NCBI GenBank assembly: GCA_049319825.1
Contig: JBMORT010000008.1
Span: 12,331 to 76,330 of the forward strand
Length of the DNA stretch: 64,000 nt
Origin: Patescibacteria group bacterium
Lineage (GTDB): Bacteria; Patescibacteriota; Patescibacteriia; UBA11705; DATKZF01
Reading direction: 5' to 3'
Of the stretch, positions 1 through 64,000 are shown one piece after another (the first letter of the stretch is position 1; each line of letters begins with the position of its first letter). The notes below the pieces were generated by a model. That model was not told where the DNA came from and did not search any database. It saw only the letters and a program-made list of their open reading frames with translations. The translations under genes and the position numbers were made by a program.

Positions 1-19
1 AGCCAAAGCCTGGTCGCCG

Positions 20-796
20 GTGCCGGCCGCGAGCATTGCCGTCCTCGAGGATCTTTACGACTTCAGCGGGAATTTGACCGCGAAAGCGGCGATCGTGGCC
101 GATACCAAGACCGGAGAAATTTTATTTAAAAAAAACTCGGAGCAAGTCCTGCCCATTGCCAGTATCAGCAAGCTGGTGACCGCGCTTGTTTTTCTCGATT
201 ATAATCCTGGCTGGAATAAAATCATTACCATCGAAGAATCGGATAATGCCGGCGGCGCCGGTTTGCCGGTCGAGGCGGGCGACAAAGTTACGGTTCGGGA
301 TACTTTCTTTTCCGCGTTGCTGGCTTCAAACAATAATTCTGCCCGCGCCCTAATGCGTTCGACAGGGCTGAGCGAAGCTGATTTTGTCAAAAAAATGAAT
401 GAAAAAGTTAAGGAACTGGGCACGTTAAATACTCAATTTATAGAGCCGACCGGGCTTTCAGAATATAATTTATCCACCGCTCAGGATTTATTTAAAATCA
501 GCCGCGCCGCGTTCAGCCACTATGAATTTTTGGAAGCGACCACATTGAAATATTATCGGGTGACGGTCCAGACGCCTGAAGAGACCAAGCAAGTTTGGAT
601 CAAAAACACGAACAAGCTGGTCGATCGCGACTTATATCTATTGGGAGGAAAAACCGGCTACACCGAAGAGGCCGGCCGCTGTCTGGTGACCAAGGCCAGG
701 CAAGGCGACAGGGAATTGATCGCTTTGGTATTAAACTCTGATATCAGCCAGAATTATGAAGAGGTTTACAGTTTGCTGAAGTTTTATTTGAAGTGA
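20..796 (+). CDS. D-alanyl-D-alanine carboxypeptidase (serine peptidase S11, PBP5/6-like); true N-terminus may lie upstream of the window
   Basis: SxxK motif SISKLV, SxN-like LASNNNS and KTG motif GGKTGYT in the ORF translation. Confidence 0.75.
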   Translation: MPAASIAVLEDLYDFSGNLTAKAAIVADTKTGEILFKKNSEQVLPIASISKLVTALVFLDYNPGWNKIITIEESDNAGGAGLPVEAGDKVTVRDTFFSALLASNNNSARALMRSTGLSEADFVKKMNEKVKELGTLNTQFIEPTGLSEYNLSTAQDLFKISRAAFSHYEFLEATTLKYYRVTVQTPEETKQVWIKNTNKLVDRDLYLLGGKTGYTEEAGRCLVTKARQGDRELIALVLNSDISQNYEEVYSLLKFYLK

Positions 797-844
797 ATCT
801 ACGAGATTACGAGATCTGCGTTACGAGATGGTACTGATTACAAG

Positions 845-1144
845 ATGTACATGATATCCAAAAAGCATCTCGTATATCTTGTACCGAGATCTTGTAATCT
901 TGTAAATTCAAAATATATGAAAATAACCCCAGACCAATTTAAAAAAATGCTTCAGACAATGTCCGGCAAAAATTATTTGTCCGAATCTCTGCTTAAAGAA
1001 GTGCGCGATCGCGGCTATGGCGACTATTTGTATTATTCTTGCCCGAAAGAAAAGGCGATCGAAATCGTTAAAGAATTGCAGCGCGATAAAATATTGCCGT
1101 CACATAAAACGCCGGAGAGCGTCTTCGCGTCAATAATTGAGTAA
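845..1144 (+). CDS. hypothetical protein (99 aa)
   Basis: ORF only; no recognisable motif. Confidence 0.3.
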   Translation: MYMISKKHLVYLVPRSCNLVNSKYMKITPDQFKKMLQTMSGKNYLSESLLKEVRDRGYGDYLYYSCPKEKAIEIVKELQRDKILPSHKTPESVFASIIE

Positions 1145-1237
1145 TCAAAGCCTAATCTTTCGCATCTCGATTTTCGCCTTTCGCTTTTCACCTCTCGCAT
1201 TAACAATCATCAATCATTTTTTATGTATTCATGTAGT

Positions 1238-1348
1238 ATGGATCAATTCAAAGTGATTGTAATTTGTAACAACGAATCTCGTTTTATGCCATCAGTGATT
1301 GTAATTCGTAATAACAATCAACAATTAACAATCATCAATTAAATTTTC
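1238..1348 (+). promoter_or_regulatory. GTAAT-repeat upstream element (family 1: gtgattgtaatttgtaa ... gtgattgtaattcgtaataa) preceding mnmA
   Basis: Direct repeats of ATTGTAATT(T/C)GTAA. The same TTYGTAAT repeats recur at 39640-39717, 40615-40679 and 52625-52685, each ending immediately before an ATG. Confidence 0.3.
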
Positions 1349-2425
1349 ATGTCTCAACTTTCCACGAAAATTGCTGTCGCCATGTCCGGCGGCGTTGATT
1401 CCAGCGTCGCTGCTTTGATTTTAAAGCAAAAAGGCTATGATGTTTTCGGAGTGTTTGCCAAGTTTTGGGCGCGGGAAGACGGGGAGGACGCCAGAGAAAA
1501 CATTTGCTGCTCGAAAGAATCGCGAGACGATGCCAAAAGAGTTTGCGACAAGCTGGGAATTCCTTTTTACACGGTTAATCTGGAGTCGCCATTTAAAGAA
1601 AAGGTCGTGGACAATTTTTTACTTGAATATAATGAAGGCCGCACGCCTAACCCTTGCGTTCGGTGCAACCAATTCATAAAGTTTGGCGAGCTTTTGCAAA
1701 AAGTTGAAAAGCTCGGCGCCAGCCATCTGGCAACCGGACATTATGCGCAGGTAAAACAAACGCGCGGACAATACAGACTGCTGCGCGGACGCGATAAAGA
1801 AAAAGACCAGTCCTATTTTCTATGTCGCCTAAACCAAGACCAGCTTTCAAAAATAATGTTTCCGGTCGGGCATCTGACGAAAAGCAAAGTCAGGAAAATT
1901 GCCGCGAAAAATAATTTGCCCACGGCATCGAAAAAAGAATCGCAGGAAGTTTGCTTCATCCCGTCAGGCGATTTGCAGGATTTTCTGGCGCAATACTTGG
2001 ATTTGGAGCCCGGGGAAATAAAAGACATTGATTCAAAAGAAGTTTTAGGCGAGCATAAAGGCCTGGCAATGTACACGATCGGCCAGCGAAAAGGCATCGG
2101 TCTGGCCGGCGGGCCGTATTTTGCGGTTGAATTGGATAAGAAAAAAAATGTTTTATGGGTGACAAAAAATCAAGATCATGAAAAATTAAAAATTGACAAA
2201 TTGGTTTTAAAAAACATAAATTGGATCGTTGACTCGCAAGATTTTGCATTCCCGATAAAATGCACGGCCAGGGTCAGATACGCCAGTACGGAAACGCCGG
2301 TTAAAATTTTTAAAACAGACGATGAATATTTGATTGAATTTAAAAAAACCCAATGGGCAGTAACGCCCGGGCAGTCGATTGTGTTTTGGAAAGGGAAGGA
2401 AGTGTTAGGCGGGGGAGTAATTTAA
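1349..2425 (+). CDS. mnmA: tRNA-specific 2-thiouridylase MnmA
   Basis: PP-loop SGGVDSS near the N-terminus, conserved catalytic Cys residues, 358 aa typical length. Confidence 0.9.
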   Translation: MSQLSTKIAVAMSGGVDSSVAALILKQKGYDVFGVFAKFWAREDGEDARENICCSKESRDDAKRVCDKLGIPFYTVNLESPFKEKVVDNFLLEYNEGRTPNPCVRCNQFIKFGELLQKVEKLGASHLATGHYAQVKQTRGQYRLLRGRDKEKDQSYFLCRLNQDQLSKIMFPVGHLTKSKVRKIAAKNNLPTASKKESQEVCFIPSGDLQDFLAQYLDLEPGEIKDIDSKEVLGEHKGLAMYTIGQRKGIGLAGGPYFAVELDKKKNVLWVTKNQDHEKLKIDKLVLKNINWIVDSQDFAFPIKCTARVRYASTETPVKIFKTDDEYLIEFKKTQWAVTPGQSIVFWKGKEVLGGGVI

Positions 2426-2618
2426 ATCCTTCTGTCATTTCGACTGAGGTCGAGGCTTTGCCGAAACCGAATGGAGTAATCTAATAAAAGTTATTGAGCT
2501 CTTTTAATAAATCAATCAATACAAAATTGAAAATTAAAGCTTTCTTTACTTTTTTTTCTAAAAATTATATAAAGATAACAGGATTGAGTGTGAAAAGACA
2601 TGGAAAGGAGCAGTACCC

Positions 2619-3080
2619 ATGTCTTTGCGAGAAAAAGCGAGAAACGTTTTATTTCACGTAAGCAGTATCATCGGGATTGTCGCTGTTGGGCTGTGTCTGT
2701 TGGCTGTCGCTGGATTTGCCGGTACCCGAGCTTGTTCATGCACCATCTACAAGGTTTTCGACATCGAAAATGATTATGAAGGAAAGTTCTTGAAGCTAGG
2801 TGTCGACTACATCGATGATCCGATAGATGGTATGCCGATCGATGAACGTGAATATGCTGAATTCGAATCGATGGACAGCGTCCCATGGCATCGAGCTTGG
2901 GATGGCAAGTTCAGAGCGTACTTGTCCGCCCCTCATGATGCGGACATTTTCCAGACAAGCAAATGCTACTCGCTCCGGGGCATAGAAATTGTCCATGGCC
3001 TTGTTGGCGGGTTCTTTAAGGCTTCTCCTGATCTTAGTGATAAGTATATAGGATCAGTCAAGGAAATTCCTTGCCAATGA
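2619..3080 (+). CDS. hypothetical membrane-anchored protein (153 aa)
   Basis: N-terminal hydrophobic segment; GGAAAGGAG Shine-Dalgarno 8 nt upstream of ATG. Confidence 0.4.
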   Translation: MSLREKARNVLFHVSSIIGIVAVGLCLLAVAGFAGTRACSCTIYKVFDIENDYEGKFLKLGVDYIDDPIDGMPIDEREYAEFESMDSVPWHRAWDGKFRAYLSAPHDADIFQTSKCYSLRGIEIVHGLVGGFFKASPDLSDKYIGSVKEIPCQ

Positions 3081-3158
3081 CGGTTATCAATATACCGTCT
3101 TTTTGTACAATCAGACTTTGCCAAAATATAATTTTTATGTTAGTATAATATTCCTGTT

Positions 3159-3797
3159 TTGGGAAAGGGGGAAAATGTGGAAACGGCCAGAGTAGTCGGG
3201 CATTCGGTGTCCTCCGTGTCAATTACCCCAAAAATTAAAGCGGCCATGTACCGCGAAAGCAGGATGACTTGGGATACACTAGTGTATCCTTTGGATAAAT
3301 TGAGAGAAAAAGGCAAACAAGCTTTGGTTAATTTTTTTCGAGCTCATCCTTGGACCTATCTGGATTGGCATTTCGGCAAGATATTTTACCGGGCCGAATC
3401 CAAAAAAATGGTATTTTATTTTTGTTTCGAGGGACCGGCCACCATTCGTGTTTACTCGTATCGATTAAAAAGAATCGATAATTGGGCGGATGACGTCACT
3501 ATCACCGAACACGCGTTGGAAAAGTTTACTCAGCGAAGCATACTGCTTGGCCGTAAATTTGCCGGTTCGCCGGCTGCGGTCAGCGAGTTGCTGCGTTTGA
3601 TTGCCATGTCCAGCTCGTCTGAGATTGCTTCGGATCAGCGTTTCATTCGGTTAATTCACAATAAATGCGAATTGGTGGAATATCGCGAAAATGCCGGTTG
3701 GCGGTTCGTGGTGAAAAAAATCGACTTTGGCTATCGCGTGCTCTATGTTTTAATAACCTGCGAGCGGATTAAGCCGGAGGAAAACATTGTTGCGTAA
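3159..3797 (+). CDS. hypothetical protein (212 aa)
   Basis: ORF with a GGAAAGGGGG RBS-like sequence upstream. Confidence 0.4.
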   Translation: MGKGENVETARVVGHSVSSVSITPKIKAAMYRESRMTWDTLVYPLDKLREKGKQALVNFFRAHPWTYLDWHFGKIFYRAESKKMVFYFCFEGPATIRVYSYRLKRIDNWADDVTITEHALEKFTQRSILLGRKFAGSPAAVSELLRLIAMSSSSEIASDQRFIRLIHNKCELVEYRENAGWRFVVKKIDFGYRVLYVLITCERIKPEENIVA

Positions 3798-3821
3798 GAT
3801 TCATAATCTTGCGTTTTTTAT

Positions 3822-5666
3822 TTGAAAAAAAACATTAAATTGGATAAAATGAAAGCATTAGTAAATAATTTTGGTGACTTTATGATTACCGCAGCTGAGC
3901 TCAGAAGAAAATACATTGAGTTTTTCAAAGAAAAAGGCCATAAACAAATAGCTTCGGCTTCTTTGATTCCCGAAAACGACCCGACTGTTTTGTTCACCAC
4001 GGCCGGCATGCACCCCTTGGTGCCGTTTTTAATGGGCGAGAAACATCCGTCGGGAAAACGTTTGGTTGATTTTCAAAAATGCGTCAGAACGGACGATATC
4101 GACGAAGTCGGCGACAGAACTCATCACACATTTTTTGAAATGCTCGGCAATTGGTCGCTCGGGGATTACTTTAAAAAAGAAGCGATCGAGTGGAGCTTTG
4201 AATTTTTAACCGATAAAAAATGGCTGGGCTTGCCGCTTGAAAAATTGGCAGTCACTTGTTTTGAGGGCGATAAAGACGCGCCGCGCGATGAAGAGTCCGC
4301 TGAAATCTGGAAAGGTTTGGGCATTCCCGAGCATAAAATTGTTTTTTTAAGCAAAAAAGACAACTGGTGGGGTCCGGCCGGCGAGACCGGACCGTGCGGG
4401 CCGGACACGGAAATGTTTTATTATATTGGCGAAGGCAATCCGCCGCGGGATTCCAATCCTGGAAATGATGAAAGAAATTGGGTGGAAATTTGGAATGATG
4501 TTTTCATGCAGTACAATAAAACGATTGACGGAAATTACGAGCCGCTGATTCAAAAAAACGTTGATACCGGCATGGGGCTTGAGCGGACTTTGGCGGTGAT
4601 CAGCGGCCTTGACGACAATTACCGCACCGAGCTTTTCTGGCCGATTATTGAGAAAATTCAGGAGTTGTCAGGAAAAAAATATGACGAAAGCGAAAAAGTC
4701 ATGGTTTCGATGAGAATAATTTCGGATCATCTTAAAGCCGCGACCATGATTTTGGGCGATGAGCGCGCGGTGGCGCCGTCGAACGTTGACCAAGGCTACA
4801 TCTTGCGAAGGTTAATCAGGCGAGCGATCAGACAGGCCAAGCAAATCGGCATTGGAAACAACTTTACAGTCGAGCTGGCAAAAGTGGTTGTTAATATGAT
4901 GGCAAAGACTTATTCCGAGCTTTTGGAAAATAAAGTCAGTATTTACGATGAATTGAAAAAAGAAGAAGAAAAATTCAGGCAGACGCTGGAAAAAGGGGAG
5001 AAAGAATTCAATAAAATGTCCAAAGACAAAAAGATCAGCGGCACCGAAGCGTTTATTTTGTTTTCGACTTACGGCTTTCCATTGGAAATGACCATGGAAA
5101 TGGCTAAGGAGATTGGGGCTAAAATTGATGAAAAGGAATATTTAAAAGAGTTTAAAAAGCATCAACAGCTGTCAAAGACCGCCTCGGCCGGCAAGTTTAA
5201 GGGCGGCTTAGCCGACGCTTCAGAGGAAACAAAGCGCTTGCACACGGCCGCGCATTTGATGCTGGCCGCTTTGCGAAAAGTTTTGGGCGATCATGTTGTT
5301 CAAAAAGGTTCAAACATCACGCCGGAGCGGCTACGGTTTGACTTTTCGCATCCTGATAAAATGACGGCCGAACAGAAAGCTGAAGTTGAAAAGCTGGTCA
5401 ATGAAGCGATTGAAAAAGATTTGCCGATTTCCTGCGAGGAGATGACGCTTGACGAAGCGAAAAAGATTGGAGCGATGGGCGTGTTTGAATCCAAATATGG
5501 CGAGAAGGTGAAAGTCTATACGGCCGGCAAGGGCAAAGATATCTTTTCCAAAGAAATTTGCGGCGGCCCGCACGTGACACGCACCGGCGAGCTGGGCAAG
5601 TTTAGGATTAAAAAAGAAGAATCGAGTTCTGCCGGGGTGAGGAGGATAAAGGCGGCGCTGGAGTGA
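3822..5666 (+). CDS. alaS: alanine--tRNA ligase, short form (catalytic plus editing domains, no C-Ala domain); true start probably near 3894 (MITAAELRRKY)
   Basis: FTTAGM...FQKCVRT...HHTFFEMLGNWSLGDYFK class II AlaRS core; HTAAHLM...HxxxH editing-domain motifs; the ORF ends after the editing domain at a TGA stop. Confidence 0.85.
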   Translation: MKKNIKLDKMKALVNNFGDFMITAAELRRKYIEFFKEKGHKQIASASLIPENDPTVLFTTAGMHPLVPFLMGEKHPSGKRLVDFQKCVRTDDIDEVGDRTHHTFFEMLGNWSLGDYFKKEAIEWSFEFLTDKKWLGLPLEKLAVTCFEGDKDAPRDEESAEIWKGLGIPEHKIVFLSKKDNWWGPAGETGPCGPDTEMFYYIGEGNPPRDSNPGNDERNWVEIWNDVFMQYNKTIDGNYEPLIQKNVDTGMGLERTLAVISGLDDNYRTELFWPIIEKIQELSGKKYDESEKVMVSMRIISDHLKAATMILGDERAVAPSNVDQGYILRRLIRRAIRQAKQIGIGNNFTVELAKVVVNMMAKTYSELLENKVSIYDELKKEEEKFRQTLEKGEKEFNKMSKDKKISGTEAFILFSTYGFPLEMTMEMAKEIGAKIDEKEYLKEFKKHQQLSKTASAGKFKGGLADASEETKRLHTAAHLMLAALRKVLGDHVVQKGSNITPERLRFDFSHPDKMTAEQKAEVEKLVNEAIEKDLPISCEEMTLDEAKKIGAMGVFESKYGEKVKVYTAGKGKDIFSKEICGGPHVTRTGELGKFRIKKEESSSAGVRRIKAALE

Positions 5667-5727
5667 TTATGGATTATGAATCCCGTATCCTATTTTGCGC
5701 GGTGGGTTAGAAATTTTAAATAAAAAA

Positions 5728-5750
5728 ACTGAACGGAGAGGCCGTTCAGT
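5728..5750 (-). terminator. rho-independent terminator for the minus-strand small ORF (hairpin ctgaacgg-agag-ccgttcag followed by T7 on the minus strand)
   Basis: Perfect 8-bp stem with 4-nt loop, with the A7 run on + strand equal to a U-run on - strand. Confidence 0.45.
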
Positions 5751-5778
5751 TGACATCGCACATTGTGCTTCGTCATAT

Positions 5779-5958
5779 CTACCGACTACCGAAGATAAAG
5801 CCTCCTGCCACGAAGCCGATCAACCCGGAGAAAACCGAATAGATCATCTTGAGCAAGGATGTGTCCACGCGGGTCGTTTCGAGAAACGCGTAGTCTAAGC
5901 TGATCATCGCAGTGATCGTTATCGCGACAAAGGCGATAAAGAACAACAGCTTGGACAT
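5779..5958 (-). CDS. small membrane protein (59 aa, 2 predicted TM: MSKLLFFIAFVAITITAMISLDYAFLETTRVDTSLLKMIYSVFSGLIGFVAGGFIFGSR)
   Basis: Below the 60-aa ORF-track cutoff; preceded by AAAGGAG RBS; followed by the terminator hairpin at 5750-5728. Confidence 0.35.
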   Translation of the reverse strand: MSKLLFFIAFVAITITAMISLDYAFLETTRVDTSLLKMIYSVFSGLIGFVAGGFIFGSR

Positions 5959-6207
5959 GATGAGCTCCTTTCTTGTCTTGTCGGTGTCTGACGCGATGGT
6001 CTATTCAATAAAGTATAGCATAAAATAAAATAAGTGTCAATGTAATTATTTTTGTTTTTTGCTAAAATAAGACAAATTAATAATATTATCCATTCTTTTT
6101 CTGATACTGACAACGGAATGGGTTTATCGAAAGCTCAGTTGGGGTGAGGAGGATTACGGCGGTGCGGGAATAGACACGTAGCAAATAACACATAATAAAA
6201 TTTACAT

Positions 6208-6948
6208 ATGCCAATTGAAAAAACACCCGGCGGAGAGCGCTGGGGCAGTCGGGATTTTTTCCGCGGCCGCGGCTTTGTCAAGGGCCAGGACAAGTTGGTT
6301 AATAATGAAACCGATCTGCTTAAAGTCGTGGAGACAAAAAAAACAGGCAAGGGGCTGGTCGCAAAAGCGCCGATTAAAGAGGGCGCGAGGATATTCGGTA
6401 TTCAGGGATCGGAAGAAGAGATTGTTCAAGAGCGTGAACGGAAGTTTTCTAAATCCAAAGCCGATCGTTCGCCCTTGTTGAATCTTTCAGGCAATCCGGA
6501 TTTATATTTGCCAAATTCAATCTGCGTCGGACAAAAAACAGCTCCGGACGGTCGCGTTATAAATACCATGCTTGATCCAGATGATGATAACCCGCTTCGG
6601 TTTATTAACCATTCCTGCGATCCCAACGCGAGGAGAATGGGCCCGTTCGCGATCGGCGCTTTTCGAGATATCGCGGTCGGAGAGCCGATCACCATTGACT
6701 ATTCGATTTTGGAGGTCAATCCGGAATGGCGGATGAAGTGCCTATGCGGCTCGCCCGATTGCCGCGGCGAGATTCGCAGCGTTCAATATTTGACGCCAAA
6801 GCAAATTGAGCCGTCATGGAAGGATTTGCCGGGTTTTATCAAGCGAATCTACATGCAATCGGCTGAAAAGCGGTTTTTAAGCCAAAAAGACAAAGAAGTA
6901 TTGAATAAATTGAAGGAGAATATGGAAAGCTTTGGCTTTGGCGATTGA
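6208..6948 (+). CDS. SET-domain protein (putative protein-lysine methyltransferase)
   Basis: RFINHSCDPNA (NHSCxPN), ITIDYS, and a C-terminal post-SET Cys cluster KCLCGSPDCRG. Confidence 0.65.
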   Translation: MPIEKTPGGERWGSRDFFRGRGFVKGQDKLVNNETDLLKVVETKKTGKGLVAKAPIKEGARIFGIQGSEEEIVQERERKFSKSKADRSPLLNLSGNPDLYLPNSICVGQKTAPDGRVINTMLDPDDDNPLRFINHSCDPNARRMGPFAIGAFRDIAVGEPITIDYSILEVNPEWRMKCLCGSPDCRGEIRSVQYLTPKQIEPSWKDLPGFIKRIYMQSAEKRFLSQKDKEVLNKLKENMESFGFGD

Positions 6949-6985
6949 TTTTTTTAACTTTCATGATTAATTTTATCTTTACACT

Positions 6986-7189
6986 ATGGCTAAACTATTT
7001 TTAATGCGCGAAGGCGAGAGGGTTCCCCAACCCCCAGAGGAACTCCAAAAACTAAGGAAAGAAGCACAAGCTCAAGTTGAGAAGGGAGAGAACCAAAAGG
7101 AATTAGACAAAATTTTAGAATTCGTTGATTTTAAATTACTACAAGAAATGCTTAGAAAATTTTTAATATCCCGCTCGATAAAGATTTAA
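6986..7189 (+). CDS. hypothetical small protein (67 aa)
   Basis: ORF only. Confidence 0.2.
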   Translation: MAKLFLMREGERVPQPPEELQKLRKEAQAQVEKGENQKELDKILEFVDFKLLQEMLRKFLISRSIKI

Positions 7190-7218
7190 ATTTTGTAGGG
7201 AAGGGGTCTGTAGCAGAT

Positions 7219-7680
7219 ATGCCCAGAAATCTTTTTGGTCAATATGATCCGGTGGCAAATAACCTTAAAATCAGTTACATGGCCGCCAAGGAATATACTG
7301 ATTCTTTTGTTGAAGAGATTAATGATTCGGCCGCAGAGGATGACTCAAGAGAAAAAATTACCCCTCAAGAACGCGAACAAATACTTGCGCTATTTACATT
7401 AAAAACGCTCATCCATGAAGAAATCCATGCGATGACCGAAATCAAGTTAGTTAAGAAACCGCAAGCTCCTTTAGAAGAACATACCGATTCGTTTGATAAG
7501 CGAGATGGTACTTGCGTCACAGATGTTGAAATTGGTTTTGCGAATTTACGTGAAGGTATCTTCAAACAGAGCTTCATGGTTCTTGAGGAAGGGTTTACCG
7601 AGCGTATGGCACAAGATGTATTTCCAAAATATCTCAAATCTCTGGGTATTTTTTTTCCAAAAAAGTTCGTGATCTTGTGA
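7219..7680 (+). CDS. hypothetical protein with HExxH motif (possible small zinc-metallopeptidase-like protein)
   Basis: LIHEEIHAMTE contains HExxH. Confidence 0.35.
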   Translation: MPRNLFGQYDPVANNLKISYMAAKEYTDSFVEEINDSAAEDDSREKITPQEREQILALFTLKTLIHEEIHAMTEIKLVKKPQAPLEEHTDSFDKRDGTCVTDVEIGFANLREGIFKQSFMVLEEGFTERMAQDVFPKYLKSLGIFFPKKFVIL

Positions 7681-7988
7681 TAGATCTTGATAAAGAGGTG
7701 ACTCCTTATACGGCTGAAGTTATTGTGTCAAAAAAAATGACCGCGGCTATTGCTTTACATGCGGGCGTATCTGAAGATGTCGTGTATAAAGCTTTTATTC
7801 GTGCTAAAGCAGAAGGAGAGAATTTACTTGAAGATGTGTTGAAAGCATTTATTGAAGATGCGACATTGCCAGGTTTAATAGCCGATAAGTTGAACCGCAT
7901 TTGTCCTATCTATGAGATTGAAGAAATAATTGTTAAACTTAGTAAGAAGGCAGAGGAGGATAAAGGCGGTGTTGGAGTAAATAATTAA
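7677..7988 (+). CDS. hypothetical protein (103 aa); overlaps the previous stop by 4 nt
   Basis: ORF; ATGA-type translational coupling overlap with the upstream gene. Confidence 0.3.
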   Translation: MIDLDKEVTPYTAEVIVSKKMTAAIALHAGVSEDVVYKAFIRAKAEGENLLEDVLKAFIEDATLPGLIADKLNRICPIYEIEEIIVKLSKKAEEDKGGVGVNN

Positions 7989-7998
7989 TCAAAAAAAT

Positions 7999-8547
7999 AT
8001 GAAAAAATCATTTTTATGTTTATTAATTCTTTGTTTTTGTTTGGTTTTGGCAGCCTGCGCCAATCCAAATATCGACACTTCAAATGATGTAGAAAATGTT
8101 AATTCTATGCCCGCGCTAACTAATTATGAAAACCAAGAATTGGGTATAGCTTTTCAATACCCGGCTGAATGGGGAGAGGTAGTTGAAAATAAATATAAGG
8201 ATACTGCGTTGCTAACGTTAAAATTCAAAAAAAACGATGAGATAAACAACTTGATTGATTTTTCCTCGAGCAAAGATATTGAGGAAGATATGGATTTTCG
8301 TTCATGTGACGATATTTTAAAGAATGGCTATAATTCCGGAGATAGAATTCCTTTAAGTTGTGAAACATTCAATATTGATGGACAAAATGTCACTGTCTCT
8401 TATTTTAAGCAAGATAGATATTCAAGTTCCGATGTAAAGCAGGCTCAAATTATGACGAAGAAAGGAGTATGGTTTATGTCCCTTTATGATATGAATGGGG
8501 ATAGCCACTTTATGAATATTTTAAATTCAATGATGTTCTTGAAATAA
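7999..8547 (+). CDS. putative lipoprotein (182 aa)
   Basis: Signal peptide with lipobox LAAC (MKKSFLCLLILCFCLVLAAC). Confidence 0.5.
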   Translation: MKKSFLCLLILCFCLVLAACANPNIDTSNDVENVNSMPALTNYENQELGIAFQYPAEWGEVVENKYKDTALLTLKFKKNDEINNLIDFSSSKDIEEDMDFRSCDDILKNGYNSGDRIPLSCETFNIDGQNVTVSYFKQDRYSSSDVKQAQIMTKKGVWFMSLYDMNGDSHFMNILNSMMFLK

Positions 8548-8628
8548 AATAGATGGAAATAAGAGGGGAGAATAAAGTCGGCGCTGGAGTAATTTATTGC
8601 TTGTTAATATATTAAAAACCCATTCATG

Positions 8629-8862
8629 TTAGAACGGGTCTTTGATATCCGGGGATGGTTTGAACCCTCTCATCGCTACAGCCAAGCTCTGAGTCAGCAG
8701 CTTTTTATCTGCGTCGGATAATGAAATTGTGGAAATTACAATTTCCGCTATTTTTTTTACATGTACCGACGAAAGAGATTCGGCTCGGGTGATTGTCACA
8801 TGCCCTCTCCGAATTTCGATATAGTAACGATTGTTTCGCGCAATGATTATGACATTATACAT
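8629..8862 (-). CDS. hypothetical protein (77 aa)
   Basis: ORF only. Confidence 0.3.
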   Translation of the reverse strand: MYNVIIIARNNRYYIEIRRGHVTITRAESLSSVHVKKIAEIVISTISLSDADKKLLTQSLAVAMRGFKPSPDIKDPF

Positions 8863-9006
8863 TTGTTTTTCCTCTAAAACAGGAAAAGCGCATTTTAATT
8901 ATATACACGTTTTTTTTCTTAGTCAATTTCGGTTCAGGATTGGTTGTTGACTTTATCGTAAATAATAAATATACTGGCATATTGCCGCTGCGTAAAGGAG
9001 GGGAGC

Positions 9007-9579
9007 ATGCAAATTCAGACATTATCGAGCAAATACGCTGCCGGCCGGCACTGGGACAACCATCCTAACATTTATGCCAAATATTTCGGAGATTTTTTAC
9101 GTCGAAATTTATTTAATGGTGAAATCGTCGATATCGGCTGCGGCTGCGGCCGAGATGTGGAAGCTCTGAATTCATTCGGCTATCAGACAATGGGAATTGA
9201 CAAATCACCGCAGGAAATCCGTTCGGCCAGAAACAAAAGGCCGCGATCGCTTTTCGCGGTAATGGACGCGGAGCGGCTGGCGTTTGCGGATGGGAGCATC
9301 GGCGCGTTTTATATGATTAATGTCATTCATTATGTTGACGCGGTAAAAGTCATTGCCGAAATGCATAGGACATTGAGATCGAGAGGGTTTTTGTTCATTC
9401 ATTTTAATCTATCGATCACCGATCAGAACGGCAATGTTGATTACCAGCTCTCCGAGCATGAAGTTTGGCGGCTGTTTCCAGCGTTTCGCGCCATGGGCCA
9501 AAAGTATTTTTCTCGATTCGACCCAATTCCTTTTCCACATCAGCACGACGTGCTGCAATTGATTTTCAAAAAGCTTTAA
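9007..9579 (+). CDS. class I SAM-dependent methyltransferase
   Basis: Motif I VDIGCGCGRDV and downstream motif II-like AVMDAERLAFADGS; GGAGGGGAG RBS. Confidence 0.7.
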   Translation: MQIQTLSSKYAAGRHWDNHPNIYAKYFGDFLRRNLFNGEIVDIGCGCGRDVEALNSFGYQTMGIDKSPQEIRSARNKRPRSLFAVMDAERLAFADGSIGAFYMINVIHYVDAVKVIAEMHRTLRSRGFLFIHFNLSITDQNGNVDYQLSEHEVWRLFPAFRAMGQKYFSRFDPIPFPHQHDVLQLIFKKL

Positions 9580-9678
9580 GGCGCCACCGCGTCTTTTTTT
9601 GATTTTTGGGAATAATTTGGTAAGATGAATTATCATGGATCACGTATCATGGATCATGTATCAATTTAATATTGTTAT

Positions 9679-9813
9679 GTTCCATGCTCCATGCTCCATG
9701 CTCCATGCTCCATGTTCCATGTTCCATGTTCCATGTTCCATGTTCCATGTTCCATGTTCCATGTTCCATGCTCCATGCTCCATGCTCCATGCTCCATGCT
9801 CCATGTTCCATGA
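9679..9813. repeat. perfect heptanucleotide tandem array (TCCATGC)4(TCCATGT)8(TCCATGC)5(TCCATGT)1 TCCATGA, 19 units, ending 10 nt before the mutS ATG
   Basis: Read directly; degenerate tcatggatca copies at 9640-9675 upstream of the array. Confidence 0.9.
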
Positions 9814-9823
9814 TTAATGACTT

Positions 9824-12379
9824 ATGCCCGAAACCCCAATGCTGAAACAATACAAAGAAATAAAAAAGAAGCACCAGGACGCAATCTTATTTTTTCGGCT
9901 GGGAGATTTTTATGAAATGTTCGGACCGGACGCCATTGAAGCCTCAAAAATTTTAAATATCACCTTGACTGCCAGAAATAAAGGCACGGAAAACGAAACT
10001 CCCATGTGCGGCGTGCCGTATCACGCGGTCGACGGCTACTTATCAAAGCTGACGCGGGCAGGTAAAAAAGTGGCTGTCTGCGAGCAGCTGTCAGATCCGA
10101 GCCTGCCCGGCATTGTGGAAAGAAAAGTAATCCGCACTGTCACTCCGGGCACGACTTTGGATGATAATATTTTGGACAATAAGGAAAATAATTATCTGGC
10201 TTCGCTGTCATTTTTAAAAAAGAGATGGGGCATGGCAGTGTGCGACCTGACTACCGGAGAATTCCAGGTCGGCGAATTCGAAGAGTTTGACATGCTGCAA
10301 AATGAAATTTTCAGGATCGCTCCGTCAGAAGTTCTGGTCACGCCGAGCCTTTTAAACAATTCGGATTTTCAAAATTTTTTTAGTAAATTAAAAAACGTCA
10401 ATTCGTTTCAGATCCCGAGCTTTGAGCAGCCGGCTGATTTTATTTTAAAGCATTTTAATCTGGCCGGCCTGGCCGGGTTTGGCATTGATCGGCTGGAGAT
10501 CGGCCAGACAGCGGCCGCGAATCTACTCGGATATTTGAAAGAAACACAGAAAACGGATTTGGAGCACATTACCAAAATGTCTTTGTACAATTCGCAAGAG
10601 TTTATGGCGCTCGATGAGGCGACGATCAGGAATCTGGAGCTTTACGGCACAGCGCAGGATTATCAGTACGAAGGCAGCTTGTTGTCGGTGATTGACCATA
10701 CTTCGACAGCCATGGGCGGCAGAAAGCTCAGGCGCTGGCTCAGGTATCCGCTGCTGAAAAAAGAGCCGATTGACCGGCGTTTGGAATCGGTGTCTGAGCT
10801 GGCTCGAGATATTGCCAGACAAGGTAAATTTATCGACACTTTGAAAAAAGTGGCTGACATGGAGCGCCTGCTCGGCCGCATCGGCTGCCAGCGCACGAAC
10901 GCGCGCGATTTGATCGCTTTGAAAAACTCTTTGCGCCAAGTGCCGAAGCTCAAGCAAATGCTGGCTGATTCCAAGGCTGAATTATTGCAAAAAATTTATG
11001 ATAATTTGGACGAGCAGATTGATTTGGTGCATTACCTTGAGCATGTGATCGAAGAAGAGCCGCCGGCGATCATCACTGAGGGCAACATGATAAAAAATGG
11101 ATTTAATAAAGAGCTTGATGAATTGCGCTCGATTTCCACCAATGCCAAAGACTGGATCAGCAAAATGCAGCAGCAGGAGATTAAAAGAACCGGAATCAAC
11201 ACCTTGAAAGTCAAATATAATAGAGTGTTCGGCTATTACATAGAAATCAGCAAGGCAAATTTAAATTCAGTGCCGGCTGATTACATTAGAAAGCAGACGC
11301 TGGTCAATGCCGAGCGCTTTATCACCCCGGAGCTTAAAGAATATGAAGAAAAAGTTTTGGGCGCTGAAGAAAAAATTAAAAAACTCGAGCAGGATTTATT
11401 TTTCGAAGCCAGGCAGGAGACGATCAAATATTTTCCTCAAATCCAAAATACGGCCGATCTGGTGGCTGAGCTCGACGCTTTGCTCGGGTTTGCCATATTG
11501 GCAGTTAAGGAAAATTATTCCAGGCCGGAAATTGTTCCGAAAAAAATTATTGAGATAAAAGACGGTCGGCATCCGGTGATTGAAAAATTTTCCGGCGAGT
11601 CTTTTGTGCCCAATGACGTTTATCTGGACCATGAGACGCATGAATTGATTCTGCTCACCGGCCCGAACATGAGCGGCAAGTCGAGTTACTTAAGACAGGT
11701 CGCGCTGATAGTTTTACTGGCGCAGATCGGCAGCTTCGTGCCTGCGGCTGAAGCGAAAATAGGTTTGGTTGACCGAATATTTACCAGAGTGGGCGCGGCT
11801 GATAATCTGATCCGCGGCCGGTCGACTTTTATGGTGGAAATGCAGGAAGCGGCCAATATTTTAAATAACGCGACGAAAAAAAGTTTGATAATACTCGACG
11901 AGCTCGGCAGAGGGACTTCAACTTATGATGGCGTGGGCATTGCCTGGGCAATAGTCGAATATATCCATAATAATATCGGCGCCTGCACATTGTTCGCCAC
12001 TCATTATCATGAGCTGATCGAAGTGATTGAAAATTTGAAGAAGGCGCAGAATTATTCAGTGGCGGTGACCGAAGACAATGGCAAAGTGGTTTTTTTGCGA
12101 AAAGTTTTAAAAGGCGGAGTCAATAAAAGCTATGGCATTGAAGTGGCCAAGCTGGCCGGCTTGCCGCCGGAAATCATTGACCGGGCCAATGAAGTTTTAA
12201 TCAAGCTGGAAAATGACAGGGAAGTGGACGTGGTGCGAAATTCCCAGCAGGCGGAAATGCTTTTTTTGCAAAAAGCCGAATCAGAGATTGAAAAAGACGT
12301 AAAAAATTTGGATTTGGATAATTTAACGCCTCTCGAGGCTTTGCAGCAATTGGTGGAATTTAAGAAAAAAATAAAATAA
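9824..12379 (+). CDS. mutS: DNA mismatch repair protein MutS
   Basis: N-terminal mismatch-binding domain (FFRLGDFYEMF), Walker A GPNMSGKS, DELGRGTS, 851 aa. Confidence 0.95.
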   Translation: MPETPMLKQYKEIKKKHQDAILFFRLGDFYEMFGPDAIEASKILNITLTARNKGTENETPMCGVPYHAVDGYLSKLTRAGKKVAVCEQLSDPSLPGIVERKVIRTVTPGTTLDDNILDNKENNYLASLSFLKKRWGMAVCDLTTGEFQVGEFEEFDMLQNEIFRIAPSEVLVTPSLLNNSDFQNFFSKLKNVNSFQIPSFEQPADFILKHFNLAGLAGFGIDRLEIGQTAAANLLGYLKETQKTDLEHITKMSLYNSQEFMALDEATIRNLELYGTAQDYQYEGSLLSVIDHTSTAMGGRKLRRWLRYPLLKKEPIDRRLESVSELARDIARQGKFIDTLKKVADMERLLGRIGCQRTNARDLIALKNSLRQVPKLKQMLADSKAELLQKIYDNLDEQIDLVHYLEHVIEEEPPAIITEGNMIKNGFNKELDELRSISTNAKDWISKMQQQEIKRTGINTLKVKYNRVFGYYIEISKANLNSVPADYIRKQTLVNAERFITPELKEYEEKVLGAEEKIKKLEQDLFFEARQETIKYFPQIQNTADLVAELDALLGFAILAVKENYSRPEIVPKKIIEIKDGRHPVIEKFSGESFVPNDVYLDHETHELILLTGPNMSGKSSYLRQVALIVLLAQIGSFVPAAEAKIGLVDRIFTRVGAADNLIRGRSTFMVEMQEAANILNNATKKSLIILDELGRGTSTYDGVGIAWAIVEYIHNNIGACTLFATHYHELIEVIENLKKAQNYSVAVTEDNGKVVFLRKVLKGGVNKSYGIEVAKLAGLPPEIIDRANEVLIKLENDREVDVVRNSQQAEMLFLQKAESEIEKDVKNLDLDNLTPLEALQQLVEFKKKIK

Positions 12380-12382
12380 GGG

Positions 12383-12493
12383 CAGGGCGCGGGGCGGGCA
12401 TACGCCCGCGTAGGGACAGAATATCTGTCCCTACCGCAGGCAGAGGTAAAGCCGAATTCGGATTCGGCTTTACCTCTGCCTGGCCGCGCCCTG
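12383..12493. repeat. GC-rich cloverleaf palindromic element, copy 1 (outer 10-bp stem plus three perfect hairpins of 6, 11 and 21 bp), followed by a T6 run
   Basis: cagggcgcgg...ccgcgccctg outer stem; hairpins gcgggc-atac-gcccgc, gtagggacaga-ata-tctgtccctac and caggcagaggtaaagccgaat-tcgg-attcggctttacctctgcctg. Confidence 0.85.
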
Positions 12494-12542
12494 TTTTTTG
12501 CGTAATTTAGGGGATTTTTTCGATTTCAAGATCCACCAGCCC

Positions 12543-12571
12543 TTGACAAAATCATCATTATTTGATATACT
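12543..12571 (+). promoter_or_regulatory. sigma70-type promoter (TTGACA, 17-bp spacer, TATACT) firing into the GC-rich island
   Basis: cccTTGACAaaatcatcattatttgaTATACTgcataca; consensus -35, optimal spacer, near-consensus -10. Confidence 0.45.
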
Positions 12572-12577
12572 GCATAC

Positions 12578-13358
12578 ACTGAACCTTGAATTACATTTCC
12601 CCGCGGTTTTGGATCGCCCCGACCTTCATACCAGAAAATTGATGGGGCGGAACTTCACATTACCCGCGGGTTTCTTAGATGATAAACCCAAAGCCATAGC
12701 CTGCCGCGTCAAATCGGTCGGGCGAGTGAGGACGCGCGGATGTAGTTGCTGAGCCTCCGTGGCAGAGGGTTTTCATAGGGATGCTAGCTCTCCCTGACCA
12801 TACGGCTGCGTTTCGCGGTTGGAAGGGGTGCATCTGCACGATGCCACTGCACTTCGATGGTCGAAACTAGCTTTCCTTTGGTGCCAACGCCTTCTGGCGT
12901 TTGCATGGGGCTTTGGCAGCTCCTTAGATAACCGGCAAGAGGGCCTTCTTGTCGGGGTAAATCTGAGAGCTTCCAGGGCTCTCAGAGATGGTAAGCTTCG
13001 GCGAGCCATTCATGCGCCACCTCCAGTCCCATCGCCGGAAAAAATGCGCGGACAGGAAGGCTGCCGGTGAAAGTCGCGAGGGGGGACGGCTCTCTCCACG
13101 CGTCATGTGAGCTGGCAGAGTTAAGCCACACGATTGCCGCAGATACTCCGGATCTGCGGAGCCGCTTTCGTGAGGTGAGCGCGATGCCATGATCGCTGTT
13201 TGGCGACTGGCTGAGTGCTACTGGTTCCCTCGGGAGGAATCGCCTGGGGGAATTTACGTCCGGAGGGTAGGCCCACCCAAAGGACACAAAAAAAACGCGC
13301 AATGCGCGTTAAGATAAACGAGACGTTTCTTCACAGAGGCGTCTCGATTTCGTTTAAA
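12578..13358 (+). ncRNA. candidate structured non-coding RNA of unassigned class (~780 nt, ~60% GC, no credible ORF), or non-coding cargo of an inserted element
   Basis: Sharp GC jump from ~40% to ~60%. Only short, mutually overlapping ORFs on both strands. A dedicated promoter lies upstream and a hairpin plus U-rich tail at 13322-13358. Many local helices, e.g. CCCGCGG...CCGCGGG at 12600-12670. Confidence 0.35.
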
Positions 13359-13362
13359 AAAA

Positions 13363-13473
13363 CCGGGCGCGGGGCGGGCATACGCCCGCGTAGGGACAGA
13401 ATATCTGTCCCTACCGCAGGCAGAGGTAAAGCCGAATTCGGATTCGGCTTTACCTCTGCCTGGCCGCGCCCTG
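13363..13473. repeat. GC-rich cloverleaf palindromic element, copy 2 (identical to copy 1 except the first bases of the outer arm)
   Basis: Same three hairpins as 12383-12493, located 58 bp upstream of mutL. Confidence 0.85.
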
Positions 13474-13530
13474 CCTGCTTGTCGCACTCGTCTTGCTTGT
13501 CGCACTTTTTTCTGATAAGGTGTAATCGCT

Positions 13531-15390
13531 ATGGGAATCATAAAAGTATTGCCACAAGACATCATTAACCAAATCGCTGCCGGCGAAGTGATCGAGCGAC
13601 CGTCTTCTGTCGTTAAAGAATTGGTGGAGAACAGCCTGGACGCCGGCGCTTCCACCATTGAAATAGAGATTAAAAACGGCGGCCTGAATTTAATTAAGGT
13701 TATCGACAATGGCAGCGGTATGTCCGGAGAAGACGCACTGCTGAGCGTTAAGCAGCATGCCACCAGTAAGATTTCATTGATCGATGATCTGTTCAGGATC
13801 AGCTCTTTTGGATTTCGAGGTGAAGCCCTCGCCTCGATCGCTTCTGTTTCAAAATTTTCTCTCCAAACAAAAGACCAGGATTCGATTTCTGGAAATCGAA
13901 TAACAATTTATAATCAGGAAGTTAGATCAGCGTCCGTCGGCTGCCCCCAGGGCACTTGCGTTTCGGTTGAAGATCTGTTTTATAATGTGCCGGCCAGGAA
14001 AAAATATCTAAAGACGGTCAGCACCGAATTTAATCACATATTGGAATTGTTTACCAGGTTCGCTTTAATTCACGGGAAAGTCAGCTGGAAATTAATTCAT
14101 AACGGTAAAACTGTGTTTCATTTACCGTCAACACCCAAATGGCTCGAGCGTATTGAGTTGCTTTTGGGGGAGCGGATTGCGCAAAATGTGTTCGGCCTCA
14201 GAATAAACATGCTAGATGTTGAGTTTAACGGTTATCTGGGGAAGCCTCAAATCGCTTCAAAGTCGCGAGCCAACCAATTTTTATACATTAACAAGCGCCC
14301 GGTCAACGAGCATATTATTTCAAAAAGCGTTAAAGATGCTTTTCAAACTTTGATTCCCCGCGACTATTATCCCGTTTACTTGATGAATTTGCGCATAGAT
14401 CCATTCAAGCTTGACGTTAATGTCCATCCGCGAAAACTCGAGGTGCGTTTTTCAGAGCCGCAAACCGTGTATCGCAGCGTTTATCGAGCGGTTAGCGCCA
14501 CACTGGATAAAAATAATTTGGTAAAAACGATTTATACTCCCGCTCCGATTGAACAGGCGGAGAATCAGCTGGAAAAAACCGGTTTTTTCGACATTAAAAG
14601 CGCGCTTGAATCAAAAAGCAGGGATTTGAAAATGCCAAGTCCCGGACAGATTAAGCGGGCAGTTGATTTCAACCATTCCATGTACGCGCTGCCTAAAAGC
14701 GCTCGTCGGCTGATGCCCGGCGATAAGATCACCGTAAGTTCAGCAGAACCAATGGCAGTCAAATTTCAGCCGGTGGAATTTAAACAGGAAAAAATAGAAT
14801 TGGTTCGCGAAGAAGATGTTTGGAAAATCATCGGCCAAATTAAAAATTCATATATAATAGTGGAAACCGGCGAAGGATTAAAAATTATCGACCAGCACGC
14901 CGCCTCGGAGCGCGTCCAGTTTGAAAAAATCATCAGCTCATGGAAAACCGATAAGCTGCGGTCTCAAAGTTTGTTGCTGCCGGTCTTGATCGATATGTCA
15001 TCGCTCGAAATGGCTAAAATTCATAAATATCAGTCTCAGCTCAATCGATTGGGTTTTTCCATTGATGTGTTTGGAGAAAACACCGTTAAAATAAATGCGG
15101 TCCCGGCGCTGTTAAAAAATTCCGATATCCAAAAGTTGTTTTTTGAAGTTGCGGCGGAGCTTGATGATCGCATCAATAACGGCGAATTGACCGAACCAAT
15201 AAGAAAAATATTAAACATCTTGTCGTGTCGCAGCGCTGTTAAATTTGGCGACGATCTAACACTCGACGAAATGAAGTCGCTGATCGCGCAGCTTCGATCC
15301 TTGGATAATCAATACACCTGCGTCCATGGTCGGCCGGCCATAATCGATATGAGTTATGGCGAACTGGAAAAATTGTTCAGCCGCAAGTAA
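13531..15390 (+). CDS. mutL: DNA mismatch repair protein MutL
   Basis: GHKL ATPase N-terminus IAAGEVIERPSSVVKELVENSLDAG, DNGSGM; 619 aa. Confidence 0.95.
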   Translation: MGIIKVLPQDIINQIAAGEVIERPSSVVKELVENSLDAGASTIEIEIKNGGLNLIKVIDNGSGMSGEDALLSVKQHATSKISLIDDLFRISSFGFRGEALASIASVSKFSLQTKDQDSISGNRITIYNQEVRSASVGCPQGTCVSVEDLFYNVPARKKYLKTVSTEFNHILELFTRFALIHGKVSWKLIHNGKTVFHLPSTPKWLERIELLLGERIAQNVFGLRINMLDVEFNGYLGKPQIASKSRANQFLYINKRPVNEHIISKSVKDAFQTLIPRDYYPVYLMNLRIDPFKLDVNVHPRKLEVRFSEPQTVYRSVYRAVSATLDKNNLVKTIYTPAPIEQAENQLEKTGFFDIKSALESKSRDLKMPSPGQIKRAVDFNHSMYALPKSARRLMPGDKITVSSAEPMAVKFQPVEFKQEKIELVREEDVWKIIGQIKNSYIIVETGEGLKIIDQHAASERVQFEKIISSWKTDKLRSQSLLLPVLIDMSSLEMAKIHKYQSQLNRLGFSIDVFGENTVKINAVPALLKNSDIQKLFFEVAAELDDRINNGELTEPIRKILNILSCRSAVKFGDDLTLDEMKSLIAQLRSLDNQYTCVHGRPAIIDMSYGELEKLFSRK

Positions 15391-15444
15391 GGCGCGCCGG
15401 TAATTGGCAATTGATAATTCGTCGCTTGACCCGATGCGGACGAT

Positions 15445-16008
15445 TTGTCATTTGCCAATTACCAGCCACGGGGGAAAATGATGAAGCCGTTTCAGACCAC
15501 CGGTTACGCCATTTCCGGCAGTATTGTCCGGCCAGTTATTTATTGCGCCCTCGATCAATTGGCTCAGCGAATTTTTCTGATTGGCGATTTGCTCTCAACG
15601 GAGATTCAGTTTCAGTATGCAGAAGGTCTATTTGACATGATGCATCAATTTGAGATTCATGAGCTTCTTTCTGGCGTGGTGATCCCCAGCCGGGTAGAAG
15701 CGTTTTTGCGGCTGGCGCGAAATGTCAAAACATTCGCCGGACAAAGGCGGGAGTGGCAGGTATTATCGGCGCTGCGCGAGCTTCGCAATCGGGTGGTGCG
15801 AGATTTTCGCGGCCATGAGGAGATGTATTATTTCAATGACCTGCGTCAGCGGGATTTATTTTGGCAGACCTTTGCCGATCAGCGTCTGTATAAGCGCTTG
15901 ATGGGGTTAACGGTGGTGCAGCGTCATGTGCTGTTTACCGCCGAAGAGCGGATGTGTTATTTGAGCAATCTCAACGGACGCATTGCCACCTTGTATTCAA
16001 ACCGCTAA
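15445..16008 (+). CDS. hypothetical protein (187 aa)
   Basis: ORF only; the preceding inverted repeat ggtaattggcaa/ttgccaattacc (15400-15470) overlaps its 5' end. Confidence 0.3.
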   Translation: MSFANYQPRGKMMKPFQTTGYAISGSIVRPVIYCALDQLAQRIFLIGDLLSTEIQFQYAEGLFDMMHQFEIHELLSGVVIPSRVEAFLRLARNVKTFAGQRREWQVLSALRELRNRVVRDFRGHEEMYYFNDLRQRDLFWQTFADQRLYKRLMGLTVVQRHVLFTAEERMCYLSNLNGRIATLYSNR

Positions 16009-16217
16009 TTGGTTAGCGGTTTTTAAAATTGGCAAAAAATTCGTATTATTGAATTTTACGTTAATTTAGCGAATTTTAATGATCTGTTAATCGTCCTTGG
16101 TGTTGTGGCGCGCTTATCCACTTAATTATCGCTAAATATTTGACATTTTTTTAAAAATTAGGTAGTATTTATATGCAACTAAAAATGTAATTCATATTTT
16201 ATAGTTAAGCTATTTGG

Positions 16218-16246
16218 GTTGACTTATTTTTAATATTCTATATAAT
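16218..16246 (+). promoter_or_regulatory. candidate promoter for the infA-rpmJ-rpsM-rpsK-rpsD-rpoA-rplQ operon (TTGACT, 16 bp, TATAAT)
   Basis: gggTTGACTtatttttaatattctaTATAATtc. Confidence 0.35.
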
Positions 16247-16275
16247 TCAATTACATTTTTTAAAGTAGATTTATC

Positions 16276-16494
16276 ATGACTAAGAAGAATGAATTTATTG
16301 AGATGAACGGCGTAGTGGAGGAAATGCTTCCTTCGGCAATGTTTAAAGTTCAGCTGGAAAACGGCCATGAAATCTTGGCTCATTTGTCCGGTAAGATGAG
16401 AATGTATAAAATTCGCTTGTTGCCGGGAGATAAGGTCAAAGTTCAGCTGACGCCGTACGACCTCAGTAAAGGCAGAATCGTTTATCGATTCTAG
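16276..16494 (+). CDS. infA: translation initiation factor IF-1
   Basis: 72 aa, S1-like OB fold sequence [39 protein letters not shown]. Confidence 0.9.
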
Positions 16495-16559
16495 ATTATT
16501 TTTTTATAAACAGTTTTAAGCGTTACTGTAGTAGCGCGTTTAATGATTTTGAACATATT

Positions 16560-16673
16560 ATGAAAGTTAAAGCTTCGGTAAAAAAGATTTGCAAAGACTG
16601 TAAAATAGTCGTGCGGCAAAGGAGAGTCCACGTAATATGTAAAAATCCTAAGCATAAGCAAAGGCAAGGATAA
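16560..16673 (+). CDS. rpmJ: 50S ribosomal protein L36 (37 aa; below the ORF-track cutoff)
   Basis: [37 protein letters not shown] with CxxC...C...H zinc ribbon; canonical position between infA and rpsM. Confidence 0.85.
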
Positions 16674-16766
16674 TTTTTGTCATGGATCAAGGGGCATGAA
16701 TCATGAATCAGCTGAAATGATGTTATATGATATGTGCTCCATGATATATGATATGTGAAGAAAAAT

Positions 16767-17156
16767 ATGGCCAGAATCGCAGGCGTCAACATTCCTAACG
16801 AAAAAAGAGTCGAAATCGCTTTGACTTATATTTATGGAATTGGTCGCAAATATTCCAGCGATATTTTAAAAATCACCAAGATCGACGCCAACACGCGGGT
16901 TAAAGATTTAACGGAAGATCAGGTTAATCGGCTGCGAGAAGTGGTGGAAAAACAGTTCCGCGTCGAAGGAGATTTGAAAAGAGATGTTTTATCCAATATC
17001 AAGCGTTACAAGGATATTAAATGTTGGCGGGGGTATCGGCACAGCCGACGCTTGCCGGTGCGCGGACAAAGAACTAAAACCAATTCCAGAACTGTTCGCG
17101 GCAATAAGCGCGTAACCATGGGCAGCGGTAAAAAGCCGCCAGCACAAAAAACTTAA
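16767..17156 (+). CDS. rpsM: 30S ribosomal protein S13 (likely start MARIAGV at 16767; ORF track starts at 16755)
   Basis: [26 protein letters not shown]. Confidence 0.9.
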
Positions 17157-17165
17157 AAAATCTGT

Positions 17166-17567
17166 TTGAATATTATGGCCAAGCAAATAGTTAAAAGTAA
17201 AAAAAAGAAAACGGAAAAAGTGGTGCCGCTGGGTAGGGCTTATGTTAAAGCCACTTACAATAATACGATCGTGACGTTAACCGATCAAAATGGCAATGTG
17301 CTTTCATGGTCTTCTGCCGGCTTGAATGGTTTTAAGGGGCCGAAAAAATCCACGCCGTTTGCCGCGTCGATTATCGCTAAAGACGCGGTGGAAAAATCAA
17401 AAGTTTACGGTTTAAGAGACGTCCATGTGTTTGTTCAAGGCGTCGGCTTGGGCCGAGAAGCCGCTGTGCGCGGACTGAATGCCAGCGGACTGAATGTTTT
17501 ATCAATTAAAGACGTCACGCCTATTCCTCATAACGGATGTCGGCGCAAGAAACCTAGAAGAGTATAA
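17166..17567 (+). CDS. rpsK: 30S ribosomal protein S11
   Basis: [30 protein letters not shown]... Confidence 0.9.
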
Positions 17568-17569
17568 TT

Positions 17570-18199
17570 ATGGCAAATCAACTGAAATGCAAACTATGCA
17601 GGCGGGAGGGGAAAAAGCTTTTTCTAAAAGGCGAACGTTGTTATACCACAAAATGTGCTATAGTTAAGCGCAATTACGCTCCGGGTATGCACGGTTTAAA
17701 GCAAGGACCGGCGAAAAAAGTGTCAGCTTATGGCCGGCAGCTTCGAGAGAAACAATCGGCCAAAAGAAGTTATAATATTAAAGAAAAGCAGTTGGTCAAT
17801 TATTTTAAAAAAGCTACCCGCAAAAAGGGCAATACCGAGGAGACCTTATATCAATTGCTCGAATTACGTCTGGATAATGTGATTTTTAGGTTGGGGTTAG
17901 CCAAATCCAGAGCGCAGGCCAGACAAATCATCAGCCATGGACATGTTCAGGTGAATAGTAAAAAAGTCAATATACCGTCATTTCATTTGAAGCCCGGCGA
18001 TCAAATCAGTCTTCGGGAAAAAAGCTTGAAGACCCCCCTGTTCGTGAATTTATCAGAAGGCGTAAAGACCGGTGAATTGGTTTCATGGCTGCATCTTGAT
18101 CCGAAAACACTTGTGGCCAAGGTGGTTGACGTCCCGAATTACGAAAAATCAGTGAAGGAATTTGAAATGAAACAAATAATTGAATTTTACTCAAGATAA
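17570..18199 (+). CDS. rpsD: 30S ribosomal protein S4
   Basis: N-terminal Cys4 zinc-finger CKLCRREGKKLFLKGERCYTTKC and an S4 domain. Confidence 0.9.
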   Translation: MANQLKCKLCRREGKKLFLKGERCYTTKCAIVKRNYAPGMHGLKQGPAKKVSAYGRQLREKQSAKRSYNIKEKQLVNYFKKATRKKGNTEETLYQLLELRLDNVIFRLGLAKSRAQARQIISHGHVQVNSKKVNIPSFHLKPGDQISLREKSLKTPLFVNLSEGVKTGELVSWLHLDPKTLVAKVVDVPNYEKSVKEFEMKQIIEFYSR

Positions 18200-18262
18200 A
18201 ATTTAACTTGGTCAGATCCATTTTATTCAATTGGATAAAAAGGAGGGGGACCGAAAATTATT

Positions 18263-19093
18263 ATGGAATCACTGCTTTTACCATCAAAAATTCAATATGA
18301 AGACGGCCCGGAGCCCAATCAAGCCGTGTTGACGATCGAGCCGATGTACATGGGATACGGCACCACTGTCGGCAATGCTTTGCGCCGTGTTTTGATGTCG
18401 TCGTTGCCCGGTGCGGCGGTGACCGCGGTTAAAATCAAAGGCGTTGATCAGGAATTTTCTCCGATTAACGGCGTTAAAGAAGACGCGCTGGACATCTGTA
18501 TGAATTTGAAATTATTGAGGGTGAAGGTATTCACGGAAGAACCTCGAAAATTGATTTTAAAAGCTAAGGGTAAAAAAGAAGTCACCGCGGCTGATATTGA
18601 AAAAAATGCCGATGTCGAAATAATCAATCCTGATTTGTATATTGCCAGTCTGACCGATAAAAATTCCGATTTGGAGATGGAAATATCCGTCAGCCAGGGA
18701 CGAGGCTATCTGCCGGTGGAAGAAAGAAGCAAGGAAGATTTGGAAATCGGCACGATCTTGATCGACGCTTTATTTTCACCCGTCATTAACGTCGGTTTTA
18801 AAAGAGAAGATGTGCGCGTTGGAGAGATCACCAATTACGATAAACTGACAATTTCAATAGAAACGGACGGCAGCATCACGCCGCAAGAAGCGGTGAAGCA
18901 GTCCGCCCGCGTTTTAATGGATCATTTGAATTTGTTGGTCGGAGAACAACTGCCGGAAATAAGCGTTGTGCCTAAAGAATCTGAGCCGCAAGCGGAAGAG
19001 CAGCCCGCGCCGGACGAAAAAAAAGTGGCCAAAAAGAAAGCCAAAGAAGAAAAGAAAAAGGCCAAAGAGGAAAAGAAAAAATCTAAAAAATAA
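18263..19093 (+). CDS. rpoA: DNA-directed RNA polymerase alpha subunit, short form (NTD only; lysine/glutamate-rich tail instead of the alpha-CTD)
   Basis: IEPMYMGYGTTVGNALRRVLMSSLPGAAVTAVKI alpha-NTD; 276 aa ending ...KKVAKKKAKEEKKKAKEEKKKSKK. Confidence 0.85.
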   Translation: MESLLLPSKIQYEDGPEPNQAVLTIEPMYMGYGTTVGNALRRVLMSSLPGAAVTAVKIKGVDQEFSPINGVKEDALDICMNLKLLRVKVFTEEPRKLILKAKGKKEVTAADIEKNADVEIINPDLYIASLTDKNSDLEMEISVSQGRGYLPVEERSKEDLEIGTILIDALFSPVINVGFKREDVRVGEITNYDKLTISIETDGSITPQEAVKQSARVLMDHLNLLVGEQLPEISVVPKESEPQAEEQPAPDEKKVAKKKAKEEKKKAKEEKKKSKK

Positions 19094-19124
19094 TATATTA
19101 GAGGCGCATTGATTTAACGAAAAT

Positions 19125-19565
19125 ATGAGACACCGAAACGTGAAAAAAGTATTTGGCAGAAAAGCCGGACCAAGAAAATCGCTGATGCGAGGATTGGCCA
19201 CTAATTTTATATTGCACGGAAAAATTAAAACCACTGAATCCAAAGCCAAGGCGCTTCGGCCGATCGTCGAGAAGCACATTACCGCCGCCCGAAGCAACAG
19301 TTTGGCCACTCGCCGCAAGCTTTTGAAATATTATTATGATGAAAAAGCGGTTAAATCGCTGATTGATCAGATCGGTCCGTTTTACAAACTCCGAAAAGGC
19401 GGCTACACGCGAGTCGTCAAGCTTGGCGTTCGTCAGGGAGACGCTGCGCCGGTGGCCATGCTTGAATTGGTTGATTATAAGAAAAAGGAAGAGAAAACCA
19501 AGCCGGAAAATAATAAAAGCGCTTCTAAAATTGAGAAGAAGAAAGCCGCTACTGAAAAAAAATAA
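19125..19565 (+). CDS. rplQ: 50S ribosomal protein L17
   Basis: MRHRNVKKVFGRKAGPRKSLMRGLATNF. Confidence 0.9.
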   Translation: MRHRNVKKVFGRKAGPRKSLMRGLATNFILHGKIKTTESKAKALRPIVEKHITAARSNSLATRRKLLKYYYDEKAVKSLIDQIGPFYKLRKGGYTRVVKLGVRQGDAAPVAMLELVDYKKKEEKTKPENNKSASKIEKKKAATEKK

Positions 19566-19595
19566 TTCGAAAAGGTTAACTGATAATTTATAAAT

Positions 19596-19946
19596 ATGAT
19601 AGACCGTAAAGTTCATAAAATTGATGCCACCGATCAAGTATTAGGCCGGCTCGCCTCGAGGATCGCCATTATTTTACGTGGAAAAAACAAAGCTGATTTT
19701 CAACCGAATCAAGACAACGGAGATATCGTCGAAGTTGCCAATGTCGGCAAGCTTAAATTTACAGGTAAAAAGATAGAGACCAAAGTCTATCAGCGTCATT
19801 CCGGCTATCCGGGCGGCTTGAAAACGGAAAAGCTGAGCCGACTGATGAAGGAAAAACCCGAGCAGGTGCTCCGAAACGCGGTGTTTCATATGTTGCCCAA
19901 TAATAAGCTGAGAGCGAACATGATTAACAGATTAAGAATTTCATAA
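19596..19946 (+). CDS. rplM: 50S ribosomal protein L13
   Basis: KVHKIDATDQVLGRLASRIAIILRGK. Confidence 0.9.
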   Translation: MIDRKVHKIDATDQVLGRLASRIAIILRGKNKADFQPNQDNGDIVEVANVGKLKFTGKKIETKVYQRHSGYPGGLKTEKLSRLMKEKPEQVLRNAVFHMLPNNKLRANMINRLRIS

Positions 19947-19948
19947 TT

Positions 19949-20446
19949 ATGCCCGATAAAAAAGAAAAGAAGGCGATAAAAAAAACGGTCAAAACCGTTA
20001 AAAAGTCGCCGGCCAAAAAGTCAACGGAAAAAGAAGCTGAATCCACGGAAAAAAAACGGGATTATCTTTATGCTGTCGGCAAAAGGAAGACGGCGATCGC
20101 TCAGGTTCGGGTTTATAAAAAAGGCGATGGAAAAATAATTATCAATAAAAAAGAATATCAGAAATTTTTCCCAACAGACGTTTTGCAGGAAATAATCAGC
20201 AAGCCGCTCGATCTGATCGGCCAGAGCGAAAAACTGAGCGTGAGCGTCAAAGTTATCGGCGGCGGTCAGAAAGGACAAGCCGAGGCGGTCGGCAACGGCA
20301 TTTCCAAGGCCTTGATACAGCTTAATCCTAATTTTCGAAAACCATTGAAAAAAGCCGGATATTTGACACGGGATGCGCGTAAAAAAGAAAGAAAGAAACC
20401 GGGATTGAGGCGAGCCAGACGCGCGCCGCAGTGGTCGAAACGTTAA
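19949..20446 (+). CDS. rpsI: 30S ribosomal protein S9 with a K-rich N-terminal extension
   Basis: YAVGKRKTAIAQVRV...GGGQKGQAEAV...RDARKKERKK. Confidence 0.9.
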   Translation: MPDKKEKKAIKKTVKTVKKSPAKKSTEKEAESTEKKRDYLYAVGKRKTAIAQVRVYKKGDGKIIINKKEYQKFFPTDVLQEIISKPLDLIGQSEKLSVSVKVIGGGQKGQAEAVGNGISKALIQLNPNFRKPLKKAGYLTRDARKKERKKPGLRRARRAPQWSKR

Positions 20447-20463
20447 CATTTAATCAACTCATA

Positions 20464-20535
20464 AAAAATCCCCGAGCCGGGGATTTTTGTTTCCCGGCCG
20501 CCCGCTCACGCAATTGAAGTTCGGGCGTTTTATTG
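20464..20535 (+). terminator. two consecutive rho-independent terminators after rpsI (aaaaatccccg-agc-cggggattttt, then cgcccg...cgggcg + ttttattgtt)
   Basis: GC stems followed by T-runs, read directly. Confidence 0.5.
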
Positions 20536-20554
20536 TTATAATTCTATTGTCTAT

Positions 20555-22012
20555 ATGAGCAGAACCATTGCGAAAAACACGACTTTTTTAACGGTTGCCT
20601 ACGTGATCCAAAAAATCATTTCGTTTTTTTATTTTATTTTCATCACGCGAATGATCGGCGTGGACGATGTCGGCAAGTACACCTTTGCGCTGGGGTTCAC
20701 CACTTTATCCGCCGTGTTCATCGATTGGGGGTTGAGTCAAATTTTAATCAGAGAATGCGCCAAATATAAAGAAAAAACTCAAAAATATTTAGCCGCCACG
20801 TTAGCGTTCCGCCTGGCCTCATCAGTGTTTGTTTATCTGGCGGTGATCGTGGCGATAAACGTGTTCGTTCGTTTGGCCGGATACGATCCGATTACCATTC
20901 AATTGGTTTATTTGTCCGGCATCGTGATGATACTTGATTCATTTACCTTGGGATTTTGGGGGGTGTTTCGCGGCCATCAAAATTTAAAATACGAATCAAT
21001 CGGCGTGGTCGGCAACCAAATTATCGTCATTGCCGTCGGCACAGCTTCACTTTTACTCGGCTGGCCGCTTCATTTTTTGATTGTCGCCTTTATCGCTGGT
21101 TCATTGTTTAATTTGATTTTTTCCGCGGCGCTGGCAAAAAATAAGCTGAAGCTGGCTCTTAATTTTTCCTGGGATAAACAGCTGATCAAGTTTTTACTCA
21201 AGCTGGCATTCCCGTTCGCCTTACTCGCGATTTTTGGCCGAATGTACGGCTATATCGACCAGATCTTGCTTTATTTTTTGTCAGGAGAAAAATCGCTGGC
21301 CTTCTATTCAGCCGGATATAAAATGATTTTCGCGTTGCAATTCATTCCGTCGGCTTTCGCTGCCGCTATTTTCCCGGCCATGAGCCATTATTTTGTGCGC
21401 TCTCGCGATCAGCTGAAAGTGATATTTGATAAATCAATGGCTTATCTGACCATTTTGGCCGTCCCGATGATGTTCGGCTTGGCCAGTCTGGCCCGTGAAA
21501 TCATTATTACCGCTTATAAAAGTGAATATGAACCGTCAATTTTGGGACTGCAGATATTATCCGTCGGACTGATATTCGTCTTCTTGAATTTTCCGCTCGG
21601 ATCGCTGCTCAACGCCACGGATCGTCAGATATTAAATACCAAGCTGGTCGGCGTGACCATGCTCATCAATTTAATATTAAATGCGATTTTAATACCGTGG
21701 CTCAGTTTTATCGGCGCCGGCATCGCCTTTTTATTCAGCCACGGTTTTTTATTTTCCGCCGGCTTACTGGCGGCCAGAAAAATAATCCCTTATTCAAAAA
21801 AATTGCTCGTTTTTATTTTTGCGAAAAGTATTTTAAGCGCTGGCGTAATGTCCATGGTACTGCTGGCGCTTAAAGATCGTATAAATTTACTGATCGCCAT
21901 CGGTCTGGGTGCGGCCGTTTATTTTATCATGATGTTTTTGGTTAAAGGTTTGGACAAGTCCGATCTTATTGAATTAAAAAAGATTTTCATAAAAAAAGCC
22001 GATAGAATTTAA
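20555..22012 (+). CDS. oligosaccharide/polysaccharide flippase (Wzx/MOP-superfamily polytopic membrane protein)
   Basis: 485 aa, ~12-14 hydrophobic segments, polysaccharide-biosynthesis-protein-like N-terminus. Confidence 0.7.
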   Translation: MSRTIAKNTTFLTVAYVIQKIISFFYFIFITRMIGVDDVGKYTFALGFTTLSAVFIDWGLSQILIRECAKYKEKTQKYLAATLAFRLASSVFVYLAVIVAINVFVRLAGYDPITIQLVYLSGIVMILDSFTLGFWGVFRGHQNLKYESIGVVGNQIIVIAVGTASLLLGWPLHFLIVAFIAGSLFNLIFSAALAKNKLKLALNFSWDKQLIKFLLKLAFPFALLAIFGRMYGYIDQILLYFLSGEKSLAFYSAGYKMIFALQFIPSAFAAAIFPAMSHYFVRSRDQLKVIFDKSMAYLTILAVPMMFGLASLAREIIITAYKSEYEPSILGLQILSVGLIFVFLNFPLGSLLNATDRQILNTKLVGVTMLINLILNAILIPWLSFIGAGIAFLFSHGFLFSAGLLAARKIIPYSKKLLVFIFAKSILSAGVMSMVLLALKDRINLLIAIGLGAAVYFIMMFLVKGLDKSDLIELKKIFIKKADRI

Positions 22013-22023
22013 TTTTTTTTCAC

Positions 22024-22722
22024 ATGCCGGATAATTACACAAATATATTCCCGAAAGACCGGAAAGTTATCGCCGTTTTTTCCCATCGGGCGGCCGGAGA
22101 TTTGAAAAATAACCGGCCGAATCAGACCAATTTTTTTTCTCAATTCGGTATTGATTGGGATCAGGTTGTGTTCATGAATCAGGTTCACGGAGCCAATGTC
22201 GAATATGCCGACGGATCGCGACGCTTGATTGATAACACCGACGGTATTTTTACTGACAAGAAAAATGTTTACTTGGCGGTTAATACCGCCGATTGTCTGC
22301 CGATATTTATCATCAATGATAATCCTGCATTCGTCGGCGTCATTCATTGCGGCTGGCGGAGCTTGGTCAATGGTATTATCGCCCAATTTTTTCGCCAGGT
22401 AGCCGAGCGGCTACCGCTGAAATTTGAAAGAATTCGGGCGACGGTGGGGCCGGGCATTCAATCCTGTCATTTTGAAATAAAGAACGACGTGCTGGACGCG
22501 TTCCAAAAATATCAATCCGATATCTCCGAGCGGTCGGGAAAAATGTTTGTCGATCTGCCGGCCATCGCGCGACGCTGCTTGACTGAGGCCGGTTTAAAAG
22601 GATATAATATAAAACTGTCAGAGGCGTGCACCTATTGCCAGAATGAAAAATACTATTCGTTTCGGCGAGAGAGAGAACAGCTGAATGGCGAAATGATCGG
22701 ATTCATTGGTTTATATGAATAA
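22024..22722 (+). CDS. pgeF: YfiH/PgeF-family (DUF152) purine nucleoside phosphorylase / peptidoglycan editing factor
   Basis: HGANVEY...NTADCLPIFI...GVIHCGWRS motifs. Confidence 0.75.
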   Translation: MPDNYTNIFPKDRKVIAVFSHRAAGDLKNNRPNQTNFFSQFGIDWDQVVFMNQVHGANVEYADGSRRLIDNTDGIFTDKKNVYLAVNTADCLPIFIINDNPAFVGVIHCGWRSLVNGIIAQFFRQVAERLPLKFERIRATVGPGIQSCHFEIKNDVLDAFQKYQSDISERSGKMFVDLPAIARRCLTEAGLKGYNIKLSEACTYCQNEKYYSFRREREQLNGEMIGFIGLYE

Positions 22723-23878
22723 AACCCTGCTGGTCACAATCGATTTTCCGCCAATGATTGGCGGTGTGGCAAATTATTGGGCGAATTTGAATAAATGCTT
22801 ACCCAAAGAAGAGCTGGTAATATTGGCTCCGGAATATGATAATTCGCATAGTTTTGACATACGTCAAAATTACCTGATATACAGAAAAAATTTAATTTCG
22901 AAAAAAAAGTGGCTTTGGCCTAGGTGGTTGCCGCTTTTTTATTCGATGTATCGATTGATAAAAATGGAGGGCATAAAAACCATCATTGCCGGCCAGGTTT
23001 TACCGGTGGGCACTGCCGCGTACTTATTGTCAAAAATTATGCGCGTCAATTATGTCGTTTCCACCCATGGCATGGATATTAAAATACAAAAACCCGGGTC
23101 TCGTCGGCATTGGTTGATCAAGCGAATAATTAAAAACGCCGACCACGTGATAACCAACAGCCGGTATACCATGCGCGAAGTGGTACGTTTGGGAGGAAAA
23201 CCAGAACAAATATCAGTTATTTATCCATGCCCGAATATTGAAGACAGTTCAATCGATCCGGCGCTTCGTGATGATATCGTGAAAGAATACGAGCTGGCCG
23301 GCAAAAAAATACTATTGACCGTCGGTCGATTGGTGGAAAGAAAAGGCCATGACCGGGTAATCCAATCACTGACGTCGTTGGTTGAGCATTTTCCAAATAT
23401 TATTTACCTGATAATTGGTCGAGGGCCGAATCTTAATAACCTGAAGCAATTGGTCGATCGCCTGCGTTTGCAACAAAATGTTTTATTTTTCGATCGAGTG
23501 GATGATGATGAACTCCGAATATTCTATGATTTGGCCGATGTTTTTATCATGACTTCCCGCGAGCTCAGTTGCGGTGATGTCGAGGGTTTTGGCATTGTTT
23601 ATCTGGAAGCGAATGGTTTTAAAAAGCCGGTAATTGCCGGCCGCACCGGCGGGGCAGTGGAAGCTGTCGAGCATGGCGTTAACGGTCTTTTGGTTGATCC
23701 CGATGATTTTGAGTGCATATCCCAAGCCATCGCCAAGTTGATGGCTGATACTCGGTTGGCCAAAAAATTGGGCGAAAATGGATTTGCGCGAAATAAGCGA
23801 TCATTTTGCTGGCCGATGCAAGCACGAAAACTGCAAGACATTTTATCATCCAAATCAAATTGGACCACTTCGACATAA
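22706..23878 (+). CDS. GT4-family glycosyltransferase
   Basis: C-terminal EGFGIVYLEANGFKKPVIAGRTGG...GVNGLLVDP retaining-GT4 signature. Confidence 0.75.
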   Translation: MVYMNKTLLVTIDFPPMIGGVANYWANLNKCLPKEELVILAPEYDNSHSFDIRQNYLIYRKNLISKKKWLWPRWLPLFYSMYRLIKMEGIKTIIAGQVLPVGTAAYLLSKIMRVNYVVSTHGMDIKIQKPGSRRHWLIKRIIKNADHVITNSRYTMREVVRLGGKPEQISVIYPCPNIEDSSIDPALRDDIVKEYELAGKKILLTVGRLVERKGHDRVIQSLTSLVEHFPNIIYLIIGRGPNLNNLKQLVDRLRLQQNVLFFDRVDDDELRIFYDLADVFIMTSRELSCGDVEGFGIVYLEANGFKKPVIAGRTGGAVEAVEHGVNGLLVDPDDFECISQAIAKLMADTRLAKKLGENGFARNKRSFCWPMQARKLQDILSSKSNWTTST

Positions 23879-23910
23879 TTTGTGGGTAAATCAACCATAT
23901 TTTGATCATT

Positions 23911-23939
23911 TGACACATTGATTTTCGTTTGGTATCATA
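23911..23939 (+). promoter_or_regulatory. candidate promoter (TTGACA, 17 bp, TATCAT) followed by a ~140-nt leader upstream of rplJ (possible L10 autoregulatory leader)
   Basis: TTGACAcattgattttcgtttggTATCAT; the long leader contains GGCCTCGCCGGCTTAAAAAACGACCTTGCC. Confidence 0.3.
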
Positions 23940-24085
23940 TACTCACATACAAATACCGCAGACAGCAAGGGCCTCGCCGGCTTAAAAAACGACCTTGCCT
24001 AGGTAAAGCAAAATTTTGCTATTTTTCGCGGTATTTTCAATGCCGTTTTTTATTTAATTATTTTATTAAGATATCTATAATTTAT

Positions 24086-24613
24086 ATGGCATTAACTAAA
24101 CAACAAAAAGAGCAAAGAGTCAAATTATTGGTTGAGGATCTTGAAAAATCAAAGTCAATTATTATTTCCGATTTAAATGGTTTGACTGTCAATGACACGC
24201 AAGAATTAAAGAAACAGGCCAAGGCGCTGGGTGTTAAAATGAAAGCCATCAAGAAAACTCTGCTGCGGTTGGCGCTGGAGCAGGCGAGGATTGAAGGCAT
24301 TGATGCGAAAGCGCTGGCTGGCAGTTTGGTCGTGGCGATGGGGATTGAAGATGAAGTCGCTCCGGCTAAAATTTTGGCTGAGTTTGCGAAGACTCATGAA
24401 CAGGTGAAGATATTGACCGGCTATCTTGACAATAAAGTACTGACTCAGACAGAGGCAATCGCGCTGTCAAAAATTCCGTCAAAGGACGAATTATTGGCCA
24501 AAGTGGTTGGCAGTTTGAACGCGCCTGTTTCCGGATTCGTCAATGTCTTGGCGGGTAATTTGAGAGGCTTGTTGAATGTTTTGAATGGCATCAGGGACGC
24601 GAAGTCCGCGTAA
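24086..24613 (+). CDS. rplJ: 50S ribosomal protein L10 (true start MALTKQQKEQ at 24086; ORF track begins upstream at 23918)
   Basis: MALTKQQKEQRVKLLVEDLEKSKSIIISDLNGLTVNDTQELKKQ. Confidence 0.85.
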   Translation: MALTKQQKEQRVKLLVEDLEKSKSIIISDLNGLTVNDTQELKKQAKALGVKMKAIKKTLLRLALEQARIEGIDAKALAGSLVVAMGIEDEVAPAKILAEFAKTHEQVKILTGYLDNKVLTQTEAIALSKIPSKDELLAKVVGSLNAPVSGFVNVLAGNLRGLLNVLNGIRDAKSA

Positions 24614-24740
24614 TCTACATTATTCAATATTAAATAGCTAGTGCGCCTAGCAAGACGAGAGCGACCAGTAAAACAAGTAATCCTTTTTTAGGACTTGTCG
24701 CGCTTGTCTGGCTTGTCTCGCTCGTCGCACTGATAAAAAT

Positions 24741-25160
24741 ATGGCAGAAGAAGCAAAGCAAGATGAAAAAAAAGAAGTTGAAGTTCCTGAGAAATTCAAG
24801 AAGCTAGTTGAGGAAATCGAAAAAATGTCTGTTCTAGACCTTTCCGAATTAGTTAAGGTTCTGGAAGACAAATTCGGAGTTTCCGCGGCCGCTCCGGTGG
24901 CGGCCATGGCTGTCGCCGCCGGCGCTGGCGCCGCTCCGGCAGAGGAAAAGACCGAATTTAACGTCGAACTGACCGCGGCGGGTGAGAATAAAATCGCCGT
25001 GATCAAGGTCGTAAAAGAGATTTCCGGTCTGGGATTAAAGGAAGCCAAAGACCTTGTCGACGGCGCTCCCAAAGTGATTAAAGAAGCGGTTAAAAAAGAA
25101 GAGGCGGAAGAAATGAAGAAAAAGCTGGAAGGCGCCGGCGCGACCGTGAATTTGAAGTAA
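24741..25160 (+). CDS. rplL: 50S ribosomal protein L7/L12
   Basis: Ala-rich hinge [21 protein letters not shown] and C-terminal domain [28 protein letters not shown]. Confidence 0.9.
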
Positions 25161-25417
25161 ATTTTTCATCTAAATACAATAAAAGTCTCGCTGATAGCGG
25201 GGCTTTTATTTTTCAAAAATGCCTCGTATTACCGACTCGATTAAAAAAATCCAAACATTTGGATTTTTTATATTCGGGGTATTCGGGTCGATTATTCGCG
25301 GCATTCGGATCATTACTTTGTTTTTGATAATGGATTGCGAAATTTATGTTCGAGTTGACAAAAAAGCCACAAACTGCTAAAGTTTGGAGTTGTTTTTTGA
25401 CAATCAAGGAGGCAAAC

Positions 25418-27442
25418 ATGTTTGAGCTATACGACTATCAGAAACCGCCTCTAAAGGCGGTAAATCAAGCATTTGAGACGCAACAGCGCGTGCTAATGGT
25501 TATGGCCAGCGGACTTGGAAAAACAGTGGTTTCAGCATTCTGGGCCAAAGATCATCTCCGGCATGGCAAGATGCTGTTTCTGTGCCATGAGAATGAAATC
25601 CTGGCGCAGGCGTTGAGTATTTTCAGGCAGGTGCTGGGTGAAACTGTTTCTCTCGGCGTATTTACCGGACAGCAAAAAGACTATGAAGATGTTGACGCCC
25701 TTTTCGCGTCTTTCCAGACTTTTAGAGAATGGAAAGAAGCCTTTTTCCCAGATGAGTTCGCCACAATCATAGTGGATGAATCTCATCACGGTCAGGCGCC
25801 GACATTTCGGGAAGTGATTGAGTACTTTACTCCTCAAAAACTTCTGGGAATGACCGCCACGCCGGATCGCATGGATGAAAAAGACATCCGTGAGATTTTC
25901 GGAGACGAGGTGGTAAATCTGACTTTGGAAGAGGGAATCGCCAAAGGCTGGCTGACGCCGGTTGAATATCACGTGATGACCGATGATTTGGATAAGCGCG
26001 CCTTGAATCAAATCCTACAAGAAGTGCTGAAAAAAGGTCAGCGGATCTCGATCAAGCAGCTGAACGAAACCATTTTCGTGCAGGCGCGCGATGAAGAAAT
26101 CGCCCGAATCATTCAAGAGCATGACAGAAAGACAATTATTTTTTGCGAGGGAATTGATCACCCTGAAGACTTTGCCCAATATCTGCCCGGAGCGGAATGC
26201 TTTCACTCAGAGAAAAATTATGAGCATAATGACAGGGTGTTGAAAGCTTTCAAAGACGGCACGCTTCAATACATTTTAGCGGTTGACAAGTTCAATGAAG
26301 GAATTGACATTCCGGACGCTGAAATGGTGGTGTTCCTTCGCTGCACAGACTCGAAGACAGTTTTTTTGCAGCAGCTGGGCAGGGGACTCAGAAAGGCCGA
26401 AGGCAAAGACAATGTTGTCATTCTTGATTTTGTGGCCAATTGCCATCGCCTGATCGCTGTTCGCGATATGGTTGAGAGAGTCAAATCAATGGCCAATGTG
26501 CAGGCCTTGTGCAAAGACATCCTTAAGGTAACCGGCGAAGCATTTGACTTCTTGTTCACGGATGAACAGCAGGACATCTTTGAGGTTCTCGAAGCGATTC
26601 AGCCTCGATATGTGTCAGACATCCCGCATCTTCTGGCAGAGTATTCAGGTAAGAACGAATTGCCGCCTGATCAAGTCATTGCCGGGACAATGCAACAGCT
26701 GTTGTGGGAATGCCAACAACCTGAATGCAGATATGAATGGAAGGCGAGCGGCCATGTTAGGCTGAGTCTTGGAACTGGTTGTCCGGCATGCAGTAATAGG
26801 GTGGTGACAAATAAGAATAATTTGGCCATGACTCATCTGAAACTAGCTAACGAATATTCAGATAAGAATGAATTGCCGGCTAATCAAATCGTCGCCGGTA
26901 CAAGTAAAAAGATTTGGTGGAGATGTTCAATCTGTGGACATGAATGGCGTCAGAGTGGAAGCATTAGGGTGCGAGGAGCAGGATGCCCGTCTTGCGCGAA
27001 TAAGGTCCTTACGAATAAAAATAATTTAGCAGTTACGCATCCCGAATTAGCAGAAGAATATTCTGACAGAAATGAATTGCCAGCAAACAAAATTTTTGCG
27101 GGAACCAATAAAAAATTATTGTGGAAGTGTAGGAAATGTGGATATGAGTGGCAGCAGACTGGGAACAAAAGAGTTCATGGAACTGGTTGCCCTGCTTGCG
27201 CGAACCAAATTGTTACAGTAAAAAATAATTTGGCGGCTACTCATCCACGATTGGCAAGAGAATATTCTGGAAGAAATAAATTACCAGTTGATCAGATTAA
27301 AGCTGGTTCAAACAAGAAAGTATTATGGAAATGCATGGATTGTTCATGTGAGTGGGAGGCAGTTGTTAATAACAGAAAAAAAGGCTCTGGTTGTCCTAAA
27401 TGCAGCCGAAAAAGGGCATGGGTAAAAAGAAGAAAAAAATAA
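25418..27442 (+). CDS. SF2 DEAD/DEAH-box helicase (ResIII-like) with four C-terminal ~45-aa Cys4 zinc-ribbon repeats; start at the second MFEL (25418), which has an AAGGAGG RBS
   Basis: Motif I ASGLGKT, II DESHH, III TATP, VI QQLGRGLRK; repeats NKNNLAxTHPxLAxEYSxxNELP...W(K/R)CxxCG(H/Y)EW...G(T/A)GCP(A/S)C x4. Confidence 0.7.
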   Translation: MFELYDYQKPPLKAVNQAFETQQRVLMVMASGLGKTVVSAFWAKDHLRHGKMLFLCHENEILAQALSIFRQVLGETVSLGVFTGQQKDYEDVDALFASFQTFREWKEAFFPDEFATIIVDESHHGQAPTFREVIEYFTPQKLLGMTATPDRMDEKDIREIFGDEVVNLTLEEGIAKGWLTPVEYHVMTDDLDKRALNQILQEVLKKGQRISIKQLNETIFVQARDEEIARIIQEHDRKTIIFCEGIDHPEDFAQYLPGAECFHSEKNYEHNDRVLKAFKDGTLQYILAVDKFNEGIDIPDAEMVVFLRCTDSKTVFLQQLGRGLRKAEGKDNVVILDFVANCHRLIAVRDMVERVKSMANVQALCKDILKVTGEAFDFLFTDEQQDIFEVLEAIQPRYVSDIPHLLAEYSGKNELPPDQVIAGTMQQLLWECQQPECRYEWKASGHVRLSLGTGCPACSNRVVTNKNNLAMTHLKLANEYSDKNELPANQIVAGTSKKIWWRCSICGHEWRQSGSIRVRGAGCPSCANKVLTNKNNLAVTHPELAEEYSDRNELPANKIFAGTNKKLLWKCRKCGYEWQQTGNKRVHGTGCPACANQIVTVKNNLAATHPRLAREYSGRNKLPVDQIKAGSNKKVLWKCMDCSCEWEAVVNNRKKGSGCPKCSRKRAWVKRRKK

Positions 27443-27469
27443 GCCATGATTCAAAATCATGGTTTTTTA
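27443..27469 (+). terminator. rho-independent terminator after the helicase gene (ccatgatt-caaa-atcatgg + T6)
   Basis: Read directly. Confidence 0.45.
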
Positions 27470-27568
27470 TTCCCGCCGCGCCAGTTTCATGGATCCCGGA
27501 TCAAGTCCGGGATAATCGTGCGGGCGCAATGCCTAAAAACAATCAATAATTGACAATCAACAATCATT

Positions 27569-29710
27569 CTACAAATGCTTCATCCCCACCGTCCACACTT
27601 TCGCGTCCCCGATTATGTAAATCTTTTTATTTTTTTCATCAATAACCAAGCTGTCAATCTCATTGATATTGTCTACTTGATATTGGACGACGTTCAGTCC
27701 TTGCTTGCTTAAAACAATCACGCGCCGTGTCGGCCGATCGATCAGATACAGAAAACTTGAATCTTTGTCCGTGTAAATATAATCAGCGCTTTGGATGGCC
27801 GGTTCGATTTTTTGAACGCTGAATGTTTGCTTTTTGCCGCTTAAAAATTTGATGATATTGCCATTTGCCGTCAGTACATAAATATCACCGTCAATGGCTA
27901 TCGAATTGGCGCCGGATAAATTAGTTTGATCGCCGATCCATTCCGTCGCGGCGCCCAGCGAAGTGCCGCCCATGCCGCGTAATTTATAGATTTGATTTTC
28001 ATCAGAGGATAGAATGTATAAATTGGTGTTGTAAATTTTGAAATCATCGGCGGGGTGGCCGAACTCAATATCCATTTTTTTCAGTGATGTGTTTTCCGTA
28101 GAATATAAATAACTATCTCCGTTTTGAAAAAGGATAAGCAGATCCGATTGATCAAAAGTATTGATGGCCGATACGGTGGAATCAGATTCGGTATCTATTG
28201 TTTCTTTGACTTGTCCGCTTTTTACATCGATTATCAATACTTTATTGCCGGCTCCCAAAGCTAAAATTTGATCGTTCACCAGACAGGCGGCGTTCGCTTG
28301 GCTGATGCCAGGCAATGAGGCCAGAGCGGTCGCGGCCGTGTCTTCCAGTTTTAATAATTTATTTTGTAGTGATTCGTATTGGCTTTTGATCGATTCGTTT
28401 TTCTGTTTTTGCGCGTCGCTGTCTTGCGGCAGTTTCTTAATCAGCTCGTCGGCTTCCGTCAACAATGACAGGCTTTTTTCGGTGTTTCTGAACAAAAACG
28501 CCGCCTCAGCTTGATTTAGTTTGTCCTCAATTTGAGTAATCGATTGCGTGTACGCCTGGTCTTGTTTTTTTTCTTGCCTTGATTGATAAAGCCAGACAAT
28601 GCTTAAGGCGAAGGCAATCACCAGCGCGCCGATAACCGGCAACAAAATTTTTAATGAAATTTTCGGTTTTTGTGTCGCCGCTGCGTCGGTTTTATCAACA
28701 CCGGTTGCGGCTGGAGCAGACACGGAAAATATGTTCATTTTTTTTAATATTTTTTTAAGTAAGTGGCCAGATGTCCCGGCTCTGATTTCATCGATAATCA
28801 CGCCTTTGGGCTTCTTTTTGAAGGCCAAGAATGATTTTAGCCGGTGTCCGCAATTCTTAATTTTCTGCATGATATTGATGCCAATCGCCGGTGTCAGATA
28901 TTTTTCCGTGTTTTCTTGCGTGGAAACCAAACTGCTGATTGATTTTTGCGAAGCGTGGTCCTGTTCGAATAAATTTATGTCTTCTTGCTTGATAAAAATC
29001 GCCGAGTAGCTGCGACCGTGGTTTTTTAGCCTTTTTTGCAGCAGGACGTTAAAATCCTCGACAAATTCTCTGATCGGCCGGCTGGTCACCAGCTGGTTCA
29101 TTTTTTCAGTTGAAAAAAATCGCGCGAAAGTTTCATTGGAAATAATTAGCGTGTCCGGTCTGAATATTTTTCCGGAGATAATGCTGTTGAAAATTTTTAC
29201 TTTATTGAATTGTTCAGCCGGAGCATTGGTCAAAATATCAATGATTTTATAGTTGGCTTTTTTTGTTTTGTGCACCAGATAGCATTGCATTGAACCGCGC
29301 TGACTGATAATGACGCCGGTATCGGCTTCTTCCTGTTTGACCACCGCCACCAGGAAATTGAAATTTTCCAAAATCAGCTGAATTTGTCCGTTTTGAATGA
29401 GTTGGATTACTTGTTCATTGGTTTTTTGCAGGGCATGTTCAAAAACAGCCTCTAAATTAAGCTTTTTAGGGTCTGGCGAGGTGATCACCTGGCGATAATA
29501 ATGATCTTTTAGCGTGGAAATTATGGTTTGCGAAATTTTCTGACCCTGCTGAGTCGGGGTGGCATTAATTTCGATAATGCCCAAAATATGGCCACCATAG
29601 TTTTCTTTTCCTTCGGGAAAAATAATGAAATTTTCGCAAAAATAATCACTCCCGACCGCTTGCGGGGGCAGAAAAATTTCCTCTATCCTGAGGGCTTTTT
29701 GTTTATCCAT
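27569..29710 (-). CDS. large membrane-anchored hypothetical protein with an N-terminal globular domain and C-terminal beta-propeller-like repeats (likely start MDKQKAL at 29710; ORF track extends to 29785)
   Basis: Central TM helix KILLPVIGALVIAFALSIVWLY; C-terminal repeated YxL/IxxDG-like blades. Confidence 0.5.
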   Translation of the reverse strand: MDKQKALRIEEIFLPPQAVGSDYFCENFIIFPEGKENYGGHILGIIEINATPTQQGQKISQTIISTLKDHYYRQVITSPDPKKLNLEAVFEHALQKTNEQVIQLIQNGQIQLILENFNFLVAVVKQEEADTGVIISQRGSMQCYLVHKTKKANYKIIDILTNAPAEQFNKVKIFNSIISGKIFRPDTLIISNETFARFFSTEKMNQLVTSRPIREFVEDFNVLLQKRLKNHGRSYSAIFIKQEDINLFEQDHASQKSISSLVSTQENTEKYLTPAIGINIMQKIKNCGHRLKSFLAFKKKPKGVIIDEIRAGTSGHLLKKILKKMNIFSVSAPAATGVDKTDAAATQKPKISLKILLPVIGALVIAFALSIVWLYQSRQEKKQDQAYTQSITQIEDKLNQAEAAFLFRNTEKSLSLLTEADELIKKLPQDSDAQKQKNESIKSQYESLQNKLLKLEDTAATALASLPGISQANAACLVNDQILALGAGNKVLIIDVKSGQVKETIDTESDSTVSAINTFDQSDLLILFQNGDSYLYSTENTSLKKMDIEFGHPADDFKIYNTNLYILSSDENQIYKLRGMGGTSLGAATEWIGDQTNLSGANSIAIDGDIYVLTANGNIIKFLSGKKQTFSVQKIEPAIQSADYIYTDKDSSFLYLIDRPTRRVIVLSKQGLNVVQYQVDNINEIDSLVIDEKNKKIYIIGDAKVWTVGMKHL

Positions 29711-29886
29711 AGCTCGAAATTGACTGCTCAACTGTACTTGTATTATACTATAAATAGATAAAAAGGGGAAATATCTGGCAATCAAATTCAGGCATCAAGT
29801 GTCGAAACAATAAAAAATATTGTTCAGGAGTATTGTCGGGAAATTGAGGGGAATTCGGACAATGTATTTGATGTCTTGGCAAGAGA

Positions 29887-30537
29887 TTGTTTTTTGGGGA
29901 TGTTATGTTTGAACAACTTTTTGGATCAAAGACTCGAGCCAAATTAATACAGGTTTTTTTGGAAAATCCTGATAAGGTTTTTTATGTCAGAGAATTAACA
30001 CGCATTACCGGCGCCATGATCAATTCCATTCGTCGCGAATTGCAAATACTTGAAGAAATGAAAATAGTTTACGTTGAACGTCAAATGATCGAGCAAAATA
30101 TCAAAGATTTGAATTTGCCGGAAGGTCTGAATTCCAAAAAATTTTATAAACTCAATACACAAAACGTCTTTCACCGCGAATTGAAAAACATTTTCAAAAA
30201 AAATAATATTGTCAATGAAAATAAAATAACGGATTTACTGACTAATATCAGCCCGATCCATCTGGTGGTGCTGACCGGCCAGCTGATCGGCGCCGCGGAT
30301 GCGCCTACCGACGTGCTGATCGTCACCGAGGCGCCCAAAGCGAAATTTGTTCCTTTTTTAAAATCGCTGAAAGAAAAGGTAAAAAACGAGCTGAATTACA
30401 CTTTCATGACCGCCGATGAGTATGTGCTGCGTGGCGATATCAAAGATAAATTTTTATTCTCCATATTAAATAACAAAAAAAACATTGTTTTGATCGATAA
30501 GATCAAGGAGTTAATCGCAACGCCCGTTGCCAAATAA
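29887..30537 (+). CDS. hypothetical protein with an N-terminal winged-helix-like domain
   Basis: KTRAKLIQVFLENPDKVFYVRELTRITGAMINSIRREL resembles a wHTH. Confidence 0.35.
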   Translation: MFFGDVMFEQLFGSKTRAKLIQVFLENPDKVFYVRELTRITGAMINSIRRELQILEEMKIVYVERQMIEQNIKDLNLPEGLNSKKFYKLNTQNVFHRELKNIFKKNNIVNENKITDLLTNISPIHLVVLTGQLIGAADAPTDVLIVTEAPKAKFVPFLKSLKEKVKNELNYTFMTADEYVLRGDIKDKFLFSILNNKKNIVLIDKIKELIATPVAK

Positions 30538-31972
30538 TATGAAAAACAAAATTTTATTTTTATTTTTTTTGCTTGGCGGTGTATTGTTCGCCGGTGCCGG
30601 CGTTTCGGCGTTCACCAACGCGGATCTGCCGGTGAAAATTTTTGATAAAGATCTAAAATCGATCGGAGAATTCAATCCTTTTTCAGATGATTTCAGCGGC
30701 GAAATTGATATGGCACTGGCCGACATGGATGGTGATAAATCCAAAGAGGTGGTGATAAGTTTGTGTGATCAAAAAAATGATACACTGGTAAAAATATATC
30801 GGCAAAACGGTCAAATGCTGAGCGAATTTCGTCCATATGTTCCCGGATTCACCGGTATGGTTTATTTGGCCGCCGCGGACCTCGATAATGATGGAATAGA
30901 TGAAATAATTACCGGCGCCGGAGAGCGTGGCGGACCCCAGGTAAGAATATTCGACGGCCATGGCAATTGGAAATTTGTCAAAGGTTTTTGGGCCGATGAT
31001 GAAAACACCTATCGCAAAGGAGTGAAGGTTTTTGCCGGCGATATCAATTCCGACGGATTGAATGAGATTATCACCACGACCTATGGCGAAAAAATGATAT
31101 TGCGGTTTTTTAATCGATTTGGACAGGAAATAAAGGATTCCATCGCTTACGAGGAAGGTAATTTTTTTGAACCGGCGGAAATCGCCGTTTCGGATTTGGG
31201 GGACGATGGACTGGGAGAGCTGATTATCAATACCGGCTTCGGCAATAAACCCGAGTTGGCTGTTTTGCAAAATGACGGCACCAAATTGAATTCCTTTATG
31301 GCGTATCATCCGGGATTCGGCGGCGGCGTGGATTTGGATTGGGCGGTGGAAAACGGCGAGAAGGTTTTTGTGACCGGCGCCGGATTCACCGGTGGCCCGC
31401 ACGTACGGTTTTTGAACAGTTTCGGCGAACCAATAAAAAATTTGAATTTTTTCGTTTATACTCAGGATTATAAAGGGGGAGTGAATGTCGCCGCCGCCGA
31501 TGTCGATAATGACGGATCGTTTGAATATGTCACCGCGCCCAAAATTCTTTTTGACGGTAATAAAAATTATTGGCCAAAGCATATTGAAGTCGATATTTCC
31601 AAGCAGATGCTTTACGCTTATCAATACGGTAAATTGGTTAAATCATTTTACATCTCATCGGGCACATACCGGCATCCGACGCCTTACGGCAAATTTACCG
31701 TTTATAGCAAAAGGCGAAGCGCGCGCATGGCCGGCTATTATGGCCCGGGCAATCCCGACAATTACGATTTGCCGGGTGTCCCCTATATTTTATCGTTCAA
31801 TGGGCCGTATACCATCCATGGGACCTACTGGCACAGCAATTTTGGGCATCGGATGAGCCATGGCTGCGTCAATATGTATACTCCTAACGCCAAGTGGGTT
31901 TATGAATGGGCGCCGATGGGCACGCCGGTGATTGTGCATAATGGAAATATAAATGCGGTATTGGGGAACTAA
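30527..31972 (+). CDS. secreted FG-GAP/beta-propeller repeat protein fused to a C-terminal L,D-transpeptidase (YkuD) catalytic domain
   Basis: Signal peptide; five DxDxDG-type FG-GAP repeats (DMDGDKSKEVV, DLDNDGIDEII, DINSDGLNEII, DLGDDGLGELI, DVDNDGSFEYV); Ldt catalytic motif HGT...SHGCVNM. Confidence 0.7.
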   Translation: MPNNMKNKILFLFFLLGGVLFAGAGVSAFTNADLPVKIFDKDLKSIGEFNPFSDDFSGEIDMALADMDGDKSKEVVISLCDQKNDTLVKIYRQNGQMLSEFRPYVPGFTGMVYLAAADLDNDGIDEIITGAGERGGPQVRIFDGHGNWKFVKGFWADDENTYRKGVKVFAGDINSDGLNEIITTTYGEKMILRFFNRFGQEIKDSIAYEEGNFFEPAEIAVSDLGDDGLGELIINTGFGNKPELAVLQNDGTKLNSFMAYHPGFGGGVDLDWAVENGEKVFVTGAGFTGGPHVRFLNSFGEPIKNLNFFVYTQDYKGGVNVAAADVDNDGSFEYVTAPKILFDGNKNYWPKHIEVDISKQMLYAYQYGKLVKSFYISSGTYRHPTPYGKFTVYSKRRSARMAGYYGPGNPDNYDLPGVPYILSFNGPYTIHGTYWHSNFGHRMSHGCVNMYTPNAKWVYEWAPMGTPVIVHNGNINAVLGN

Positions 31973-31987
31973 AGACGTAGAAATTGG

Positions 31988-32100
31988 TTGTTTGGAAAAT
32001 AGAAAATAGTAATGGAAATTTGCAAATAGAAATTGGTTTTAAATACTATTTTCCACTTTCTATTTTCTAATACCAATTTCCAATTTCTAAACAACCAGTT
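31988..32100. repeat. ~110-bp AT-rich imperfect palindrome (tagaaattggttgtttggaaaatagaaaatag ... ctattttctaataccaatttccaatttctaaacaaccagtttcta)
   Basis: Inverted repeat read directly; lies between the Ldt gene and the tsaB fragment. Confidence 0.5.
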
Positions 32101-32108
32101 TCTATTAT

Positions 32109-32234
32109 ATGAAATTGATCATCAGCACCGAATCCAATCAAAAATTTTTTGTTGTTTGGGAAATAAAAAACGGGCGACTGGAAACAAATTTTTTTACATT
32201 ATCAATAATTTGCGAAAGCGCGAATAATTATTAA
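32109..32234 (+). pseudogene. truncated N-terminal fragment (41 codons) of a tsaB/yeaZ-like gene
   Basis: First 39 nt atgaaattgatcatcagcaccgaatccaatcaaaaattt are identical to the start of the ORF at 33696; the translation MKLIISTESNQKFFVVWEIKNGRLETNFF resembles the TsaB N-terminus. Confidence 0.4.
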
Positions 32235-32246
32235 CAAAACAATCCT

Positions 32247-33437
32247 ATGGCATTATTTGAAAGACTGGCGGCGATGAAGGCTAAGCAAGAAGCCGCAGAC
32301 ATAAAGAAAAAAAAGGAGGCTGAAACAGCAAAAGCTGAAGTGGAAAAATCAAAATTACAGGTCGAGAGGGAAAGCATGCTTGCCGAGATGGCGCAGGCTG
32401 AAGAGGCAGCTCGGCAGGCGAAAGCCGCTCTAACGGAAGCGGAGGCATTTGCAGCAGAACAAGGAGAGAATATTGATCCTGAAGTAAAGGCTGAAATAGT
32501 CGCGATTAAGAAGGAAGCTGCTGAAATTATAGAAAAGTTTGAAAATTTAAAAGCAGAAATTACTCAAATAGATCAAAAAATCGCAGTCTTAAGCGGAGAA
32601 GTTGCCCCAGTTAAAGCGCCGGCAGAGGGACCAGAACCGGCAGCAGAAGCGCCGGCAGAGGAACCAGAACCGGCAGTAGAAGCGCCGGCAGAGGAACCAA
32701 AACCGGCAGTAGAGCCGGCTCCGGCGGTAGAAATGCCTGAGCCGACACCCGAGGATTCGAAAAAGGCTATGAATGAGCTATTACCAAGAATGATCACCGG
32801 AGTTCATTGGACGAAAGATTGGATTGAGCGGGAAGGAGTGCCTATCAACAATCTTGTTCAACAAAATACAGAGAGCAATAATAAAGCAAAGAATTTAATC
32901 GGAACGCTGGCGGCATTTGAAGGCAAGGACCCGAGCGCATTATCTGTCAGCGAAAGAAATCAACTGCAGATAGCTTTGGCTGAAGCTTATGGCGCAACGC
33001 AATATACATTTCAAACCGTTCATCGCCCTCCTTATAATGAAAAATGGCCCACGGTGTTAGATAACATGAATGGCGAACTAACTGGGTTTGTTAAAAGTAA
33101 CCAATATGAACTGAAAGAAATGCGAGCCGAGCTGGCAGTTTTAAATGGAGAAGATACTCCCGATTTTGTCGGTCGAGTAAATTTAGCGAATATAAAAGAG
33201 AAGATGGGCGCAATGACCGCCTCAGATAAACAGCAGCTGATTGAATTGCTTCAAAGCAGAATCAGCGAGGGAGAAGAAAGTATAAAGAAAGCCGAAGATA
33301 CTATCGAGGCAAACAAGGATCAATTACGACAATCAGAGCCGATACTCCGTAATTCTGAGCGAACTTTATATAATACTAAGTTGGAACTTGATAAACTTGA
33401 GAGGAAGCTACGCAGACAGTTTAAGTCGGTATTATAG
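32247..33437 (+). CDS. hypothetical coiled-coil protein with a central low-complexity PAxEAPAEEPEPA repeat region
   Basis: 396 aa; repeats APAEGPEPAAEAPAEEPEPAVEAPAEEPKPAVEPAPAVE. Confidence 0.5.
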   Translation: MALFERLAAMKAKQEAADIKKKKEAETAKAEVEKSKLQVERESMLAEMAQAEEAARQAKAALTEAEAFAAEQGENIDPEVKAEIVAIKKEAAEIIEKFENLKAEITQIDQKIAVLSGEVAPVKAPAEGPEPAAEAPAEEPEPAVEAPAEEPKPAVEPAPAVEMPEPTPEDSKKAMNELLPRMITGVHWTKDWIEREGVPINNLVQQNTESNNKAKNLIGTLAAFEGKDPSALSVSERNQLQIALAEAYGATQYTFQTVHRPPYNEKWPTVLDNMNGELTGFVKSNQYELKEMRAELAVLNGEDTPDFVGRVNLANIKEKMGAMTASDKQQLIELLQSRISEGEESIKKAEDTIEANKDQLRQSEPILRNSERTLYNTKLELDKLERKLRRQFKSVL

Positions 33438-33479
33438 GGTACTGAATTTAACACGGTTATTAGTCATAATATTACATTT

Positions 33480-33659
33480 ATGAAAAATATAAAAACGAAA
33501 CAAGGATTATTAAAGAGAATGGCGGAAATAAAAAAAGAGCTTAAACTGTTACAAAAACAATTTAAACAATTAAATAAAAACGCCGAGGACATCAGAAAAC
33601 GGGTTGGCGCCGATCGGGATAAAAGAGAAATTGCAAAACTTAGGGCCCAAATTACCTAA
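33480..33659 (+). CDS. possible small coiled-coil protein (59 aa; below the ORF-track cutoff)
   Basis: MKNIKTKQGLLKRMAEIKKELKLLQKQFKQLNKNAEDIRKRVGADRDKREIAKLRAQIT. Confidence 0.2.
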   Translation: MKNIKTKQGLLKRMAEIKKELKLLQKQFKQLNKNAEDIRKRVGADRDKREIAKLRAQIT

Positions 33660-33695
33660 AATAATTCCTTGTTAACGGGTCAGATAAGACGCATT

Positions 33696-34160
33696 ATGAA
33701 ATTGATCATCAGCACCGAATCCAATCAAAAATTTTCAATAGCGTTGGCCGATTCGCGTCGGCTAATTGATTATGTGTTGGTTGAAAAGCCTTTCATGCAG
33801 TCAGAGCTGGTATTACAAATAATTGATAAATTATTTAATAAATATAAAATTACAAATAATTACAAATTATTACAGATAAATGATAGCAAGAGAATTATTA
33901 CAAATAATTACAAATTGCTGGATGAAATAATTGTAATATCCGGTCCGGGAGACTTTTCAGCGGTTAGAATCGGCATTTCGATCGCTAATGCGCTGAGCTA
34001 TGCCTGGAGCGTGCCGGTAAAAGCGGTTAAATTGAAAAAGAAATACAAATCAGAAGAAAGCAAATTAAAGGATGTTTTGAAACTCAGCGCGAAAGTCAAT
34101 GCTGGAAAAATCGCCGAGCCGGTTTATAATGCGGAGCCGAATATTACTACTAGGCAATAG
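33696..34160 (+). CDS. tsaB: TsaB/YeaZ-like tRNA threonylcarbamoyladenosine biosynthesis protein, short form with an internal tandem-repeat insertion
   Basis: MKLIISTESNQKFSIALAD (TsaB N-terminus) and IVISGPGDFSAVRIGISIANALSYAWSVPV (GPGSFTG(L)RIG signature); internal duplication KITNNYKLLQINDSKRIITNNYKLL. Confidence 0.55.
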   Translation: MKLIISTESNQKFSIALADSRRLIDYVLVEKPFMQSELVLQIIDKLFNKYKITNNYKLLQINDSKRIITNNYKLLDEIIVISGPGDFSAVRIGISIANALSYAWSVPVKAVKLKKKYKSEESKLKDVLKLSAKVNAGKIAEPVYNAEPNITTRQ

Positions 34161-34270
34161 GCAGGAGGCAGTAGTAAGTAATGGAAGGCTTAAGGGGGCT
34201 TAAGAAGGCTTGAGAGGGCAAAGGGGGCAAATAAGGCAATAGCTACAAGTTATAAGGTACAAGGAAAAAT

Positions 34271-35116
34271 ATGGAAACCACAAAAATCGCTTTATTCAAA
34301 GGGAAAAAGATTAGGAAAACACTCTTTCAAAATGAATGGTGGTTTTCTGTTATTGATGTTGTGCAAGCGCTTACTGATCAAGCCGATGATTATATTGCTA
34401 GAAAATATTGGAATAAACTTGCTCAAAGATTAAGAGAAGAAGGAAGCGAGGTGGTGACATTTTGTCACCGACTGAAATTAGAAGCGTCTGATGGGAAAAA
34501 ATATGAAACCGACTGCGCCAATACAGAAGGAATTTTTCGCATAATTCAGTCAATTCCTTCTCCAAAAGCCGAGCCCTTTAAACGCTGGCTGGCAAAAGTC
34601 GGTTATGAACGGGTGCAAGAAGTTGAAAATCCGGAATTGGCGACCAAGCGCACGAGGATGCTTTATAAGTTGAAAGGCTATCCTGACGATTGGATTGAAA
34701 ATAGAATGCGCGGCATCGCTATTCGCGAGGAATTGACAGACGAATGGCAAAATCGCGGAGCCCGCGAGCAGAAAGATTATGAAATTTTAACGGCTGAGAT
34801 ATCAAAGGCGACTTTCGGCATTACTCCAAACGAATATAAAGAACTCAAGGGATTGAAACGGGAAAACCTGCGCGATCATATGGACGATTTTGAATTGATT
34901 TTTACCATGCTGGGCGAAAGAGCGACGACTGAAATACATCGGACTGAAGATTCCCAAGGCTTGAATAAATTAAAATCAGACGCCAAAGCTGGCGGAGATA
35001 TTGCCGGCGGAGCCAGAAAGAAACTGGAAAAGCGGTTGGGAAAGCCTGTAGTTTCTAAAGATAATTTTTTGCCTTCTTCCAGAAAAGATGGATATTATAT
35101 AAATGATACAGATTGA
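34271..35116 (+). CDS. Bro-N domain protein (DinD / phage antirepressor-like)
   Basis: N-terminal FQNEWWFSVIDVVQALT Bro-N signature; overall resemblance to DNA-damage-inducible protein D family. Confidence 0.6.
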   Translation: METTKIALFKGKKIRKTLFQNEWWFSVIDVVQALTDQADDYIARKYWNKLAQRLREEGSEVVTFCHRLKLEASDGKKYETDCANTEGIFRIIQSIPSPKAEPFKRWLAKVGYERVQEVENPELATKRTRMLYKLKGYPDDWIENRMRGIAIREELTDEWQNRGAREQKDYEILTAEISKATFGITPNEYKELKGLKRENLRDHMDDFELIFTMLGERATTEIHRTEDSQGLNKLKSDAKAGGDIAGGARKKLEKRLGKPVVSKDNFLPSSRKDGYYINDTD

Positions 35117-35244
35117 AAGTGAAAACGCAAAAACGCGAAAACGCGAAGTCGCGAAGTCGCTCGGGCAATGTTTGTCCGGCGATTTTTTGACAAGAGAGAT
35201 TTATATCTTTACAATGCCAGAAGTATTCAGGGGAGGAAATAAAG

Positions 35245-35538
35245 ATGAGAAAAAGAGCGATATTATGGATTTGTATTTCATTGATATTCTGGATAGCCGG
35301 CTGCGCTGTGCAGCTGAAAGAACAAAAAGGAGCTGCGCACATAAATAAGGAATTTGTCACACCAAACGTTTATTTTGATCAGGCTATTTTTTATGAGCTG
35401 CAAGAGAGAATCAGAATATTGGAAAAACAGCTGAATTGGCTGCTGGCAATTTTATACCAGCAGAAAAAAATATTTATAAAGCTTCAAATGCTAGCCAATA
35501 GGGTATATCAAGATAGTTTTGATAAATTTGGCAAATAA
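35245..35538 (+). CDS. putative lipoprotein (97 aa)
   Basis: Signal peptide with lipobox IAGC; GGGGAGG RBS. Confidence 0.4.
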   Translation: MRKRAILWICISLIFWIAGCAVQLKEQKGAAHINKEFVTPNVYFDQAIFYELQERIRILEKQLNWLLAILYQQKKIFIKLQMLANRVYQDSFDKFGK

Positions 35539-35771
35539 AGGAGTTATTATGGCAGGATTTATTGAATTCTGCTTTTTTATCCACAAAAATGGGGATAAGT
35601 CAGGCGGAAAGTTAAAAGTGAAAAGTGAAAAGTCAAAAGTTTTCAATGCACTTTTTATCCACAGAAATGATATTCACATAAAAAAAGCTTAAATATATGG
35701 CGTTTTTTTGTTTTTGCACTGGTGTTGAATAATGGTTGATAGGATAATATAAGTGGGGTATAATGGAGTTA

Positions 35772-35812
35772 GTGGAAATTTTTGTGGGGAAAAGTGGGGA
35801 AAATCTGGCGGG
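35772..35812 (+). promoter_or_regulatory. candidate MraZ operator: GTGG(G) direct repeats with 10-11-bp periodicity (aGTGGaaatttttGTGGGgaaaaGTGGGgaaaatcTGGCGGG)
   Basis: Four G-rich direct repeats ~215-255 bp upstream of mraZ; an additional AAAGTGA AAAGTGA AAAGTCA triple repeat at 35618-35645. Confidence 0.3.
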
Positions 35813-35968
35813 AAGTTAACTGAGCTATAATTAATTTCCCGCCAGGTTCACTTTATTTTTGTTACAAGATAGTACCCTTCGACTCCCCCTCGACTTGCTC
35901 GGGGTCGCTCAGTGCAGGCAAGATTGGAAATTGATTATTATTAAGTATTAAAGATGCTAGTTTCTTGT

Positions 35969-36027
35969 TCCATGCTCCATGCTCCATGCTCCATGCTCCA
36001 TGCTCCATGTTACATGATACATGACAT
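35969..36027. repeat. heptanucleotide array (TCCATGC)5 TCCATGT TACATGA TACATGA running directly into the mraZ start codon (catATG)
   Basis: Read directly; same unit as the mutS-upstream array. Confidence 0.85.
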
Positions 36028-36459
36028 ATGTTCATCGGTGAGTACCAACATAGTCTGGACCAAAAAGACCGACTGGCAGTGCCGGTTAAATTTCGTTCGA
36101 TATTGAAAGAAGGCGCTGTCGTTACCCGAGGCTTGGATAATTGTTTGTTCTTATACACTAAAAAGGAATGGAGTAAATTGGCGGAAAAATTATCGGCATT
36201 GCCCATAAGCAAATCAAATACCAGGGCGTTCAGCCGCTTTATGCTGTCCGGAGCGATGGATGTCGGCATTGATAAGCAGGGCAGAATTAAAATTCCGGAT
36301 TATTTGAAAAAATTTGCCGGCCTGAAAAAAAATGTAATCGTGGCCGGATTACTAAATCGTTTGGAGCTTTGGGATGAAATGGCCTGGAATAAATATAAGC
36401 AGGGGAATGAGAAAGCTTCGGCGCAGATCGCGGAAGAGCTGGAGAATCTTGACGTGTAA
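36028..36459 (+). CDS. mraZ: transcriptional regulator MraZ
   Basis: MFIGEYQHSLDQKDRLAVPVKFR... two DXXXR-type half-domains, 143 aa. Confidence 0.9.
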   Translation: MFIGEYQHSLDQKDRLAVPVKFRSILKEGAVVTRGLDNCLFLYTKKEWSKLAEKLSALPISKSNTRAFSRFMLSGAMDVGIDKQGRIKIPDYLKKFAGLKKNVIVAGLLNRLELWDEMAWNKYKQGNEKASAQIAEELENLDV

Positions 36460-36551
36460 ATCGATGCTAATATACGAATTGATACTAATGATACTAATAT
36501 TACAAAAGCATTCGTATAATTCGCATGCATTAGTATATTGGCATCGCTTGT

Positions 36552-37481
36552 ATGGCTATTCACAAACCAGTTTTGATAAAGGAGGTGATAGAGTCGCTTG
36601 ATCCGCAGCCGAATCAGAATTTTATTGATTGCACTTTGGGAGCCGGCGGGCATACGCGAGAGCTGCTGGAAAAAACCAGACCAAACGGAAAAGTGCTGGC
36701 CCTGGACTGGGATGAAAATGCCGTTATTGAGGCCAAACAAACCTTAAAGGAATATTTGCCGCGATTAACATTGATTAGAGATAACTATTCGAATTTGAAA
36801 AAAGTCGTTCAAGAAAATGATTTTGCTGATTTCAGCGGCGTGTTACTTGATCTGGGGTTATCCTCTGACCAGCTGAAATCTTCAGGCCGGGGATTCAGCT
36901 TTTTGACAGATGAGCCGCTGGATATGCGTTTTAGCTTGACGAACGGTTTAACCGCCGGTCAGATATTGAATAATTGGTCTGAGCCGGAACTGAAAAAAAT
37001 ATTAAAGGAATTCGGTGAAGAGGAAAAATTTCATAAAATAGTGGCTGAGATCGTCAAATATCGCCGAAATAGAAAATTCAAAACTACTCATCAGCTGGTG
37101 GATTTGATTGAACGAGTGAAAGGCTTGCCGAGAAAAGGGAAAATACACCCGGCGACCAAGGTTTTTCAAGCTTTGCGCATTGCCGTCAATAACGAGCTGG
37201 AAAATATAAAAAGCACATTGGCGCAGGCGGCTGGATTGATGCCAGTCGGATCTAAAATCGCGGTCATCAGTTTTCATTCGCTCGAAGATCGGATTATCAA
37301 GCAATTTTTTCAACGAGAGAGCAAAGATTGCGTTTGTCCGTCGGAAATTCCGGAATGCCGCTGCGGACATCGGGCAATATTAAAAATTATAACAAAAAAA
37401 CCGGTTATCGCATCTGCTGCGGAAGTGAAGGAGAATCCACGCGCAAGGTCGGCGAAGCTTAGAGTGGCGGAACGGATTTAA
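36552..37481 (+). CDS. rsmH: 16S rRNA (cytosine1402-N4)-methyltransferase RsmH (MraW)
   Basis: HKPVLIKEVIESL...DCTLGAGGHTRELL...GLSSDQL. Confidence 0.9.
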   Translation: MAIHKPVLIKEVIESLDPQPNQNFIDCTLGAGGHTRELLEKTRPNGKVLALDWDENAVIEAKQTLKEYLPRLTLIRDNYSNLKKVVQENDFADFSGVLLDLGLSSDQLKSSGRGFSFLTDEPLDMRFSLTNGLTAGQILNNWSEPELKKILKEFGEEEKFHKIVAEIVKYRRNRKFKTTHQLVDLIERVKGLPRKGKIHPATKVFQALRIAVNNELENIKSTLAQAAGLMPVGSKIAVISFHSLEDRIIKQFFQRESKDCVCPSEIPECRCGHRAILKIITKKPVIASAAEVKENPRARSAKLRVAERI

Positions 37482-37565
37482 GTGAATTTCCAGGCGAAAA
37501 CACCAAAAACAAAAATAAAATTGATACATGTTTCATGATCCATGATCCGTGTTACATGACCAAAT

Positions 37566-37937
37566 ATGTCTCCCTTTTTAAAATTTTCAAAATTTTCTCG
37601 GGTGAAATCAATCCAGTCGCCTAAAATTACCAGAGAAATAAAGCCTTTCAAATTTAAAAATTTTCTATTTATAAAAATTTTATTGATATTGCTATTGGTT
37701 GGCTCGGTGTTTCTTTACTTGATGCAGATTAACAGCCTGGCCACCAAGGGATTTAAGATTCAGGAGCTTGAAGGCCGGATTGGTGTGTTGCAGGACGGCA
37801 ATAAAAAGATGAGCATGGAAGCGGTCAAGCTCAGGTCAATGGCCGAACTAAATGAAAAAATTCAGAATTTAGACATGGTGCCAATAACCGAATTTTCATA
37901 TATCGAAGCGACTTCAACAGGCGTCGCCAAGCGATAA
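37566..37937 (+). CDS. ftsL: FtsL/DivIC-like cell-division protein (single TM plus coiled coil)
   Basis: 123 aa, TM ILLILLLVGSVFLYLM followed by a coiled coil; canonical position after rsmH; preceded by a CATG-heptad element. Confidence 0.45.
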   Translation: MSPFLKFSKFSRVKSIQSPKITREIKPFKFKNFLFIKILLILLLVGSVFLYLMQINSLATKGFKIQELEGRIGVLQDGNKKMSMEAVKLRSMAELNEKIQNLDMVPITEFSYIEATSTGVAKR

Positions 37938-37969
37938 TGGTTCTTTTAACAGCTGGACGTAAAAAAGCC

Positions 37970-38515
37970 TCATCCGTTGGATGGGCTTTTTTGCATTCTT
38001 TTTTTGCGATTGATCCGACCGACGAACCATGATCCCCGTGGATCGATCAGGTGAACAAACATGAAGACGAATTCTTTCATTCTTTCAATCCAGCTCATTT
38101 GGTGTCTGACCGTTTTGATTTTAACTCTTATGCCGTAGCTTAAAAAAGTGATCCACAGCCTGATCGCGTGCTGCCAATCTGTTAGCACTGTGATTCTGGC
38201 GTCAGTCAGTCCGCATTGTTTGAGCAAATCGATCGAGTATTTAACATTCTGGTACGTGTCTAGCGATTCTTTTTCCGCGATAACGCGATCGCCGGGCACG
38301 TGGTGAGAGTCAAACCAGCGCCGCATCAATTCCGCAGCCGGAGTTTGTTGAATATCAGGCGGCAGAAAAACGCCGCCGCAGGTGAGAATACAGAAATACT
38401 CACGAGTATGCCACATCATTTTGGCGCGTTGACAGCGATTGAGAGTGTCTTTTGCCGCCAGCTGATCAACCGGCTTGATTCCGCCTGCGGGCACCAACAG
38501 AATTTCGCGTCTCAT
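37970..38515 (-). CDS. DUF218 (YdcF/ElyC-like) domain protein
   Basis: LLVPAGG...ILTCGG...ESLDTYQN pattern of the DUF218 family. Confidence 0.6.
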   Translation of the reverse strand: MRREILLVPAGGIKPVDQLAAKDTLNRCQRAKMMWHTREYFCILTCGGVFLPPDIQQTPAAELMRRWFDSHHVPGDRVIAEKESLDTYQNVKYSIDLLKQCGLTDARITVLTDWQHAIRLWITFLSYGIRVKIKTVRHQMSWIERMKEFVFMFVHLIDPRGSWFVGRINRKKRMQKSPSNG

Positions 38516-38873
38516 GGCCTCCTCCTCATCCAGACGGTATTTTATCTTATTAAAAAAATATTAAAATGTCAATTATTAACAGTTAGTTTTGGTAAATGAT
38601 ATATTTGTGGTAGAATTAATACAACATGGAGCAATGTTATGAGGCAGTAGGCAAGAGGCGGCCTGCCTGACCAGTAGTACGTTACTATGGACTATTGCCC
38701 CTTTAACGACGCTCAAGTCAGGCTTCTGCTTATTGCCTTGCGTATCTCGCGTCTCGCCCATCGCCTTTCTTATACCAATCAACAATTAACCTCGTAACGT
38801 CGTAACCTCATAACCTCATAACCTCTTAATTTTTTTTCCAGCTAACGACATATTTAAAATAAAATTTATCTTT

Positions 38874-39560
38874 ATGCCAAAACAAAAAGCACAAAAAAAA
38901 TTTAAGCCGTCAGCCATCCCGGCAGCGACGATGATGATTGTCGCCGGGCTGGCATTGCTGATTCTCTTGGTCGGCGGTGGCTATGTCTGGTATTATACCA
39001 GTGTGATCGGCCCATTGCAGATTATCGTCGATAATCAGCTGAAGCTTCAAGAGCAAATAGACAACATCCAAACGATGCCGGGCAGCGACGCTTCGTTGAG
39101 CTCGATGGCCGAATTTTTATACAGTGACGCCGGAAATAATTTTGGCTACGGCAAAAAATCCATGGACGCTTTAACGGTGTTTACGCCGTCAAACCTTTCC
39201 GCTCAAAGCGATGAATGCGGCACCGATAAAAACGAGGCGTATTTCGTGAGGTTATTGAATGAGTTTGGAGGAAAAGACAAAGCCGTGGTTTATTCATTCA
39301 AATACAATAAAGATTCACAAGAGCCGAATGAATGGATGGTGACAGTAGTGCCGAATCGGTTTGGATATAAAACGATGGCTGAGTTTGAGAACGATTTTAA
39401 TTTTTGCGCCGCCGGCGGCGATTTGTATCCGACAATGGTCAATGATCGGTATTTATTATTTGTTTCCGGTTGCGGCACCGGTTTTAATGATGGCTCCGGC
39501 CGGCCGATCGGCTGCGATGAGGTGAGAAAAGTGATCCAGCCGACAATTAAGTTGAAATAA
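38874..39560 (+). CDS. N-terminally membrane-anchored hypothetical surface protein (paralog A, MPKQ-KK... anchor)
   Basis: MPKQKAQKKFKPSAIPAATMMIVAGLALLILLVGGGYVWYYTSVIGPLQ... shares its N-terminal architecture with the ORF at 39718. Confidence 0.45.
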   Translation: MPKQKAQKKFKPSAIPAATMMIVAGLALLILLVGGGYVWYYTSVIGPLQIIVDNQLKLQEQIDNIQTMPGSDASLSSMAEFLYSDAGNNFGYGKKSMDALTVFTPSNLSAQSDECGTDKNEAYFVRLLNEFGGKDKAVVYSFKYNKDSQEPNEWMVTVVPNRFGYKTMAEFENDFNFCAAGGDLYPTMVNDRYLLFVSGCGTGFNDGSGRPIGCDEVRKVIQPTIKLK

Positions 39561-39717
39561 ATTTGTTAAAACCGGCGCAAATTATTGTGCCGGTTTTTAT
39601 ATTTTGTGTTATAATAGAAACGTCATGGATCATGGAGCGATTCTAATGTGTTTGTAAATTAGAAATATTTGTAATTATTCGTAATAAAAATAAATAATAT
39701 TCGTAATTTGCTATTTT

Positions 39718-40536
39718 ATGCCCAAACAAACAGACAAAAAAACAAAATGCCTCTTGCCGTGTTACATTATGCTGATAACAGCGATAATAACGGTCGCCAC
39801 AGTGATCGCCTGTGTCGGCTACATGTGGTATTTTTCATTGATTGGCTCGCCGATCCAGCGGCTGGCGGAGAATCAGACAATGCTGCAAAATCAAGTTCAG
39901 AAGTTGGCTCCCGAGGCGACAGGGGAAGCGGTTAGCTCTGTTGGAAGCGAAACAAGAATTTTATTAAAGCCAATTCAAGGAGTATTTCAGTACAATCCGA
40001 CATATGAGGCGAACCTAAAAGCATCGGAGATGGAATGTGAATTGACTAAGCCTGTGGCGGCTGACAAAGTTAAAACATATTTCAGCCAACGCACAGGAAG
40101 TTCATTTGACATACCATATAATGCTGATTGGGTGAATTCAAAATATTCGCTGGATCCCTATGATGTGGTTGCTCCTTACGATCCTAATAAAAGAGGAGTG
40201 CTGGGTCAAGTCAACTTCGGTCCATTAGTCAGTTCGGAAAATTGCGCATGGAGAAGACAGTATGTATTGCAATTCTTGGATAGCATGTCAGCCGAAGATA
40301 GTGTGAAGGACATTGATTATTCATCGATAACGAAAATCACGATTAAAACCGAGCAGGGAGAATTAAAAGCGCTTAAAGTATTAGCAGAAGGTATGTGCGG
40401 GGATATTCCGATGTTGATTGTCTTGGGCCCCGAGTACAATTATGAATTTTCCGGTGATTGTTTTACTGGTACTTCCAATGATTTTACAGTTTTTGAATCG
40501 ATTATGCAGACATTTCGCTTCACTCATGGTTTATAA
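39718..40536 (+). CDS. N-terminally membrane-anchored hypothetical surface protein (paralog B)
   Basis: MPKQTDKKTKCLLPCYIMLITAIITVATVIACVGYMWYFSLIGSPIQ...; preceded by a GTAAT-repeat element. Confidence 0.45.
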   Translation: MPKQTDKKTKCLLPCYIMLITAIITVATVIACVGYMWYFSLIGSPIQRLAENQTMLQNQVQKLAPEATGEAVSSVGSETRILLKPIQGVFQYNPTYEANLKASEMECELTKPVAADKVKTYFSQRTGSSFDIPYNADWVNSKYSLDPYDVVAPYDPNKRGVLGQVNFGPLVSSENCAWRRQYVLQFLDSMSAEDSVKDIDYSSITKITIKTEQGELKALKVLAEGMCGDIPMLIVLGPEYNYEFSGDCFTGTSNDFTVFESIMQTFRFTHGL

Positions 40537-40679
40537 TCATTAAAAAATTTCAAAAAACCGGTTTCCTCTGCGATGCCGGTTTTTTATACACAATTTTTTG
40601 AAAATTAATTACAATTATCAGTATTTATGGTATAATTTATTTGTAATTATTCGTAATAAAATAAATATTTGTAATTATA

Positions 40680-41341
40680 TGGAAAAACAAACACCCAAAC
40701 CCTCCTTCGCCGGCTTTGCCATAGTCGCGGCATTGATAAGCACTGTGCTAATTATCGGTCTTTTTCTATATTGGCAAAATAATCAGATGACAGAGCTCAA
40801 GAGCGAAATTGCTGAGCAGCAAAAAGCTTTAGAAACCAAAGTGGAAAAGATTGAAAACGGGGAAGCCTCTGCTGAGGCCCAGCCGATAGTCGAAGAAAAT
40901 ACCAGTCCGACAGCGAATTGGAAAAAAATGTCTGTTTTCGGATTTTCAATGCTTTATCCAAAGGATTGGACTGTACAAGAAGAAGAAGCGCCAAAAGACC
41001 ATGAAATATACTCCTTTTATGATGCTGACGACCAAAAAGTGGGCTGGCTCTACTGCCCGGTGCCGGAAACCGGCTTTGAAGGCATGCTTTATGACACTCA
41101 GAAAAGATTGTACAGAAAAGACGGCGAGCTTTACCAGGCAGAGCTTTGGGAAGGCCGGCCTGATGTAACCGATTATCCGGCATATGTTTCTGAAATTCCG
41201 AAAAAAGAAATGATAATCTTTACGAAGAAGCCGACTGAGGGAGATGAATATTTGGCCGGCGGAGATTCATGTATGATGATAATCAGAAATATTGAAGACA
41301 TGGTTCCAATAGCCACTGAGATTTATAACTCGTTTGAATAA
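40680..41341 (+). CDS. N-terminally membrane-anchored hypothetical protein (likely start MEKQTPKP at 40680; ORF track starts at 40598)
   Basis: TM FAIVAALISTVLIIGLFLYW; a GTAAT-repeat element immediately upstream of 40680. Confidence 0.4.
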
Positions 41342-41344
41342 TTT

Positions 41345-42277
41345 ATGAATCACAAAATAATTTTAGGAATTGCCGGGGGAATAGTGATTGCCGCGCTGGG
41401 GTTTGGAGTTTATTTGGCTGTCACCAATTTTTCGATTATTAAAAATATTGACTTGGGTCAAGACGCGGATGAGGGAAAAATCGAAAATTTCGACGAGTGC
41501 GCGGCCGCGGGCAATCCGGTGATGGAAAGCTATCCGCGCCAGTGCCGCACGGCCGACGGCCGGCTTTTTGTGGAAGAGATTGACGAGGATGAGTGGGAAT
41601 TTGATTCTGAGTGGGGAGTCGATTACGAGGTCCGTGGCTGCGATGAGGAAAAGCTTCGCGATCCGCTGGCGCAAGAAAAAAAAGACAGAATAGCCGACAT
41701 GACCATTGACGGCAATTATGTAAATTTCACGCATTATTTGAATTATGTTTGCTGCGCTGATATTGAAGTGGAAATAATGGATACAGTCGTCGAAGATGAT
41801 AAAACGACAATTAAATTGCTTGAATCAAATACCGGTGAAATGTGCCGCTGCGTCTGCGATTATGAAGTCGACATCACTCTCGGCTATCTTGATCCCTTCA
41901 AATATACAGTTGAAATGTACGGCGTCGAATTCGAAGGCGAACAAGAGCCGCAGCTTCTCTGGTCAAGAGATTTTCAAATCATTGAATCAGAAGAAGACGG
42001 AGCCGGCATCGGCCTGGCGAATCCGGCTTCAGCGTATTGCCAGGATTGGGGCGGCACTGTGGATATTCGGCATTTTATCGACGGGGATAAGGGATTCTGC
42101 CTGTTTGAGGACGGTTCTGAATGCGAAGAATGGGCATTTTATCGTGATGAATGCTGGGACGGAGAGGTTTTTTGCAAAGATTTATGCGGTGACGGCCAGT
42201 GCCGGGAAATAGTCTGTGAAGCGGTCGGGTGTCCGTGCTCGGAGACAGCCGAATCGTGCCCTGCAGATTGCCAATAA
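41345..42277 (+). CDS. membrane-anchored acidic Cys-rich protein with a DUF333-like (putative hemolysin) C-terminal domain
   Basis: TM ILGIAGGIVIAALGFGVYLAV; ANPASAYCQDWGGTVDI...GFCLFEDGSECEEWAFYRDEC matches the NPAS-YC / C-F-DGS-C-EW-F-R-C pattern of DUF333; 23 Cys. Confidence 0.5.
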   Translation: MNHKIILGIAGGIVIAALGFGVYLAVTNFSIIKNIDLGQDADEGKIENFDECAAAGNPVMESYPRQCRTADGRLFVEEIDEDEWEFDSEWGVDYEVRGCDEEKLRDPLAQEKKDRIADMTIDGNYVNFTHYLNYVCCADIEVEIMDTVVEDDKTTIKLLESNTGEMCRCVCDYEVDITLGYLDPFKYTVEMYGVEFEGEQEPQLLWSRDFQIIESEEDGAGIGLANPASAYCQDWGGTVDIRHFIDGDKGFCLFEDGSECEEWAFYRDECWDGEVFCKDLCGDGQCREIVCEAVGCPCSETAESCPADCQ

Positions 42278-42622
42278 CGTAAAATAACGCAAAATAACGC
42301 CAAAATAACGCAACATAACGCCAAAATAACGCAATATAACGCAACATAACGCCAAAATAACGCAATATAACGCAACATAACGCCAATATAACGCAACATA
42401 ACGCAAAATAACGCAATATAACGCAACATAACGCAAAATAACGCCAAAATAACGCAATATAACGCCAAAATAACGCAATATAACGCAACATAACGCCAAA
42501 ATAACGCAATATAACGCAACATAACGCCAATATAACGCAAAATAACGCAATATAACGCAACATAACGCAAAATAACGCCAAAATAACGCAATATAACGCC
42601 AACATAACGCATATAACGCCCG
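42278..42622. repeat. degenerate minisatellite, ~33 units of 10/11 bp (AAAATAACGCA / AAAATAACGCCA / ATATAACGCAAC), starting at the stop codon of the preceding gene
   Basis: Read directly; mean period ~10.5 bp. Confidence 0.9.
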
Positions 42623-42642
42623 GGTAAAACCGGGTTTTGTTT
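42619..42642 (+). terminator. rho-independent terminator (cccgg-gtaaaac-ccggg + ttttgtttc) at the end of the minisatellite
   Basis: Read directly. Confidence 0.4.
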
Positions 42643-42644
42643 CT

Positions 42645-42763
42645 GGCCGATTCACGGCCGGCGCACGCGCCGGCCGCAGAGACGCGCCGCGGCGCGTCTC
42701 TGCACCGGACATGGTAAAACCGAATTCGAATTCGGTTTTACCATGTCCGGCCATGAATCGGCC
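42645..42763. repeat. GC-rich cloverleaf palindromic element, copy 3 (diverged sequence, same architecture: outer stem ggccgattca/tgaatcggcc plus three perfect hairpins, the last a 24-bp palindrome with two GAATTC sites)
   Basis: cggccggcgc-ac-gcgccggccg; cagagacgcgccgcggcgcgtctctg; ccggacatggtaaaaccgaattcgaattcggttttaccatgtccgg; shares the ggtaaaRccgaattcg core with copies 1 and 2. Confidence 0.8.
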
Positions 42764-42842
42764 CTGTTTATAAATCGCTTGAAAATATTTTTTAAACACG
42801 ATATAATCTTGTCAGATTTTTGAAATTAATACATATAAATTT

Positions 42843-44393
42843 ATGGGGATTTGGCGAAATCTTTTTTTATTTACACGGAGAATTGTCGGTTATTTTCCAT
42901 TGAAAATTATGCCGAATTTTAAAAGCGTACGCAGTTGGATAATAATTGTTTTAATCGCCGGCGCTTTCATCGTGCCTGGGGTTTTTGCGCAAGAAAACGG
43001 ACTGATTCCATTGCCGGCCGACTCAGCGCATCCTGCGACCGAAACCGTGGCAGCGGAAAATGCTTCTGACCATTCTTCCGAAGCCGAGGAAGGACATGGC
43101 GCCGCGGCCGCGCAAACCTTCATGTGGATCGCCATTATTTTAGTCGCGGCCAAGCTGTCCAGCCTGGTCGAGCGATTCGGCCAGCCATCGGTATTGGGCG
43201 AATTGGTGATTGGCGTTGTTTTGGGTAATTTGGTTCTATTGGGTATTAATTTTTTCGAGCCGTTGAAAATGAATGAAACCATAACTTTCTTGGCGGAATT
43301 GGGTGTGGTTATTTTATTATTCCAAATCGGGCTTGAGTCCAACATCAAGGAGATGAAAAGAGTGGGAGTCAAAGCTTTTATTGTCGCCTGCGTTGGCGTG
43401 GTTGCTCCTTTTGTGCTGGGAACATACGTGGTGGGACCGATGCTTTTACCCGGTTTGTCCAGTAACGCCTATTTGTTTTTAGGCGCCGCTTTAACCGCCA
43501 CTTCGGTCGGCATCACCGCGAGAGTTTTTCAGGATTTGGGCAAATTAAAAATTCCGGAAGCGCAAATTATTTTAGGCGCGGCAGTTATTGACGACGTTCT
43601 GGGTTTGATTATCCTGGCCGTCGTCTCCGCCATCGTCACCATCGGCGCCGTGAGTATCGGTGCGATCAGCATTATTGTCGCCAAGGCGATTCTGTTTTTG
43701 GTCGGCGCCATAGTGGTCGGTCAATTGATCGCCAAATGGCTGGGCCGGGCTTTTGCCAAGATTCAGACTGGCGTGGGTATGAAATTTACCTTAGCCATCT
43801 GTTTTGGCCTGCTTTTTGCCTTTTTGGCGCAAAAAATCGGCTTGGCGCCGATTGTCGGCGCGTTCGCGGCCGGTCTGGTGCTCGATCCCGTTCATTTTAA
43901 ATATTTTAAAGATCCGAAAGTGGTTAGTGACATGAAAAAAGCGGTTGAAGGCGCGCCGATTGAAATTCAGGAGAAAGTCGAAGAAGCCATCGAGCCGCAC
44001 GCGCACCGGCATATTGAGGATTTGGTGGCGCCGGTAGGCATGTTTTTAATACCGATATTTTTTGTCATGACGGGCATGGGAGTAAAGCTGGAAACTCTAT
44101 TTAACGTAAAAATATTGCTGGTGGCGCTCGGCATCACCGTTGTCGCTTTTATCGGCAAATACATTACCGGATTTGTCGCCGGAAAGGGAGTGAATAAATC
44201 TATTATCGGATTTGGCATGGTGCCGCGCGGAGAGGTCGGTCTGATTTTCGCGTCAATCGGCAAAGCCTTGGGAGTGGTGTCTGATTCTGTCTATTCGGTA
44301 ATCGTTATAATGGTAATATTAACAACACTGCTGACGCCGCCAATTTTGACTGTTTTATTGAAAAGACATGATCAAAAAGTAAAAATCGCTTGA
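42843..44393 (+). CDS. monovalent cation:proton antiporter (CPA2/Kef-type) with an N-terminal signal/extension
   Basis: ~12 TM segments; ELGVVILLFQIGLES and GAALTATSVGITARVF motifs typical of Na+/H+-K+/H+ exchangers. Confidence 0.7.
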   Translation: MGIWRNLFLFTRRIVGYFPLKIMPNFKSVRSWIIIVLIAGAFIVPGVFAQENGLIPLPADSAHPATETVAAENASDHSSEAEEGHGAAAAQTFMWIAIILVAAKLSSLVERFGQPSVLGELVIGVVLGNLVLLGINFFEPLKMNETITFLAELGVVILLFQIGLESNIKEMKRVGVKAFIVACVGVVAPFVLGTYVVGPMLLPGLSSNAYLFLGAALTATSVGITARVFQDLGKLKIPEAQIILGAAVIDDVLGLIILAVVSAIVTIGAVSIGAISIIVAKAILFLVGAIVVGQLIAKWLGRAFAKIQTGVGMKFTLAICFGLLFAFLAQKIGLAPIVGAFAAGLVLDPVHFKYFKDPKVVSDMKKAVEGAPIEIQEKVEEAIEPHAHRHIEDLVAPVGMFLIPIFFVMTGMGVKLETLFNVKILLVALGITVVAFIGKYITGFVAGKGVNKSIIGFGMVPRGEVGLIFASIGKALGVVSDSVYSVIVIMVILTTLLTPPILTVLLKRHDQKVKIA

Positions 44394-44522
44394 TAATATT
44401 AAAAATTCTGCCCATAATTGGGCCGTTTTTTAGTATAAAGAGTACTGCTTGAGGAATCTTGACCAAAATTTTATTTTAAGTTATAATTTGACAATCGCAT
44501 GTCGGAAAAAGGGGGATGAGAC

Positions 44523-44720
44523 ATGCTCGGTAATAAGGAAAAGCAAAAAATCGCGTGCGTTAGTTGCGTGTTTTTTTCTTTCCTGGCCATTGTGTTTATT
44601 TTATATCAGCTGTTTTGGCCGCAAGTTGTCTGCTGGGGATTCGCTATTTTTTTCAGAGAGTATTGGGAGTGGCTCAAGCGGAAAAACAATAAATTTTTTT
44701 TGACTTCACAAGTCAAATGA
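44523..44720 (+). CDS. small membrane protein (65 aa)
   Basis: Strong SD GGGGGATGAG upstream; two hydrophobic segments; followed by a terminator. Confidence 0.35.
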   Translation: MLGNKEKQKIACVSCVFFSFLAIVFILYQLFWPQVVCWGFAIFFREYWEWLKRKNNKFFLTSQVK

Positions 44721-44725
44721 TTGGC

Positions 44726-44756
44726 ACAGATTAATTTCTGTGCTTTTTTTGCGAAA
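44726..44756 (+). terminator. rho-independent terminator (gcacaga-ttaattt-ctgtgc + T7)
   Basis: Read directly. Confidence 0.5.
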
Positions 44757-44983
44757 TGCGAAAGGTGAGAGGCGATAGGCAGAGGAGAGAGATTGGATAA
44801 TGCTGCAGCGCCCTGCCCTCGTTGTTATTTCGACCGACCCTGAGCGAGTGAGGTTTAAACGAACGAGTCGAAGGGGAGTGGAGAAATCTCCCATTTCGTT
44901 TTTTCATTTTATCCTCCGCAGCCTTTTAATTCGTGCCTCAAAATGATACAATTTCTTTATTGCTCATTGACAAGGAGGCAGAC

Positions 44984-46456
44984 ATGAAGGTCGCGCTGAT
45001 CGAACCCGGCGCTCCGGGCTATCATGTTTTTAAAAAGTTTGTCCTGCCCAGGCTGGGCTTGCCGATTTTGGGAGCAATACTGAAAAATTTGGGACATGAG
45101 GTCAGAATTTTCTGCGAAGATCTGGCCAAAATCGACTGGGATTTCATCGGCCAGGCTGATTTGATCGGCATTTCCACTATCACTTGCACTGCGGAAAGAG
45201 CTTATGACATCGCCAAGCGAGTAAAAAAAGACTGGCCGAATAAGCCGGTGGTCATGGGCGGCGCCCATGTGACATTCTTAGCAGAAGAAGCATTGGATAA
45301 TGGCGCCGATATTGTTGTCAGAAAAGAAGGCGAGCAAACAATAATTGAAATTGTCGCTTGGCTGGAAAACAAAATCGAGCTGCCCGAAATCAAGGGTATT
45401 TCATACAAAGTCGCCGGAAAAGTCATTGATAATCCGGACAGGGAACAGGATAAGGATGTTTTCGATCATATCCCGTTCCCGGCTTTGGAATTGATCGAAG
45501 GGTATCGAAAAATGAGGGCTATCCCCATTCAAACTTCCCGCGGCTGCCAGTATAAATGCGAATTCTGCTCGGTCACTCCCATGTTCGGCAGAAATTTGCG
45601 CTGTGCCGGCACCGAAGCGATTATTTTTGAAACTGAAAGACTGGTCAGGTTGATGCCGCGTCGTCCGATTTTTTACTATGATGATAATTTTGTCAGTCAG
45701 CCGAATCGTACCAAAGAAATATTGCGCGGTTTGATCGAATTGCGTAAAAAGTTAGGGGTGAAGTTCAGCTGGTCAGCCCAAGTGACAGTCAAAGCAGCCA
45801 AAGACGATGAATTGATGAAGCTCTTCAAAGACGCCGGCTGCAACCAGGTGTTTGTCGGCTTTGAATCAATCAATCCCAAAACTCTTGAAGAATGGCATAA
45901 AAGCCAGAATGTTGACGAAATCAGAAGATGCATTAAAGCATTTCATCAGTTTGGCATCGCTGTTCACGGCATGTTTGTGCTCGGCAGCGATAATGATGAT
46001 TTGAATACAGTAAAAGAAACGGTCAAGTTTGCCATTGAAATGAAAATTGATACGGTGATGTTTTCCATTCTGACGCCGCTGCCCGGCACGGCGATCTATG
46101 AAAAACTGGATAGAGAAGGCCGGCTGCTTTCCAAATCCTGGCGGTATTATGACTCGCATCATGCGGTTTTCGAGCCGAAACTGATCAGCGCCTGGCAGCT
46201 GCAAAAAGCGGTCATGCTCGGCGCCATGCCCAGATTTTATTCCTGGGGCCGGGTGATTAAGCGGGCGCTGGCATCGCTGCTGCCTCCGTACAGTTCAAAA
46301 AAGCAAGGGTTTCGGAACTTTTTATTGACGATATACGGCCATATTACGCTTAGAAAGTTTCGCAAAGAAAAGGGAGAGCAGAGATTTTTAAGGTGGCTGA
46401 AAAGCTTGCCGGCCAAACTCAAGAGAAAAAAGGATCAACAGATCGAAATCAGCTGA
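44984..46456 (+). CDS. B12-binding-domain radical SAM protein (class B rSAM); start at MKVALIEP (44984), which has an AAGGAGG RBS
   Basis: N-terminal Rossmann-like B12-binding region (LGLPILGAILKNLGHEV), radical-SAM CxxxCxxC as SRGCQYKCEFCSV. Confidence 0.75.
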   Translation: MKVALIEPGAPGYHVFKKFVLPRLGLPILGAILKNLGHEVRIFCEDLAKIDWDFIGQADLIGISTITCTAERAYDIAKRVKKDWPNKPVVMGGAHVTFLAEEALDNGADIVVRKEGEQTIIEIVAWLENKIELPEIKGISYKVAGKVIDNPDREQDKDVFDHIPFPALELIEGYRKMRAIPIQTSRGCQYKCEFCSVTPMFGRNLRCAGTEAIIFETERLVRLMPRRPIFYYDDNFVSQPNRTKEILRGLIELRKKLGVKFSWSAQVTVKAAKDDELMKLFKDAGCNQVFVGFESINPKTLEEWHKSQNVDEIRRCIKAFHQFGIAVHGMFVLGSDNDDLNTVKETVKFAIEMKIDTVMFSILTPLPGTAIYEKLDREGRLLSKSWRYYDSHHAVFEPKLISAWQLQKAVMLGAMPRFYSWGRVIKRALASLLPPYSSKKQGFRNFLLTIYGHITLRKFRKEKGEQRFLRWLKSLPAKLKRKKDQQIEIS

Positions 46457-46565
46457 ACATCATTTGTCCAGCTTTTTTTGTGTATTGTGAGGCGGCAGCT
46501 TGACATTTGCCCATTTTTGAGGTTAGATGCTATAATATAATCAGGTAAGGTTAACAATTAAATTT

Positions 46566-46649
46566 ATGAAGAAAAGATTTTACATCTTCATGGTTATCCT
46601 TGCTTCAGCCATGCTAAGCATTATGCTAGTTTCAATCATCGTAGACTGA
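46566..46649 (+). CDS. possible 27-aa hydrophobic peptide (MKKRFYIFMVILASAMLSIMLVSIIVD)
   Basis: Short ORF only; no RBS; speculative. Confidence 0.15.
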   Translation: MKKRFYIFMVILASAMLSIMLVSIIVD

Positions 46650-46797
46650 TGAAAAAAAGGACAATAAATTTGCTCATTATTTTGTTTTTTTTAAAAAATA
46701 TGGCCAGATGCTGCGGTTGCGCCAGCTGCGCGCCCAAAAAAATCGCCAAAAAAAAAGCGGTTAAAAAGAAAAAATAAATGATTCATTAAATATAAAT

Positions 46798-47022
46798 ATG
46801 AAAAAGTTGGCATTGGCTCAATTTATTGTTTTAATACTGGGAACTGTCTTTGCCTGGATAAATTTTGTTTATGAATTTATTCAGTGGCGGCGATCCGGCT
46901 CCTGCGCCGCTTGCGTGATCGGTGAGATAAAAAATCCCTTTTTATCTCCGTGTTTTTATGGCGCTATTTTTTTTACCATTGCCGCGGTGTTAAGCGGGCT
47001 GATGGTGAAACGATCGGAGTAA
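46798..47022 (+). CDS. small membrane protein (74 aa) immediately upstream of the ABC transporter
   Basis: Two hydrophobic segments; CAAC pair; 3-nt gap to the ABC ATPase gene. Confidence 0.35.
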   Translation: MKKLALAQFIVLILGTVFAWINFVYEFIQWRRSGSCAACVIGEIKNPFLSPCFYGAIFFTIAAVLSGLMVKRSE

Positions 47023-47025
47023 TTT

Positions 47026-47820
47026 ATGGCCAACATCATTGAAGTTAAAAATTTAACCAAGCAATTCAGGGATTTCAAAGCCGTTGATGATGTTTCTTTT
47101 ACCGTTCGCGCCGGAGAAGTTTTTGCGTTTTTAGGTCCGAATGGCGCCGGCAAGACTACCACCATTAAAATTCTGACCACCTTGCTTCATGCGACGTCCG
47201 GCAGCGCTGTTATCAACGGATTTGATTTGGAATCATCAAAAAATGACATTCGAAAATCTTTTGGCATTGTGTTTCAGGATCAAAGCTTGGATGATGAATT
47301 GACAGCATTTGAAAATATGTATTTTCACGCGGTACTTTTTGATGTCCCGAAGAAGGTAAGAAAAGAAAAAATTAAAAAATTACTTGATTTCGTGGAACTT
47401 TGGGATCGAAGAAAAGATCAGGTAAAAAAGTTTTCCGGCGGCATGAAACGCCGCTTGGAAATTGCCCGTGGCTTGCTGCATCATCCCAAAATTATTTTTT
47501 TAGACGAGCCGACGCTCGGGCTTGACCCGCAAACAAGAAATCACATTTGGGAGTACATGATGGATATAAATAAAACGGAAGGGGTGACCGTTTTTCTTAC
47601 CACGCATTATATGGATGAAGTAGAAAAGGTCGCCGATCGAGTGGCGATTATCGATCAGGGTAAGATAATTTCCATTGGTACTGTTGAGGAGCTGAAATCC
47701 CAATCCGGAGCAGGATCTTTGGAAGAAGTGTTTCTAAAATTAACCGGCCGCCAAATTAGAGAAGAAAACGCTGACGCCACCGATGATATGAGAATGAGGC
47801 GGGCCGTTTTCAGAAAGTAA
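47026..47820 (+). CDS. ABC transporter ATP-binding protein
   Basis: Walker A GPNGAGKTT, ABC signature LSGGMKRRLEIA, Walker B IIFLDEPT. Confidence 0.85.
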   Translation: MANIIEVKNLTKQFRDFKAVDDVSFTVRAGEVFAFLGPNGAGKTTTIKILTTLLHATSGSAVINGFDLESSKNDIRKSFGIVFQDQSLDDELTAFENMYFHAVLFDVPKKVRKEKIKKLLDFVELWDRRKDQVKKFSGGMKRRLEIARGLLHHPKIIFLDEPTLGLDPQTRNHIWEYMMDINKTEGVTVFLTTHYMDEVEKVADRVAIIDQGKIISIGTVEELKSQSGAGSLEEVFLKLTGRQIREENADATDDMRMRRAVFRK

Positions 47821-47821
47821 T

Positions 47822-48568
47822 ATGAAGACAATATACATTTTATGGCTTAGACAAATTAAAAGATTTTTTCGATCAAAGTCTAGAATCATCGGATCGCTCG
47901 GACAGCCATTGTTGTTTTTGGTCGCGCTGGGGTTCGGGCTGGGCCCGGTTTATCAAAAAGCCGGCGAAGGCGATTACCTGCAATTTTTAGCGCCGGGAAT
48001 AATCGCTATGGCCATATTATTCATGTCGATATTTACGGGCATGGAAGTGATTTGGGATAAACAGTTCGGTTTTTTAAAGGAAACATTGGTCGCGCCGGTC
48101 CCACGGTATCAAATTATGCTTGGCCGAACATTGGGCGGGGCGACAGTCGCCATTTTTCAGGGAGCGATCATTTTCGCGCTGACGCTAGCTCTGGGTTTTC
48201 GGCCGGAGAATTGGGCGCTCATGCCGCTCAGCCTGGTGTTTATCGTTTTAATTGCCTTTATATTCGCCTCATTAGGCACGGCCATCGCTTCTTTAATGAA
48301 AGACATGCACGGATTTCAGTTAATTATGAATTTTTTGGTCATGCCGATATTTTTTCTTTCCGGAGCGATTTTTCCGCTTGAAGGATTGCCTAAAGCGCTC
48401 GAAATTGCCGTTAAGATAGATCCGATGTCATACGGAGTCGACGGGCTTAGAGGGTCTTTGGCCGGCCTGTCGCATTTGGGGCTGGGTTTGGATTTGGCTT
48501 TATTATCCATACTAAGCCTGCTGTTTCTAATTTTGGGCAGCTATTTTTTTTCCAAGATCGAGGTGTAA
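47822..48568 (+). CDS. ABC-2 family transporter permease
   Basis: 6 TM segments; 2-nt intergenic gap after the ATPase gene. Confidence 0.7.
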   Translation: MKTIYILWLRQIKRFFRSKSRIIGSLGQPLLFLVALGFGLGPVYQKAGEGDYLQFLAPGIIAMAILFMSIFTGMEVIWDKQFGFLKETLVAPVPRYQIMLGRTLGGATVAIFQGAIIFALTLALGFRPENWALMPLSLVFIVLIAFIFASLGTAIASLMKDMHGFQLIMNFLVMPIFFLSGAIFPLEGLPKALEIAVKIDPMSYGVDGLRGSLAGLSHLGLGLDLALLSILSLLFLILGSYFFSKIEV

Positions 48569-48692
48569 GAATATCTTAATTTAAGTAAAAAGTCCGGGCA
48601 GCGCTCCGGTCTTTTTTTAAAATGGCCGGCGGCTTTGGCTAATTTTATTGAATCGTGTTAAAATTAAGTCAGTATTATTAAAGATAAAATTT

Positions 48693-48974
48693 ATGATGTC
48701 ACAAATTCCCTTTGAACTCGGTAAAATCAATCCTGATGATATTGACAGGGAAATTTTAAGAGCCGGCATTATCGCCGAGCTTGACGCGGTGAATCTTTAC
48801 GAGCAGCTGGCGTCGATGACCGATAACCAAGATTTGAAAAAAGTTTTCGCTGACATTGCCAAGGAAGAAAAGACTCATGTCGGCGAATTTCAAGCGCTTT
48901 TACTCAAACTTGATAAAGAACAGGTCGATGAGCTTGAAGGCGGCCGAAAAGAGGTGGAAGAATTAACGAAATAA
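48693..48974 (+). CDS. small ferritin-like/rubrerythrin-type four-helix-bundle protein (start at MMSQ)
   Basis: ExxH-type pairs: IIAELDAVNLYEQL and EEKTHVGEFQALLL. Confidence 0.45.
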   Translation: MMSQIPFELGKINPDDIDREILRAGIIAELDAVNLYEQLASMTDNQDLKKVFADIAKEEKTHVGEFQALLLKLDKEQVDELEGGRKEVEELTK

Positions 48975-48993
48975 TTTTTTAAAAAGAAAATCT

Positions 48994-49593
48994 ATGCATG
49001 AGTATTATAATTTGCCGGATTTGCCTTACGGCTACGCCGATCTGGCTCCGTACATAAGCGAGGAGCAATTAAAAATTCATCATACCAAGCATCATCAGGG
49101 TTATGTCAATGCGGCTAATAAGATTTTTAATATGCTGGCTGAAGCCAGAAAAAGCGGTTCTGAGCTTGACGTCAAAGCGACTTTAAAAGAATTGTCTTTT
49201 AATGTGGCCGGGCATTTGCTTCACTCTCTTTTTTGGACAAAAATGGCGCCTCAAGGCGCGGGAGGAGAGCCCGGCGATTTGGGGAAAGCATTGGCTGAGG
49301 AATTCGGATCGGTCGAGAGGTTTAAGGATGAATTTAGCCTGGCGGCTGTTTCCGCGGAAGGTTCTGGCTGGGCAGTTTTAACCTATGATCCCTTGGTAAA
49401 AAAGTTAATGATTACCCAGATTGAAAAGCACAACGTGAACCTGGTACCAAGCCTCCCCGTTTTGATGGCGCTTGATGTCTGGGAGCATGCATATTATCTG
49501 GATTATAAAAATGAACGAGCCAAATTTGTCGAGGCGTTTTGGAATATTGTCAATTGGCATGGTATTAATGAGAGATTTAAGAAATTTCAATAA
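48994..49593 (+). CDS. sodA: Fe/Mn superoxide dismutase
   Basis: LPDLPYGYADLAPYIS...HHTKHH...DVWEHAYY. Confidence 0.9.
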   Translation: MHEYYNLPDLPYGYADLAPYISEEQLKIHHTKHHQGYVNAANKIFNMLAEARKSGSELDVKATLKELSFNVAGHLLHSLFWTKMAPQGAGGEPGDLGKALAEEFGSVERFKDEFSLAAVSAEGSGWAVLTYDPLVKKLMITQIEKHNVNLVPSLPVLMALDVWEHAYYLDYKNERAKFVEAFWNIVNWHGINERFKKFQ

Positions 49594-49613
49594 ATAATTA
49601 TGGAAACAGGCCC

Positions 49614-49662
49614 GCGGCTTGCAGGAACGCAAAATTTCGTGTGCCTGCAAGCCGCATTTTTA
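49614..49662 (+). terminator. terminator-like 12-bp GC hairpin (gcggcttgcagg-18 nt loop-cctgcaagccgc) plus attttta after sodA
   Basis: Read directly. Confidence 0.4.
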
Positions 49663-49663
49663 T

Positions 49664-49750
49664 CCGCGCGGGCGATGCGCGTTCGCGCCTGGCAGGAACA
49701 CAAAATTTTGTGTTCCTGCGCGCCCGCCGGTGGCGGGCCGCCCGCGCGGC
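49664..49750. repeat. GC-rich palindromes related to the preceding hairpin (28-bp perfect palindrome gcaggaacacaaaattttgtgttcctgc; gcccgcc-ggt-ggcgggc)
   Basis: Read directly; loop sequence aacRcaaaattt shared with the terminator hairpin. Confidence 0.6.
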
Positions 49751-49758
49751 AATACATT

Positions 49759-50382
49759 ATGCAAAATTTAACAAATAAAATCCAAGAATTGAAAAAATCG
49801 CCGGTTAAAAATCAAATTGACCGGCGGATTTCGGAATTTAAAAAAGCGGGCAGAGGATCGGATGATGAGGTTTTTAAGGAATTATGTTTTTGTCTGCTGA
49901 CCGCCAATTCCACGGCCCGGCAGTGCCTCCGGGTTCATTCTCTGGTCGGCGATGGGTTTTTAAATTTGCCCGAAAATAAATTGCAAAAAGTTTTAAAGCA
50001 ATGCGGCGCCAGGTTTCATACTAAGCGCGCCCATTATATCGCCCTGGCGCAAAAGCATAAGAATGAGTTGAAGGAGTTAATGAAAAAGCTGAATGAATTT
50101 GAATTGCGGAACTGGTTGGTTGAAAATATCAAGGGGTTGGGGTGGAAAGAAGCCAGCCATTTTCTCCGCAATATTGGCTATGATGACTTGGCCATCATTG
50201 ACTTTCACATTATCGATATTTTGGAAAAAGAAGGCTTGATCGAGCGGCCAAAATCTTTGAATAAGAAAAATTATTTGGAAATTGAAAATATTTTGCGCCA
50301 GATCGGGCAGAAGGCCGGATTGAATCTGGCTGAGCTTGATTTGTATTTATGGTATCTGGAAACTAATACCGTTTTGAAATAA
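49759..50382 (+). CDS. HhH-GPD 8-oxoguanine DNA glycosylase/lyase (archaeal-type Ogg); start at MQNLTNK
   Basis: Helix-hairpin-helix GLGWKEASHFLRNIGYDDLAIIDFHIIDIL with a catalytic Lys/Asp context. Confidence 0.6.
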   Translation: MQNLTNKIQELKKSPVKNQIDRRISEFKKAGRGSDDEVFKELCFCLLTANSTARQCLRVHSLVGDGFLNLPENKLQKVLKQCGARFHTKRAHYIALAQKHKNELKELMKKLNEFELRNWLVENIKGLGWKEASHFLRNIGYDDLAIIDFHIIDILEKEGLIERPKSLNKKNYLEIENILRQIGQKAGLNLAELDLYLWYLETNTVLK

Positions 50383-50514
50383 TTAAACGGTCGGGGAACA
50401 GAATAAAATATTTTAAAACCGCCCCGCCGATAATAATTGATCAGTCAATTTGAAAATTTGATTGATCGGGAATATCTTTTCTTTATTAAAAAAGCCCTGG
50501 TTCGTGAGCCGGGC

Positions 50515-50940
50515 TTACAGGTCATAAATGACGTTTGGATCGAATGCCGCGGGCTGTTCGGTGGCAATGGCCACAGGATGCAGCCGAATCAGTCCGATGA
50601 TTTTTCCATTGTTGATATTGAGAAAAAACACTTCGGTTCCAAGTGAATACAGGTTCGGCAGATTGTTCTCCGTGTAAAACAATTCGAAGACTCGCTTGAT
50701 GTTGCTTGAGGCTCTGAAGCGAGTCATTCTGACGCTGCTGATATCGCCTGCCTTGAGCGGATAGAAAAGCTCTGCCAGATATATGCCTTGCTCGGGCATT
50801 TCCAGCGCTGAATTCTTCAGCGCGGAGAAGATTTTATCGGTTTCTTGGATTTGAATTTCCGGGCCGGCTTGCCTGGCGCGGGCACACCCGGTCAGCATAG
50901 CGACGACGATCACTGGGCACAAATACTTGGTGGGCATCAT
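50515..50940 (-). CDS. putative lipoprotein (start MMPTKYLCPVIVVAMLTGC)
   Basis: Lipobox LTGC; paralogous C-terminus to the next gene (NGKIIGLIRL vs NGKIIDLILIL). Confidence 0.4.
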   Translation of the reverse strand: MMPTKYLCPVIVVAMLTGCARARQAGPEIQIQETDKIFSALKNSALEMPEQGIYLAELFYPLKAGDISSVRMTRFRASSNIKRVFELFYTENNLPNLYSLGTEVFFLNINNGKIIGLIRLHPVAIATEQPAAFDPNVIYDL

Positions 50941-51037
50941 GTCCTCCTTTTTTGTTTGTTGGCAGAAATATATTATTTCATGAATTTCGGTTTGTGTCAA
51001 GATGCCCAAATTAAAAATCCAGCTTGGCTGGATGGAA

Positions 51038-51505
51038 TTAATACGATCTGTCGAGGATCAAGATTAAGTCGATTATTTTACCGTTTTTAACTTGAATTAA
51101 ATACAAGTCTTTGGAAATTCGAATATCCGGCGCGCCTCTTTTGGCCGGTCCGCGGATATTGGCAAACACAGCGTTCAGTGAGTTCACTTTTTGCCATTCG
51201 ACGATCTCATTGTCATATTCGAAAAGAAAAATTCCCGTTTTGATTTTTGATAGTGAGATATACTTTTCCGCGGCGATTCGGATCGATTCGATTTCACCCA
51301 GAACCGTTTTATGGTTTGGTATTGGCGGTTGCTCGCATTTTTTCGATTCAGCTGGCGCCGTTGCCGAAATTTGATGCTGGCATTTTTCCAACGCTTGCCG
51401 CAAAGTAATGTTTTCATTGCTGAGCGCGGTGTCTTTGGGGCACAATTTATTGCTTGGCGCGCAACCGATAAATAACCAAGCCAAGATGATCACGTGCGTC
51501 TTCAT
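51038..51505 (-). CDS. putative lipoprotein (paralog of 50515-50940)
   Basis: MKTHVIILAWLFIGCAPSNK lipobox FIGC. Confidence 0.45.
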   Translation of the reverse strand: MKTHVIILAWLFIGCAPSNKLCPKDTALSNENITLRQALEKCQHQISATAPAESKKCEQPPIPNHKTVLGEIESIRIAAEKYISLSKIKTGIFLFEYDNEIVEWQKVNSLNAVFANIRGPAKRGAPDIRISKDLYLIQVKNGKIIDLILILDRSY

Positions 51506-51618
51506 TATGTCCTCCTTATATGCGGGGTTTAATTATTTCATAAATAATGATGTTTGTCAAACATCCAGACAGCATGATCAAAAAACGGTTTAGAAACATC
51601 TAAACCGTTTGGCGATCA

Positions 51619-51882
51619 TTAATCGCAGTTAATGTTAGTTTGAAATGAAAATCTCAGCGCCCAATTTAGTTCTGGGATTCGGATGAACCGCATGAAATCA
51701 TCCCGGAGCATGGCCGGAATGGGGTCGGATTGAGCCAGCAGTGGGTAGATGGAGACGAGGATGGAACCATCGCAATAAATGGCCGATAATCCGAATCCGT
51801 ATTGTTCAACATACTGCCGATACGTGTCCTCGATGAACGAAGCGAATTCCCGCAGCAGATCGCGGCATTCTCTGTTGGGCAT
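51619..51882 (-). CDS. hypothetical protein (87 aa)
   Basis: ORF only. Confidence 0.25.
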   Translation of the reverse strand: MPNRECRDLLREFASFIEDTYRQYVEQYGFGLSAIYCDGSILVSIYPLLAQSDPIPAMLRDDFMRFIRIPELNWALRFSFQTNINCD

Positions 51883-51993
51883 CGATATCCTCGGCGTGAG
51901 TTGTTTGGGAGCTTATTTCATAATACATTTTTTAAATATATTTGTTAAGTTGAATCGCAAAATTTTAAAAAAGCCCGGTGGTGCCCGAGCTTT

Positions 51994-52557
51994 TTACTTT
52001 GATTCGATATCTCCTAGTAAATAATCGCGTGTGAATATGGCATGTAATTGGTAGCCGGCCGACTCAAGCTTCTCCCGACCGCCCTGCAACCGGTCAATGA
52101 TGCAGCAAATGCCCGCCACATTCAATCCGGCTTCTTCGATTTTGCCGCAAGCGTCGAGTGATGAGCCGCCGCTGGTGACCACGTCTTCGAGCAGCGCGAC
52201 AGATTGTCCGGCCGAAACATTGCCCAGGCCCTCGATCCATCTGGAAGTGCCGTGATCTTTTGGCTGTTTGCGAACGATCAGCGCGGGCAGGGATTTTTCC
52301 AAGGATCTTGAAGCCAAACTGACCGCCGTCACCAGCGGATCGCCGCCGAGCGTCACTCCGGCCACTGCATCAACGGACATTTTCTTAAGCATGAAAAGAA
52401 AAATCATACCCAATAATGATGCACCATCAGGATGCAGCGCCGTTTGTTTGCAGTCAATGTAATATTTGCTTTTTGCCCCGGAAGCAAGAGTAAAGTCGCC
52501 TCGAATAACGGATTTTTGGATCAGTAGACGCCTTAATGCCTCTTTGAGCACGTGCAT
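51994..52557 (-). CDS. pyrE: orotate phosphoribosyltransferase
   Basis: PRPP-binding motif ALLEDVVTSGGS; GDFTLASGAKSKYYIDCK. Confidence 0.85.
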   Translation of the reverse strand: MHVLKEALRRLLIQKSVIRGDFTLASGAKSKYYIDCKQTALHPDGASLLGMIFLFMLKKMSVDAVAGVTLGGDPLVTAVSLASRSLEKSLPALIVRKQPKDHGTSRWIEGLGNVSAGQSVALLEDVVTSGGSSLDACGKIEEAGLNVAGICCIIDRLQGGREKLESAGYQLHAIFTRDYLLGDIESK

Positions 52558-52685
52558 TTATCCCTCCTTGATTTGCCGCGGATTAAATGCCATTTAAGCT
52601 TATCGCGGCTTTTATTAAATGTCAAAAGTTGTATGAATTCGTAATTCTTTGTAATATGATGAATAGCGATATAAATTCGTAATTT

Positions 52686-53816
52686 ATGGAATTTCAGATC
52701 CAAAGACAATCGAAAAATTCGAAAGCTCGTTTAACTGAGTTTAAAACCGCTCATGGCGTCATTTCCGGTCCATTTTTTATGCCCATTGCCACCAAGGGCG
52801 CGGTTAAGCATTTGACTTATGAAGATTTGGCACAGCTCGAAGCGCAAATTATTTTATCCAATACTTATCATCTCCTCCTTAAACCCGGACAGGATTTGAT
52901 GAATAATTTCGGTGGTTTGCATGAAATGATGAAATGGGATGGACCAATTTTGACAGACAGCGGCGGATTTCAAGTCTTCTCTTTGGCCAAGATCAGAAAG
53001 TTATCTGAGCAAGGTGTTGAATTCGCTTCTCACATTGACGGCTCGAAGGTCATGCTGACTCCGGAAAAATCAGTTGAAATGCAAATGGCCGTCGGCTCTG
53101 ACATTATGATGGCGCTGGATGTTTGCACAGAACTGCCGGCGACGAAAGAAAAGCTCGAGGAGGCGCTGGATATGACTTTTAAATGGGCGAAGAAGTGTAA
53201 AAGGTTTTTCACCTCAGCCGGATCGGGGCGGGCCCGGCAAAAATCTGCCCTTTTTGGCATTGTCCAGGGCGGCACAGATAAAGATTTGCGTCTGAAAAGC
53301 ATTGAGCAAATAACTTCGATTGATTTTGAAGGCTATGCCATCGGCGGTTTGGCGGTGGGCGAGAGCCATCGTGAAATGTATGAAGTTTTGGATTATGCTT
53401 GCCCGGCGCTGCCCGAGGATAAGCCGCGGTATTTAATGGGAGTCGGCAAGCCTGAAAATATCATCGAAGCGGTCAAGCGCGGCGTGGACATGTTTGACTG
53501 CGTGATACCGACGCGCGAAGCGCGGCACGGCCGGTTGTATTTATTTAAGGAAGATATTGATTTTAAAAATTTAATGGCTGCGAAATTAAAGGCTGACAAA
53601 GATTTTTATTACGCGATTAATATTAAAAGCGAGCCGTTCAAAGAGGATTTTTCGCCGATTAATTCTGAAAGCAAATTTAAAATATTGCGAAATTATTCAA
53701 AAGCCTATTTGAGGCACTTATTCGATGTCGAGGAGCCGCTGGCTCAGCGTCTGGCGACGCTGAACAACCTTGAGTTTTTCTTGGAGTTAATGAAACGAAT
53801 TCGCAATCGTTTGTGA
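52686..53816 (+). CDS. tgt: queuine tRNA-ribosyltransferase
   Basis: ILTDSGGFQVFSL; Zn-site CxCxxC...H region; preceded by a GTAAT-repeat element. Confidence 0.9.
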   Translation: MEFQIQRQSKNSKARLTEFKTAHGVISGPFFMPIATKGAVKHLTYEDLAQLEAQIILSNTYHLLLKPGQDLMNNFGGLHEMMKWDGPILTDSGGFQVFSLAKIRKLSEQGVEFASHIDGSKVMLTPEKSVEMQMAVGSDIMMALDVCTELPATKEKLEEALDMTFKWAKKCKRFFTSAGSGRARQKSALFGIVQGGTDKDLRLKSIEQITSIDFEGYAIGGLAVGESHREMYEVLDYACPALPEDKPRYLMGVGKPENIIEAVKRGVDMFDCVIPTREARHGRLYLFKEDIDFKNLMAAKLKADKDFYYAINIKSEPFKEDFSPINSESKFKILRNYSKAYLRHLFDVEEPLAQRLATLNNLEFFLELMKRIRNRL

Positions 53817-53929
53817 TCTCATTTCGCCAGGCAATGGAAATAGGTGATATGAAATTCGGTCGCAGTTCTCTTTGCTGCTTTTGCCTTTCGAAAAAAAACA
53901 GGGGAAAATTCCCTTGTTTTTTATCACAT

Positions 53930-54745
53930 TTAAGCGGCTTTTTCTTCTCCGAGTATCGCGTCAAGTTTGGCCTCCAGTTCTCGCGGCGGACTGGTGATAA
54001 TATCTTCGATGGCTCGAATGGCGCTTAGCTGATCGGGCGTCAGCCGAATTATTTTTTCCGTGGTGCCCGAATGTCTTTTCATTATTTTTTTGATTATCCG
54101 ATCGATATTTTTTATATGTCCGGCCGCCGTTTTGAATTTTTCTTTTTCATCGGTTTTTTTTCGCAGCGTATCGTGTAAATCTTCGACAGTTTCAAACAGA
54201 TCTCTGATGACTTCTTCTTTATTATTTTCCATCTGGCGCGTTATTTCCGCGATCCTGTCAGAGCTGGCCTCTTTTTCGCGCTCAAAGCGACGTAAGTCTT
54301 CAACCGATATTCCCGTTCTGACCACCGGTGGCAGTGAAGCGTTTTCCGGTCCGAAGATTATTTTTTCCTTTTCGGCCACCTCCGCCGCGATTATCCTATC
54401 CAATGCGCCCCGGCGGGTTTTCGATTTTAATGCCCGCTGAGAAGATGTTTCAGCGATGGCCTGAGTATCTTCGATGGCCGCCGCGGCCAGCGCCCTCCCT
54501 CGTTCGCTGATGGCGTCCAATTGATACTTGGTGGCTGAATCGTATTCCCGCGAACCGCGCGTTTCTTCCAGATCGCGCAGCGACGAATTGATGTTGATTG
54601 TCTGCGCATCGGCTATTCTATCCAGATCAATTTTTTTTTCCGCCACTATTTCAGCTTGTTCTTGGCGAGTGGTGATTTCTTCTGGCTTTTCAGCCGGCCG
54701 CGAATGCCTGATGGGTTTGTCTGATATGACCATATTATTCTTCAT
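53930..54745 (-). CDS. hypothetical coiled-coil protein (271 aa)
   Basis: Charged, helical; overlaps by 11 nt the small ORF upstream of it. Confidence 0.4.
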   Translation of the reverse strand: MKNNMVISDKPIRHSRPAEKPEEITTRQEQAEIVAEKKIDLDRIADAQTININSSLRDLEETRGSREYDSATKYQLDAISERGRALAAAAIEDTQAIAETSSQRALKSKTRRGALDRIIAAEVAEKEKIIFGPENASLPPVVRTGISVEDLRRFEREKEASSDRIAEITRQMENNKEEVIRDLFETVEDLHDTLRKKTDEKEKFKTAAGHIKNIDRIIKKIMKRHSGTTEKIIRLTPDQLSAIRAIEDIITSPPRELEAKLDAILGEEKAA

Positions 54746-54920
54746 TAATTTGTTTTTGCGTTTGTTTTATTTCTTCCGCTTCTGATTTTTTTTGAAAATC
54801 CTTGATGATTTGCAGCTGTCTTTTCTTGAGCAGCGCCATTTCTTTTTGAAATTTTCCCCAGGCTTCTTCGAGCGCTTTAATTTTCGCGTCATTTAAAGAA
54901 TGGTTTTGCGATTTATTCAT
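54735..54920 (-). CDS. small basic helical protein (start MNKSQNH; paralog of 60838-60990)
   Basis: EEAWGKFQKEMALLKKRQLQ aligns to EQAWKEFESRINRLRKKQLE of the paralog. Confidence 0.3.
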   Translation of the reverse strand: MNKSQNHSLNDAKIKALEEAWGKFQKEMALLKKRQLQIIKDFQKKSEAEEIKQTQKQINEE

Positions 54921-55031
54921 ATGAAATAATTTTATAAAAAACTTTGAAATTGTTCGAAAAATCATAGCTATTGTTTATTTTAAAATTATTATGGCTGAAA
55001 GTCAATTATCAGTTGATTTCGCCTTAAAAAG

Positions 55032-55373
55032 TTGCTAAGATGTAATAAATATATGATACCTGAAAAATGGGAAGAAATAAAGGAAATGGTCAACGGTAAT
55101 TTTGAAGTGATCGAATCCGGCCGGGAGATAATCGCCGATATTCCCGGCGCCACGCTCGAATTTATGGAGTTTTTTGGGCCAATGGGACGAATGAGGATTG
55201 AATTCATTTCAAAACCCAAGATTTTGGATAAAAAAACTTTGTATTCAAACCGAGTCGGCGGTGACGTCAAAGTCGATTATGTTTATTCCGAGCAAGAACT
55301 GGTCTATCAATTCATGGCTTATCAATGGGATGAGGTGGCCGACGACTGGAAAGAAATAGAATTTAATTTATAA
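55032..55373 (+). CDS. hypothetical protein (113 aa)
   Basis: ORF only. Confidence 0.3.
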   Translation: MLRCNKYMIPEKWEEIKEMVNGNFEVIESGREIIADIPGATLEFMEFFGPMGRMRIEFISKPKILDKKTLYSNRVGGDVKVDYVYSEQELVYQFMAYQWDEVADDWKEIEFNL

Positions 55374-55377
55374 TCAA

Positions 55378-56253
55378 ATGATTATGAAGAAGTTACTTTA
55401 TTTGCTGTTGCTGGCGGCGATTTCGATTTCCTTGATCGGAGCCGAAGGGCGATGTCAGCGGCGGTCGGCGATGACTTCGGAACAAGTCATGGATAGGATG
55501 ACGGCGGCCATGATTGATTCGGCGAAAACTTTTCACTTGCAGGGGTTGGTCGATGTCAGCACGAATACGCCGCTTTTCGGCAGCGCAGCCGGTGGTGGCG
55601 CGCTGAATTTCAGCTTCAATCTGGACGGTTATGTTGATCAAACGGAAAAAAGCGCCAAGGCCAAATCGGATGTCAGCGGTCAGCTCGAGACCCAAGGGGT
55701 GACTATTTCCGGAAAAGGTAAAACCATGCTGGCCGACGATTATATGTATTTATTAATCGAGCAGGCGCCGGCATTTTTTATGCCAAACGTCGAGCGCAAT
55801 GTATGGACGAAAAAGCCGTTTGCTCAGACGGAATTGACCCCGGAAGAAATGTATCAGCTCAAGCAGCTGCTGAAAAATCATCGTTTGTTTAAAGTCGCGC
55901 AGGATTTCGGAGTCGAAAAATCAAAAGCATCAACAGCGTATCATTATAAACTCGCATTTGACCGCGCTGAAGCTGTGAAATATATGGAAGACTGGGCGAA
56001 AGTGAAAAAGATGGAAGTGACACGGGACATGCGTGACGAGCTCGAGCCGCTGCTCGACCAGGCGGAAAAAATTGACGCGGAAATATGGATTGATCAGTCA
56101 AGCTTTTATATAAGCAGACTAAAAGTTAATATGCCGATCGAAGAAGATGATCAGCAGCTTGATTTCTCAGCTGATTTAACCCTTGACCAGTATAATGAAC
56201 CGGTTGAGATTTCCATCCCGGCTGATGCGAAAGAAGTATCTCCTGAATACTGA
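55378..56253 (+). CDS. secreted hypothetical protein (291 aa)
   Basis: Signal peptide MIMKKLLYLLLLAAISISLIGA. Confidence 0.45.
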   Translation: MIMKKLLYLLLLAAISISLIGAEGRCQRRSAMTSEQVMDRMTAAMIDSAKTFHLQGLVDVSTNTPLFGSAAGGGALNFSFNLDGYVDQTEKSAKAKSDVSGQLETQGVTISGKGKTMLADDYMYLLIEQAPAFFMPNVERNVWTKKPFAQTELTPEEMYQLKQLLKNHRLFKVAQDFGVEKSKASTAYHYKLAFDRAEAVKYMEDWAKVKKMEVTRDMRDELEPLLDQAEKIDAEIWIDQSSFYISRLKVNMPIEEDDQQLDFSADLTLDQYNEPVEISIPADAKEVSPEY

Positions 56254-56355
56254 CAATTTAATATTTTGTTAATAAATAATTAAAATAACAGCGGATTATG
56301 GAGATGGGATGGAATAAATGTTCCATGTTTCATGTTCCATGATTCATGACCAAAT

Positions 56356-57114
56356 ATGACAGCAATTATCCCGATTCTAGTCATCGTCCTGTTCATTATT
56401 TTGATCAGCTTGCGCCAGATCAATCAGTATGAGCGCGGCGTCAAATTCACCATGGGAAAATACGTGGGTATGAAAAATCCTGGCTGGAGAATCGTTCTTC
56501 CGATTTTCCAGAGCATGAAAAAGGTGGATCTGCGCATCAAAGCTGTTGACGTTCCTGAACAAAAGGCCATCACCAAAGACAATGTGTCAGTCGGCGTCAA
56601 TGCCGTGATTTATTGGAATGTATCTTCTGCGGAAAAAGCAATCCTCGAAGTCGAAAACTTTTTCTGGGCCGTTTCTCAATTAGCTCAGACTACCATGAGA
56701 AATGTCGTCGGTGAAGTCACCTTGGACGAGCTTTTAAGCTCGCGCGAAATGATTTCACAGCGAATCAAAGACATTGTTGACAAAGCCACCGATGCTTGGG
56801 GAATCAAGGTCGACAACGTCGAATTAAAAGACATAGTTTTGCCCGGCGACATGGAAAGAACTATTGCCAAGCAAGCAGAGGCGGAAAGAGAAAGAAGAGC
56901 GGTCATTATCAATGCCGAAGGCGAGCGCATTGCCGCCGAAAATATCGCCAAAGCCGCTCAGACTTTGAGCACGGCTCCGGGCGCATTGCATCTGAGAACT
57001 TTGCAGACCATAAACGACGTGTCTTCCGATCAGTCGAATACGATAGTATTCGTGGCGCCGCTTGAGGTATTGCGCGCGTTTGAAGGTTTCGCAAAAAAGG
57101 CGGAGCAAAAGTAA
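56356..57114 (+). CDS. SPFH/band-7 (stomatin/HflK/C-like) membrane protein
   Basis: N-terminal TM plus RTLQTINDV... SPFH core with Ala/Glu-rich coiled coil AKQAEAERERRAVIINAEGE; preceded by CATG-heptad element ...catgaccaaatATG. Confidence 0.8.
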   Translation: MTAIIPILVIVLFIILISLRQINQYERGVKFTMGKYVGMKNPGWRIVLPIFQSMKKVDLRIKAVDVPEQKAITKDNVSVGVNAVIYWNVSSAEKAILEVENFFWAVSQLAQTTMRNVVGEVTLDELLSSREMISQRIKDIVDKATDAWGIKVDNVELKDIVLPGDMERTIAKQAEAERERRAVIINAEGERIAAENIAKAAQTLSTAPGALHLRTLQTINDVSSDQSNTIVFVAPLEVLRAFEGFAKKAEQK

Positions 57115-57167
57115 TTGATTTTAGGAAATATAAAAAGGGGAGCGGGATGCTCCTCTTTTTGGTTTGG

Positions 57168-60100
57168 TTATTTTTTTATCTTTTTTATGGCCTTCGCGCC
57201 TATTTTCGGCGCTTTGTATTTACGCGAAGCTCGGAATGTTCTTTTATTCCAAATCGCCACGACTGGGCTTTTGCCGTCAGGATTCCAATTCGAGTAATTA
57301 TTGAAATTTGTTTCCGGTTCATTAACCAATTCGACTTTTTTGTTCTTTGAAAAGTTTTTTTGATAATACGCGGATACTGTCGGTCGGTTGGAAGATGAAT
57401 GGCTCGCGCCGTCTAACGGCAGAGCCACGATGTCAATTTTTCTTCTTTGCGCCGTTTCTTTCGCGTATTTAATAATTTCCTTTATTAGCGCGTCGCCATT
57501 TACCCGGCCCAGCAAATTTTCTCTTGGATTATTAGCCCTGATGTTTAAAACCTTTTTTCCGTCAGGCGTTTTTGTCTCGATAAATAAAACCGAACCGTCA
57601 ATGCGTTCCTGAGCTTTATTTCGATTGGTCACGATATTGATGCTGGTTATCCCCGGGAATTCGCCTTTGGCCAGCATGTCATGTTGCGAAGTGTAACACG
57701 CGTCGCCAATGTCTCCGGAAAAGACGCGCAAAAGTCCTTTGGCGGACACGAGAGCGATTTCGGTTTTTTTCTTGGTGATTTTACCTTGTTCTGATATTTG
57801 CTGCAGTTGCGCGTTTGTTTGATGTATCAGATGCTTTGCCGGATCTTCTCTTGTCTGCCAGACATCTTCCAATGTTTTACGCAATTTATTGCTGAAAGGA
57901 GAGTGATAAGCGTGATGCTGTTTTTGTTCCGGATGCAAATAATGTTCATTGATGAATTGCAATAATAAATCTGACATTTGTGAAATATCTTGCTTTGTCG
58001 CCTCGCCCTCGCCGGCGGCCAGAGAATCAAAGTGACTCCGCCAGCCGTCTGGAATGATTTTCTTAAGATGAAACGCTGACATGACCTGCAAGGCGTTTTT
58101 TGCCTCTTTGATGTCTGCCAGATCGCTCATAAATTGCACGACTTCTTCTTCGGACGCGTCTTTTTTTATTTCCAGCCCCTCTACCGCGCTTAAAGTGTTT
58201 TCCAAATTTTCAATGCTTTTTTGGATTCCTTTGTTGGCTTTGTCCGGAACTTCGCTTAATTTAGCGCGAGCTTTTTCAAGTTTTTCTGACAGCGTTCCCT
58301 TTATTAATTCCTTTTGCCCTTGCCAATAGCCATTGACATCCTCGATTTTTGATCCTTCTTTCATGGCATCGCGCAGATTTTCAAACATGGCCTGCAAGGT
58401 TTTATTTTCAAGAAGCGCATTTTCCCTTGTGTTTTTTTCTTCATCTGATATCTTGATAGCTTCAGTTTCGGAGATTTCGATCGGTTTTTCTTCATAGCCT
58501 TCTGGCAATTCGGCCAGCTGAGGGATTTCCGCCGCTGTTTTTCGCCAGACATTGATTAAGTTTGACATCGATCCCATTCCTGCCCATTTGGTAGTTCCTT
58601 TTAAAGCCCCGAGCACCTCGATTCCCAGCGCGGTATCTATTTTAGCAGGGATTTTGTCTCGGAGAAGCTCTTGTTGCAGCTTTCTTTTAAAATTTCTAAT
58701 TTCATTTATAACTCCATCCGGAGTTTTGAATTTCTCAAGACTGCCGACGGCTTCTTCCAAATTCTTTCTGGTGTTAGGCTCCAATTCGGAAAGATCTGTA
58801 ATTTTTTTTAATTCCACATAGCTGCCGCACAGCAAAGGCATATTAAACGCCCCGAATTCTTTAATGAAAGACAAAAACATTTCTCCGTCTTCTGTTTTTT
58901 CTAAAGATAGGCGGTTTTCGTCAGTCATTTGTTTTAGCAGAGGCTGAATTTCTTTTGTCCATGGGCAATGGTTTTCATTAGCTGAAAAATCTTGAATATC
59001 GCGCAATTTTATCACTGGCTTTTCCCAGGCGAGGCTGGCTAATACCTGCGGATAAGAGAATAATTTTTTCATTGATGTTTTTGACGCTGCTTCGGCCAGT
59101 TGTTTTTGCTGTTCAGGTGAAGGCGGTAATTTTCCCAGATTATTTAGAAGTTCTAAGGGATCCTCTTGGATTAATTTATTGATAAGTGTATTTTGTTGCT
59201 CGAGCGAGAGGCTTAACTTTTTCAGGGCTGAAAGCATTGCGATGGGATTTTTTTTAATCAGATTTTCGATGAGGTCATTTCGCTGTTTCTGGGAAAAGGC
59301 AAAGTCTTTCAAATGCTGAAGGAGAATGGATGGGGTTTGTTCGATAAGTTTATCGACGAGGCGACTCATTTGGTCATGGGGAATATAAATTTTCCCTATG
59401 TAATTAAGAAGTTCTGCTGGATGCTTTTGAATCAAGGCGTCTATCAGATTATTTTGTTGTTCCGGGGAAAGAGTGAGTTTGTCCAGATCGCGTAGAAGAT
59501 CGGCAGGATATTGATTTGTTAATTCATCAATAAGCCTGTTTTGCTGCTCTGGAGAAATAGTAAGTTTTGATAGAAACGACGGGACTTTTTTAGGGGAATA
59601 TATTATTAATAATTCCGCAAATTCTTCTTGCGTTACGGCAAGCTTTTGAAGATTTTCGAACGCGGTTTCGGGGTCGCGTTGTATAAATCGGTGGATATTT
59701 TCTTTTATTTCCTCGGGTTTTAAATTAAGTTTGTCAGAAAATTTTAATACGGCGATAAAATGGTAACGTATCAGCGTATCTTTGATTTTTTCTAAATCTT
59801 CAGGTGAGAGAACCTTTATCAAATTTTCTACATAATGGCTTCCGCCATATGGTTTCCATATGTTGAGTACTTTGCTAATAATTTTTTCTTTTTGATCGGC
59901 GGAAATTCCCTTTCGTCCCAGATGGTCTATTAAGGAATCCGCGTTTTTATCTATCGCGCGATCTACTAATTCATTTTCCGAAATACCAAAAGCGGCTAGA
60001 TTTGTAAAAATGTTATCAATTTTTCCATTTATAATACATCGATCAATAAGATCAGACTTTTGCTCAGGTGATAAATTAAAGTTTGTTATGTTTTTTGATA

Positions 60101-60419
60101 AATATTCATAATTTTCGATAATCGCGATTTCTACAAATTTCTCAGATGATAAACCTAATTTATCCAGAGAACCGAGAACCATGTCCGGGGCGGATTTTAA
60201 TAGCGCTTTTTGAAAATGTTGAATATTATCAGGTGATAACTCAAGTGAAGAAAAGTTGTCAATAAAATATTTTGAGCTCTTTTCATTTATTTTTGAAATC
60301 ATGTCGTCCTCAATATTCTGCTTTACTTGCGAATGTTTTATTTTTTTGACTAGCGCTACCGCGTAATCCGGGTTATTTTTCGTTAGAAATTGCAGCTCAT
60401 TGTAAAATTTATCTCTCAT
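57168..60419 (-). CDS. giant hypothetical protein (1083 aa) with ~8 tandem ~30-aa helical repeats (LSPEQQNxLIDxLIxKxPxxLL)
   Basis: Repeats read in the translation; no catalytic motif recognised. Confidence 0.6.
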   Translation of the reverse strand: MRDKFYNELQFLTKNNPDYAVALVKKIKHSQVKQNIEDDMISKINEKSSKYFIDNFSSLELSPDNIQHFQKALLKSAPDMVLGSLDKLGLSSEKFVEIAIIENYEYLSKNITNFNLSPEQKSDLIDRCIINGKIDNIFTNLAAFGISENELVDRAIDKNADSLIDHLGRKGISADQKEKIISKVLNIWKPYGGSHYVENLIKVLSPEDLEKIKDTLIRYHFIAVLKFSDKLNLKPEEIKENIHRFIQRDPETAFENLQKLAVTQEEFAELLIIYSPKKVPSFLSKLTISPEQQNRLIDELTNQYPADLLRDLDKLTLSPEQQNNLIDALIQKHPAELLNYIGKIYIPHDQMSRLVDKLIEQTPSILLQHLKDFAFSQKQRNDLIENLIKKNPIAMLSALKKLSLSLEQQNTLINKLIQEDPLELLNNLGKLPPSPEQQKQLAEAASKTSMKKLFSYPQVLASLAWEKPVIKLRDIQDFSANENHCPWTKEIQPLLKQMTDENRLSLEKTEDGEMFLSFIKEFGAFNMPLLCGSYVELKKITDLSELEPNTRKNLEEAVGSLEKFKTPDGVINEIRNFKRKLQQELLRDKIPAKIDTALGIEVLGALKGTTKWAGMGSMSNLINVWRKTAAEIPQLAELPEGYEEKPIEISETEAIKISDEEKNTRENALLENKTLQAMFENLRDAMKEGSKIEDVNGYWQGQKELIKGTLSEKLEKARAKLSEVPDKANKGIQKSIENLENTLSAVEGLEIKKDASEEEVVQFMSDLADIKEAKNALQVMSAFHLKKIIPDGWRSHFDSLAAGEGEATKQDISQMSDLLLQFINEHYLHPEQKQHHAYHSPFSNKLRKTLEDVWQTREDPAKHLIHQTNAQLQQISEQGKITKKKTEIALVSAKGLLRVFSGDIGDACYTSQHDMLAKGEFPGITSINIVTNRNKAQERIDGSVLFIETKTPDGKKVLNIRANNPRENLLGRVNGDALIKEIIKYAKETAQRRKIDIVALPLDGASHSSSNRPTVSAYYQKNFSKNKKVELVNEPETNFNNYSNWNPDGKSPVVAIWNKRTFRASRKYKAPKIGAKAIKKIKK

Positions 60420-60421
60420 CT

Positions 60422-60832
60422 CTACTTCGATTTTTTTATTTCCGCATCCGGAATATTATCAAGATCATTGCCGTATTTATCTGTTAATTCATTTATTTTG
60501 TCGATAATTTTTTTCGCTCGTTCGAATGATTGTTCCGCTTCAGCCTTTTCTTTATCAGCCGGCGCCACTTCCGCGGTCAAGATGTCTTTCGCCCCTTCCG
60601 CCTCCTCATCTAGTCCAGTGAGCTCAGCTTCTATGTCCTTATCCACCGGCTCGCCCTCAGCCATTTTTTCAGCCAAAGGCAAGCCGCCAGTCTTGAACTC
60701 CTCGACCGCCGCTTCGGCTTTTGTCATAATTTCCTCAGGCTTTGCTTCTACATCTTCCGGCGTCGGCAATCCTTCTTTTTCCGGCGCGGCCGGGATTTCC
60801 GTATTTTTTATTTCATGTTCTCCTAAAACCAT
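60422..60832 (-). CDS. acidic hypothetical protein (136 aa), tightly coupled (3-nt gap) upstream of the giant protein gene
   Basis: E/D/A-rich sequence. Confidence 0.4.
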   Translation of the reverse strand: MVLGEHEIKNTEIPAAPEKEGLPTPEDVEAKPEEIMTKAEAAVEEFKTGGLPLAEKMAEGEPVDKDIEAELTGLDEEAEGAKDILTAEVAPADKEKAEAEQSFERAKKIIDKINELTDKYGNDLDNIPDAEIKKSK

Positions 60833-60837
60833 ATTAT

Positions 60838-60990
60838 TTTTGCTTTATTTCCTCCTGAATTTGTTTGATTTTTCGATCAGCGAGGCGCTGGCTGTATTTA
60901 TTTAGCGTCTCAAGCTGTTTTTTCCGCAATCTATTTATGCGTGATTCAAACTCTTTCCAGGCTTGTTCGGATTTATTTTTTGCCATATTT
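60838..60990 (-). CDS. small basic helical protein (50 aa; paralog of 54735-54920; below the ORF-track cutoff)
   Basis: MAKNKSEQAWKEFESRINRLRKKQLETLNKYSQRLADRKIKQIQEEIKQK. Confidence 0.3.
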
Positions 60991-61078
60991 TAAAATTGAT
61001 TTATTCATTGACCTAATTATAGCAAAACTTCGGCCAGATCACCACTTTTAATAATGCGAATTTTGTGGTATTTTATAT

Positions 61079-62869
61079 TTGTGCAACACTTCGGTTATGC
61101 GTCGATATTTTAATACAAACGAAAAAAGTGAAAATAAAAAAAAGACCCCGAAAAATGACCGCCGGATAATTTTTTTGAAGGTAATTTTTATGATTGTCAC
61201 CGTTTTAATGGTGGGGAAGCTTTTTAAGCTGCAAGTATTGGACCATCAATATTATTTTGCCCTGGCCTCGAACCAGTATGAAATATTTAAGCAGCTTTTT
61301 CCGGTGCGCGGCGATATTTTGGTCAGGGACGATAAAGTCAGCGTTTTTGACGAAGAAGATTTATATCCGCTGGCGACGAATAAAGAATTGACTTTGGTTT
61401 TTGCTAAGCCATATGAAATCGACGATCCCGAAGAAACACTATCCAAGCTTAAAGAAGTTTTTCATATTGACGATGAAGAGCAGGAAAAGGCGCTGCTCGA
61501 AAAGCTCAGCAAAGAAAACGATCCGTATGAACCGATTGAGCATCGAGTTGACGATGAAACAGCTAAGCGGCTGCAAGAATTGAATATCAAGGGCATTCAC
61601 TTGAGTCCGGAAAAATCAAGATACTATCCGGAAAAAAATATCGGCAGCAACATTCTCGGATTTGTCAGTTTTTCGGAAAATGCCGGTAAATACGGATTGG
61701 AAGGCCATTACAACGATTTATTGGCCGGGAAAACCGGATTTTTAAGTTCAGAATTGGACAGTTCCGGCCGCTGGATAAGCGTGGCCGGCAAAAAATTCGA
61801 AAAAGCCGAAGATGGCGCTGATATAGTATTAACTATCGATAAATCAATTCAATTTTTCGCCTGTGAAGCGCTGGATCAAGCGGTCAGCGGGTATAGCGCC
61901 AAGGGCGGCAGCGTCATAATAATGGATCCATATACCGGTCGGATTATCGCCATGTGCTCGGCTCCCGATTTTGATCCGAATAATTATAACAAGGCAGCCG
62001 ATATCGATGTGTTCAATAATAATGCGATATCGACCGCTTACGAGCCCGGCTCGATCTTTAAGCCTATCACCATGGCGGCCGCGATCGACGCCGGCCGGAT
62101 CGATCCCTATACCACCTATAATGACACCGGCGAAGTGGTCATCGATCAATGGACGATAAAAAATTCGGACGGTAAGGGGCATGGATTGAAAAACATGACC
62201 AATGTGCTCGAAGAGTCTCTTAATACCGGATCGATTTTCGCTGCCCGGCAGATTGGGATTGGCGCTTTCACCAATTATGTCCGGAATTTCGGTTTGGGAT
62301 CATCAACCGGATTTGATTTGGGTCCGGAGTCGCCCGGAGACATCAGCGCGCTTGATAAGCAAAGCGAAATCTACATGGCGACGGCGTCATTCGGTCAGGG
62401 TATCACCACCACGCCACTTCAGATGGTTGCCGCTTACGCGGCTTTAGCCAATGGCGGCAATTTGCCCCATCCGTATATAATCGATGAAATTCGCTACAGC
62501 GACGGCACGGTAAAAAAGACGGAATTAAAAAGTCCGCGGCGGGTGATATCAGAGCGAACATCGGCATTGCTCAAAGGCATGCTCGTTTCCGTGGTCAAAA
62601 ATGGTCATGCGGAACCAGCCGGAGTGCCCGGCTATATTGTCGGCGGAAAGACCGGCACGGCTCAGGTGCCTGATAGAATTCATGGCGGATACAGCGCAGC
62701 CACCATCCAATCGTTTGTCGGTTTTGCGCCGCTCGATGACCCCAGATTCGTGATGATCGTTAAGCTGGATAATCCGGAGCGCGCGTATTCTGTTTTGACC
62801 GCCGCACCGACATTTGGCAAGATAGCCAAGTTTGTATTAGAATATTATGGGATTGCTCCTAGCGAATAA
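61079..62869 (+). CDS. ftsI: penicillin-binding protein 2 / FtsI-type peptidoglycan D,D-transpeptidase
   Basis: N-terminal TM, dimerisation domain, transpeptidase motifs SxxK region, SxN, KTGT (GGKTGTAQV). Confidence 0.85.
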   Translation: MCNTSVMRRYFNTNEKSENKKKTPKNDRRIIFLKVIFMIVTVLMVGKLFKLQVLDHQYYFALASNQYEIFKQLFPVRGDILVRDDKVSVFDEEDLYPLATNKELTLVFAKPYEIDDPEETLSKLKEVFHIDDEEQEKALLEKLSKENDPYEPIEHRVDDETAKRLQELNIKGIHLSPEKSRYYPEKNIGSNILGFVSFSENAGKYGLEGHYNDLLAGKTGFLSSELDSSGRWISVAGKKFEKAEDGADIVLTIDKSIQFFACEALDQAVSGYSAKGGSVIIMDPYTGRIIAMCSAPDFDPNNYNKAADIDVFNNNAISTAYEPGSIFKPITMAAAIDAGRIDPYTTYNDTGEVVIDQWTIKNSDGKGHGLKNMTNVLEESLNTGSIFAARQIGIGAFTNYVRNFGLGSSTGFDLGPESPGDISALDKQSEIYMATASFGQGITTTPLQMVAAYAALANGGNLPHPYIIDEIRYSDGTVKKTELKSPRRVISERTSALLKGMLVSVVKNGHAEPAGVPGYIVGGKTGTAQVPDRIHGGYSAATIQSFVGFAPLDDPRFVMIVKLDNPERAYSVLTAAPTFGKIAKFVLEYYGIAPSE

Positions 62870-63002
62870 ATCCCAAAAAACAAATTTTAAATACAGATAA
62901 ATAACAAGTCCCAATGAACGAAATTCCAAGAATCGAAATTCCCAATTGACATTTGGAGCTTGGCTCTTGTTGATATTCAGTGCTTGTTATTTGTAATTTT
63001 TT

Positions 63003-64000
63003 ATGATGAAGGTATTACAAAAACTACTTGCTTTCTTTTCCCGTCTGATATTAAACAGATATAAACCAAAAGTGGTGGGGATTACCGGCAGCATCGGAAA
63101 AACCTCGACCAAAGAAGCATGTTTTACCGTGTTGAAAAATAAATTTTCGGTTAGAAGAAATGTTAAAAATTATAATAATGAAATCGGCGTGCCATTGACT
63201 ATAATAGGCGCGGAAACGGGTGGCCGGTCATTATTTAAATGGTTGAGAGTTTTTGTAAAGGCATTTAAATTGTGGATCAAAAAGGATCCTGATTATCCTA
63301 AAGTTTTAATTTTGGAAATGGGAGCCGATAAACCGGGAGACATCAGATATTTGACCGGTATCGCGCCATTGGATATCGGCATTATCACCAAAGTCAGTCC
63401 GGTGCACATCGAATTTTTTGGTACGATAGAAAAAATAGCCAGGGAAAAGGGAAGCCTGATAAGAAATTTTGGGGAAAAACAAATCGCGATTTTAAATTTT
63501 GACGATAAACTGGTAAGAGCCATGGCCGGATCCACTCCGGCGCGCGTCATCAGCTATGGCTTCGCGGAAGATGCGGTCGTTAAAGTGATTGGCGCCAATG
63601 TCAGCTTGGAAAATGATCGAATCAAGGGATTAAGCTTCAAACTGGTTTATCAGGGCTCGACCGTGCCGATGTTTCTGCCGGGGGTTATTGGTTTTCACCA
63701 ATTGTACGCGGCCATGGCCGGCGCCGCTTGCGGTATCGCGCTGGGCATGAACATGGTGGATATCAGCCAAGCCTTGCAGCTGTACCGAGCGCCGAAAGGC
63801 AGAATGCACCTGATCGATGGAATAAACGGATCGACAATTATCGATGATAGTTATAATTCATCGCCCGACGCGGCCGCGGCCGCGATTGAAGCGGCCGGCA
63901 AATTGCCGCGGCGAGGACAATTGATTGGCGCTTTCGGCGAGATGCTGGAGCTGGGCGATTTGGCGGTGGAAAAGCATCAAGAGCTGGGTCAAAAGGCGGT
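63003..64000 (+). CDS. murF: UDP-N-acetylmuramoyl-tripeptide--D-alanyl-D-alanine ligase MurF (3'-partial; runs off the window end)
   Basis: GITGSIGKTSTKE P-loop, ILEMGADKPGDI, DDSYNSSPDA; no stop before position 64000. Confidence 0.8.
   Translation, partial: MMKVLQKLLAFFSRLILNRYKPKVVGITGSIGKTSTKEACFTVLKNKFSVRRNVKNYNNEIGVPLTIIGAETGGRSLFKWLRVFVKAFKLWIKKDPDYPKVLILEMGADKPGDIRYLTGIAPLDIGIITKVSPVHIEFFGTIEKIAREKGSLIRNFGEKQIAILNFDDKLVRAMAGSTPARVISYGFAEDAVVKVIGANVSLENDRIKGLSFKLVYQGSTVPMFLPGVIGFHQLYAAMAGAACGIALGMNMVDISQALQLYRAPKGRMHLIDGINGSTIIDDSYNSSPDAAAAAIEAAGKLPRRGQLIGAFGEMLELGDLAVEKHQELGQKA

Follow-up and report, generated by a model that had tools for sequence, protein, structure and literature searches.

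A 19-Unit TCCATGN Heptamer Array before mutS of a Patescibacteria Bacterium as a Putative Member of a Clade-Specific Leader Repeat Family

Introduction

Can the number of units in a tandem repeat set the output of a mismatch-repair gene, and would a bacterium thereby vary its own mutation rate? This question is raised by a long tract of heptamers that stands immediately before mutS in a 64,000-nucleotide stretch of DNA from a Patescibacteria bacterium, the whole of which is referred to here as the window. In an earlier note on the same DNA, the tract was regarded as a slippage-prone simple sequence repeat (SSR) that might switch mutS on and off, i.e., as a mutator locus dedicated to this gene.

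Reversible mutator switches are known in which 6-bp repeats lie inside mutL (Salmonella, E. coli) or in which SpyCIM1 is located between mutS and mutL (Streptococcus pyogenes). What the present array would share with them is the idea that an unstable sequence at the mutS-mutL locus can modulate mismatch repair in a heritable and reversible manner; however, these switches act via an altered MutL or an interrupted operon, and neither is a leader repeat. Full-text literature searches returned nothing on tandem repeats in Patescibacteria/CPR leaders or on leader repeats at mutS.

The mutS Gene and Its Upstream Array

The gene and the array are as follows:

9824..12379, + strand: mutS, 851 aa (ORF list, Pfam, homologues, and NCBI annotation)
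9681..9813, + strand: main array of 19 TCCATGN units (C4 T8 C5 T1 A1) with an AUG in each unit (sequence parsing, TRF, and the 3′ junction in Logan contig L001)

The product of mutS contains all five Pfam MutS domains, with domain I beginning at residue 4. Its closest homologues are Patescibacteria MutS proteins, and an identical 851-aa product is present in the NCBI annotation of the source MAG (MFZ5365328.1). Across collections, this one MutS is recorded with three lengths, namely 846, 851, and 858 aa. The 858-aa record (P0243) was considered as an allele with a different array and was ruled out, since its DNA is identical and the start call differs.

Read from 5′ to 3′, the units are arranged head to tail as four TCCATGC, eight TCCATGT, five TCCATGC, one TCCATGT, and one TCCATGA. 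The seventh base aside, 114 of 114 array positions are identical. TRF assigns the tract a period of 7, 19.4 copies, and a score of 209, and the window contains 21 matches to a three-unit pattern, where 100 shuffles predict 0.00. The terminal unit, TCCATGA, provides a TGA at 9811-9813 and is separated from the mutS ATG (9824) by a gap of 10 nt, TTAATGACTT, so that the distance given in the earlier note is confirmed by sequence parsing. The repeat observation as a whole is likewise confirmed, with minor corrections. The array starts at 9681, 2 nt downstream of the position given previously (9679); the count of 19 was right, but the last unit ends in A and not in C or T; and the listed blocks C4, T8, C5, and T1 are accurate, although the list was incomplete by this one further unit.

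The array is not an assembly artefact, since the independent Logan contig L001, whose MutS is 100% identical, reproduces the same 3′ junction and then breaks inside the array. A break at this point is expected because the contig stems from a k=31 assembly and the pure blocks exceed 31 nt. The exact unit count of 19 is that of the MAG assembly alone, and the fact that the MAG contig assembles through the whole array argues against extreme heterogeneity. Exact-protein look-ups with the window MutS, the upstream methyltransferase, and MraZ found no further contigs of the same species. Scans of metagenome and genome collections, for which highly conserved peptides served as the query patterns, returned only relatives of at most 80% identity.

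Leader Anatomy and Putative Promoter

Between the preceding gene and mutS, the following elements surround the array:

9007-9579: upstream methyltransferase gene (Pfam Methyltransf_11)
9578..9605, + strand: terminator-like hairpin and T-run ending the upstream methyltransferase gene (stem AAGGCGCCACCGCGTCTT, then TTTTTGATTT)
9599..9626, + strand: putative mutS promoter (cross-species conservation)
9632..9659, + strand: type A heptamers ATCATGG, ATCACGT, ATCATGG, and ATCATGT, in the 7-nt register of the main array (TRF period 7 and 14, register analysis)
9660..9680, + strand: spacer of three degenerate units, ATCAATT, TAATATT, and GTTATGT, near-identical in the related species L168
9814..9827, + strand: two degenerate terminal units, TTAATGA and CTTATGC (register analysis)

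The putative promoter comprises a −35-like TTGATT (9599-9604), a spacer of 16 nt, and an extended −10 element, TGGTAAGAT (9618-9626). A strict sigma-70 consensus scan called no promoter upstream of mutS. The block TG[A/G]TAA[G/T]AT, together with the T-run before it, is kept in six of six orthologous mutS leaders. Conservation of this block despite differing upstream genes points to a mutS promoter, from which the sequence from approximately 9633 onward would be transcribed as a leader. The array, with the conserved extended −10 box upstream of it, would thus almost certainly form part of the transcribed leader. It lies outside the −35/−10 interval and outside the mutS ORF, between the putative extended −10 box and the ATG at 9824, a location at which unit number could alter expression.

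When the leader is split into 7-nt units with the mutS start codon as the anchor, it falls into a single register, i.e., tggtaag, atgaatt, ATCATGG, atcacgt, ATCATGG, ATCATGT, atcaatt, taatatt, GTTATGT, (TCCATGN)x19, TTAATGA, and CTTATGC. Because TTAATGA and CTTATGC continue this register, the start codon is in phase with the ATGs of the array, being the ATG of a degenerate 21st unit (9684 + 7 x 20 = 9824). The start codon is likewise in phase in the orthologous leaders L002 (ATTATGC), L168 (CGTATGC), and L007. In addition to the start codon (9824-9826), the terminal units contain two stops in the mutS frame, TAA at 9815-9817 and TGA at 9818-9820.

This anatomy speaks against the on/off switch of mutS envisaged in the earlier note, as the array is downstream of the −10 box, outside the ORF, and followed by the in-frame stops TAA 9815 and TGA 9818. 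In neuO, a heptamer tract is located inside the coding sequence, and unit number modulo 3 changes the reading frame. NeuO of E. coli K1 is described as phase-variable (PMC13001214). The mutS array differs from neuO in lying outside the ORF, and with two in-frame stops between array and gene no MutS frame switch is possible; neuO-type frame-based on/off switching of MutS is therefore excluded. A second precedent is the ctxAB promoter of V. cholerae, in which TTTTGAT heptads of variable number are located upstream of the −35 element, are bound by ToxR, and affect expression. The mutS array, in contrast, is found downstream of the conserved −10 box and does not occupy an operator position upstream of −35.

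The broader proposal of a dedicated contingency locus, in which slippage turns mutS on and off to produce reversible mutator subpopulations, draws on the purity and length of the 19-unit tract, which are those of an SSR contingency locus, on its position immediately upstream of a mismatch-repair gene, and on its rank as the longest heptamer array both in the window and among approximately 0.6 Mb of CPR loci examined. However, a tract that is neither between −35 and −10 nor in the ORF, and that is followed by in-frame stops, offers no evident binary mechanism. Moreover, the loops that bacterial MutS can process extend to about 4 nt at most. Heptamer loops exceed this range, and slippage would therefore be independent of the MutS level and would not feed back on it, which further weakens a proposal that we consider unlikely.

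Upstream AUGs, Reading Frames, and Folding

A Shine-Dalgarno sequence, defined as GGAG, GAGG, or AGGA in −20..−4, is missing at mutS, as had been pointed out earlier. Its absence is nevertheless not special to mutS, since 34 of the 44 window genes are likewise without one (present in 10/44). Pairing of the 16S rRNA tail, which we take to carry GGAUCA, with UCCAUG or UGAUCC was considered and dropped.

The mutS leader contains about 24 upstream AUGs, the 5′-most of which opens a long frame:

9635..9817, + strand: hypothetical leader-spanning upstream ORF of 60 codons (ORF list, translation, and unit-number simulation)

This ORF begins 9 nt past the −10 box, crosses the entire array, and terminates 6 nt short of the mutS AUG. 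The array is open in three frames, with stops at 9811 in frame 1, at 9815 and 9818 in the mutS frame, and at 9843 in frame 0, which is open to 9845. When 18-21 units are simulated, the end of the 9635 ORF shifts among −6, −10, and +22, these values being the position of the base that follows the stop, counted from the A of the mutS ATG.

An AUG-based translational device could be imagined from these frames, in which ribosomes start in the array or at 9635 and stop at −6, −10, or +22 (the last of these 19 nt beyond the mutS AUG). The stop reached by the leader-spanning ORF would depend on unit number modulo 3, resulting in three-state coupling to or occlusion of the mutS start. That all frames are open across the array, and that the simulated unit number moves the end of the 9635 ORF, would suit such a device; yet the AUGs in every frame of the array blur any modulo-3 effect, AUG 9635 is not conserved in L002 or L006, and ribosomes that re-initiate at the ATG at 9817 would enter an ORF that is out of frame.

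The CATG palindrome had also led to the suggestion of secondary structure, and a structure-forming element (hairpin, cruciform, or slipped DNA) driven by CATG palindromes is the least probable of the alternatives weighed here. CATG is indeed self-complementary, and long-range base pairs between 9629-9639 and 9806-9818 are retained in the centroid RNA fold. However, helices within the array are limited to 4 bp, and the minimum free energy is no better than that of dinucleotide shuffles (RNA z = −0.97, DNA z = −0.71), which fold as well in 28/200 cases for the leader RNA and in 55/200 for the array DNA. We therefore disfavor this element and regard it as very improbable. Rfam gave no gathering-score match in the window except an L10 leader elsewhere, and in 9560-9900 only chance-level miRNA-type matches (E of 0.17 or more) were obtained.

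Orthologous mutS Leaders in Related Species

Five related species with MutS proteins 75-80% identical to that of the window were compared, represented by L002-L005 with L009, and by L006, L007, L167, and L168. The number of TCCATGN-type units per leader is 19 in the window, about 4 in L168, 4 in the L002 species, 1 in L007, and 0 in both L167 and L006. The expectation that unit counts would differ across relatives is thus borne out (0, 0, 1, 4, about 4, and 19), and leader lengths differ by exact multiples of 7.

The closest match in architecture and register is L168 (MutS identity 75%). Its leader consists of about six type A units (ATCAYRN), the spacer ATCAACT, TAATATT, and GTTATGT, and the units TCCATGC, TCCATGT, TCCATGA, TTCATGC, and CGTATGC. 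The ATG lies 197 nt from the −10 box in the window and 99 nt from it in L168; both values are 1 mod 7, and the difference of 98 nt equals 14 units. In the L002 species, the leader reads TCCATGT, TTCATGC, TCCATGT, TCCATGA, and ATTATGC, and that of L007 holds only TTTCATGA ATTATGC. Type A units have homologues in L168 (about six), L002, and L167, the last of which carries no other units, and GGATTTA-like heptamers take the place of TCCATGN in L006. Heptamer periodicity of the mutS leader is thus a trait of the clade, within which the sequence and number of units turn over.

The TCCATGC-TCCATGT segment of L168 corresponds to 18 units in the window, which are arranged in the pure blocks C4, T8, C5, and T1. 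This pure-block pattern has the appearance of a signature of recent local slippage, and the 19-unit tract of the window would represent recent, species-specific growth by slippage of whole units. Short arrays are invariant within species, in 5/5 records of the L002 type and in 3/3 records of the L168 type. These arrays are impure and hold 3-4 units, and slippage is not expected in arrays of this kind; their invariance therefore reveals little about a pure tract of 19 units. Long perfect tracts, in contrast, are prone to slippage. The description of the array as a slippage-prone SSR before mutS can hence be retained for a genuine SSR located between the putative promoter and the start codon, its tendency to slip being a matter of general knowledge about such repeats. 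The variation in copy number among species would also suit a contingency locus at mutS, the standing of which depends further on the distribution of the repeat.

Occurrence of the Repeat Family at Other Genes and in Other Genomes

CATG heptamers precede four further genes in the window, and arrays of other units are also present:

35969..36024, + strand: TCCATGC x5, TCCATGT, and TACATGA x2, the next unit being CATATGT with the in-phase mraZ start codon (36028)
37522..37559, + strand: ATACATG, TTTCATG, ATCCATG, ATCCGTG, and TTACATG, followed after 6 nt by the gene at 37566 (ftsL position, downstream of rsmH)
56318..56349, + strand: TTCCATG, TTTCATG, TTCCATG, and ATTCATG, followed after 6 nt by the SPFH/Band 7 gene (56356)
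16679..16760, + strand: looser CATG/ATG heptamers in the spacer before rpsM (ATG 16768), ending 9 nt before it
42273-42619: array of a 10-mer, 347 nt
1313 and 27538: AACAATC arrays

The mraZ array ends 3 nt before the ATG and follows the conserved mraZ promoter and the GTGGGG boxes in an intergenic region of 489 nt. In all five CATG arrays, the distance from the array end to the start codon is 3-11 nt. Outside the main array, CATG is followed by CATG at a spacing of 7 in 15 pairs, compared with about 1-2 pairs at other spacings. Three CATG at 7-nt spacing occur in the clade of the window only, among 173 mutS and mraZ loci obtained through protein homology; the seven further loci with this pattern are viral contigs, which were themselves retrieved by it. 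These seven viral TCCATGY arrays are found in unrelated contigs with widely differing GC content and no shared context. Counted per kb, 7-10-nt arrays of any unit reach 0.36 in the window, compared with 0.15 for other CPR loci and 0.09 for other phyla, and an array within at most 150 nt upstream of mutS is found in 5/6 close relatives, 6/34 other CPR loci, and 9/115 other loci. In sister species, the mraZ promoter and GTGGGG boxes are kept and the CATG array is absent or reduced to a single unit, and the array at the ftsL position is likewise absent or vestigial; the sequence of the rpsM spacer, on the other hand, is conserved in three species (window, L168, and L006). The arrays are evolutionarily labile, and the xxCATGx heptamers form a clade-specific, STRR-like family that builds entire 5′ leaders and engulfs the start codon.

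A locus dedicated to mutS is not what this distribution suggests, given that CATG-heptamer arrays are also found before mraZ, the ftsL-position gene, the SPFH gene, and rpsM. Typically, although not strictly, contingency repeats are expected at surface or restriction-modification genes, and here the unit occurs at mraZ, rpsM, SPFH, and ftsL-position genes. The presence of the same repeats before mraZ, rpsM, and other housekeeping genes therefore counts against the contingency locus, and a dedicated mutator switch is a possibility of low probability.

The same leaders bear on the translational device. In its favor, seven leaders have a CATGA unit at or near the array 3′ end, and the start codon shares the array phase in mraZ as well as in four mutS orthologues, but in the leaders of 37566, 56356, rpsM, and L167 the start codon is out of array phase. 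Taken with the blurred modulo-3 effect and the poorly conserved AUG 9635, the device is accorded little probability.

A binding factor common to the unlinked genes would be another way to account for the recurrence of the CATG unit. The arrays would then be operators at which one DNA- or RNA-binding factor co-regulates mutS, mraZ, the ftsL-position gene, the SPFH gene, and rpsM, and the occurrence of one unit at five unlinked leaders, always near the start codon, is what such a regulon would produce. The gene set, however, is not conserved, and the loss of the arrays at mraZ and at the ftsL-position gene in sister species weakens the idea. Unit number, which spans 1 to 19, and the 7-bp period, which does not fit the DNA helical repeat, are also difficult to reconcile with operator function, and no candidate factor was found. 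An operator array is consequently rated as quite improbable, more so than the contingency locus or the translational device.

A more serious alternative is that the tract is a neutral or nearly neutral microsatellite in a lineage prone to slippage of 7-10-nt units, in which the mutS tract would simply be the longest heptamer expansion at present and would not influence MutS levels to any meaningful degree. Many intergenic regions contain arrays of other 7-10-nt units, and some stand beside stop codons. Neutrality would readily account for arrays of many units throughout intergenic DNA, beside stop as well as start codons and including the 347-nt array of a 10-mer, for their appearance and disappearance between sister species at orthologous genes, and for the sporadic TCCATGY arrays in unrelated viral contigs. 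It accounts less readily for the CATG arrays, five of five of which adjoin start codons (3-11 nt), even in the 489-nt mraZ region, or for the conservation of the CATG-heptamer spacer of rpsM in three species; furthermore, about 24 upstream AUGs without a Shine-Dalgarno sequence would hardly be fully silent. We consider neutrality a serious possibility that falls well short of being probable.

Comparison with Known Repeat Systems

Functionally, the array appears most like the heptanucleotide repeats of promoters and leaders of the hmw type. In H. influenzae hmw1A/hmw2A, (ATCTTTC)n is located between the promoters P2 and P1, and more units lead to less transcript and less protein (PMC8262952). 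Like that system, the mutS array is a tandem tract of 7-bp units, with copy numbers from a dozen to two dozen and above, that follows a promoter (P2 in hmw) and precedes the coding sequence. The two differ in that hmw encodes a surface adhesin of a pathogen, with documented within-strain variation and a tract between two promoters, whereas the mutS array precedes a housekeeping gene of an uncultured CPR bacterium, has AUG-containing units in the phase of the start codon, and consists of a unit found at several genes.

In its genomic distribution, the CATG family seems most like the heptamers among the cyanobacterial STRRs. These are mostly 7-bp tandem units dispersed in non-coding DNA, and suggestions for their role include transcript stability and translational coupling (PMC2670836). 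The window shares with them 7-nt tandem arrays in non-coding DNA and the presence of one unit at multiple dispersed loci; the differences are that the host of the mutS array belongs to the Patescibacteria and is not a cyanobacterium, and that the CATG family sits 3-11 nt before start codons. STRR units recur at many loci and are lineage-specific. TCCATGY is presumably not among the STRR consensus sequences, and we know of no report of STRRs running into a start codon.

Proposed Mechanism

On the evidence of composition, position, and comparison among relatives, we propose that the mutS tract is a hyper-expanded member of a clade-specific xxCATGx family in transcribed leaders, which changes by slippage of whole units and exerts at most a gradual tuning of mutS. 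Of the readings weighed here, this is the one that we regard as probable, with moderate confidence. The array would have arisen, and would continue to change, by replication slippage of whole 7-nt units, and from general knowledge of SSRs, gain and loss of units would still be expected in a tract of 19 pure units. Every unit would lengthen a leader that has no Shine-Dalgarno sequence by 7 nt and supply one out-of-context AUG, and it is on this ground that a graded tuning of mutS translation seems most likely. The tuning would be gradual and probably downward, in the manner of a rheostat and not of an on/off switch, with both direction and size conjectural. Any such effect could be small, and the expansion would not have to be adaptive. 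The effect may even be negligible, since sister species live without the expansion, and any effect would be dispensable, given that these species carry 0-4 units and that their short arrays are invariant.

A more ambitious and unlikely extension of the rheostat would be that start-proximal, AUG-bearing heptamers in phase with the start codon constitute, in this CPR clade, a heritably tunable translation device for genes without a Shine-Dalgarno sequence, in which the AUGs serve as decoys or as loading sites. The ends of leader-spanning upstream ORFs relative to the real AUG would then be set by how many units are present and by that number modulo 3. At mutS, such a device might act as a mutator rheostat or as a three-state switch and would produce a slippage-driven, reversible change in mismatch repair in a host with a very small genome.

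Implications

The heptamer repeats of this CPR bacterium resemble STRRs and those of hmw, but they carry AUGs and are phased with start codons. In practical terms, arrays of this kind interrupt k=31 assemblies and displace the starts at which genes are called. If unit number tunes MutS, an episymbiotic, genome-reduced bacterium would possess a simple heritable dial on its own mutation rate, and such a dial, if real, would bear on the rapid evolution of CPR lineages.

The mutS–mutL spacer

The genes mutS (ending at 12379) and mutL (13531–15390) are separated by a spacer that is richer in GC than the window as a whole (0.55–0.63 versus 0.43) and contains the following features:

12380–13530: the entire mutS–mutL spacer
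12385–12493: copy 1 of a perfect 109-nt direct repeat
12893–12992 (approximate): first conserved stretch
13252–13358 (approximate): second conserved stretch
13365–13473: copy 2 of the 109-nt direct repeat

The two conserved stretches share 85–90% DNA identity with the mutS–mutL spacer of a related species (L006), and one of them is similarly close to the corresponding spacer of another relative (L167). Since the tblastn matches of the spacer fall in several frames and on both strands, it is conserved as a nucleotide sequence rather than as a protein. Searches of the spacer against Pfam and Rfam returned no match. It is a candidate conserved non-coding RNA of a kind not yet described.

Each copy of the 109-nt repeat contains two strong hairpins, one of which has a stem of 21 bp, and the copies enclose approximately 870 nt. 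A Logan contig of the window's species (L001) corroborates copy 1 over its first 35 nt. The pair could be the trace of an insertion or duplication that split the mutS–mutL pair.

Heptamer arrays and gene-start assignment

Gene callers are confused by the heptamer arrays, with L168/L173, L001 and L167 as the loci concerned. For identical DNA of the L168 type, a related species' locus (L168/L173), MutS is recorded both as 851 aa and as 858 aa, the longer call starting at an in-frame ATG of the array; an 846-aa member occurs in the same 90% cluster. Likewise, NCBI gives the MutS of the window a length of 851 aa, and Logan one of 846 aa.

Other tandem arrays

Heptamer arrays also occur as inverted pairs, both in the window (31995–32032 and 32046–32087), where, for example, GAAAATA units are followed by CTATTTT units, and upstream of mutS at two other loci, L008 and L011, with GTTTTAG units preceding CTAAAAC units in the latter. 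Owing to this inverted arrangement, whole arrays could pair into long imperfect hairpins.

The largest tandem array within the window is built from a 10-mer:

42273–42619: approximately 34 copies of AATAACGCAA, 347 nt

This array, which has higher-order periods of 31 and 134 nt, begins at the stop codon of a gene encoding a DUF333 protein, and a Na+/H+ exchanger gene starts 223 nt past its end.

Sporadic (TCCATGY)n arrays of 4–10 units were found in seven IMG/VR viral contigs (L174–L180), in apparently non-coding positions. These contigs are unrelated and range in GC from 0.35 to 0.71; two of them, L174 and L175, have the same flanks.

Leader and promoter regions

35608–35640: separate heptamer array, AAAGTGA x4.7, near the mraZ promoter region
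35750–35830: mraZ promoter region
23938–24061: L10_leader
16673–16767: rpsM spacer

In the mraZ promoter region, GTGGGG boxes spaced by approximately 10 nt surround a TATAAT box, an arrangement that is kept in three sister-species loci (L169, L171, and L172) and that resembles a MraZ operator. The sole Rfam family found in the window is L10_leader (58.6 bits against a gathering score of 44); the rpsM spacer gave no Rfam match at the gathering score. CATG/ATG heptamers lie within the latter, whose sequence is conserved among three species (L168, 16361–16432; L006, 16628–16672; and the window). It may serve the rpsM-rpsK-rpsD-rpoA operon as a regulatory leader.

Follow-up and report, generated by a model that had tools for sequence, protein, structure and literature searches.

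The spacer between mutS and mutL in the 64 000-nt stretch of Patescibacteria DNA analysed here (the window) very probably holds an independent gene, on the + strand, for a structured non-coding RNA (ncRNA) of about 775 nt, with a copy of a dispersed palindromic repeat (the cloverleaf) on either side. The RNA is unclassified, with no detectable relative as an RNA family, and is in general kind an orphan large structured ncRNA. An earlier note on this DNA had offered two readings of the segment, namely a large structured RNA gene or a cassette integrated by site-specific recombination. It is the former that is supported by synteny in seven genome types, a conserved promoter and terminator, compensatory changes that fit the + strand, sequence conservation above that of the flanking genes, and the lack of any protein signal.

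The upstream neighbour, mutS (9824–12379, + strand, 851 aa), was assigned using the ORF call and a 100%-identical cluster, P0121, that has the MutS_I-V Pfam domains, and the downstream neighbour is mutL (13531–15390, + strand, 619 aa). ORF calls and domains agree with the positions originally given for the end of mutS (12379) and the start of mutL (13531). Between them the GC fraction in 200-nt windows is 0.55–0.62, compared to about 0.43 over the entire window, and the ORFs that lie inside this island are all of 117 aa or less and overlap one another on both strands, confirming the description of a GC-rich island with only short, overlapping ORFs. One longer ORF (13254–13763, − strand, 169 aa) begins in the island and extends antisense into mutL.

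Seven genome types were compared, namely the window, L002 (identical in three further samples), L111–L114, L115/L116, L117/L118, L137 and L138. L137 and L138 were found via MutS, and the clade was bounded by a MutL identity above 60%. In every type in the clade, the mutS–mutL spacer is ORF-free and GC-enriched, with sigma-70 promoter, 5′ hairpin and terminator all present, and the more distant L003 and L004 include neither the RNA nor a cloverleaf. The comparison of these spacers indicates that the RNA locus is ancestral to a small clade of Patescibacteria and always lies between mutS and mutL; hence, to describe it as inserted between the two genes, as had been done, is misleading.

The promoter that precedes the RNA (12543–12571, + strand) consists of a −35 box, TTGACA (12543–12548), a 17-nt spacer that includes a TG, and a −10 box, TATACT (12566–12571), and matches the sigma-70 consensus at 11 of 12 positions in addition to having the TG extension. 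Transcription would be predicted to start near A12578. The identical layout of −35 box, 17 nt and −10 box is found before the homologous RNA in L002, L115, L116, L117, L137 and L138. At the other end, a terminator-like hairpin (13319–13346) is followed by a U-rich tail, and the hairpin is conserved in the homologues, though the U-tract is imperfect. The earlier note had recognized both the promoter and the terminal hairpin with its U-rich tail, and both are borne out. From these signals, the predicted ncRNA gene extends over 12578–13356 (+ strand, about 775 nt), and the folding z-score of this segment is −5.6 for the + strand and −2.3 for the − strand. Hence, the RNA appears to have transcription signals of its own that are conserved in its homologues, as would be expected of a structured ncRNA gene. 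A second, putative promoter belonging to mutL (13493–13521, + strand; −35 box TTGCTT, 17 nt, TGaTAAGGT) was identified by sequence only and, if used, would place the start 2–4 nt before the ATG at 13531, making the mutL mRNA essentially leaderless. The string TGATAAGCTnTTTnCACT-ATG ahead of mutL is conserved in L002, L111 and L115, with a looser match in L117 and L138, and the promoter-like motif lies at a fixed distance of 9–10 nt upstream of the mutL ATG in the relatives.

From the 5′ to the 3′ end, the RNA would be made up of a 5′ hairpin domain, a lineage-variable region, a five-helix core, a second multi-helix domain and two 3′ hairpins, all on the + strand. The 5′ hairpin domain (module A, 12600–12670) includes the helices P1 (12600–12606/12664–12670, CCCGCGG/CCGCGGG) and P2 (12615–12620/12644–12649, CGCCCC/GGGGCG). 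Module A is conserved in L115, L116 and L117, with a compensatory C-G to U-A change in P1, and such a 5′ hairpin opens every homologous RNA. Between module A and the core lies the variable region (12671–12895), which has no detectable counterpart in L115 and L137 and cannot be aligned with the equivalent stretch of L138. The conserved core (module B, 12896–13018), represented by covariance model R1 and its alignment A9, is a five-helix junction formed by P1 (12896–12900/13014–13018), P2 (12907–12912/12918–12923), P3 (12932–12941/12946–12955), P4 (12962–12970/12978–12986) and P5 (12987–12992/13005–13010), and its junction strings UUGCAU, UUAGAUAA and GGUAAAU are near-invariant. The second multi-helix domain (domain C, 13019–13250) is closed by the helix 13019–13023/13172–13176 (ACCUC/GAGGU) and includes P6 (13057–13068/13111–13122) and P7 (13149–13154/13159–13164), in each of which four pairs are changed on both sides, together with the conserved strings GAGUUAARCC, AGGUGAG and GCUACUGGU. 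The 3′ end (13258–13356) includes one hairpin with a GUCC..GGAC stem (13258–13285) and a second with an AACGCG/CGCGUU stem (13294–13310), followed by the terminator stem (13319–13329/13336–13346) and the U-rich tail AUUUCGUUU.

Three more specific proposals for the RNA were considered and dropped. The conserved CCACCUCC was examined for an anti-Shine–Dalgarno role and pairs instead with a conserved AGGUG within the RNA. The frequency of GGA, counted by hand, is about that predicted from composition, and a CsrA-type sponge was set aside. A loop–loop kissing interaction between P2 and P4 is possible in subfamily 1 only.

The helices appear to be maintained by compensatory substitutions on one strand, as is characteristic of structured ncRNAs. 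As MAFFT misaligned module A and, between the two subfamilies, the 3′ arm of P4, pair counts were restricted to helices with a reliable alignment or to an alignment guided by the model. In the six sequences examined for P3, 100% of the pairs are retained, five of the eight pairs are changed on both sides, and none of 500 shuffles reached the observed score. For 67 pairs in the four full-length sequences, 96.8% are paired and 16 pairs are changed on both sides, compared to 0–2 when the partners were slid. For the core in seven sequences (A9, which was fitted to model R1), 94.7% of cells are paired and both sides are changed in 24 of the 36 pairs, versus 2–9 in the slid controls. These statistics are of limited power because only seven genome types, with 4–7 sequences per helix, are available. 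The conserved helices also include many G-U pairs, which fit the + strand only. DNA identity is 78–86% in the core and, to L115 and L138, 81–87% at the 3′ end, versus 70% in mutL and 73–76% in mutS and, at the level of sequence, the core shows the stronger constraint when compared with the neighbouring genes. In about 208 kb of sequence from these genomes, model R1 matches mutS–mutL spacers exclusively, on the + strand, and a BLAST comparison of all RNA loci with all loci in the same sequence set found no copy outside the mutS–mutL spacers.

The internal organization of the locus varies widely. The homologous locus ranges from 0.2 to about 1.6 kb and includes one or two transcription units, with L002 and L111 each having two successive promoter–terminator units as well as three tandem hairpin units of 105–170 nt with conserved inverted-repeat bases. 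The core is absent in L117 and in the allele L116, in which the flanks are 99.8–99.9% identical to those of L115 and yet an internal 421 nt is replaced by 55 nt. Some strains, at least, can therefore do without the core. A clade-specific 176-aa protein encoded after mutL was considered as a partner and dropped, as it matches no family and co-occurrence was the only link.

The covariance-model check against Rfam that the earlier note had proposed found no known RNA class. At the gathering threshold, the only match in the whole window is the L10 leader at 23938, and the related loci of L002–L004 gave nothing. When the threshold was relaxed to E ≤ 10, region 12300–13600 gave just hairpin-type chance matches far under threshold, and at E ≤ 5 the spacers of L111, L115, L117, L137 and L138 gave one far-sub-threshold match, of BSnc120 to the terminator hairpins of L138 (21.6 bits versus 114, E = 2.6). 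ARAGORN found no tRNA or tmRNA genes in the whole window. The RNA thus matches no Rfam 15 family, including RNase P, tmRNA, SRP, 6S, group I and II introns, OLE, GOLLD, ROOL, HEARO, raiA, riboswitches and ribozymes, in line with the failure to match RNase P, tmRNA, SRP or group II introns by eye. No match to the whole element was found by blastn among 50,697 phage and 72,556 plasmid records. A scan of viral contigs with a 16-mer from the long hairpin returned 106 stretches, each with one isolated match and at about the chance number, and the pattern is thus too short for use; three more specific viral scans for modules of the RNA gave no matches. The 18 stretches returned by a metagenome scan with a module-A pattern were 17 GC-rich chance matches and the contig of L117 itself, and no new homologue was found. 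A search of the literature found no relevant Patescibacteria ncRNA or palindromic repeat described.

The RNA can be compared with two kinds of known system. The large orphan ncRNAs OLE, GOLLD, ROOL, HEARO and raiA (Rfam families; cryo-EM preprint 10.1101/2024.12.08.627333) are likewise several hundred nt long, ORF-free and GC-rich relative to the genome, with many covarying helices, a multi-helix junction with conserved unpaired nucleotides, a narrow phylogenetic range and a function that is not evident from sequence. The RNA described here differs from them in lacking covariance-model similarity, in being found in Patescibacteria at a fixed mutS–mutL site, and in being strongly modular, with allelic replacement between near-identical strains. 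TIGR-Tas arrays, found in Patescibacteria and phages, resemble it in being non-CRISPR stem-loop or repeat arrays with variable inserts in CPR genomes; TIGR units yield 36-nt tigRNAs with 8–12-nt spacers and box C/D motifs and adjoin a Tas gene with a Nop domain (PMC12045711). In contrast, the units here are 105–170 nt and the neighbours are mutS and mutL, and neither a periodicity of about 36 nt nor, in the window, an ORF with a Nop domain was found. With the wrong unit size and no Tas gene, identity as a TIGR array was rejected.

The flanking repeats had been reported as identical elements of 111 bp. The exactly identical portion is 109 nt (12385–12493 and 13365–13473, 100% identity), and one of the two additional bases differs between the 111-nt spans. 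In the window, a 35-nt probe taken from the repeat has these two occurrences and no others, with none expected by chance. The left cloverleaf together with a run of six T residues (12381–12499, + strand; T-run 12494–12499) has an outer stem of 10 bp (12383–12392/12484–12493) that encloses hairpins of 6 bp (12394–12409), 11 bp (12410–12434, GTAGGGACAG..CTGTCCCTAC) and 21 bp (12437–12482, apex GAATTCGGATTC), as in the fold that had been proposed for both copies. The folding energy is −96.3 kcal/mol (z = −13.1), with 10 Watson–Crick and 2 G-U pairs in the outer stem. In the right cloverleaf (13365–13473, + strand), however, the outer stem is of only 8 bp (13365–13372/13464–13471), and no T-run follows. 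That the repeat is genuinely present in two copies is supported by an independent Logan assembly, SRR32167788, in which the mutS contig stops 35 nt past the mutS stop codon (window position 12414) and the mutL contig begins 87 nt ahead of the mutL ATG (13444). Both contigs extend 30 nt into the repeat, as expected from a graph with k = 31 (an assumed value), and it is because of the cloverleafs that short-read assemblies break at this locus.

Further intergenic elements of the cloverleaf type were found in the window at 42646–42763 and about 49607–49752, in L002 at 18841–18950 and in L117 at 21465–21560. In all, nine composite elements, four of them in the 64-kb window, occupy six loci, all intergenic, and have the cores GTAGRGAC and GGTAAnnCGAATTCGAATTCGnnTTACC in common. 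Of 428 pairs predicted in cloverleafs, just 14 are G-U, versus 38 of 259 in the RNA gene. The cloverleafs look like a family of GC-rich, almost purely Watson–Crick, three-hairpin DNA palindromes of the REP/BIME kind that sit in terminator-type outer stems, and they lie outside the conserved anatomy of the RNA. REPs are extragenic GC-rich palindromes of 20–40 bp, often in inverted pairs that build larger structures, downstream of genes, and members of the GTAG-REP superfamily carry GTAG (or CGTC) as an unpaired tag on one side of the palindrome, are present in high copy number per genome and are associated with a RAYT (Y1 transposase) gene (PMC3733652). Like REP, BIME and REPIN elements (PMC3733652; PMC2817692), the cloverleafs are composites of short GC-rich extragenic palindromes downstream of genes, with hairpins of 16–46 nt across the nine composite elements; the middle hairpin opens with GTAG, the elements occupy several intergenic sites in either orientation, and the hairpin modules are shuffled. 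They differ in that the GTAG (GTAGGGACAG/GTAGAGAC) is paired with CTAC at the other end of the hairpin rather than unpaired, and in that near-perfect hairpins are nested in a closing stem, which gives a four-way junction. No Y1_Tnp domain, as would mark a RAYT/Y1 transposase, was found among the ORFs of the 64-kb window. A tRNA identity was rejected, as the likeness is one of shape only and the arms are perfect palindromes of 6–21 bp. None of the literature searched describes a repeat family of this type for Patescibacteria, and the cloverleafs add one that is REP/BIME-like.

The left cloverleaf also resembles an intrinsic terminator, in that its GC-rich 10-bp closing stem, which begins 4 nt past the mutS stop codon, runs straight into the T6 tract. 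At the same place, L115 and L116 have just the outer stem, a plain CAGGG-AGCG-CCCTG hairpin that is homologous to the closing stem, followed by T7, and in L117, too, a T7 run follows the homologous structure. Unlike ordinary intrinsic terminators, the cloverleaf has about 90 nt of three extra hairpins in its loop, and the right copy lacks the T-run. Based on its shape and T-run, we infer that the left cloverleaf is the mutS intrinsic terminator with a REP-like triple hairpin nested in the loop. The right-position cloverleaf is absent in L111, L115, L116, L117 and L138, and the copy in the window would have arisen recently, when the repeat element was duplicated or underwent gene conversion.

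The cloverleafs are central to the other reading in the earlier note, that a mobile cassette made up of the promoter, the RNA and one cloverleaf entered an existing cloverleaf by site-specific or homologous recombination, duplicating it in the process. A cassette bordered on each side by a structured palindromic site in direct repeat is a feature shared with integron attC and CTX-type attP sites, which fold as single strands, the flanking repeats here are 100% identical, the outermost ends of the pair, left in the left copy and right in the right copy, would together form a perfect 12-bp stem, as if an ancestral element had been split, and a circular form would place the T6 after the cloverleaf. 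However, the homologous RNA is at the same site in all seven genome types, and an uninterrupted mutS–cloverleaf–mutL junction, or any other empty site, was found in no relative. The RNA is present without any cloverleaf in L115, L116, L137 and L138, L117 has one, and the two in L002 differ from each other, one being in inverted order, while cloverleafs are also found without the RNA at unrelated sites. No integrase, transposase or reverse transcriptase domains were found in the 64 kb, and the phage, plasmid and viral collections gave no match. Integration is thus not supported and is highly improbable, and recent duplication or gene conversion of a repeat element accounts better for two identical cloverleafs. 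It is quite improbable, too, that the spacer is a permissive intergenic site at which selfish hairpin or MITE-like DNA elements have accumulated with no RNA function. The modular content that varies between genomes, the tandem hairpin units in L002 and L111 with their inverted-repeat bases, the 421 nt to 55 nt replacement between strains with near-identical flanks, and the presence of REP-like cloverleafs in the same spacer would all be accommodated, but a near-consensus promoter and a terminator at conserved relative positions in all genome types, a core more conserved than the flanking essential genes, compensatory changes that use G-U pairs and fit the + strand only, and the lack of further copies of the modules in about 208 kb would not.

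We also gave a low probability to the RNA being a very long cis-acting leader of mutL, either a riboswitch or an attenuator, with 13319–13346 as a regulated terminator. In all genomes the RNA has the same orientation as mutL and immediately precedes it, the junction core includes invariant unpaired nucleotides, as do ligand-binding aptamers, and the terminator has an imperfect U-tract. Against this, the conserved promoter-like motif is found just 9–10 nt before the mutL ATG in the relatives, the terminator and the ATG are separated in the window by 185 nt that include a cloverleaf of −90 kcal/mol, L002 and L111 have two successive promoter–terminator units, and neither lengths that range over 0.2–1.6 kb nor a core that is missing from L116 and L117 would be typical of a dedicated leader. 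The probability that the island is a decayed protein-coding gene from a GC-rich donor is close to negligible. Its GC content is above that of the rest of the window and it includes ORFs of up to 117 aa, but no Pfam match was obtained for the seven island ORFs tested and no NCBIfam or PHROGs match for five of these seven, 1-nt indels occur within conserved blocks, substitutions track base-pairing rather than codon positions, and the GC excess is common to the homologous loci in genomes of 35–43% GC.

An independent structured ncRNA gene is, hence, the reading that we prefer. Transcription would proceed from the strong sigma-70 promoter (12543–12571), starting near 12578, to the terminator at 13319–13346 and its U-rich tail. 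The RNA may be abundant and function in trans, folding into a particle to which a protein or ligand binds at the junction core. Together, the conserved promoter, 5′ hairpin and terminator would form a fixed frame within which inner modules are gained, lost or swapped by recombination. Being identical direct repeats, the cloverleafs could, we predict, delete the RNA gene by homologous recombination.

Large structured ncRNAs are rare in bacteria, and OLE, GOLLD, ROOL, HEARO and raiA each began a line of work. Neither in Rfam 15 nor in the literature searched was one found from Patescibacteria. With a family in seven genome types, a core fold supported by covariation and natural deletion and replacement alleles, the RNA is directly testable. 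The genomes of Patescibacteria are tiny, with otherwise little non-coding DNA, and their retention of 0.2–1.9 kb of non-coding DNA under a near-consensus promoter argues for a real role. A bolder reading, which we consider possible but unlikely, is that this RNA is the first representative of a new class of large, modular structured RNAs in Patescibacteria, in which the core, with its near-invariant junction nucleotides, is a specific ligand- or protein-binding or catalytic centre and the frame a platform into which RNA modules are swapped. If that were so, the 421 nt to 55 nt replacement would represent rapid diversification, as would the duplication of units in L002 and L111, the flanking REP-like cloverleafs would promote that recombination, and the pattern would be that expected of RNAs that take part in a conflict, either with phages or with the cells that host these episymbionts.

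The spacer between mutS (9824–12379) and mutL (13531–15390) was built largely as the earlier note had described. The enclosed segment has a GC content of 55–62 % compared with approximately 43 % across the window, its ORFs overlap and none exceeds 117 aa, and a TTGACA-17-TATACT promoter with a TG extension (12543–12571) and a terminator-like hairpin (13319–13346) are both present. The flanking repeats are also real, with 100 % identity between two 109 nt copies (12385–12493 and 13365–13473), and a repeat-derived probe found no third occurrence in the whole window. In an independent Logan assembly of SRR32167788, contigs stop or begin 30 nt into the two copies, as expected of a k = 31 graph (k is assumed) at a true two-copy repeat. 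The cloverleaf fold claimed for both copies, a 10 bp Watson–Crick outer stem enclosing perfect hairpins of 6, 11 and 21 bp, held in full for the left copy (−96.3 kcal/mol, z = −13), which is followed by T6; in the right copy the outer stem is reduced to 8 bp and there is no T-run.

For the RNA gene, the Rfam search that had been proposed yielded no Rfam 15 match in the window and eight related loci with either gathering or permissive cut-offs, the sole match in the window being a ribosomal protein L10 leader at 23938–24061. ARAGORN found nothing, and there are no tRNA genes in the 64 kb window. No similar sequence was present in phage, plasmid and viral collections, and literature searches did not find such an RNA described.

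The MutL sequence places the window in the Patescibacteria. Among 5.8 billion database proteins, only five MutL clusters are >60 % identical to it, the next match being 49 %, and a MutS search added two further genome types. In all of these relatives, the mutS–mutL spacer is ORF-free and GC-enriched, measuring 1935 nt in L002 (identical in three other samples), at least 852 nt in L111 (cut by the contig end), 818 nt in L115, 450 nt in L116, 623 nt in L117, 1188 nt in L138 and >505 nt in L137 (also cut). Each includes a TTGACA-like −35 box, a 17 nt gap and a TATAAT-like −10 box, then a hairpin with the base UUCCYGCGG...CCGCRGGAUUUC, and a terminator hairpin closes each unit and is often identical (GAGACGUUUCUUCA..GAGGCGUCUC). 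In the distant Patescibacteria loci L003 and L004 (MutL identity 47–48 %), the spacer includes neither RNA nor cloverleaf. Public records for the nearest genomes carry the names 'uncultured Gammaproteobacteria bacterium' (L002, CAYPKD010000002.1) and 'Candidatus Bipolaricaulota bacterium' (L117); these labels look wrong, as both the MutS and MutL sequences and the order of genes match this Patescibacteria clade.

Of the two readings in the earlier note, a large structured RNA gene was very probably right, given this synteny, a plus-strand fold, compensatory pair changes and the lack of a protein-family match. Folding z was −5.6 for the plus strand versus −2.3 for the minus strand, and G–U pairs, common in the RNA helices, fit the plus strand only. 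The best conserved block is the core at 12896–13018, where helix P1 closes around hairpins P2–P5, with next to no variation in the junctions (UUGCAU, UUAGAUAA and GGUAAAU). In six aligned sequences P3 is 100 % paired with 5 of 8 pairs changed on both sides, a score reached by 0 of 500 shuffles. Over 67 pairs in four full-length relatives, 96.8 % were paired and 16 pairs had changed on both sides, compared with 0–2 when partners were slid. When 208 kb was searched on both strands, matches to a core covariance model trained on four sequences were confined to mutS–mutL spacers and included, beyond the training set, L111 272–452 (E = 3e-4) and L002 9060–9187 (E = 3e-3) and 9521–9668 (E = 0.02). 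In a seven-sequence core alignment, itself fitted to the model, 94.7 % of cells were paired and 24 of 36 pairs had changed on both sides, versus 2–9 when slid. DNA identity to the window in the core (L115, 86 %; L138, 81 %; L137, 78 %) exceeds that in mutL (70 %) and mutS (73–76 %), and 1 nt indels occur within conserved RNA blocks. None of seven island ORFs tested matched Pfam, nor did any of the five run against NCBIfam and PHROGs.

The locus is modular. The core and following domain, with the conserved strings GAGUUAARCC, AGGUGAG and GCUACUGGU, are common to the window, L115, L138 and L137, the downstream part of the last lying beyond the end of its contig. L002 and L111 have three tandem hairpin domains and then a core with an 80 nt insertion, with a second promoter–terminator unit including a partial core copy 3′ of the first; in L117 three hairpin domains are present and the core is missing. 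L115 and L116, from different samples, encode identical MutL proteins and have flanks 99.8–99.9 % identical over ~21 kb, yet in the stretch from 5′ hairpin to terminator an unrelated 55 nt hairpin in L116 (9749–9803) takes the place of 421 nt of L115, core included (9381–9801). Hence, promoter, 5′ hairpin and terminator form a stable frame around a variable cargo. Our favoured inference is that the RNA folds and acts in trans, with its junction core binding a partner. Functional claims call for caution chiefly because the cargo varies and some strains can do without the core.

Several features were noted around these genes. Heptamer repeats lie immediately 5′ of the mutS start codon at 9824 (ATGTTCC, 19.4 copies, 9677–9812), 5′ of mraZ (TCCATGC, 5.9 copies, 35969–36009) and 5′ of mutL in L138 (ATCCATG-type, ~4385–4415), and may be phase-variable promoter spacers. 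An apparent mutL promoter (13493–13533; 9965–10003 in both L002 and L115) has its −10 box just 9–10 nt from the ATG and no Shine–Dalgarno sequence, suggesting a leaderless mRNA. The TGATAAGCTnTTTnCACT-ATG motif at mutL is conserved in several relatives, and a 12 nt direct repeat, TGCTTGTCGCAC, occurs at 13477–13488 and 13495–13506. Directly 3′ of mutL, a gene (15478–16008) encodes a 176 aa protein with no Pfam or NCBIfam match and very weak PHROG matches, conserved in L002, L111 and L115 (44–48 % identity) and not detected in L117, L003 or L004. Long window ORFs without a Pfam match include 27569–29785 (738 aa) and 57168–60419 (1083 aa).

Folding scans located the cloverleaf architecture at four window sites (12383–12493, 13363–13473, 42646–42763 and ~49607–49752), and in L002 (8069–8176, 9843–9955 and 18841–18950) and L117 (9381–9471 and 21465–21560). 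The sequences differ and modules are shared among elements, the middle hairpin being GTAGGGACAG..CTGTCCCTAC or G(T/C)AGAGACGCGCC... and the long hairpin core GGTAAnnCGAATTCGAATTCGnnTTACC; in the left L002 element the hairpin order is reversed. The cloverleafs have just 14 G–U pairs among 428 predicted pairs and the RNA gene 38 among 259, suggesting that the palindromes are maintained as DNA. Directly after mutS, L115 and L116 have CAGGG-AGCG-CCCTG and T7 alone, homologous to the outer stem in the window, so the triple hairpin looks to be nested in the mutS terminator loop. The closest known match is REP/BIME with a GTAG head (PMC3733652), where GTAG is an unpaired tag, whereas in the cloverleafs it is paired. 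A tandem array of the 10 nt AATAACGCAA (42273–42619, 33.8 copies, higher-order periods of 31 and 134 nt), situated between genes for a DUF333 protein and a Na+/H+ exchanger, lies directly 5′ of a small hairpin and the third element. The fourth element, GC-rich and multi-hairpin, lies between genes for a superoxide dismutase (48994–49593) and an Ogg-type glycosylase (start codon at 49759) and includes two near-identical hairpins, GCAGGAAC(G/A)CAAAATTT.. The 12 nt GTAGGGACAGAA also occurs in the spacers of L003 (7893–7953, within a single long perfect hairpin immediately 3′ of mutS) and L004 (6720–6735, a half site just 5′ of mutL), both without the RNA, which hints that the motif is conserved and either binds a protein or is of REP type.

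The other reading in the earlier note, a cassette integrated at an att site that was thereby duplicated, is not supported, as all of the closer relatives carry the RNA spacer and L115, L116, L137 and L138 do so with no cloverleaf. Within the 64 kb window, no ORF was found with an integrase, transposase, RT, Cas or Nop domain. A repeat element that was recently duplicated or gene-converted best explains the identical cloverleafs, with the predicted side effect that recombination between the two could delete the RNA gene.

Follow-up and report, generated by a model that had tools for sequence, protein, structure and literature searches.

The 64,000 nucleotides of DNA analysed here, called the window throughout, carry six sites at which heptamers built around CATG stand in tandem upstream of genes (mutS, rpsM, mraZ, an ftsL-like ORF, an SPFH gene and a small site at 39624). 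The explanation that we favour, and to which we give about an even chance from sequence comparison, is that these CATG heptads are lineage-specific, slippage-driven repeats of transcribed leaders in a CPR genome that mostly does without Shine-Dalgarno (SD) sequences. The heptads would then be transcribed and would act in the RNA, as modular components from which the arms and spacers of leader stem-loops are built, and these stem-loops would protect 5' ends or intercistronic regions, or would affect mRNA processing or access to the start region. Array length would tune, rather than switch, the expression of the downstream gene, and slippage would allow this setting to mutate easily.

The initial annotation had described a CATG heptad element at five gene starts, and we could confirm its presence at each of them. 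Within the window, the distance from one CATG to the next is 7 nt in 33 instances, neighbouring distances being found 0-4 times each, and the pattern CATGN3CATGN3CATG is found 26 times where 100 dinucleotide shuffles gave 0.00, a frequency far above what chance would give. The tetranucleotide itself is close to expectation (258 observed and 238 expected, arrays included), and this window-wide count revealed no avoidance of CATG of the kind that would be a sign of a restriction system. All the heptad clusters are non-coding and lie 5' of genes on the + strand; the start-proximal arrays end 0-11 nt before the ATG and, in a stop-to-stop ORF test, the arrays contain no stop codons. TRF calls a period of 7 at 9677-9812, 35969-36009 and 56318-56349, and the shorter ftsL-like array was mapped to 37522-37559. 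The products MutS, S13, MraZ, RsmH and Band_7 were confirmed with Pfam, in which the ftsL-like ORF has no match, and a search of Rfam 15 at gathering score gave no match at any heptad site, the rpmJ-rpsM spacer included, the sole Rfam match in the window being an L10 leader (23938-24061). A Logan contig (SRR32167788) reproduces window positions 36469-38701, the ftsL-like array included, with 0 mismatches, and exact-sequence look-ups found no record of the window MraZ and L36. The coordinates of the sites and of their surroundings are given in the table.

Table. CATG heptad sites of the window, associated promoter and leader features, and other short repeats
Feature	Position	Strand	Description
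Putative mutS promoter	9599..9626	+	TTGATT, 16 nt, TGgTAAGAT (extended -10, 9619-9626); read from sequence
mutS leader 5' arm	9632..9666	+	ATCATGG ATCACGT ATCATGG ATCATGT ATCAATT
mutS CATG heptad array	9677..9826	+	19 YTCCATG units, then degenerate ATTAATG ACTTATG
rpmJ-rpsM intercistronic hairpin with degenerate CATG heptads	16678..16753	+	76 nt, imperfect; RNA fold
mraZ promoter and MraZ-type boxes (context, outside the element)	35736..35815	+	TTGATA, 17 nt, TATAAT; GTGGGG repeats
mraZ CATG heptad array	35969..36030	+	TCCATGC x6, then TCCATGT TACATGA TACATGA CATATG
Array before the ftsL-like ORF	37522..37568	+	four CATG and one CGTG, ending CATGACCAAATATG
39624 site	39610..39636	+	TGtTATAAT -10 box, 7 nt on TCATGGA TCATGGA
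SPFH leader	56293..56358	+	hairpin GGAUUAUGGAGAUGGGAUGGAA vs UUCCAUGUUUCAUGUUCCAUGAUUC, then unpaired AUGACCAAAU-AUG
Other repeat CTTTCGC	1157		
Other repeat AACAATC	1313, 27538, 38775		
Other repeat CTTGTCG	before rplL		
Other repeat TAGGCAG	34151, 38640, 44775		
Other repeat AAAGTGA	35608		
Other repeat TAACCTCA	38787		
Other repeat ATTCGTAAT	1300, 39666, 40637		

The mutS leader has the most extensive array, with 19.4 copies of ATGTTCC/ATGCTCC at 96% identity between 9677 and 9812 (TRF) and 11 nt between its end and the ATG at 9824, the start codon being the last ATG of the degenerate units and in register with the array. Its putative promoter, which is preceded by a terminator-like hairpin (9578-9595), matches the consensus at 8/12 positions and falls below the scan threshold, and its -10 region (TTTGRTAAKAT) is conserved in three relatives, L081, L085 and L086. 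Promoters and transcript starts were in all cases predicted from consensus alone. The 5' arm begins 5 nt past the -10 box, near the expected transcript start, recurs at this place in L081, with about 4 units, and in L086, with 7, and is predicted to pair with the first CCAUGYU units of the array (RNA fold, z -2.8).

At mraZ, TRF reports 5.9 copies of TCCATGC at 100% identity (35969-36009), followed by degenerate units as far as the ATG at 36028, which is again in array register. This array has no inverted arm and is less structured than its shuffles (RNA fold, z +1.3). The long arrays of mutS and mraZ share the identical unit CTCCATG and in both the last unit changes from CATG to TATG at the start; these long perfect arrays look as if slippage had expanded 3'-arm units only recently, and on their own they may do little. 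Upstream of the mraZ array, the promoter scores 11/12 and is accompanied by GTGGGG boxes at 35761-35815 with a spacing of about 10 nt (GTGGGGAAAA x2 in TRF), this promoter and box region having 80% column identity in four relatives.

The remaining sites are shorter. The rpsM array, placed by the initial annotation at 16681-16766, is present but far more degenerate than the other four, with three CATG units in register at 16681-16705, one further CATG and several TATG units. Its hairpin (fold -30.1 kcal/mol, z -1.75 to -2.6) is formed by a 5' arm UCAUGGA UCAAGGG GCAUGAA UCAUGAA and a 3' arm AUAUGAU AUGUGCUCCAUGAUAUAUGAUAUG, and is followed by unpaired UGAAGAAAAAU and the AUG. Before the ftsL-like ORF, the units CATGTTT CATGATC CATGATC CGTGTTA CATGACC occupy 37527-37561, with the ATG at 37566, and are barely structured (RNA fold, z -0.2 to -0.8). 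The SPFH array has four CATG units at 56324-56348, with the ATG at 56356, and its leader folds with -22.2 kcal/mol (z -1.2 to -2.0). These last two sites had been said to have the same ending; they do share the 14 nt CATGACCAAATATG, but the longer string that had been quoted is wrong, the ftsL-like site having CCGTGTTA where the SPFH site has CCATGATT. A sixth, small site that had been missed, TCATGGATCATGGA at 39623-39636, contains units of the 5'-arm type where a transcript probably starts, 80 nt ahead of the ORF at 39718, and it resembles L210 at 11437-11480, in which TGGTATAAT is followed by TCATGTG TCACGTA TCATGTA TCATGGA.

Considered together, these sites use the heptad in two orientations, TCATGGA/ATCAYGK at the 5' end of the leader and YTCCATG beside the start codon. 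The 5'-arm units directly follow -10 boxes at mutS (9632-9666), at 39623 and in L210 (11447). Where both arms occur, at mutS, rpsM and SPFH, they are predicted to form a long imperfect stem-loop (RNA fold) that leaves 10-13 A/U-rich nt and the AUG unpaired; with rplL and others included, the free stretch before the AUG is 8-13 nt. The CATG hairpins have only modest z-scores (-1.2 to -2.8). Two arrays, rpmJ-rpsM and rsmH-ftsL-like, lie inside operons with no promoter-like site of their own. From the sequence context the arrays most likely sit in transcribed leaders or intercistronic spacers. Similar layouts exist elsewhere: low-GC metagenome contigs have the same succession of arm, loop, arm and start with CATGAAA/TTTCATG units, ahead of genes which, by a look at their N-terminal translation only, resemble those of L17, TrmD and HU.

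The structure can also be followed in spacers with other repeat units. The mraZ-rsmH spacer is predicted to form one hairpin in all four relatives (z -2.2, -5.6, -3.6 and -3.4), and its arm units are unrelated: TACGAAT/ATTCGTA, CTACAGAT/ATCTGTAG, GCGAAT/ATTCGC and AACAGAT/ATCTGTT. Because this spacer is predicted to fold alike with unrelated units, the comparison argues for selection on structure. The rpmJ-rpsM spacer is also predicted to form one hairpin in all four relatives with differing units (z -1.75, -3.1, -1.5 and -1.8).

The relatives used for comparison were found by protein searches and have 65-87% protein identity; L081-L084, L085 and L086 cover mutS/rpsM, L207-L211 cover mraZ and L212-L214 cover SPFH. 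According to RsmH, the closest genome representatives of which are 57% identical, the window is placed within Patescibacteria/CPR, and protein searches found a 77-kb Patescibacteria MAG contig at NCBI with 100% identical RsmH and SPFH proteins. The window and the fetched loci contain no rRNA gene. The initial annotation had proposed that the conservation of the motif be checked in related genomes, and the answer differs from site to site. CATG arrays are kept at mutS and at rpsM in 3/4 lineages each. The copy number at mutS is 19 in the window, 4 in the L081 species, 4 in L086 and 0 in L085, where GGATTTA x3 is found in place of the CATG heptads; the four samples of the L081 species (L081-L084) have an identical 4 copies, and a contig with a 100% identical MutS (P0001) begins inside mutS. 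The rpmJ-rpsM spacer is of the CATG type in L085 and L086 and has GTAGATY/RATCTAC in L081. The ftsL-like site has four CATG heptads in L211, a vestige with a GC-rich insert in L210 and none in L207. The orthologous mraZ leaders of L207, L210 and L211 have no CATG array; L207 has GCAAAA/TTTTGC, L210 and L211 have repeats of the ATTCGTAAT type, and L210 keeps only ATTCATGATATATG. The SPFH orthologues L212, L213 and L214 also have no CATG array in their leaders, L213 having a GCAAGAC/GTCTCGC hairpin and L212 and L214 short A-rich spacers. Among the relatives compared, the mraZ and SPFH arrays are thus confined to the species of the window, in which one and the same unit has turned up at new loci.

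Against this turnover, the mutS and rpsM leaders are clearly constrained, well beyond neutral expectation, because they can still be aligned while the fourfold sites of mutS are near saturation (0.37-0.47 identity between the window and the relatives, 0.30 being random). In the mutS leader, the window and L086 agree almost perfectly over about 45 nt, and an alignment of the rpsM leaders of the window, L085 and L086 has 79% column identity. CATG-type heptads also occur at other genes in the relatives (L081 at 914 and 4652, L086 at 7908 and L210 at 11447) and a fixed regulon is therefore unsupported; the suggested grouping of cell-division, ribosomal and repair genes into a regulon is not conserved, the set of genes with an array differing among the relatives.

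Heptameric repeats are a more general habit of these genomes. In 819 kb of diverse RsmH loci from CPR, Chloroflexota and others, scanned with one fixed criterion, we counted 35 arrays of period 7 against 0-7 for each other period from 4 to 14, and in 234 kb comprising the window and its close relatives, 15 arrays of period 7 against 0-4 for the others, with the exception of period 10, the count of which comes from the single array at 42273-42619. This excess agrees with the excess of heptameric SSRs reported for bacteria at large (PMC4692102, citing Mrazek 2007). The CATG type is the commonest clear heptad array in the 234-kb set, and the spacers of the window are rich in other degenerate repeats of 7-8 nt (table). 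The bare pattern CATG(N3CATG)3 is not specific to the lineage: it has more than 120 metagenome matches with many unrelated units (GGGCATG, GTTCATG and ACCCATG among them) and varied G+C, and the low-GC YTYCATG subset alone is informative.

The heptads had also been proposed to replace the SD sequence. None of the five array starts has an SD, as had been claimed, and classical sites do precede the genes at 2619, 9007, 25418 and 44984, the site at 44523, named with them, being weak (GGGGGA). A strong SD, defined as AGGAG, GGAGG, AAGGA or GAGGT at the right distance, was found in about 11/68 genes of the window, internal starts such as 25418 and 44984 (both rightly placed in the initial annotation) allowed, and since about 80% of the genes have none, its absence does not discriminate the array genes. 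In the 34 SD-less ATG genes without arrays, T stands at -1 in 26 and positions -2 to -8 are 70-90% A/T; rpsK, rpsD, rplQ, rplM, rpsI and rplL have A/T-rich, SD-less starts of this sort. All five array genes have the TATG start context and the array units have CC-ATG, a disfavoured context for the AUGs that they contain. Sharing TATG with the SD-less majority, the array genes are therefore not set apart by a heptad that would stand in for the SD. We infer that what sets the start codon is the context common to the whole genome, A/U-rich and with U in position -1, rather than the heptads. A uORF or termination-reinitiation design was rejected after the upstream AUGs had been tabulated for ten leaders, as no consistent pattern was found: several of the ten have an in-frame TGA one or two codons before the start, upstream AUGs in the other two frames read into the gene, and the relatives differ. 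Gene callers sometimes choose array AUGs as starts in the relatives.

How far do these observations support leader repeats? The repeats are non-random and intergenic, change in copy number and presence at orthologous sites, and belong to genomes in which period 7 dominates and the spacers hold many other heptad units. To this are added the constrained leaders of mutS and rpsM, the structures kept with differing sequence, the 8-13 nt that the hairpins leave free before the AUG, the position of arrays inside operons or right after -10 boxes, the SD-less norm with U at -1, the arm-loop-arm-start layout in unrelated low-GC metagenome contigs, and the precedents of start-proximal heptamers (PMC4679880, PMC4692102, bioRxiv 10.1101/2022.06.06.494920). 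On the other side, the z-scores of the mraZ and ftsL-like arrays indicate that a hairpin role does not extend to all five sites, the one relative species sampled four times has no copy-number polymorphism, and confinement to non-coding DNA is also expected if purifying selection acts against the frameshifts caused by a functionless 7-nt repeat. In another explanation, which we find unlikely, the heptads are a neutral by-product of replication slippage, tolerated only where a 7-nt insertion shifts no reading frame and homogenised by slippage and ectopic conversion. Rapid gain, loss and unit replacement at orthologous sites, the perfect species-specific arrays at mraZ and SPFH, the period-7 excess across diverse genomes (reported in bacteria too; PMC4692102, citing Mrazek 2007) and the want of a consistent uORF design would all follow from it; conservation of the mutS and rpsM leaders, heptads included, beside near-saturated synonymous sites, hairpin potential kept with different sequences in four relatives, and a regular position with respect to -10 boxes and start codons would not. 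The location of the arrays does not fit a phase-variable switch, in which the repeat would lie within an ORF or between -35 and -10: they are outside ORFs, inside operons or downstream of a putative -10 box, and the starts are preceded by in-frame stops.

Other readings give the heptad itself a reader. The regulon of the initial annotation would need an RNA-binding protein or a ribosome feature that recognises the heptads and brings about SD-independent initiation. One unit type at six sites in 64 kb, all pointing toward starts, the 14-nt identical ending at two unrelated genes, the arrays running in register into the mutS and mraZ start codons, and the prevalence of the CATG type in the family fit such a factor, and a parallel has been proposed for the TAACTGA repeats of Beggiatoaceae (PMC4679880). 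We nevertheless regard it as quite improbable: the genes with an array differ from relative to relative, arrays are missing from most SD-less genes, among them nearly all those for ribosomal proteins in the window, the copy number ranges from 2 to 19, the units occur in both orientations, and no candidate factor was found. A bolder version is decidedly improbable; in it, a dedicated trans-acting factor would read the heptads, array length would set the translation or stability of a rapidly rewired, species-specific set of genes and, in the strongest form, the 19-copy mutS array would couple the level of mismatch repair to repeat instability. CATG is palindromic and is often targeted by methyltransferases, and clustered CATG (with GATC in the 5' arms) could be a DNA-level signal, with methylation or transcription-factor sites controlling a promoter, or cruciforms. 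The 5'-arm units lie just downstream of -10 boxes, where an operator would block RNA polymerase, and heptad operators are described for the Vibrio cholerae ctxAB promoter (bioRxiv 10.1101/2021.05.14.444153). The rpmJ-rpsM and rsmH-ftsL-like arrays are however within operons and far from promoter-like sites, CATG outside arrays is neither avoided nor enriched, and sites spaced by 7 bp look out from different faces of the helix, which makes a signal in the DNA very improbable. In E. coli and Mollicutes, MraZ recognises a series of direct repeats ahead of its own gene, and the mraZ array, being situated between promoter and gene, might be taken for its operator and the other arrays for its regulon. 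We rejected this reading, the probability of which is next to negligible: the canonical GTGGGG boxes conserved in four relatives are 150-270 nt upstream, the array contains no GTGGG and has a period of 7 instead of 10, and three orthologous mraZ leaders are without it.

With these sites the heptamer habit extends to CPR bacteria, in the spacers of which period 7 dominates among tandem periods; some arrays appear to be constrained as arms of leader hairpins and others to turn over within species. The mostly SD-less, A/U-rich start context with U at -1 matters for gene calling in this lineage. Should array length tune expression, such leaders would be a simple and evolvable control device in organisms poor in regulators and, if the coupling at mutS were true, low MutS would increase slippage and slippage would change mutS expression, a tunable mutator switch in a CPR bacterium with a reduced genome.

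For decades, heptamers close to start codons have been known from cyanobacteria, Beggiatoaceae and Xanthomonas, and they have no accepted function; the literature that we found by searching describes no such repeats for CPR/Patescibacteria. The CATG leaders also resemble, as far as predicted folds can tell, the REP/BIME elements and the stabilising 5' stem-loops of the ompA type, both known from E. coli, in being imperfect intercistronic or 5'-end hairpins, the structure of which is kept while the sequence drifts. REP elements all belong to a single dispersed family, which RAYT transposases mobilise; in the repeats studied here, by contrast, each spacer has its own unit and the arms are made of tandem heptads. 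The CATG unit was seen at six sites in 64 kb, and the relatives add a few further sites in 170 kb.

The closest comparison is with the TAACTGA repeats of marine Beggiatoaceae and of some Cyanobacteria and Bacteroidetes, which have no functional pattern among their downstream genes (MacGregor 2015, PMC4679880). Both are tandem 7-nt units in 2-6 or more copies, almost all intergenic, that point to the start codon and end a few nt from it, in low-SD genomes with rare SD in the spacers, and both occur in ribosomal protein operons (PMC4679880). They differ in the unit, YTCCATG having a palindromic core with AUG and TAACTGA containing stop codons, and in extent, six sites being seen in 64 kb and 169 sets being counted genome-wide for TAACTGA (PMC4679880); frequent pairing of inverted arms, one array of 19 copies and the CPR phylum are peculiar to the CATG heptads. 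Strict membership of the TAACTGA/STRR1-3 family (TAACTGA, CCCCAGT, TTGGTCA, CAACAGT) was rejected, as the units here are YTCCATG, TTTCATG and TCATGGA. With the STRR and Nostoc heptamers the CATG arrays have in common several heptamer units per genome, an intergenic position near promoters or starts, sometimes as inverted pairs, a length that varies between related strains or genomes, and a suspected regulatory role (PMC4692102; bioRxiv 10.1101/2022.06.06.494920), whereas in cyanobacteria and Xanthomonas many units are rich in G and have a potential for G-quadruplexes that CATG units do not have. Being tandem, 7 nt long, start-oriented, SD-less and variable in copy number, the CATG heptad is, judged by its sequence features, the same kind of element as the start-proximal intergenic heptamers, with a different family of units.

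The control region of mraZ is conserved and contains a putative promoter, recognised by its sequence as TTGATA-17-TATAAT, accompanied by GTGGGG boxes spaced by about 10 nt, one of which overlaps the -10 element. These boxes are followed by a hairpin, CUGGCGGGAA...UUCCCGCCAG, and then by GUUCACUU; the stem of this hairpin carries a compensatory change (CCGGCGG/CCGCCGG) in L210, a relative's contig around mraZ, and an attenuator or a small RNA is a possible reading. About 100-190 nt 5' of the promoter, DnaA-box sequences flank an array of 4.7 AAAGTGA heptads (35577-35663), and similar pairs of DnaA boxes are found upstream of mraZ in L210 and in two further relatives (L207 and L211). As no switch in GC skew or in gene orientation was seen at 35577-35663, this site is probably not a replication origin. 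The division cluster itself is split, both in the window (36028-38515) and in L212-L214, the relatives' contigs around the SPFH gene: in the window, mraZ, rsmH and the ftsL-like gene are followed by a convergent DUF218 gene, with no ftsI or mur genes there, and in these relatives the neighbours of the SPFH locus instead include a PBP transpeptidase and a Mur ligase.

Features of the window and of related contigs, with their positions
Feature	Position	Description
mraZ control region, conserved	35736-35860	promoter, GTGGGG boxes and hairpin
DnaA-box sequence TTATCCACA	35577 and 35655	exact, two copies
Inverted box TTATCCCCA	35590	
L10_leader	23938-24061	Rfam match, 58.6 bits (gathering score 44)
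Tandem array, 10-nt unit AATAACGCAA	42273-42619	347 bp, about 34 copies
Spacers of non-CATG heptads	24647-24740, 31995-32090, 1157-1340, 38640-38830	inverted arms
GC-rich nested palindromes, window	12380-12497, 42640-42760, 35875-35920, 44800-44890	very stable
GC-rich nested palindromes, relatives	L081 12557-12660; L210 10970-11010	

A strong Shine-Dalgarno (SD) site precedes only about 16% of the window genes. Those without an SD have a strong start-codon context, with T at -1 in 26 of the 34 ATG genes and A/T-rich positions from -2 to -8. Several gene calls differ at the N terminus: the SPFH genes of relatives (257-261 aa) are called longer than the window gene, as is rpsM in the relative L085 (136 aa), the additional 21 nt of which come from an in-frame AUG within the heptad spacer. 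The listed rplJ reading frame starts at TTG 23918, which, given the position of the L10_leader match, is probably not the true start.

Heptads of other sequence also build spacers: GCAAGACGAGAGCGAC is predicted to pair with GTCGCGCTTGTCTGGCTTGTCTCGC between rplJ and rplL (z -2.85 against shuffled sequence), and GAAAATA with TATTTTC in the spacer at 31995-32090. In L028, a locus from a Patescibacteria MAG, an array of about 15 heptads (GGAGGTC/GGATGTC; 6378-6481) lies within an RsmH-matching stretch about 100 nt longer than its window counterpart, a possible in-frame repeat insertion in the coding region. The array of 10-nt units also shows higher-order periods, of 31 and 134, and occupies a spacer (flanking ORFs end at 42277 and start at 42843); GC-rich nested palindromes come after it, at 42640-42760.

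Such palindromes, very stable both in the window and in the relatives, lie in spacers that are otherwise A/T-rich. The element 3' of mutS comprises three hairpins (computed fold, -96 kcal/mol, z -11), a similar one follows mutS in the relative L081, and L210 has another as an insertion within its ftsL-like leader; they resemble a dispersed element of the REP/MITE type.

Follow-up and report, generated by a model that had tools for sequence, protein, structure and literature searches.

A 33-unit ATAACGC tandem array between a DUF333-domain gene and its terminator in a Patescibacteria genome

The window analysed was a 64-kb stretch of DNA from the genome of an ultra-small bacterium of the Patescibacteria (G000; 1.16 Mb, ten contigs, 99% complete). 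It contains a tandem array located between a DUF333-domain gene, the last in a run of four small anchored-protein genes, and a gene of the Na+/H+ exchanger family; a radical-SAM gene is a further neighbour. Coordinates are listed in Table 1. The DUF333 protein (310 amino acids) has an N-terminal membrane anchor and a Cys-rich C-terminus. The TAA stop codon of its gene (42275–42277) falls within the first, degenerate repeat unit (AATAACGT). A hairpin returned by the terminator scan at 42618–42635, followed by a T-rich tail, closes the array. Both ends agree with a preliminary description of this DNA, in which the array had been placed between the stop codon and a terminator hairpin. In the RNA fold, the 5′ arm was formed by the last repeat unit (AUAA.GC) and CCGG, the loop was GUAAAA and the 3′ arm led into the U-rich tail; the entire last unit was part of the extended 5′ arm. 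The terminator is followed by a cloverleaf palindrome and then by a sigma-70-like promoter, which is conserved in a genome of the sister genus (G002) and in a close relative of the latter (L164). Direct TATTCGTAAT pairs were observed at window positions 39666–39685 and 40637–40657, 30–40 nt upstream of two adjoining genes for small membrane-anchored proteins; G001, another genome of the family, has a related TTACGAA-type repeat 3′ of its DUF333 orthologue (L011).

Table 1. Positions of the array, its blocks and the surrounding features (window coordinates unless a contig is given).
Feature	Coordinates	Strand	Basis and remarks
DUF333-domain gene	41345–42277	+	ORF list; Pfam PF03891, E = 7.9e-17
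Tandem array	42273–42619	+	Tandem Repeats Finder; period 10, 33.8 copies, 85% matches, score 450
Higher-order block 1	42315–42458	+	14 units, unit string AtcAtcTcatcaAt
Higher-order block 2	42459–42592	+	13 units; block 1 minus one 10-bp unit; Tandem Repeats Finder period 134
Intrinsic terminator	42613–42645	+	Terminator scan; RNA fold
GC-rich nested perfect-palindrome ('cloverleaf') element	42645–42763		Sequence; separate dispersed repeat, 119 bp
Sigma-70-like promoter	42779–42807	+	TTGAAA-17 nt-TATAAT, 11/12; promoter of the downstream gene
Na+/H+ exchanger family gene	42843–44393	+	Pfam PF00999, E = 2.3e-60
ATAACGC decamer arms of the PF05635 cassette between hypC and hypD	G000:C9:123634-123669 and 124095-124123		Locus L215/L228

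Two copies of the cloverleaf element follow terminators preceded by ATAACGC units, namely the copy in Table 1 and one at G000:C6:345320-345420 (locus L214). In the latter, the palindrome also has GCGTT units beyond it, an arrangement that would result from its insertion into a longer hairpin. A related palindrome occurs in G001 at the orthologous ClpB-like site (L219). A consistent link between ATAACGC arrays and the cloverleaf was rejected, the copies at window positions 12383 and 13366 having no adjoining array.

The array is composed of one degenerate unit and 33 exact copies of the heptamer ATAACGC (within 42284–42619), each with a spacer of 3–4 nt behind it; just two more copies occur in the window. 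A minisatellite of about 33 units of 10/11 bp had been described, and this was borne out by Tandem Repeats Finder and by the count of exact cores. The units are 10 nt (21 units), 11 nt (11 units) or 9 nt (one unit) long, with a mean spacing of 10.28 bp. All 33 cores are identical; variation is confined to the spacers, which are AAA, AAT or AAC with or without a leading C. The base composition is 52% A, 25% C, 10% G and 13% T. Shuffles gave 9.8 ± 3.2 ATAACGC matches over both strands; 37 were observed, of which 33 lie inside 336 bp. The array is longer than expected by chance for its genome (a backwards control pattern gave 0 genome hits), and its cores follow each other head to tail, 9–11 bp apart.

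Tandem Repeats Finder also reported higher-order periods of 31 and 134. A unit string was written in which lower-case letters stand for 10-nt units, capitals for 11-nt units with an extra C, the letters a, t and c for the last spacer base, x for the lone 9-nt unit and # for the final unit, which enters the terminator. The array then reads aAcAtcAtcTcatcaAtAtcAtcTatcaAtCx#. Exact internal repeats reach 82 bp (copies at 42315 and 42459), and the triplet Atc recurs inside both blocks. Since the 13- and 14-unit blocks are identical except for one unit, block 2 marks a recent block duplication and the last growth step of the array is young. Block duplication of this kind is a signature of slippage or unequal recombination.

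The assembly was checked against the Logan assembly of the public run SRR32167788, the one further assembly found by exact-protein look-ups. Both flanks are identical to the window, with 0 mismatches over 3550 and 4673 bp, and the Logan contigs end 57 bp into the array and at the centre of the downstream palindrome. Presence and position of the array are corroborated by these matching flanks; its length is 33 units as assembled. A misjoin is ruled out by the gene order, which is common to the relatives. It is highly improbable that the repeat is real and its length or unit order reflects a wrong path through the assembly graph. Such an error would be favoured by the two near-identical blocks with their 82-bp exact repeat, and the k=31 Logan assembly was unable to span the array. 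Against it, the independent assembly reproduces the first 57 bp between identical flanks, relatives with a short array at the same place have matching gene order, and graph errors usually collapse repeats and do not expand them. The blocks also differ by one unit and are therefore resolvable by words longer than 82 bases.

The comparison with related genomes suggested in the preliminary description gave shorter or different repeats at the orthologous site. In the sister genus (G002/L184) the order is DUF333 stop codon, five units, terminator and exchanger, and the gene order around the exchanger matches that of the window (loci L010, L184 and L164). L164 has four decayed units (ATAAAGC, ATAAAAT, ATAATGC) with no CG and a 23-nt (two-unit) gap relative to the G002 array. 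Identity between L164 and G002 is 74% over aligned columns of the array, or 48% with gaps, compared with 78–80% for the neighbouring coding and promoter DNA. G001 carries a different short repeat at this site. Across species, unit counts are 33 in the window, five in G002/L184 and four in L164. A metagenome scan with the exchanger protein yielded 47 loci, none from the genus of the array, and among these the DUF333–array–exchanger layout was common only to G002/L184 and L164. The same gaps at the ClpB-like and GAPDH loci hold different repeats in the three genera, although the encoded proteins are 75–85% identical. As such 3′ tails and leaders at other orthologous loci differ in their repeats from genus to genus, these tracts turn over fast, and the core is not strongly constrained in every lineage.

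Short ATAACGC arrays (2–5 units) were found ahead of other terminators in three genera. G000 has five units at the end of the typA gene and three at the end of a ClpB-like gene, in both cases before the terminator; the typA orthologue of G001 ends in two and a gene at G002:C2:6374 in three or four, likewise before the terminator. A three-unit array at G000:C6:345275 is followed by the cloverleaf element. In every fold of the short arrays the AACGC(C) of the last unit forms the 5′ arm of the hairpin, with the A-rich part opposite the U tract. The periods of these sister arrays are 9–11; their spacers vary in sequence and length and their cores mostly hold, a constancy that is biased by the use of the core ATAACGC as the search pattern. 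The motif occurs at eight or more other loci in three genera and is in sense orientation at eight of nine loci. Among 61 relatives, coding chance hits aside, an ATAACGC pair at 10–11-bp spacing was confined to the three genomes that belong to this family.

TTTAACGYN nonamers, which are related to ATAACGC, adjoin the start codon in three genes, one of them GAPDH. A composite leader is common to at least four unrelated genes, GAPDH and an RdgB-like gene among them, and consists of (TAACCTCN)n octamers, CCATTTTTCC, (TTTAACGYN)n nonamers and ATG. These leaders are located at window positions 38780–38873, G000:C6:71060-71175, L211 (G000:C6:318728-318838) and G000:C9:251213-251300 (- strand). The GAPDH leader of G002 keeps the composite layout with TTTAACT units; G001 has AGTTTCC heptamers instead.

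A pattern scan of genome contigs yielded no information on this lineage; its hits were for the most part isolated chance matches, perfect arrays of unrelated kind and a satellite-like repeat. The perfect decamer TTGATAACGC was present in 16 copies in L051 (~7077–7230; Bdellovibrionales MAG) and six copies in L078 (~5728–5790; Psychrobacter sp.), both unrelated bacteria. A degenerate 10-bp CACATAACGC satellite makes up whole low-coverage contigs of 1–2 kb (L022, L028, L044, L047, L073 and about 15 more). These are binned into three hydrothermal MAGs (Anaerolineae, Archaeoglobaceae and Campylobacteraceae) and, because of this spread, are probably mis-binned satellite DNA of one organism.

G000 contains about 320 tandem arrays of period 5–12, among them 152 heptamers, 45 nonamers and 26 decamers. 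By a crude gene map, 57% of the arrays lie in the ~10% of the genome that is intergenic. In co-directional spacers the sense strand of the arrays is rich in A (A > T in 84 arrays versus 48). The array described here (347 bp) is the largest in G000 and 2.4 times as long as the next short-period array. Tandem duplication of the 5′ arm was found at eight of 689 terminator hairpins, against 3–6 in offset controls, and duplication of this arm is unsupported as a general rule in G000. A steady rise of cumulative GC skew over the whole window places the array away from an origin or terminus; iterons of a replication origin or terminus were rejected, the skew having no turn in the window. Pfam searches of the neighbours gave no DNA-binding gene near the array. 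An adjacent binder or partition ATPase gene, or an origin location, as would mark iterons or a centromere, was not found. A TIGR or CRISPR-like array was rejected in view of the lack of variable spacers and hairpin repeats.

Eleven copies of the PF05635 gene (23S rRNA intervening-sequence protein) were identified in G000, none of them on contig C8. All eight intact copies inspected are flanked by inverted arrays of short tandem units, with a motif particular to each copy (further cassette loci: L226, L227 and L229–L233). The ATAACGC unit itself serves as cassette arms between hypC and hypD, with GCGTTATTT three times upstream and five ATAACGC-type units downstream. The orthologous cassette of G002 (L237) has TAACRC decamer arms; G001 has no cassette at this position. 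The main array has neither an inverted partner array nor an enclosed PF05635 gene. No GCGTTAT run is present on the + strand of the window, single copies being located at 6554 and 54238.

Curvature was modelled with Bolshoy–Trifonov wedge parameters. The ratio of end-to-end to contour length was 0.53, among the most curved 0.8% of 778 genome windows of the same length. The mean local bend, 16.5° per 21 bp, was ordinary, being equalled or exceeded in 40% of genome windows. Fourier analysis of AA dinucleotides gave a peak at 10.3 bp. An A4 tract occurs in 13 of the 33 units, whereas phased A-tract DNA is defined by an A-tract of at least 4 bp free of TpA in nearly every turn; the wedge model predicts no bend for units with AAT or AAC, and pure 10/11 alternation of A-tract units would give a ratio of 0.33. 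A helical period of about 10.5 bp, with strongly curved DNA or a one-faced protein-binding array as its consequence, had been proposed in the preliminary description. The period is indeed close to one turn, at a mean of 10.28 and not 10.5 bp. Curvature is predicted by the wedge model as a global property only, and 'strongly curved' overstates it, the local bend being average. The one-faced binding array found no supporting evidence, given the neighbouring genes and the sister periods. Helical phasing is not a property of the repeat family, since the sister arrays have periods of 9–11 and most G000 repeats have a period of 7.

On the RNA level, the sense strand of the array was less structured than 100 of 100 shuffles (z = +3.15), and the array matched no Rfam family. 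Rho (PF07497) gave no match in the 99%-complete G000, compared with matches in nine of 14 control genomes, and neither Hfq nor CsrA (PF17209, PF02599) was matched there. A Rho-dependent termination (rut) site was rejected on the first of these results and an Hfq or CsrA sponge on the second. Given that Rho, Hfq and CsrA are all without a Pfam match, intrinsic terminators may be the sole termination route in G000. No promoter-like site of at least 10/12 lies inside the array; the best match was 9/12, at its left edge, and an internal promoter was rejected. It had also been suggested that loss of the stop codon would make array length alter a C-terminal extension. This carries little weight, as reading on in frame would meet another stop after 72 nt, and in the other two frames after 5–10 nt.

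None of the tests performed indicates a dedicated function for the ATAACGC array. We consider it probable that a simple repeat has expanded here by slippage from a seed in the A-rich 5′ arm of the terminator and is carried as an unstructured 3′ mRNA tail, with bent DNA as a side effect. The ancestral state would have been a short run of a decamer, the decamer itself being the A-rich 5′ arm of the intrinsic terminator of the DUF333 gene. This run may have grown by replication slippage or unequal recombination into a long simple sequence repeat or minisatellite, duplication of the 13/14-unit block being the last step. Judging from its position, the array would be transcribed as an A/C-rich, essentially unstructured 3′ untranslated tail of ~345 nt on the DUF333 operon mRNA. 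It would then have no dedicated function, and the global bend would be a by-product of the near-helical period. Copy number is probably unstable. Growth by slippage is supported by the location of the array between stop codon and terminator, by the 2–5 copies ahead of terminators elsewhere and by the five units at the sister-genus site. It is further favoured by the abundance of intergenic short-period arrays in G000, the fast turnover of such tracts, the near-identical internal blocks, the restriction of the spaced motif pair to three genomes, and the negative results for Rfam, antisense Pfam matches, internal promoters and a skew turn. Neutrality is countered by the invariant cores, with all differences in the spacer, which would be the pattern of a recognised motif, although the core-based search biases this pattern. 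Selection could also account for the 10.28-bp mean period and for a modelled global curvature in the top 1%, and occurrence of the motif at many loci in three genera, nearly always in sense orientation, speaks against neutral slippage. Arm seeding as a habit is not borne out by the duplication counts for terminator 5′ arms given above. It is mainly because the core is invariant, multi-locus and strand-polar that some weight is left to readings in which the array is a DNA platform, an RNA decoy or an IVS-type arm.

A role of the array as an RNA-level element is unlikely. An unstructured 3′ UTR with 33 AUAACGC motifs would bind or titrate an RNA-binding protein, or pair in trans with GCGUUAU runs, for example those in the upstream arm of the hypC–hypD cassette or in terminator 3′ arms, and so act as a sponge or stability element. 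The poor folding of the sense RNA, the prevailing sense orientation of the motif, the nonamers next to start codons and the three GCGTTATTT copies of the upstream cassette arm at G000:C9:124095 are in keeping with this, and binding of S1, Csp or CsrA has been proposed for intergenic TAACTGA repeats (PMC4679880). In common with protein-sponge RNAs of the CsrB/RsmZ or CrcZ type, the tail would present many single-stranded motifs (33), provided that it is transcribed as its position suggests; the genome gave no match for a cognate CsrA or Hfq. Neither Rho nor an Rfam family was matched, L164 and G001 conserve neither the copy number nor the core, and the binder is wholly hypothetical. A further reading, which we regard as very unlikely, is that ATAACGC is a recognised word read on RNA or DNA by a lineage-specific factor, at terminator shoulders and cassette arms alike, the most concrete candidate being the PF05635 four-helix-bundle protein of the hypC–hypD cassette; the 33-unit DUF333 mRNA tail would then be a high-capacity decoy or assembly platform, or an antisense sponge for GCGUUAU-bearing arms. 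If this were true, an abundant 23S-IVS protein family would gain its first ligand. An antisense repeat protein can practically be discounted. Three open frames of 157–205 amino acids run through the array, the reverse strand of the unit being stop-free in all frames. Simultaneous opening of three frames is, however, expected from the composition of GCGTTATNNN repeats; no frame has a Pfam match, that strand has no promoter-like site inside or just downstream of the array, and the frames overlap the 3′ end of the DUF333 gene and the palindrome. Antisense coding was rejected on the Pfam result and on composition.

Action at the DNA level is unlikely. With cores and A-tracts on one face, the array would be bent or wrapped and offer a platform to a DNA-binding protein, either nucleoid-type or sequence-specific, and might insulate the end of the operon or affect the exchanger promoter 160 bp downstream. 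The mean period and AA peak, the low modelled ratio, the invariant core with variable spacers and the strong promoter-like site downstream would fit such a platform. They are opposed by the scarcity of A4 tracts, the average local bending, the other periods of the sister arrays and of G000 arrays (mostly 7 bp), the decay of the core in L164 and the lack of an adjacent DNA-binding gene. The terminator and the 119-bp palindrome also intervene between array and promoter, and a bend accumulates in any tandem repeat with a period of ~10.3. It is similarly improbable that the array is an overgrown, one-sided arm of an IVS-type hairpin, made by the process that builds the inverted PF05635 arms, with the terminator as the small hairpin that remains. 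The inverted short-repeat arrays around all eight inspected intact PF05635 genes argue for this origin, as do the ATAACGC arms of the hypC–hypD copy and their TAACRC counterparts in G002, the GCGTT units beyond the inserted palindrome at G000:C6:345275 and the variable-number tandem heptamers published for the Coxiella IVS stem (PMC4990558). The main array, however, has no inverted partner and no PF05635 gene near it, and the proposal concerns origin only; plain slippage would still be compatible with it as the growth mechanism.

Taken as a slippage-expanded repeat, the array is an example of the fast rebuilding of Patescibacteria gene gaps by short tandem repeats. It calls for caution in assembly and annotation of Patescibacteria genomes, where contig breaks and spurious antisense ORFs are to be expected at such arrays. 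It also provides a natural test piece for the effect of a long unstructured tail ahead of a terminator on termination and mRNA life without Rho. If the core is a recognised motif, its binder would connect intergenic short repeats, IVS-type cassettes and four-helix-bundle proteins.

Curved DNA with phased A-tracts is known from kinetoplast-type bends. The array resembles it in having a period near the helical repeat, so that small bends add up and marked global curvature is predicted, and differs in having A4 in only ~40% of its units, no A5–6, TpA steps elsewhere and an ordinary predicted bend per turn. Type II plasmid centromeres, such as parC of R1 and pSK41, consist of 10–11-bp direct repeats to which ParR binds. 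The array likewise has numerous direct repeats spaced by roughly one helical turn; in contrast, it is chromosomal, lies in a 3′ untranslated region and has no adjacent parR/parM-like genes and no known binder.

The ORF-bearing 23S rRNA IVS of Coxiella burnetii has hairpin arms made of inverted tandem short units in variable number (PMC4990558). The ATAACGC decamer arms around the hypC–hypD PF05635 gene in G000 are alike; the main array is about ten times longer and stands without an inverted partner or enclosed gene. Intergenic direct repeats of the heptamer TAACTGA have been described in Beggiatoaceae, Cyanobacteria and Bacteroidetes (MacGregor, 2015; PMC4679880). As with ATAACGC, a single short motif is found at numerous intergenic sites, with a prevailing orientation relative to the genes and in arrays of up to tens of copies; the genes are without Shine–Dalgarno sites and a binder is only proposed (PMC4679880). 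The TAACTGA repeats have a strict 7-nt unit and lie mainly just upstream of start codons (PMC4679880), whereas the array has a 10/11-nt unit and forms a 3′ tail ahead of a terminator, only its nonamer relatives preceding start codons. The remaining comparison is with the long simple sequence repeats (LSSRs) of prokaryotes, with units of 5–11 nt (Mrazek et al., 2007, as summarised in PMC4679880). Relative to the LSSRs of that summary, the array is distinguished by its 10/11-nt unit with an invariant 7-nt core and variable spacer, its contact with a stop codon, its overlap with a terminator arm and its higher-order blocks. It shares with them, as they are summarised there, a head-to-tail unit of at most 11 nt, an extent far beyond chance, a non-coding location and an array-rich genome dominated by heptamers.
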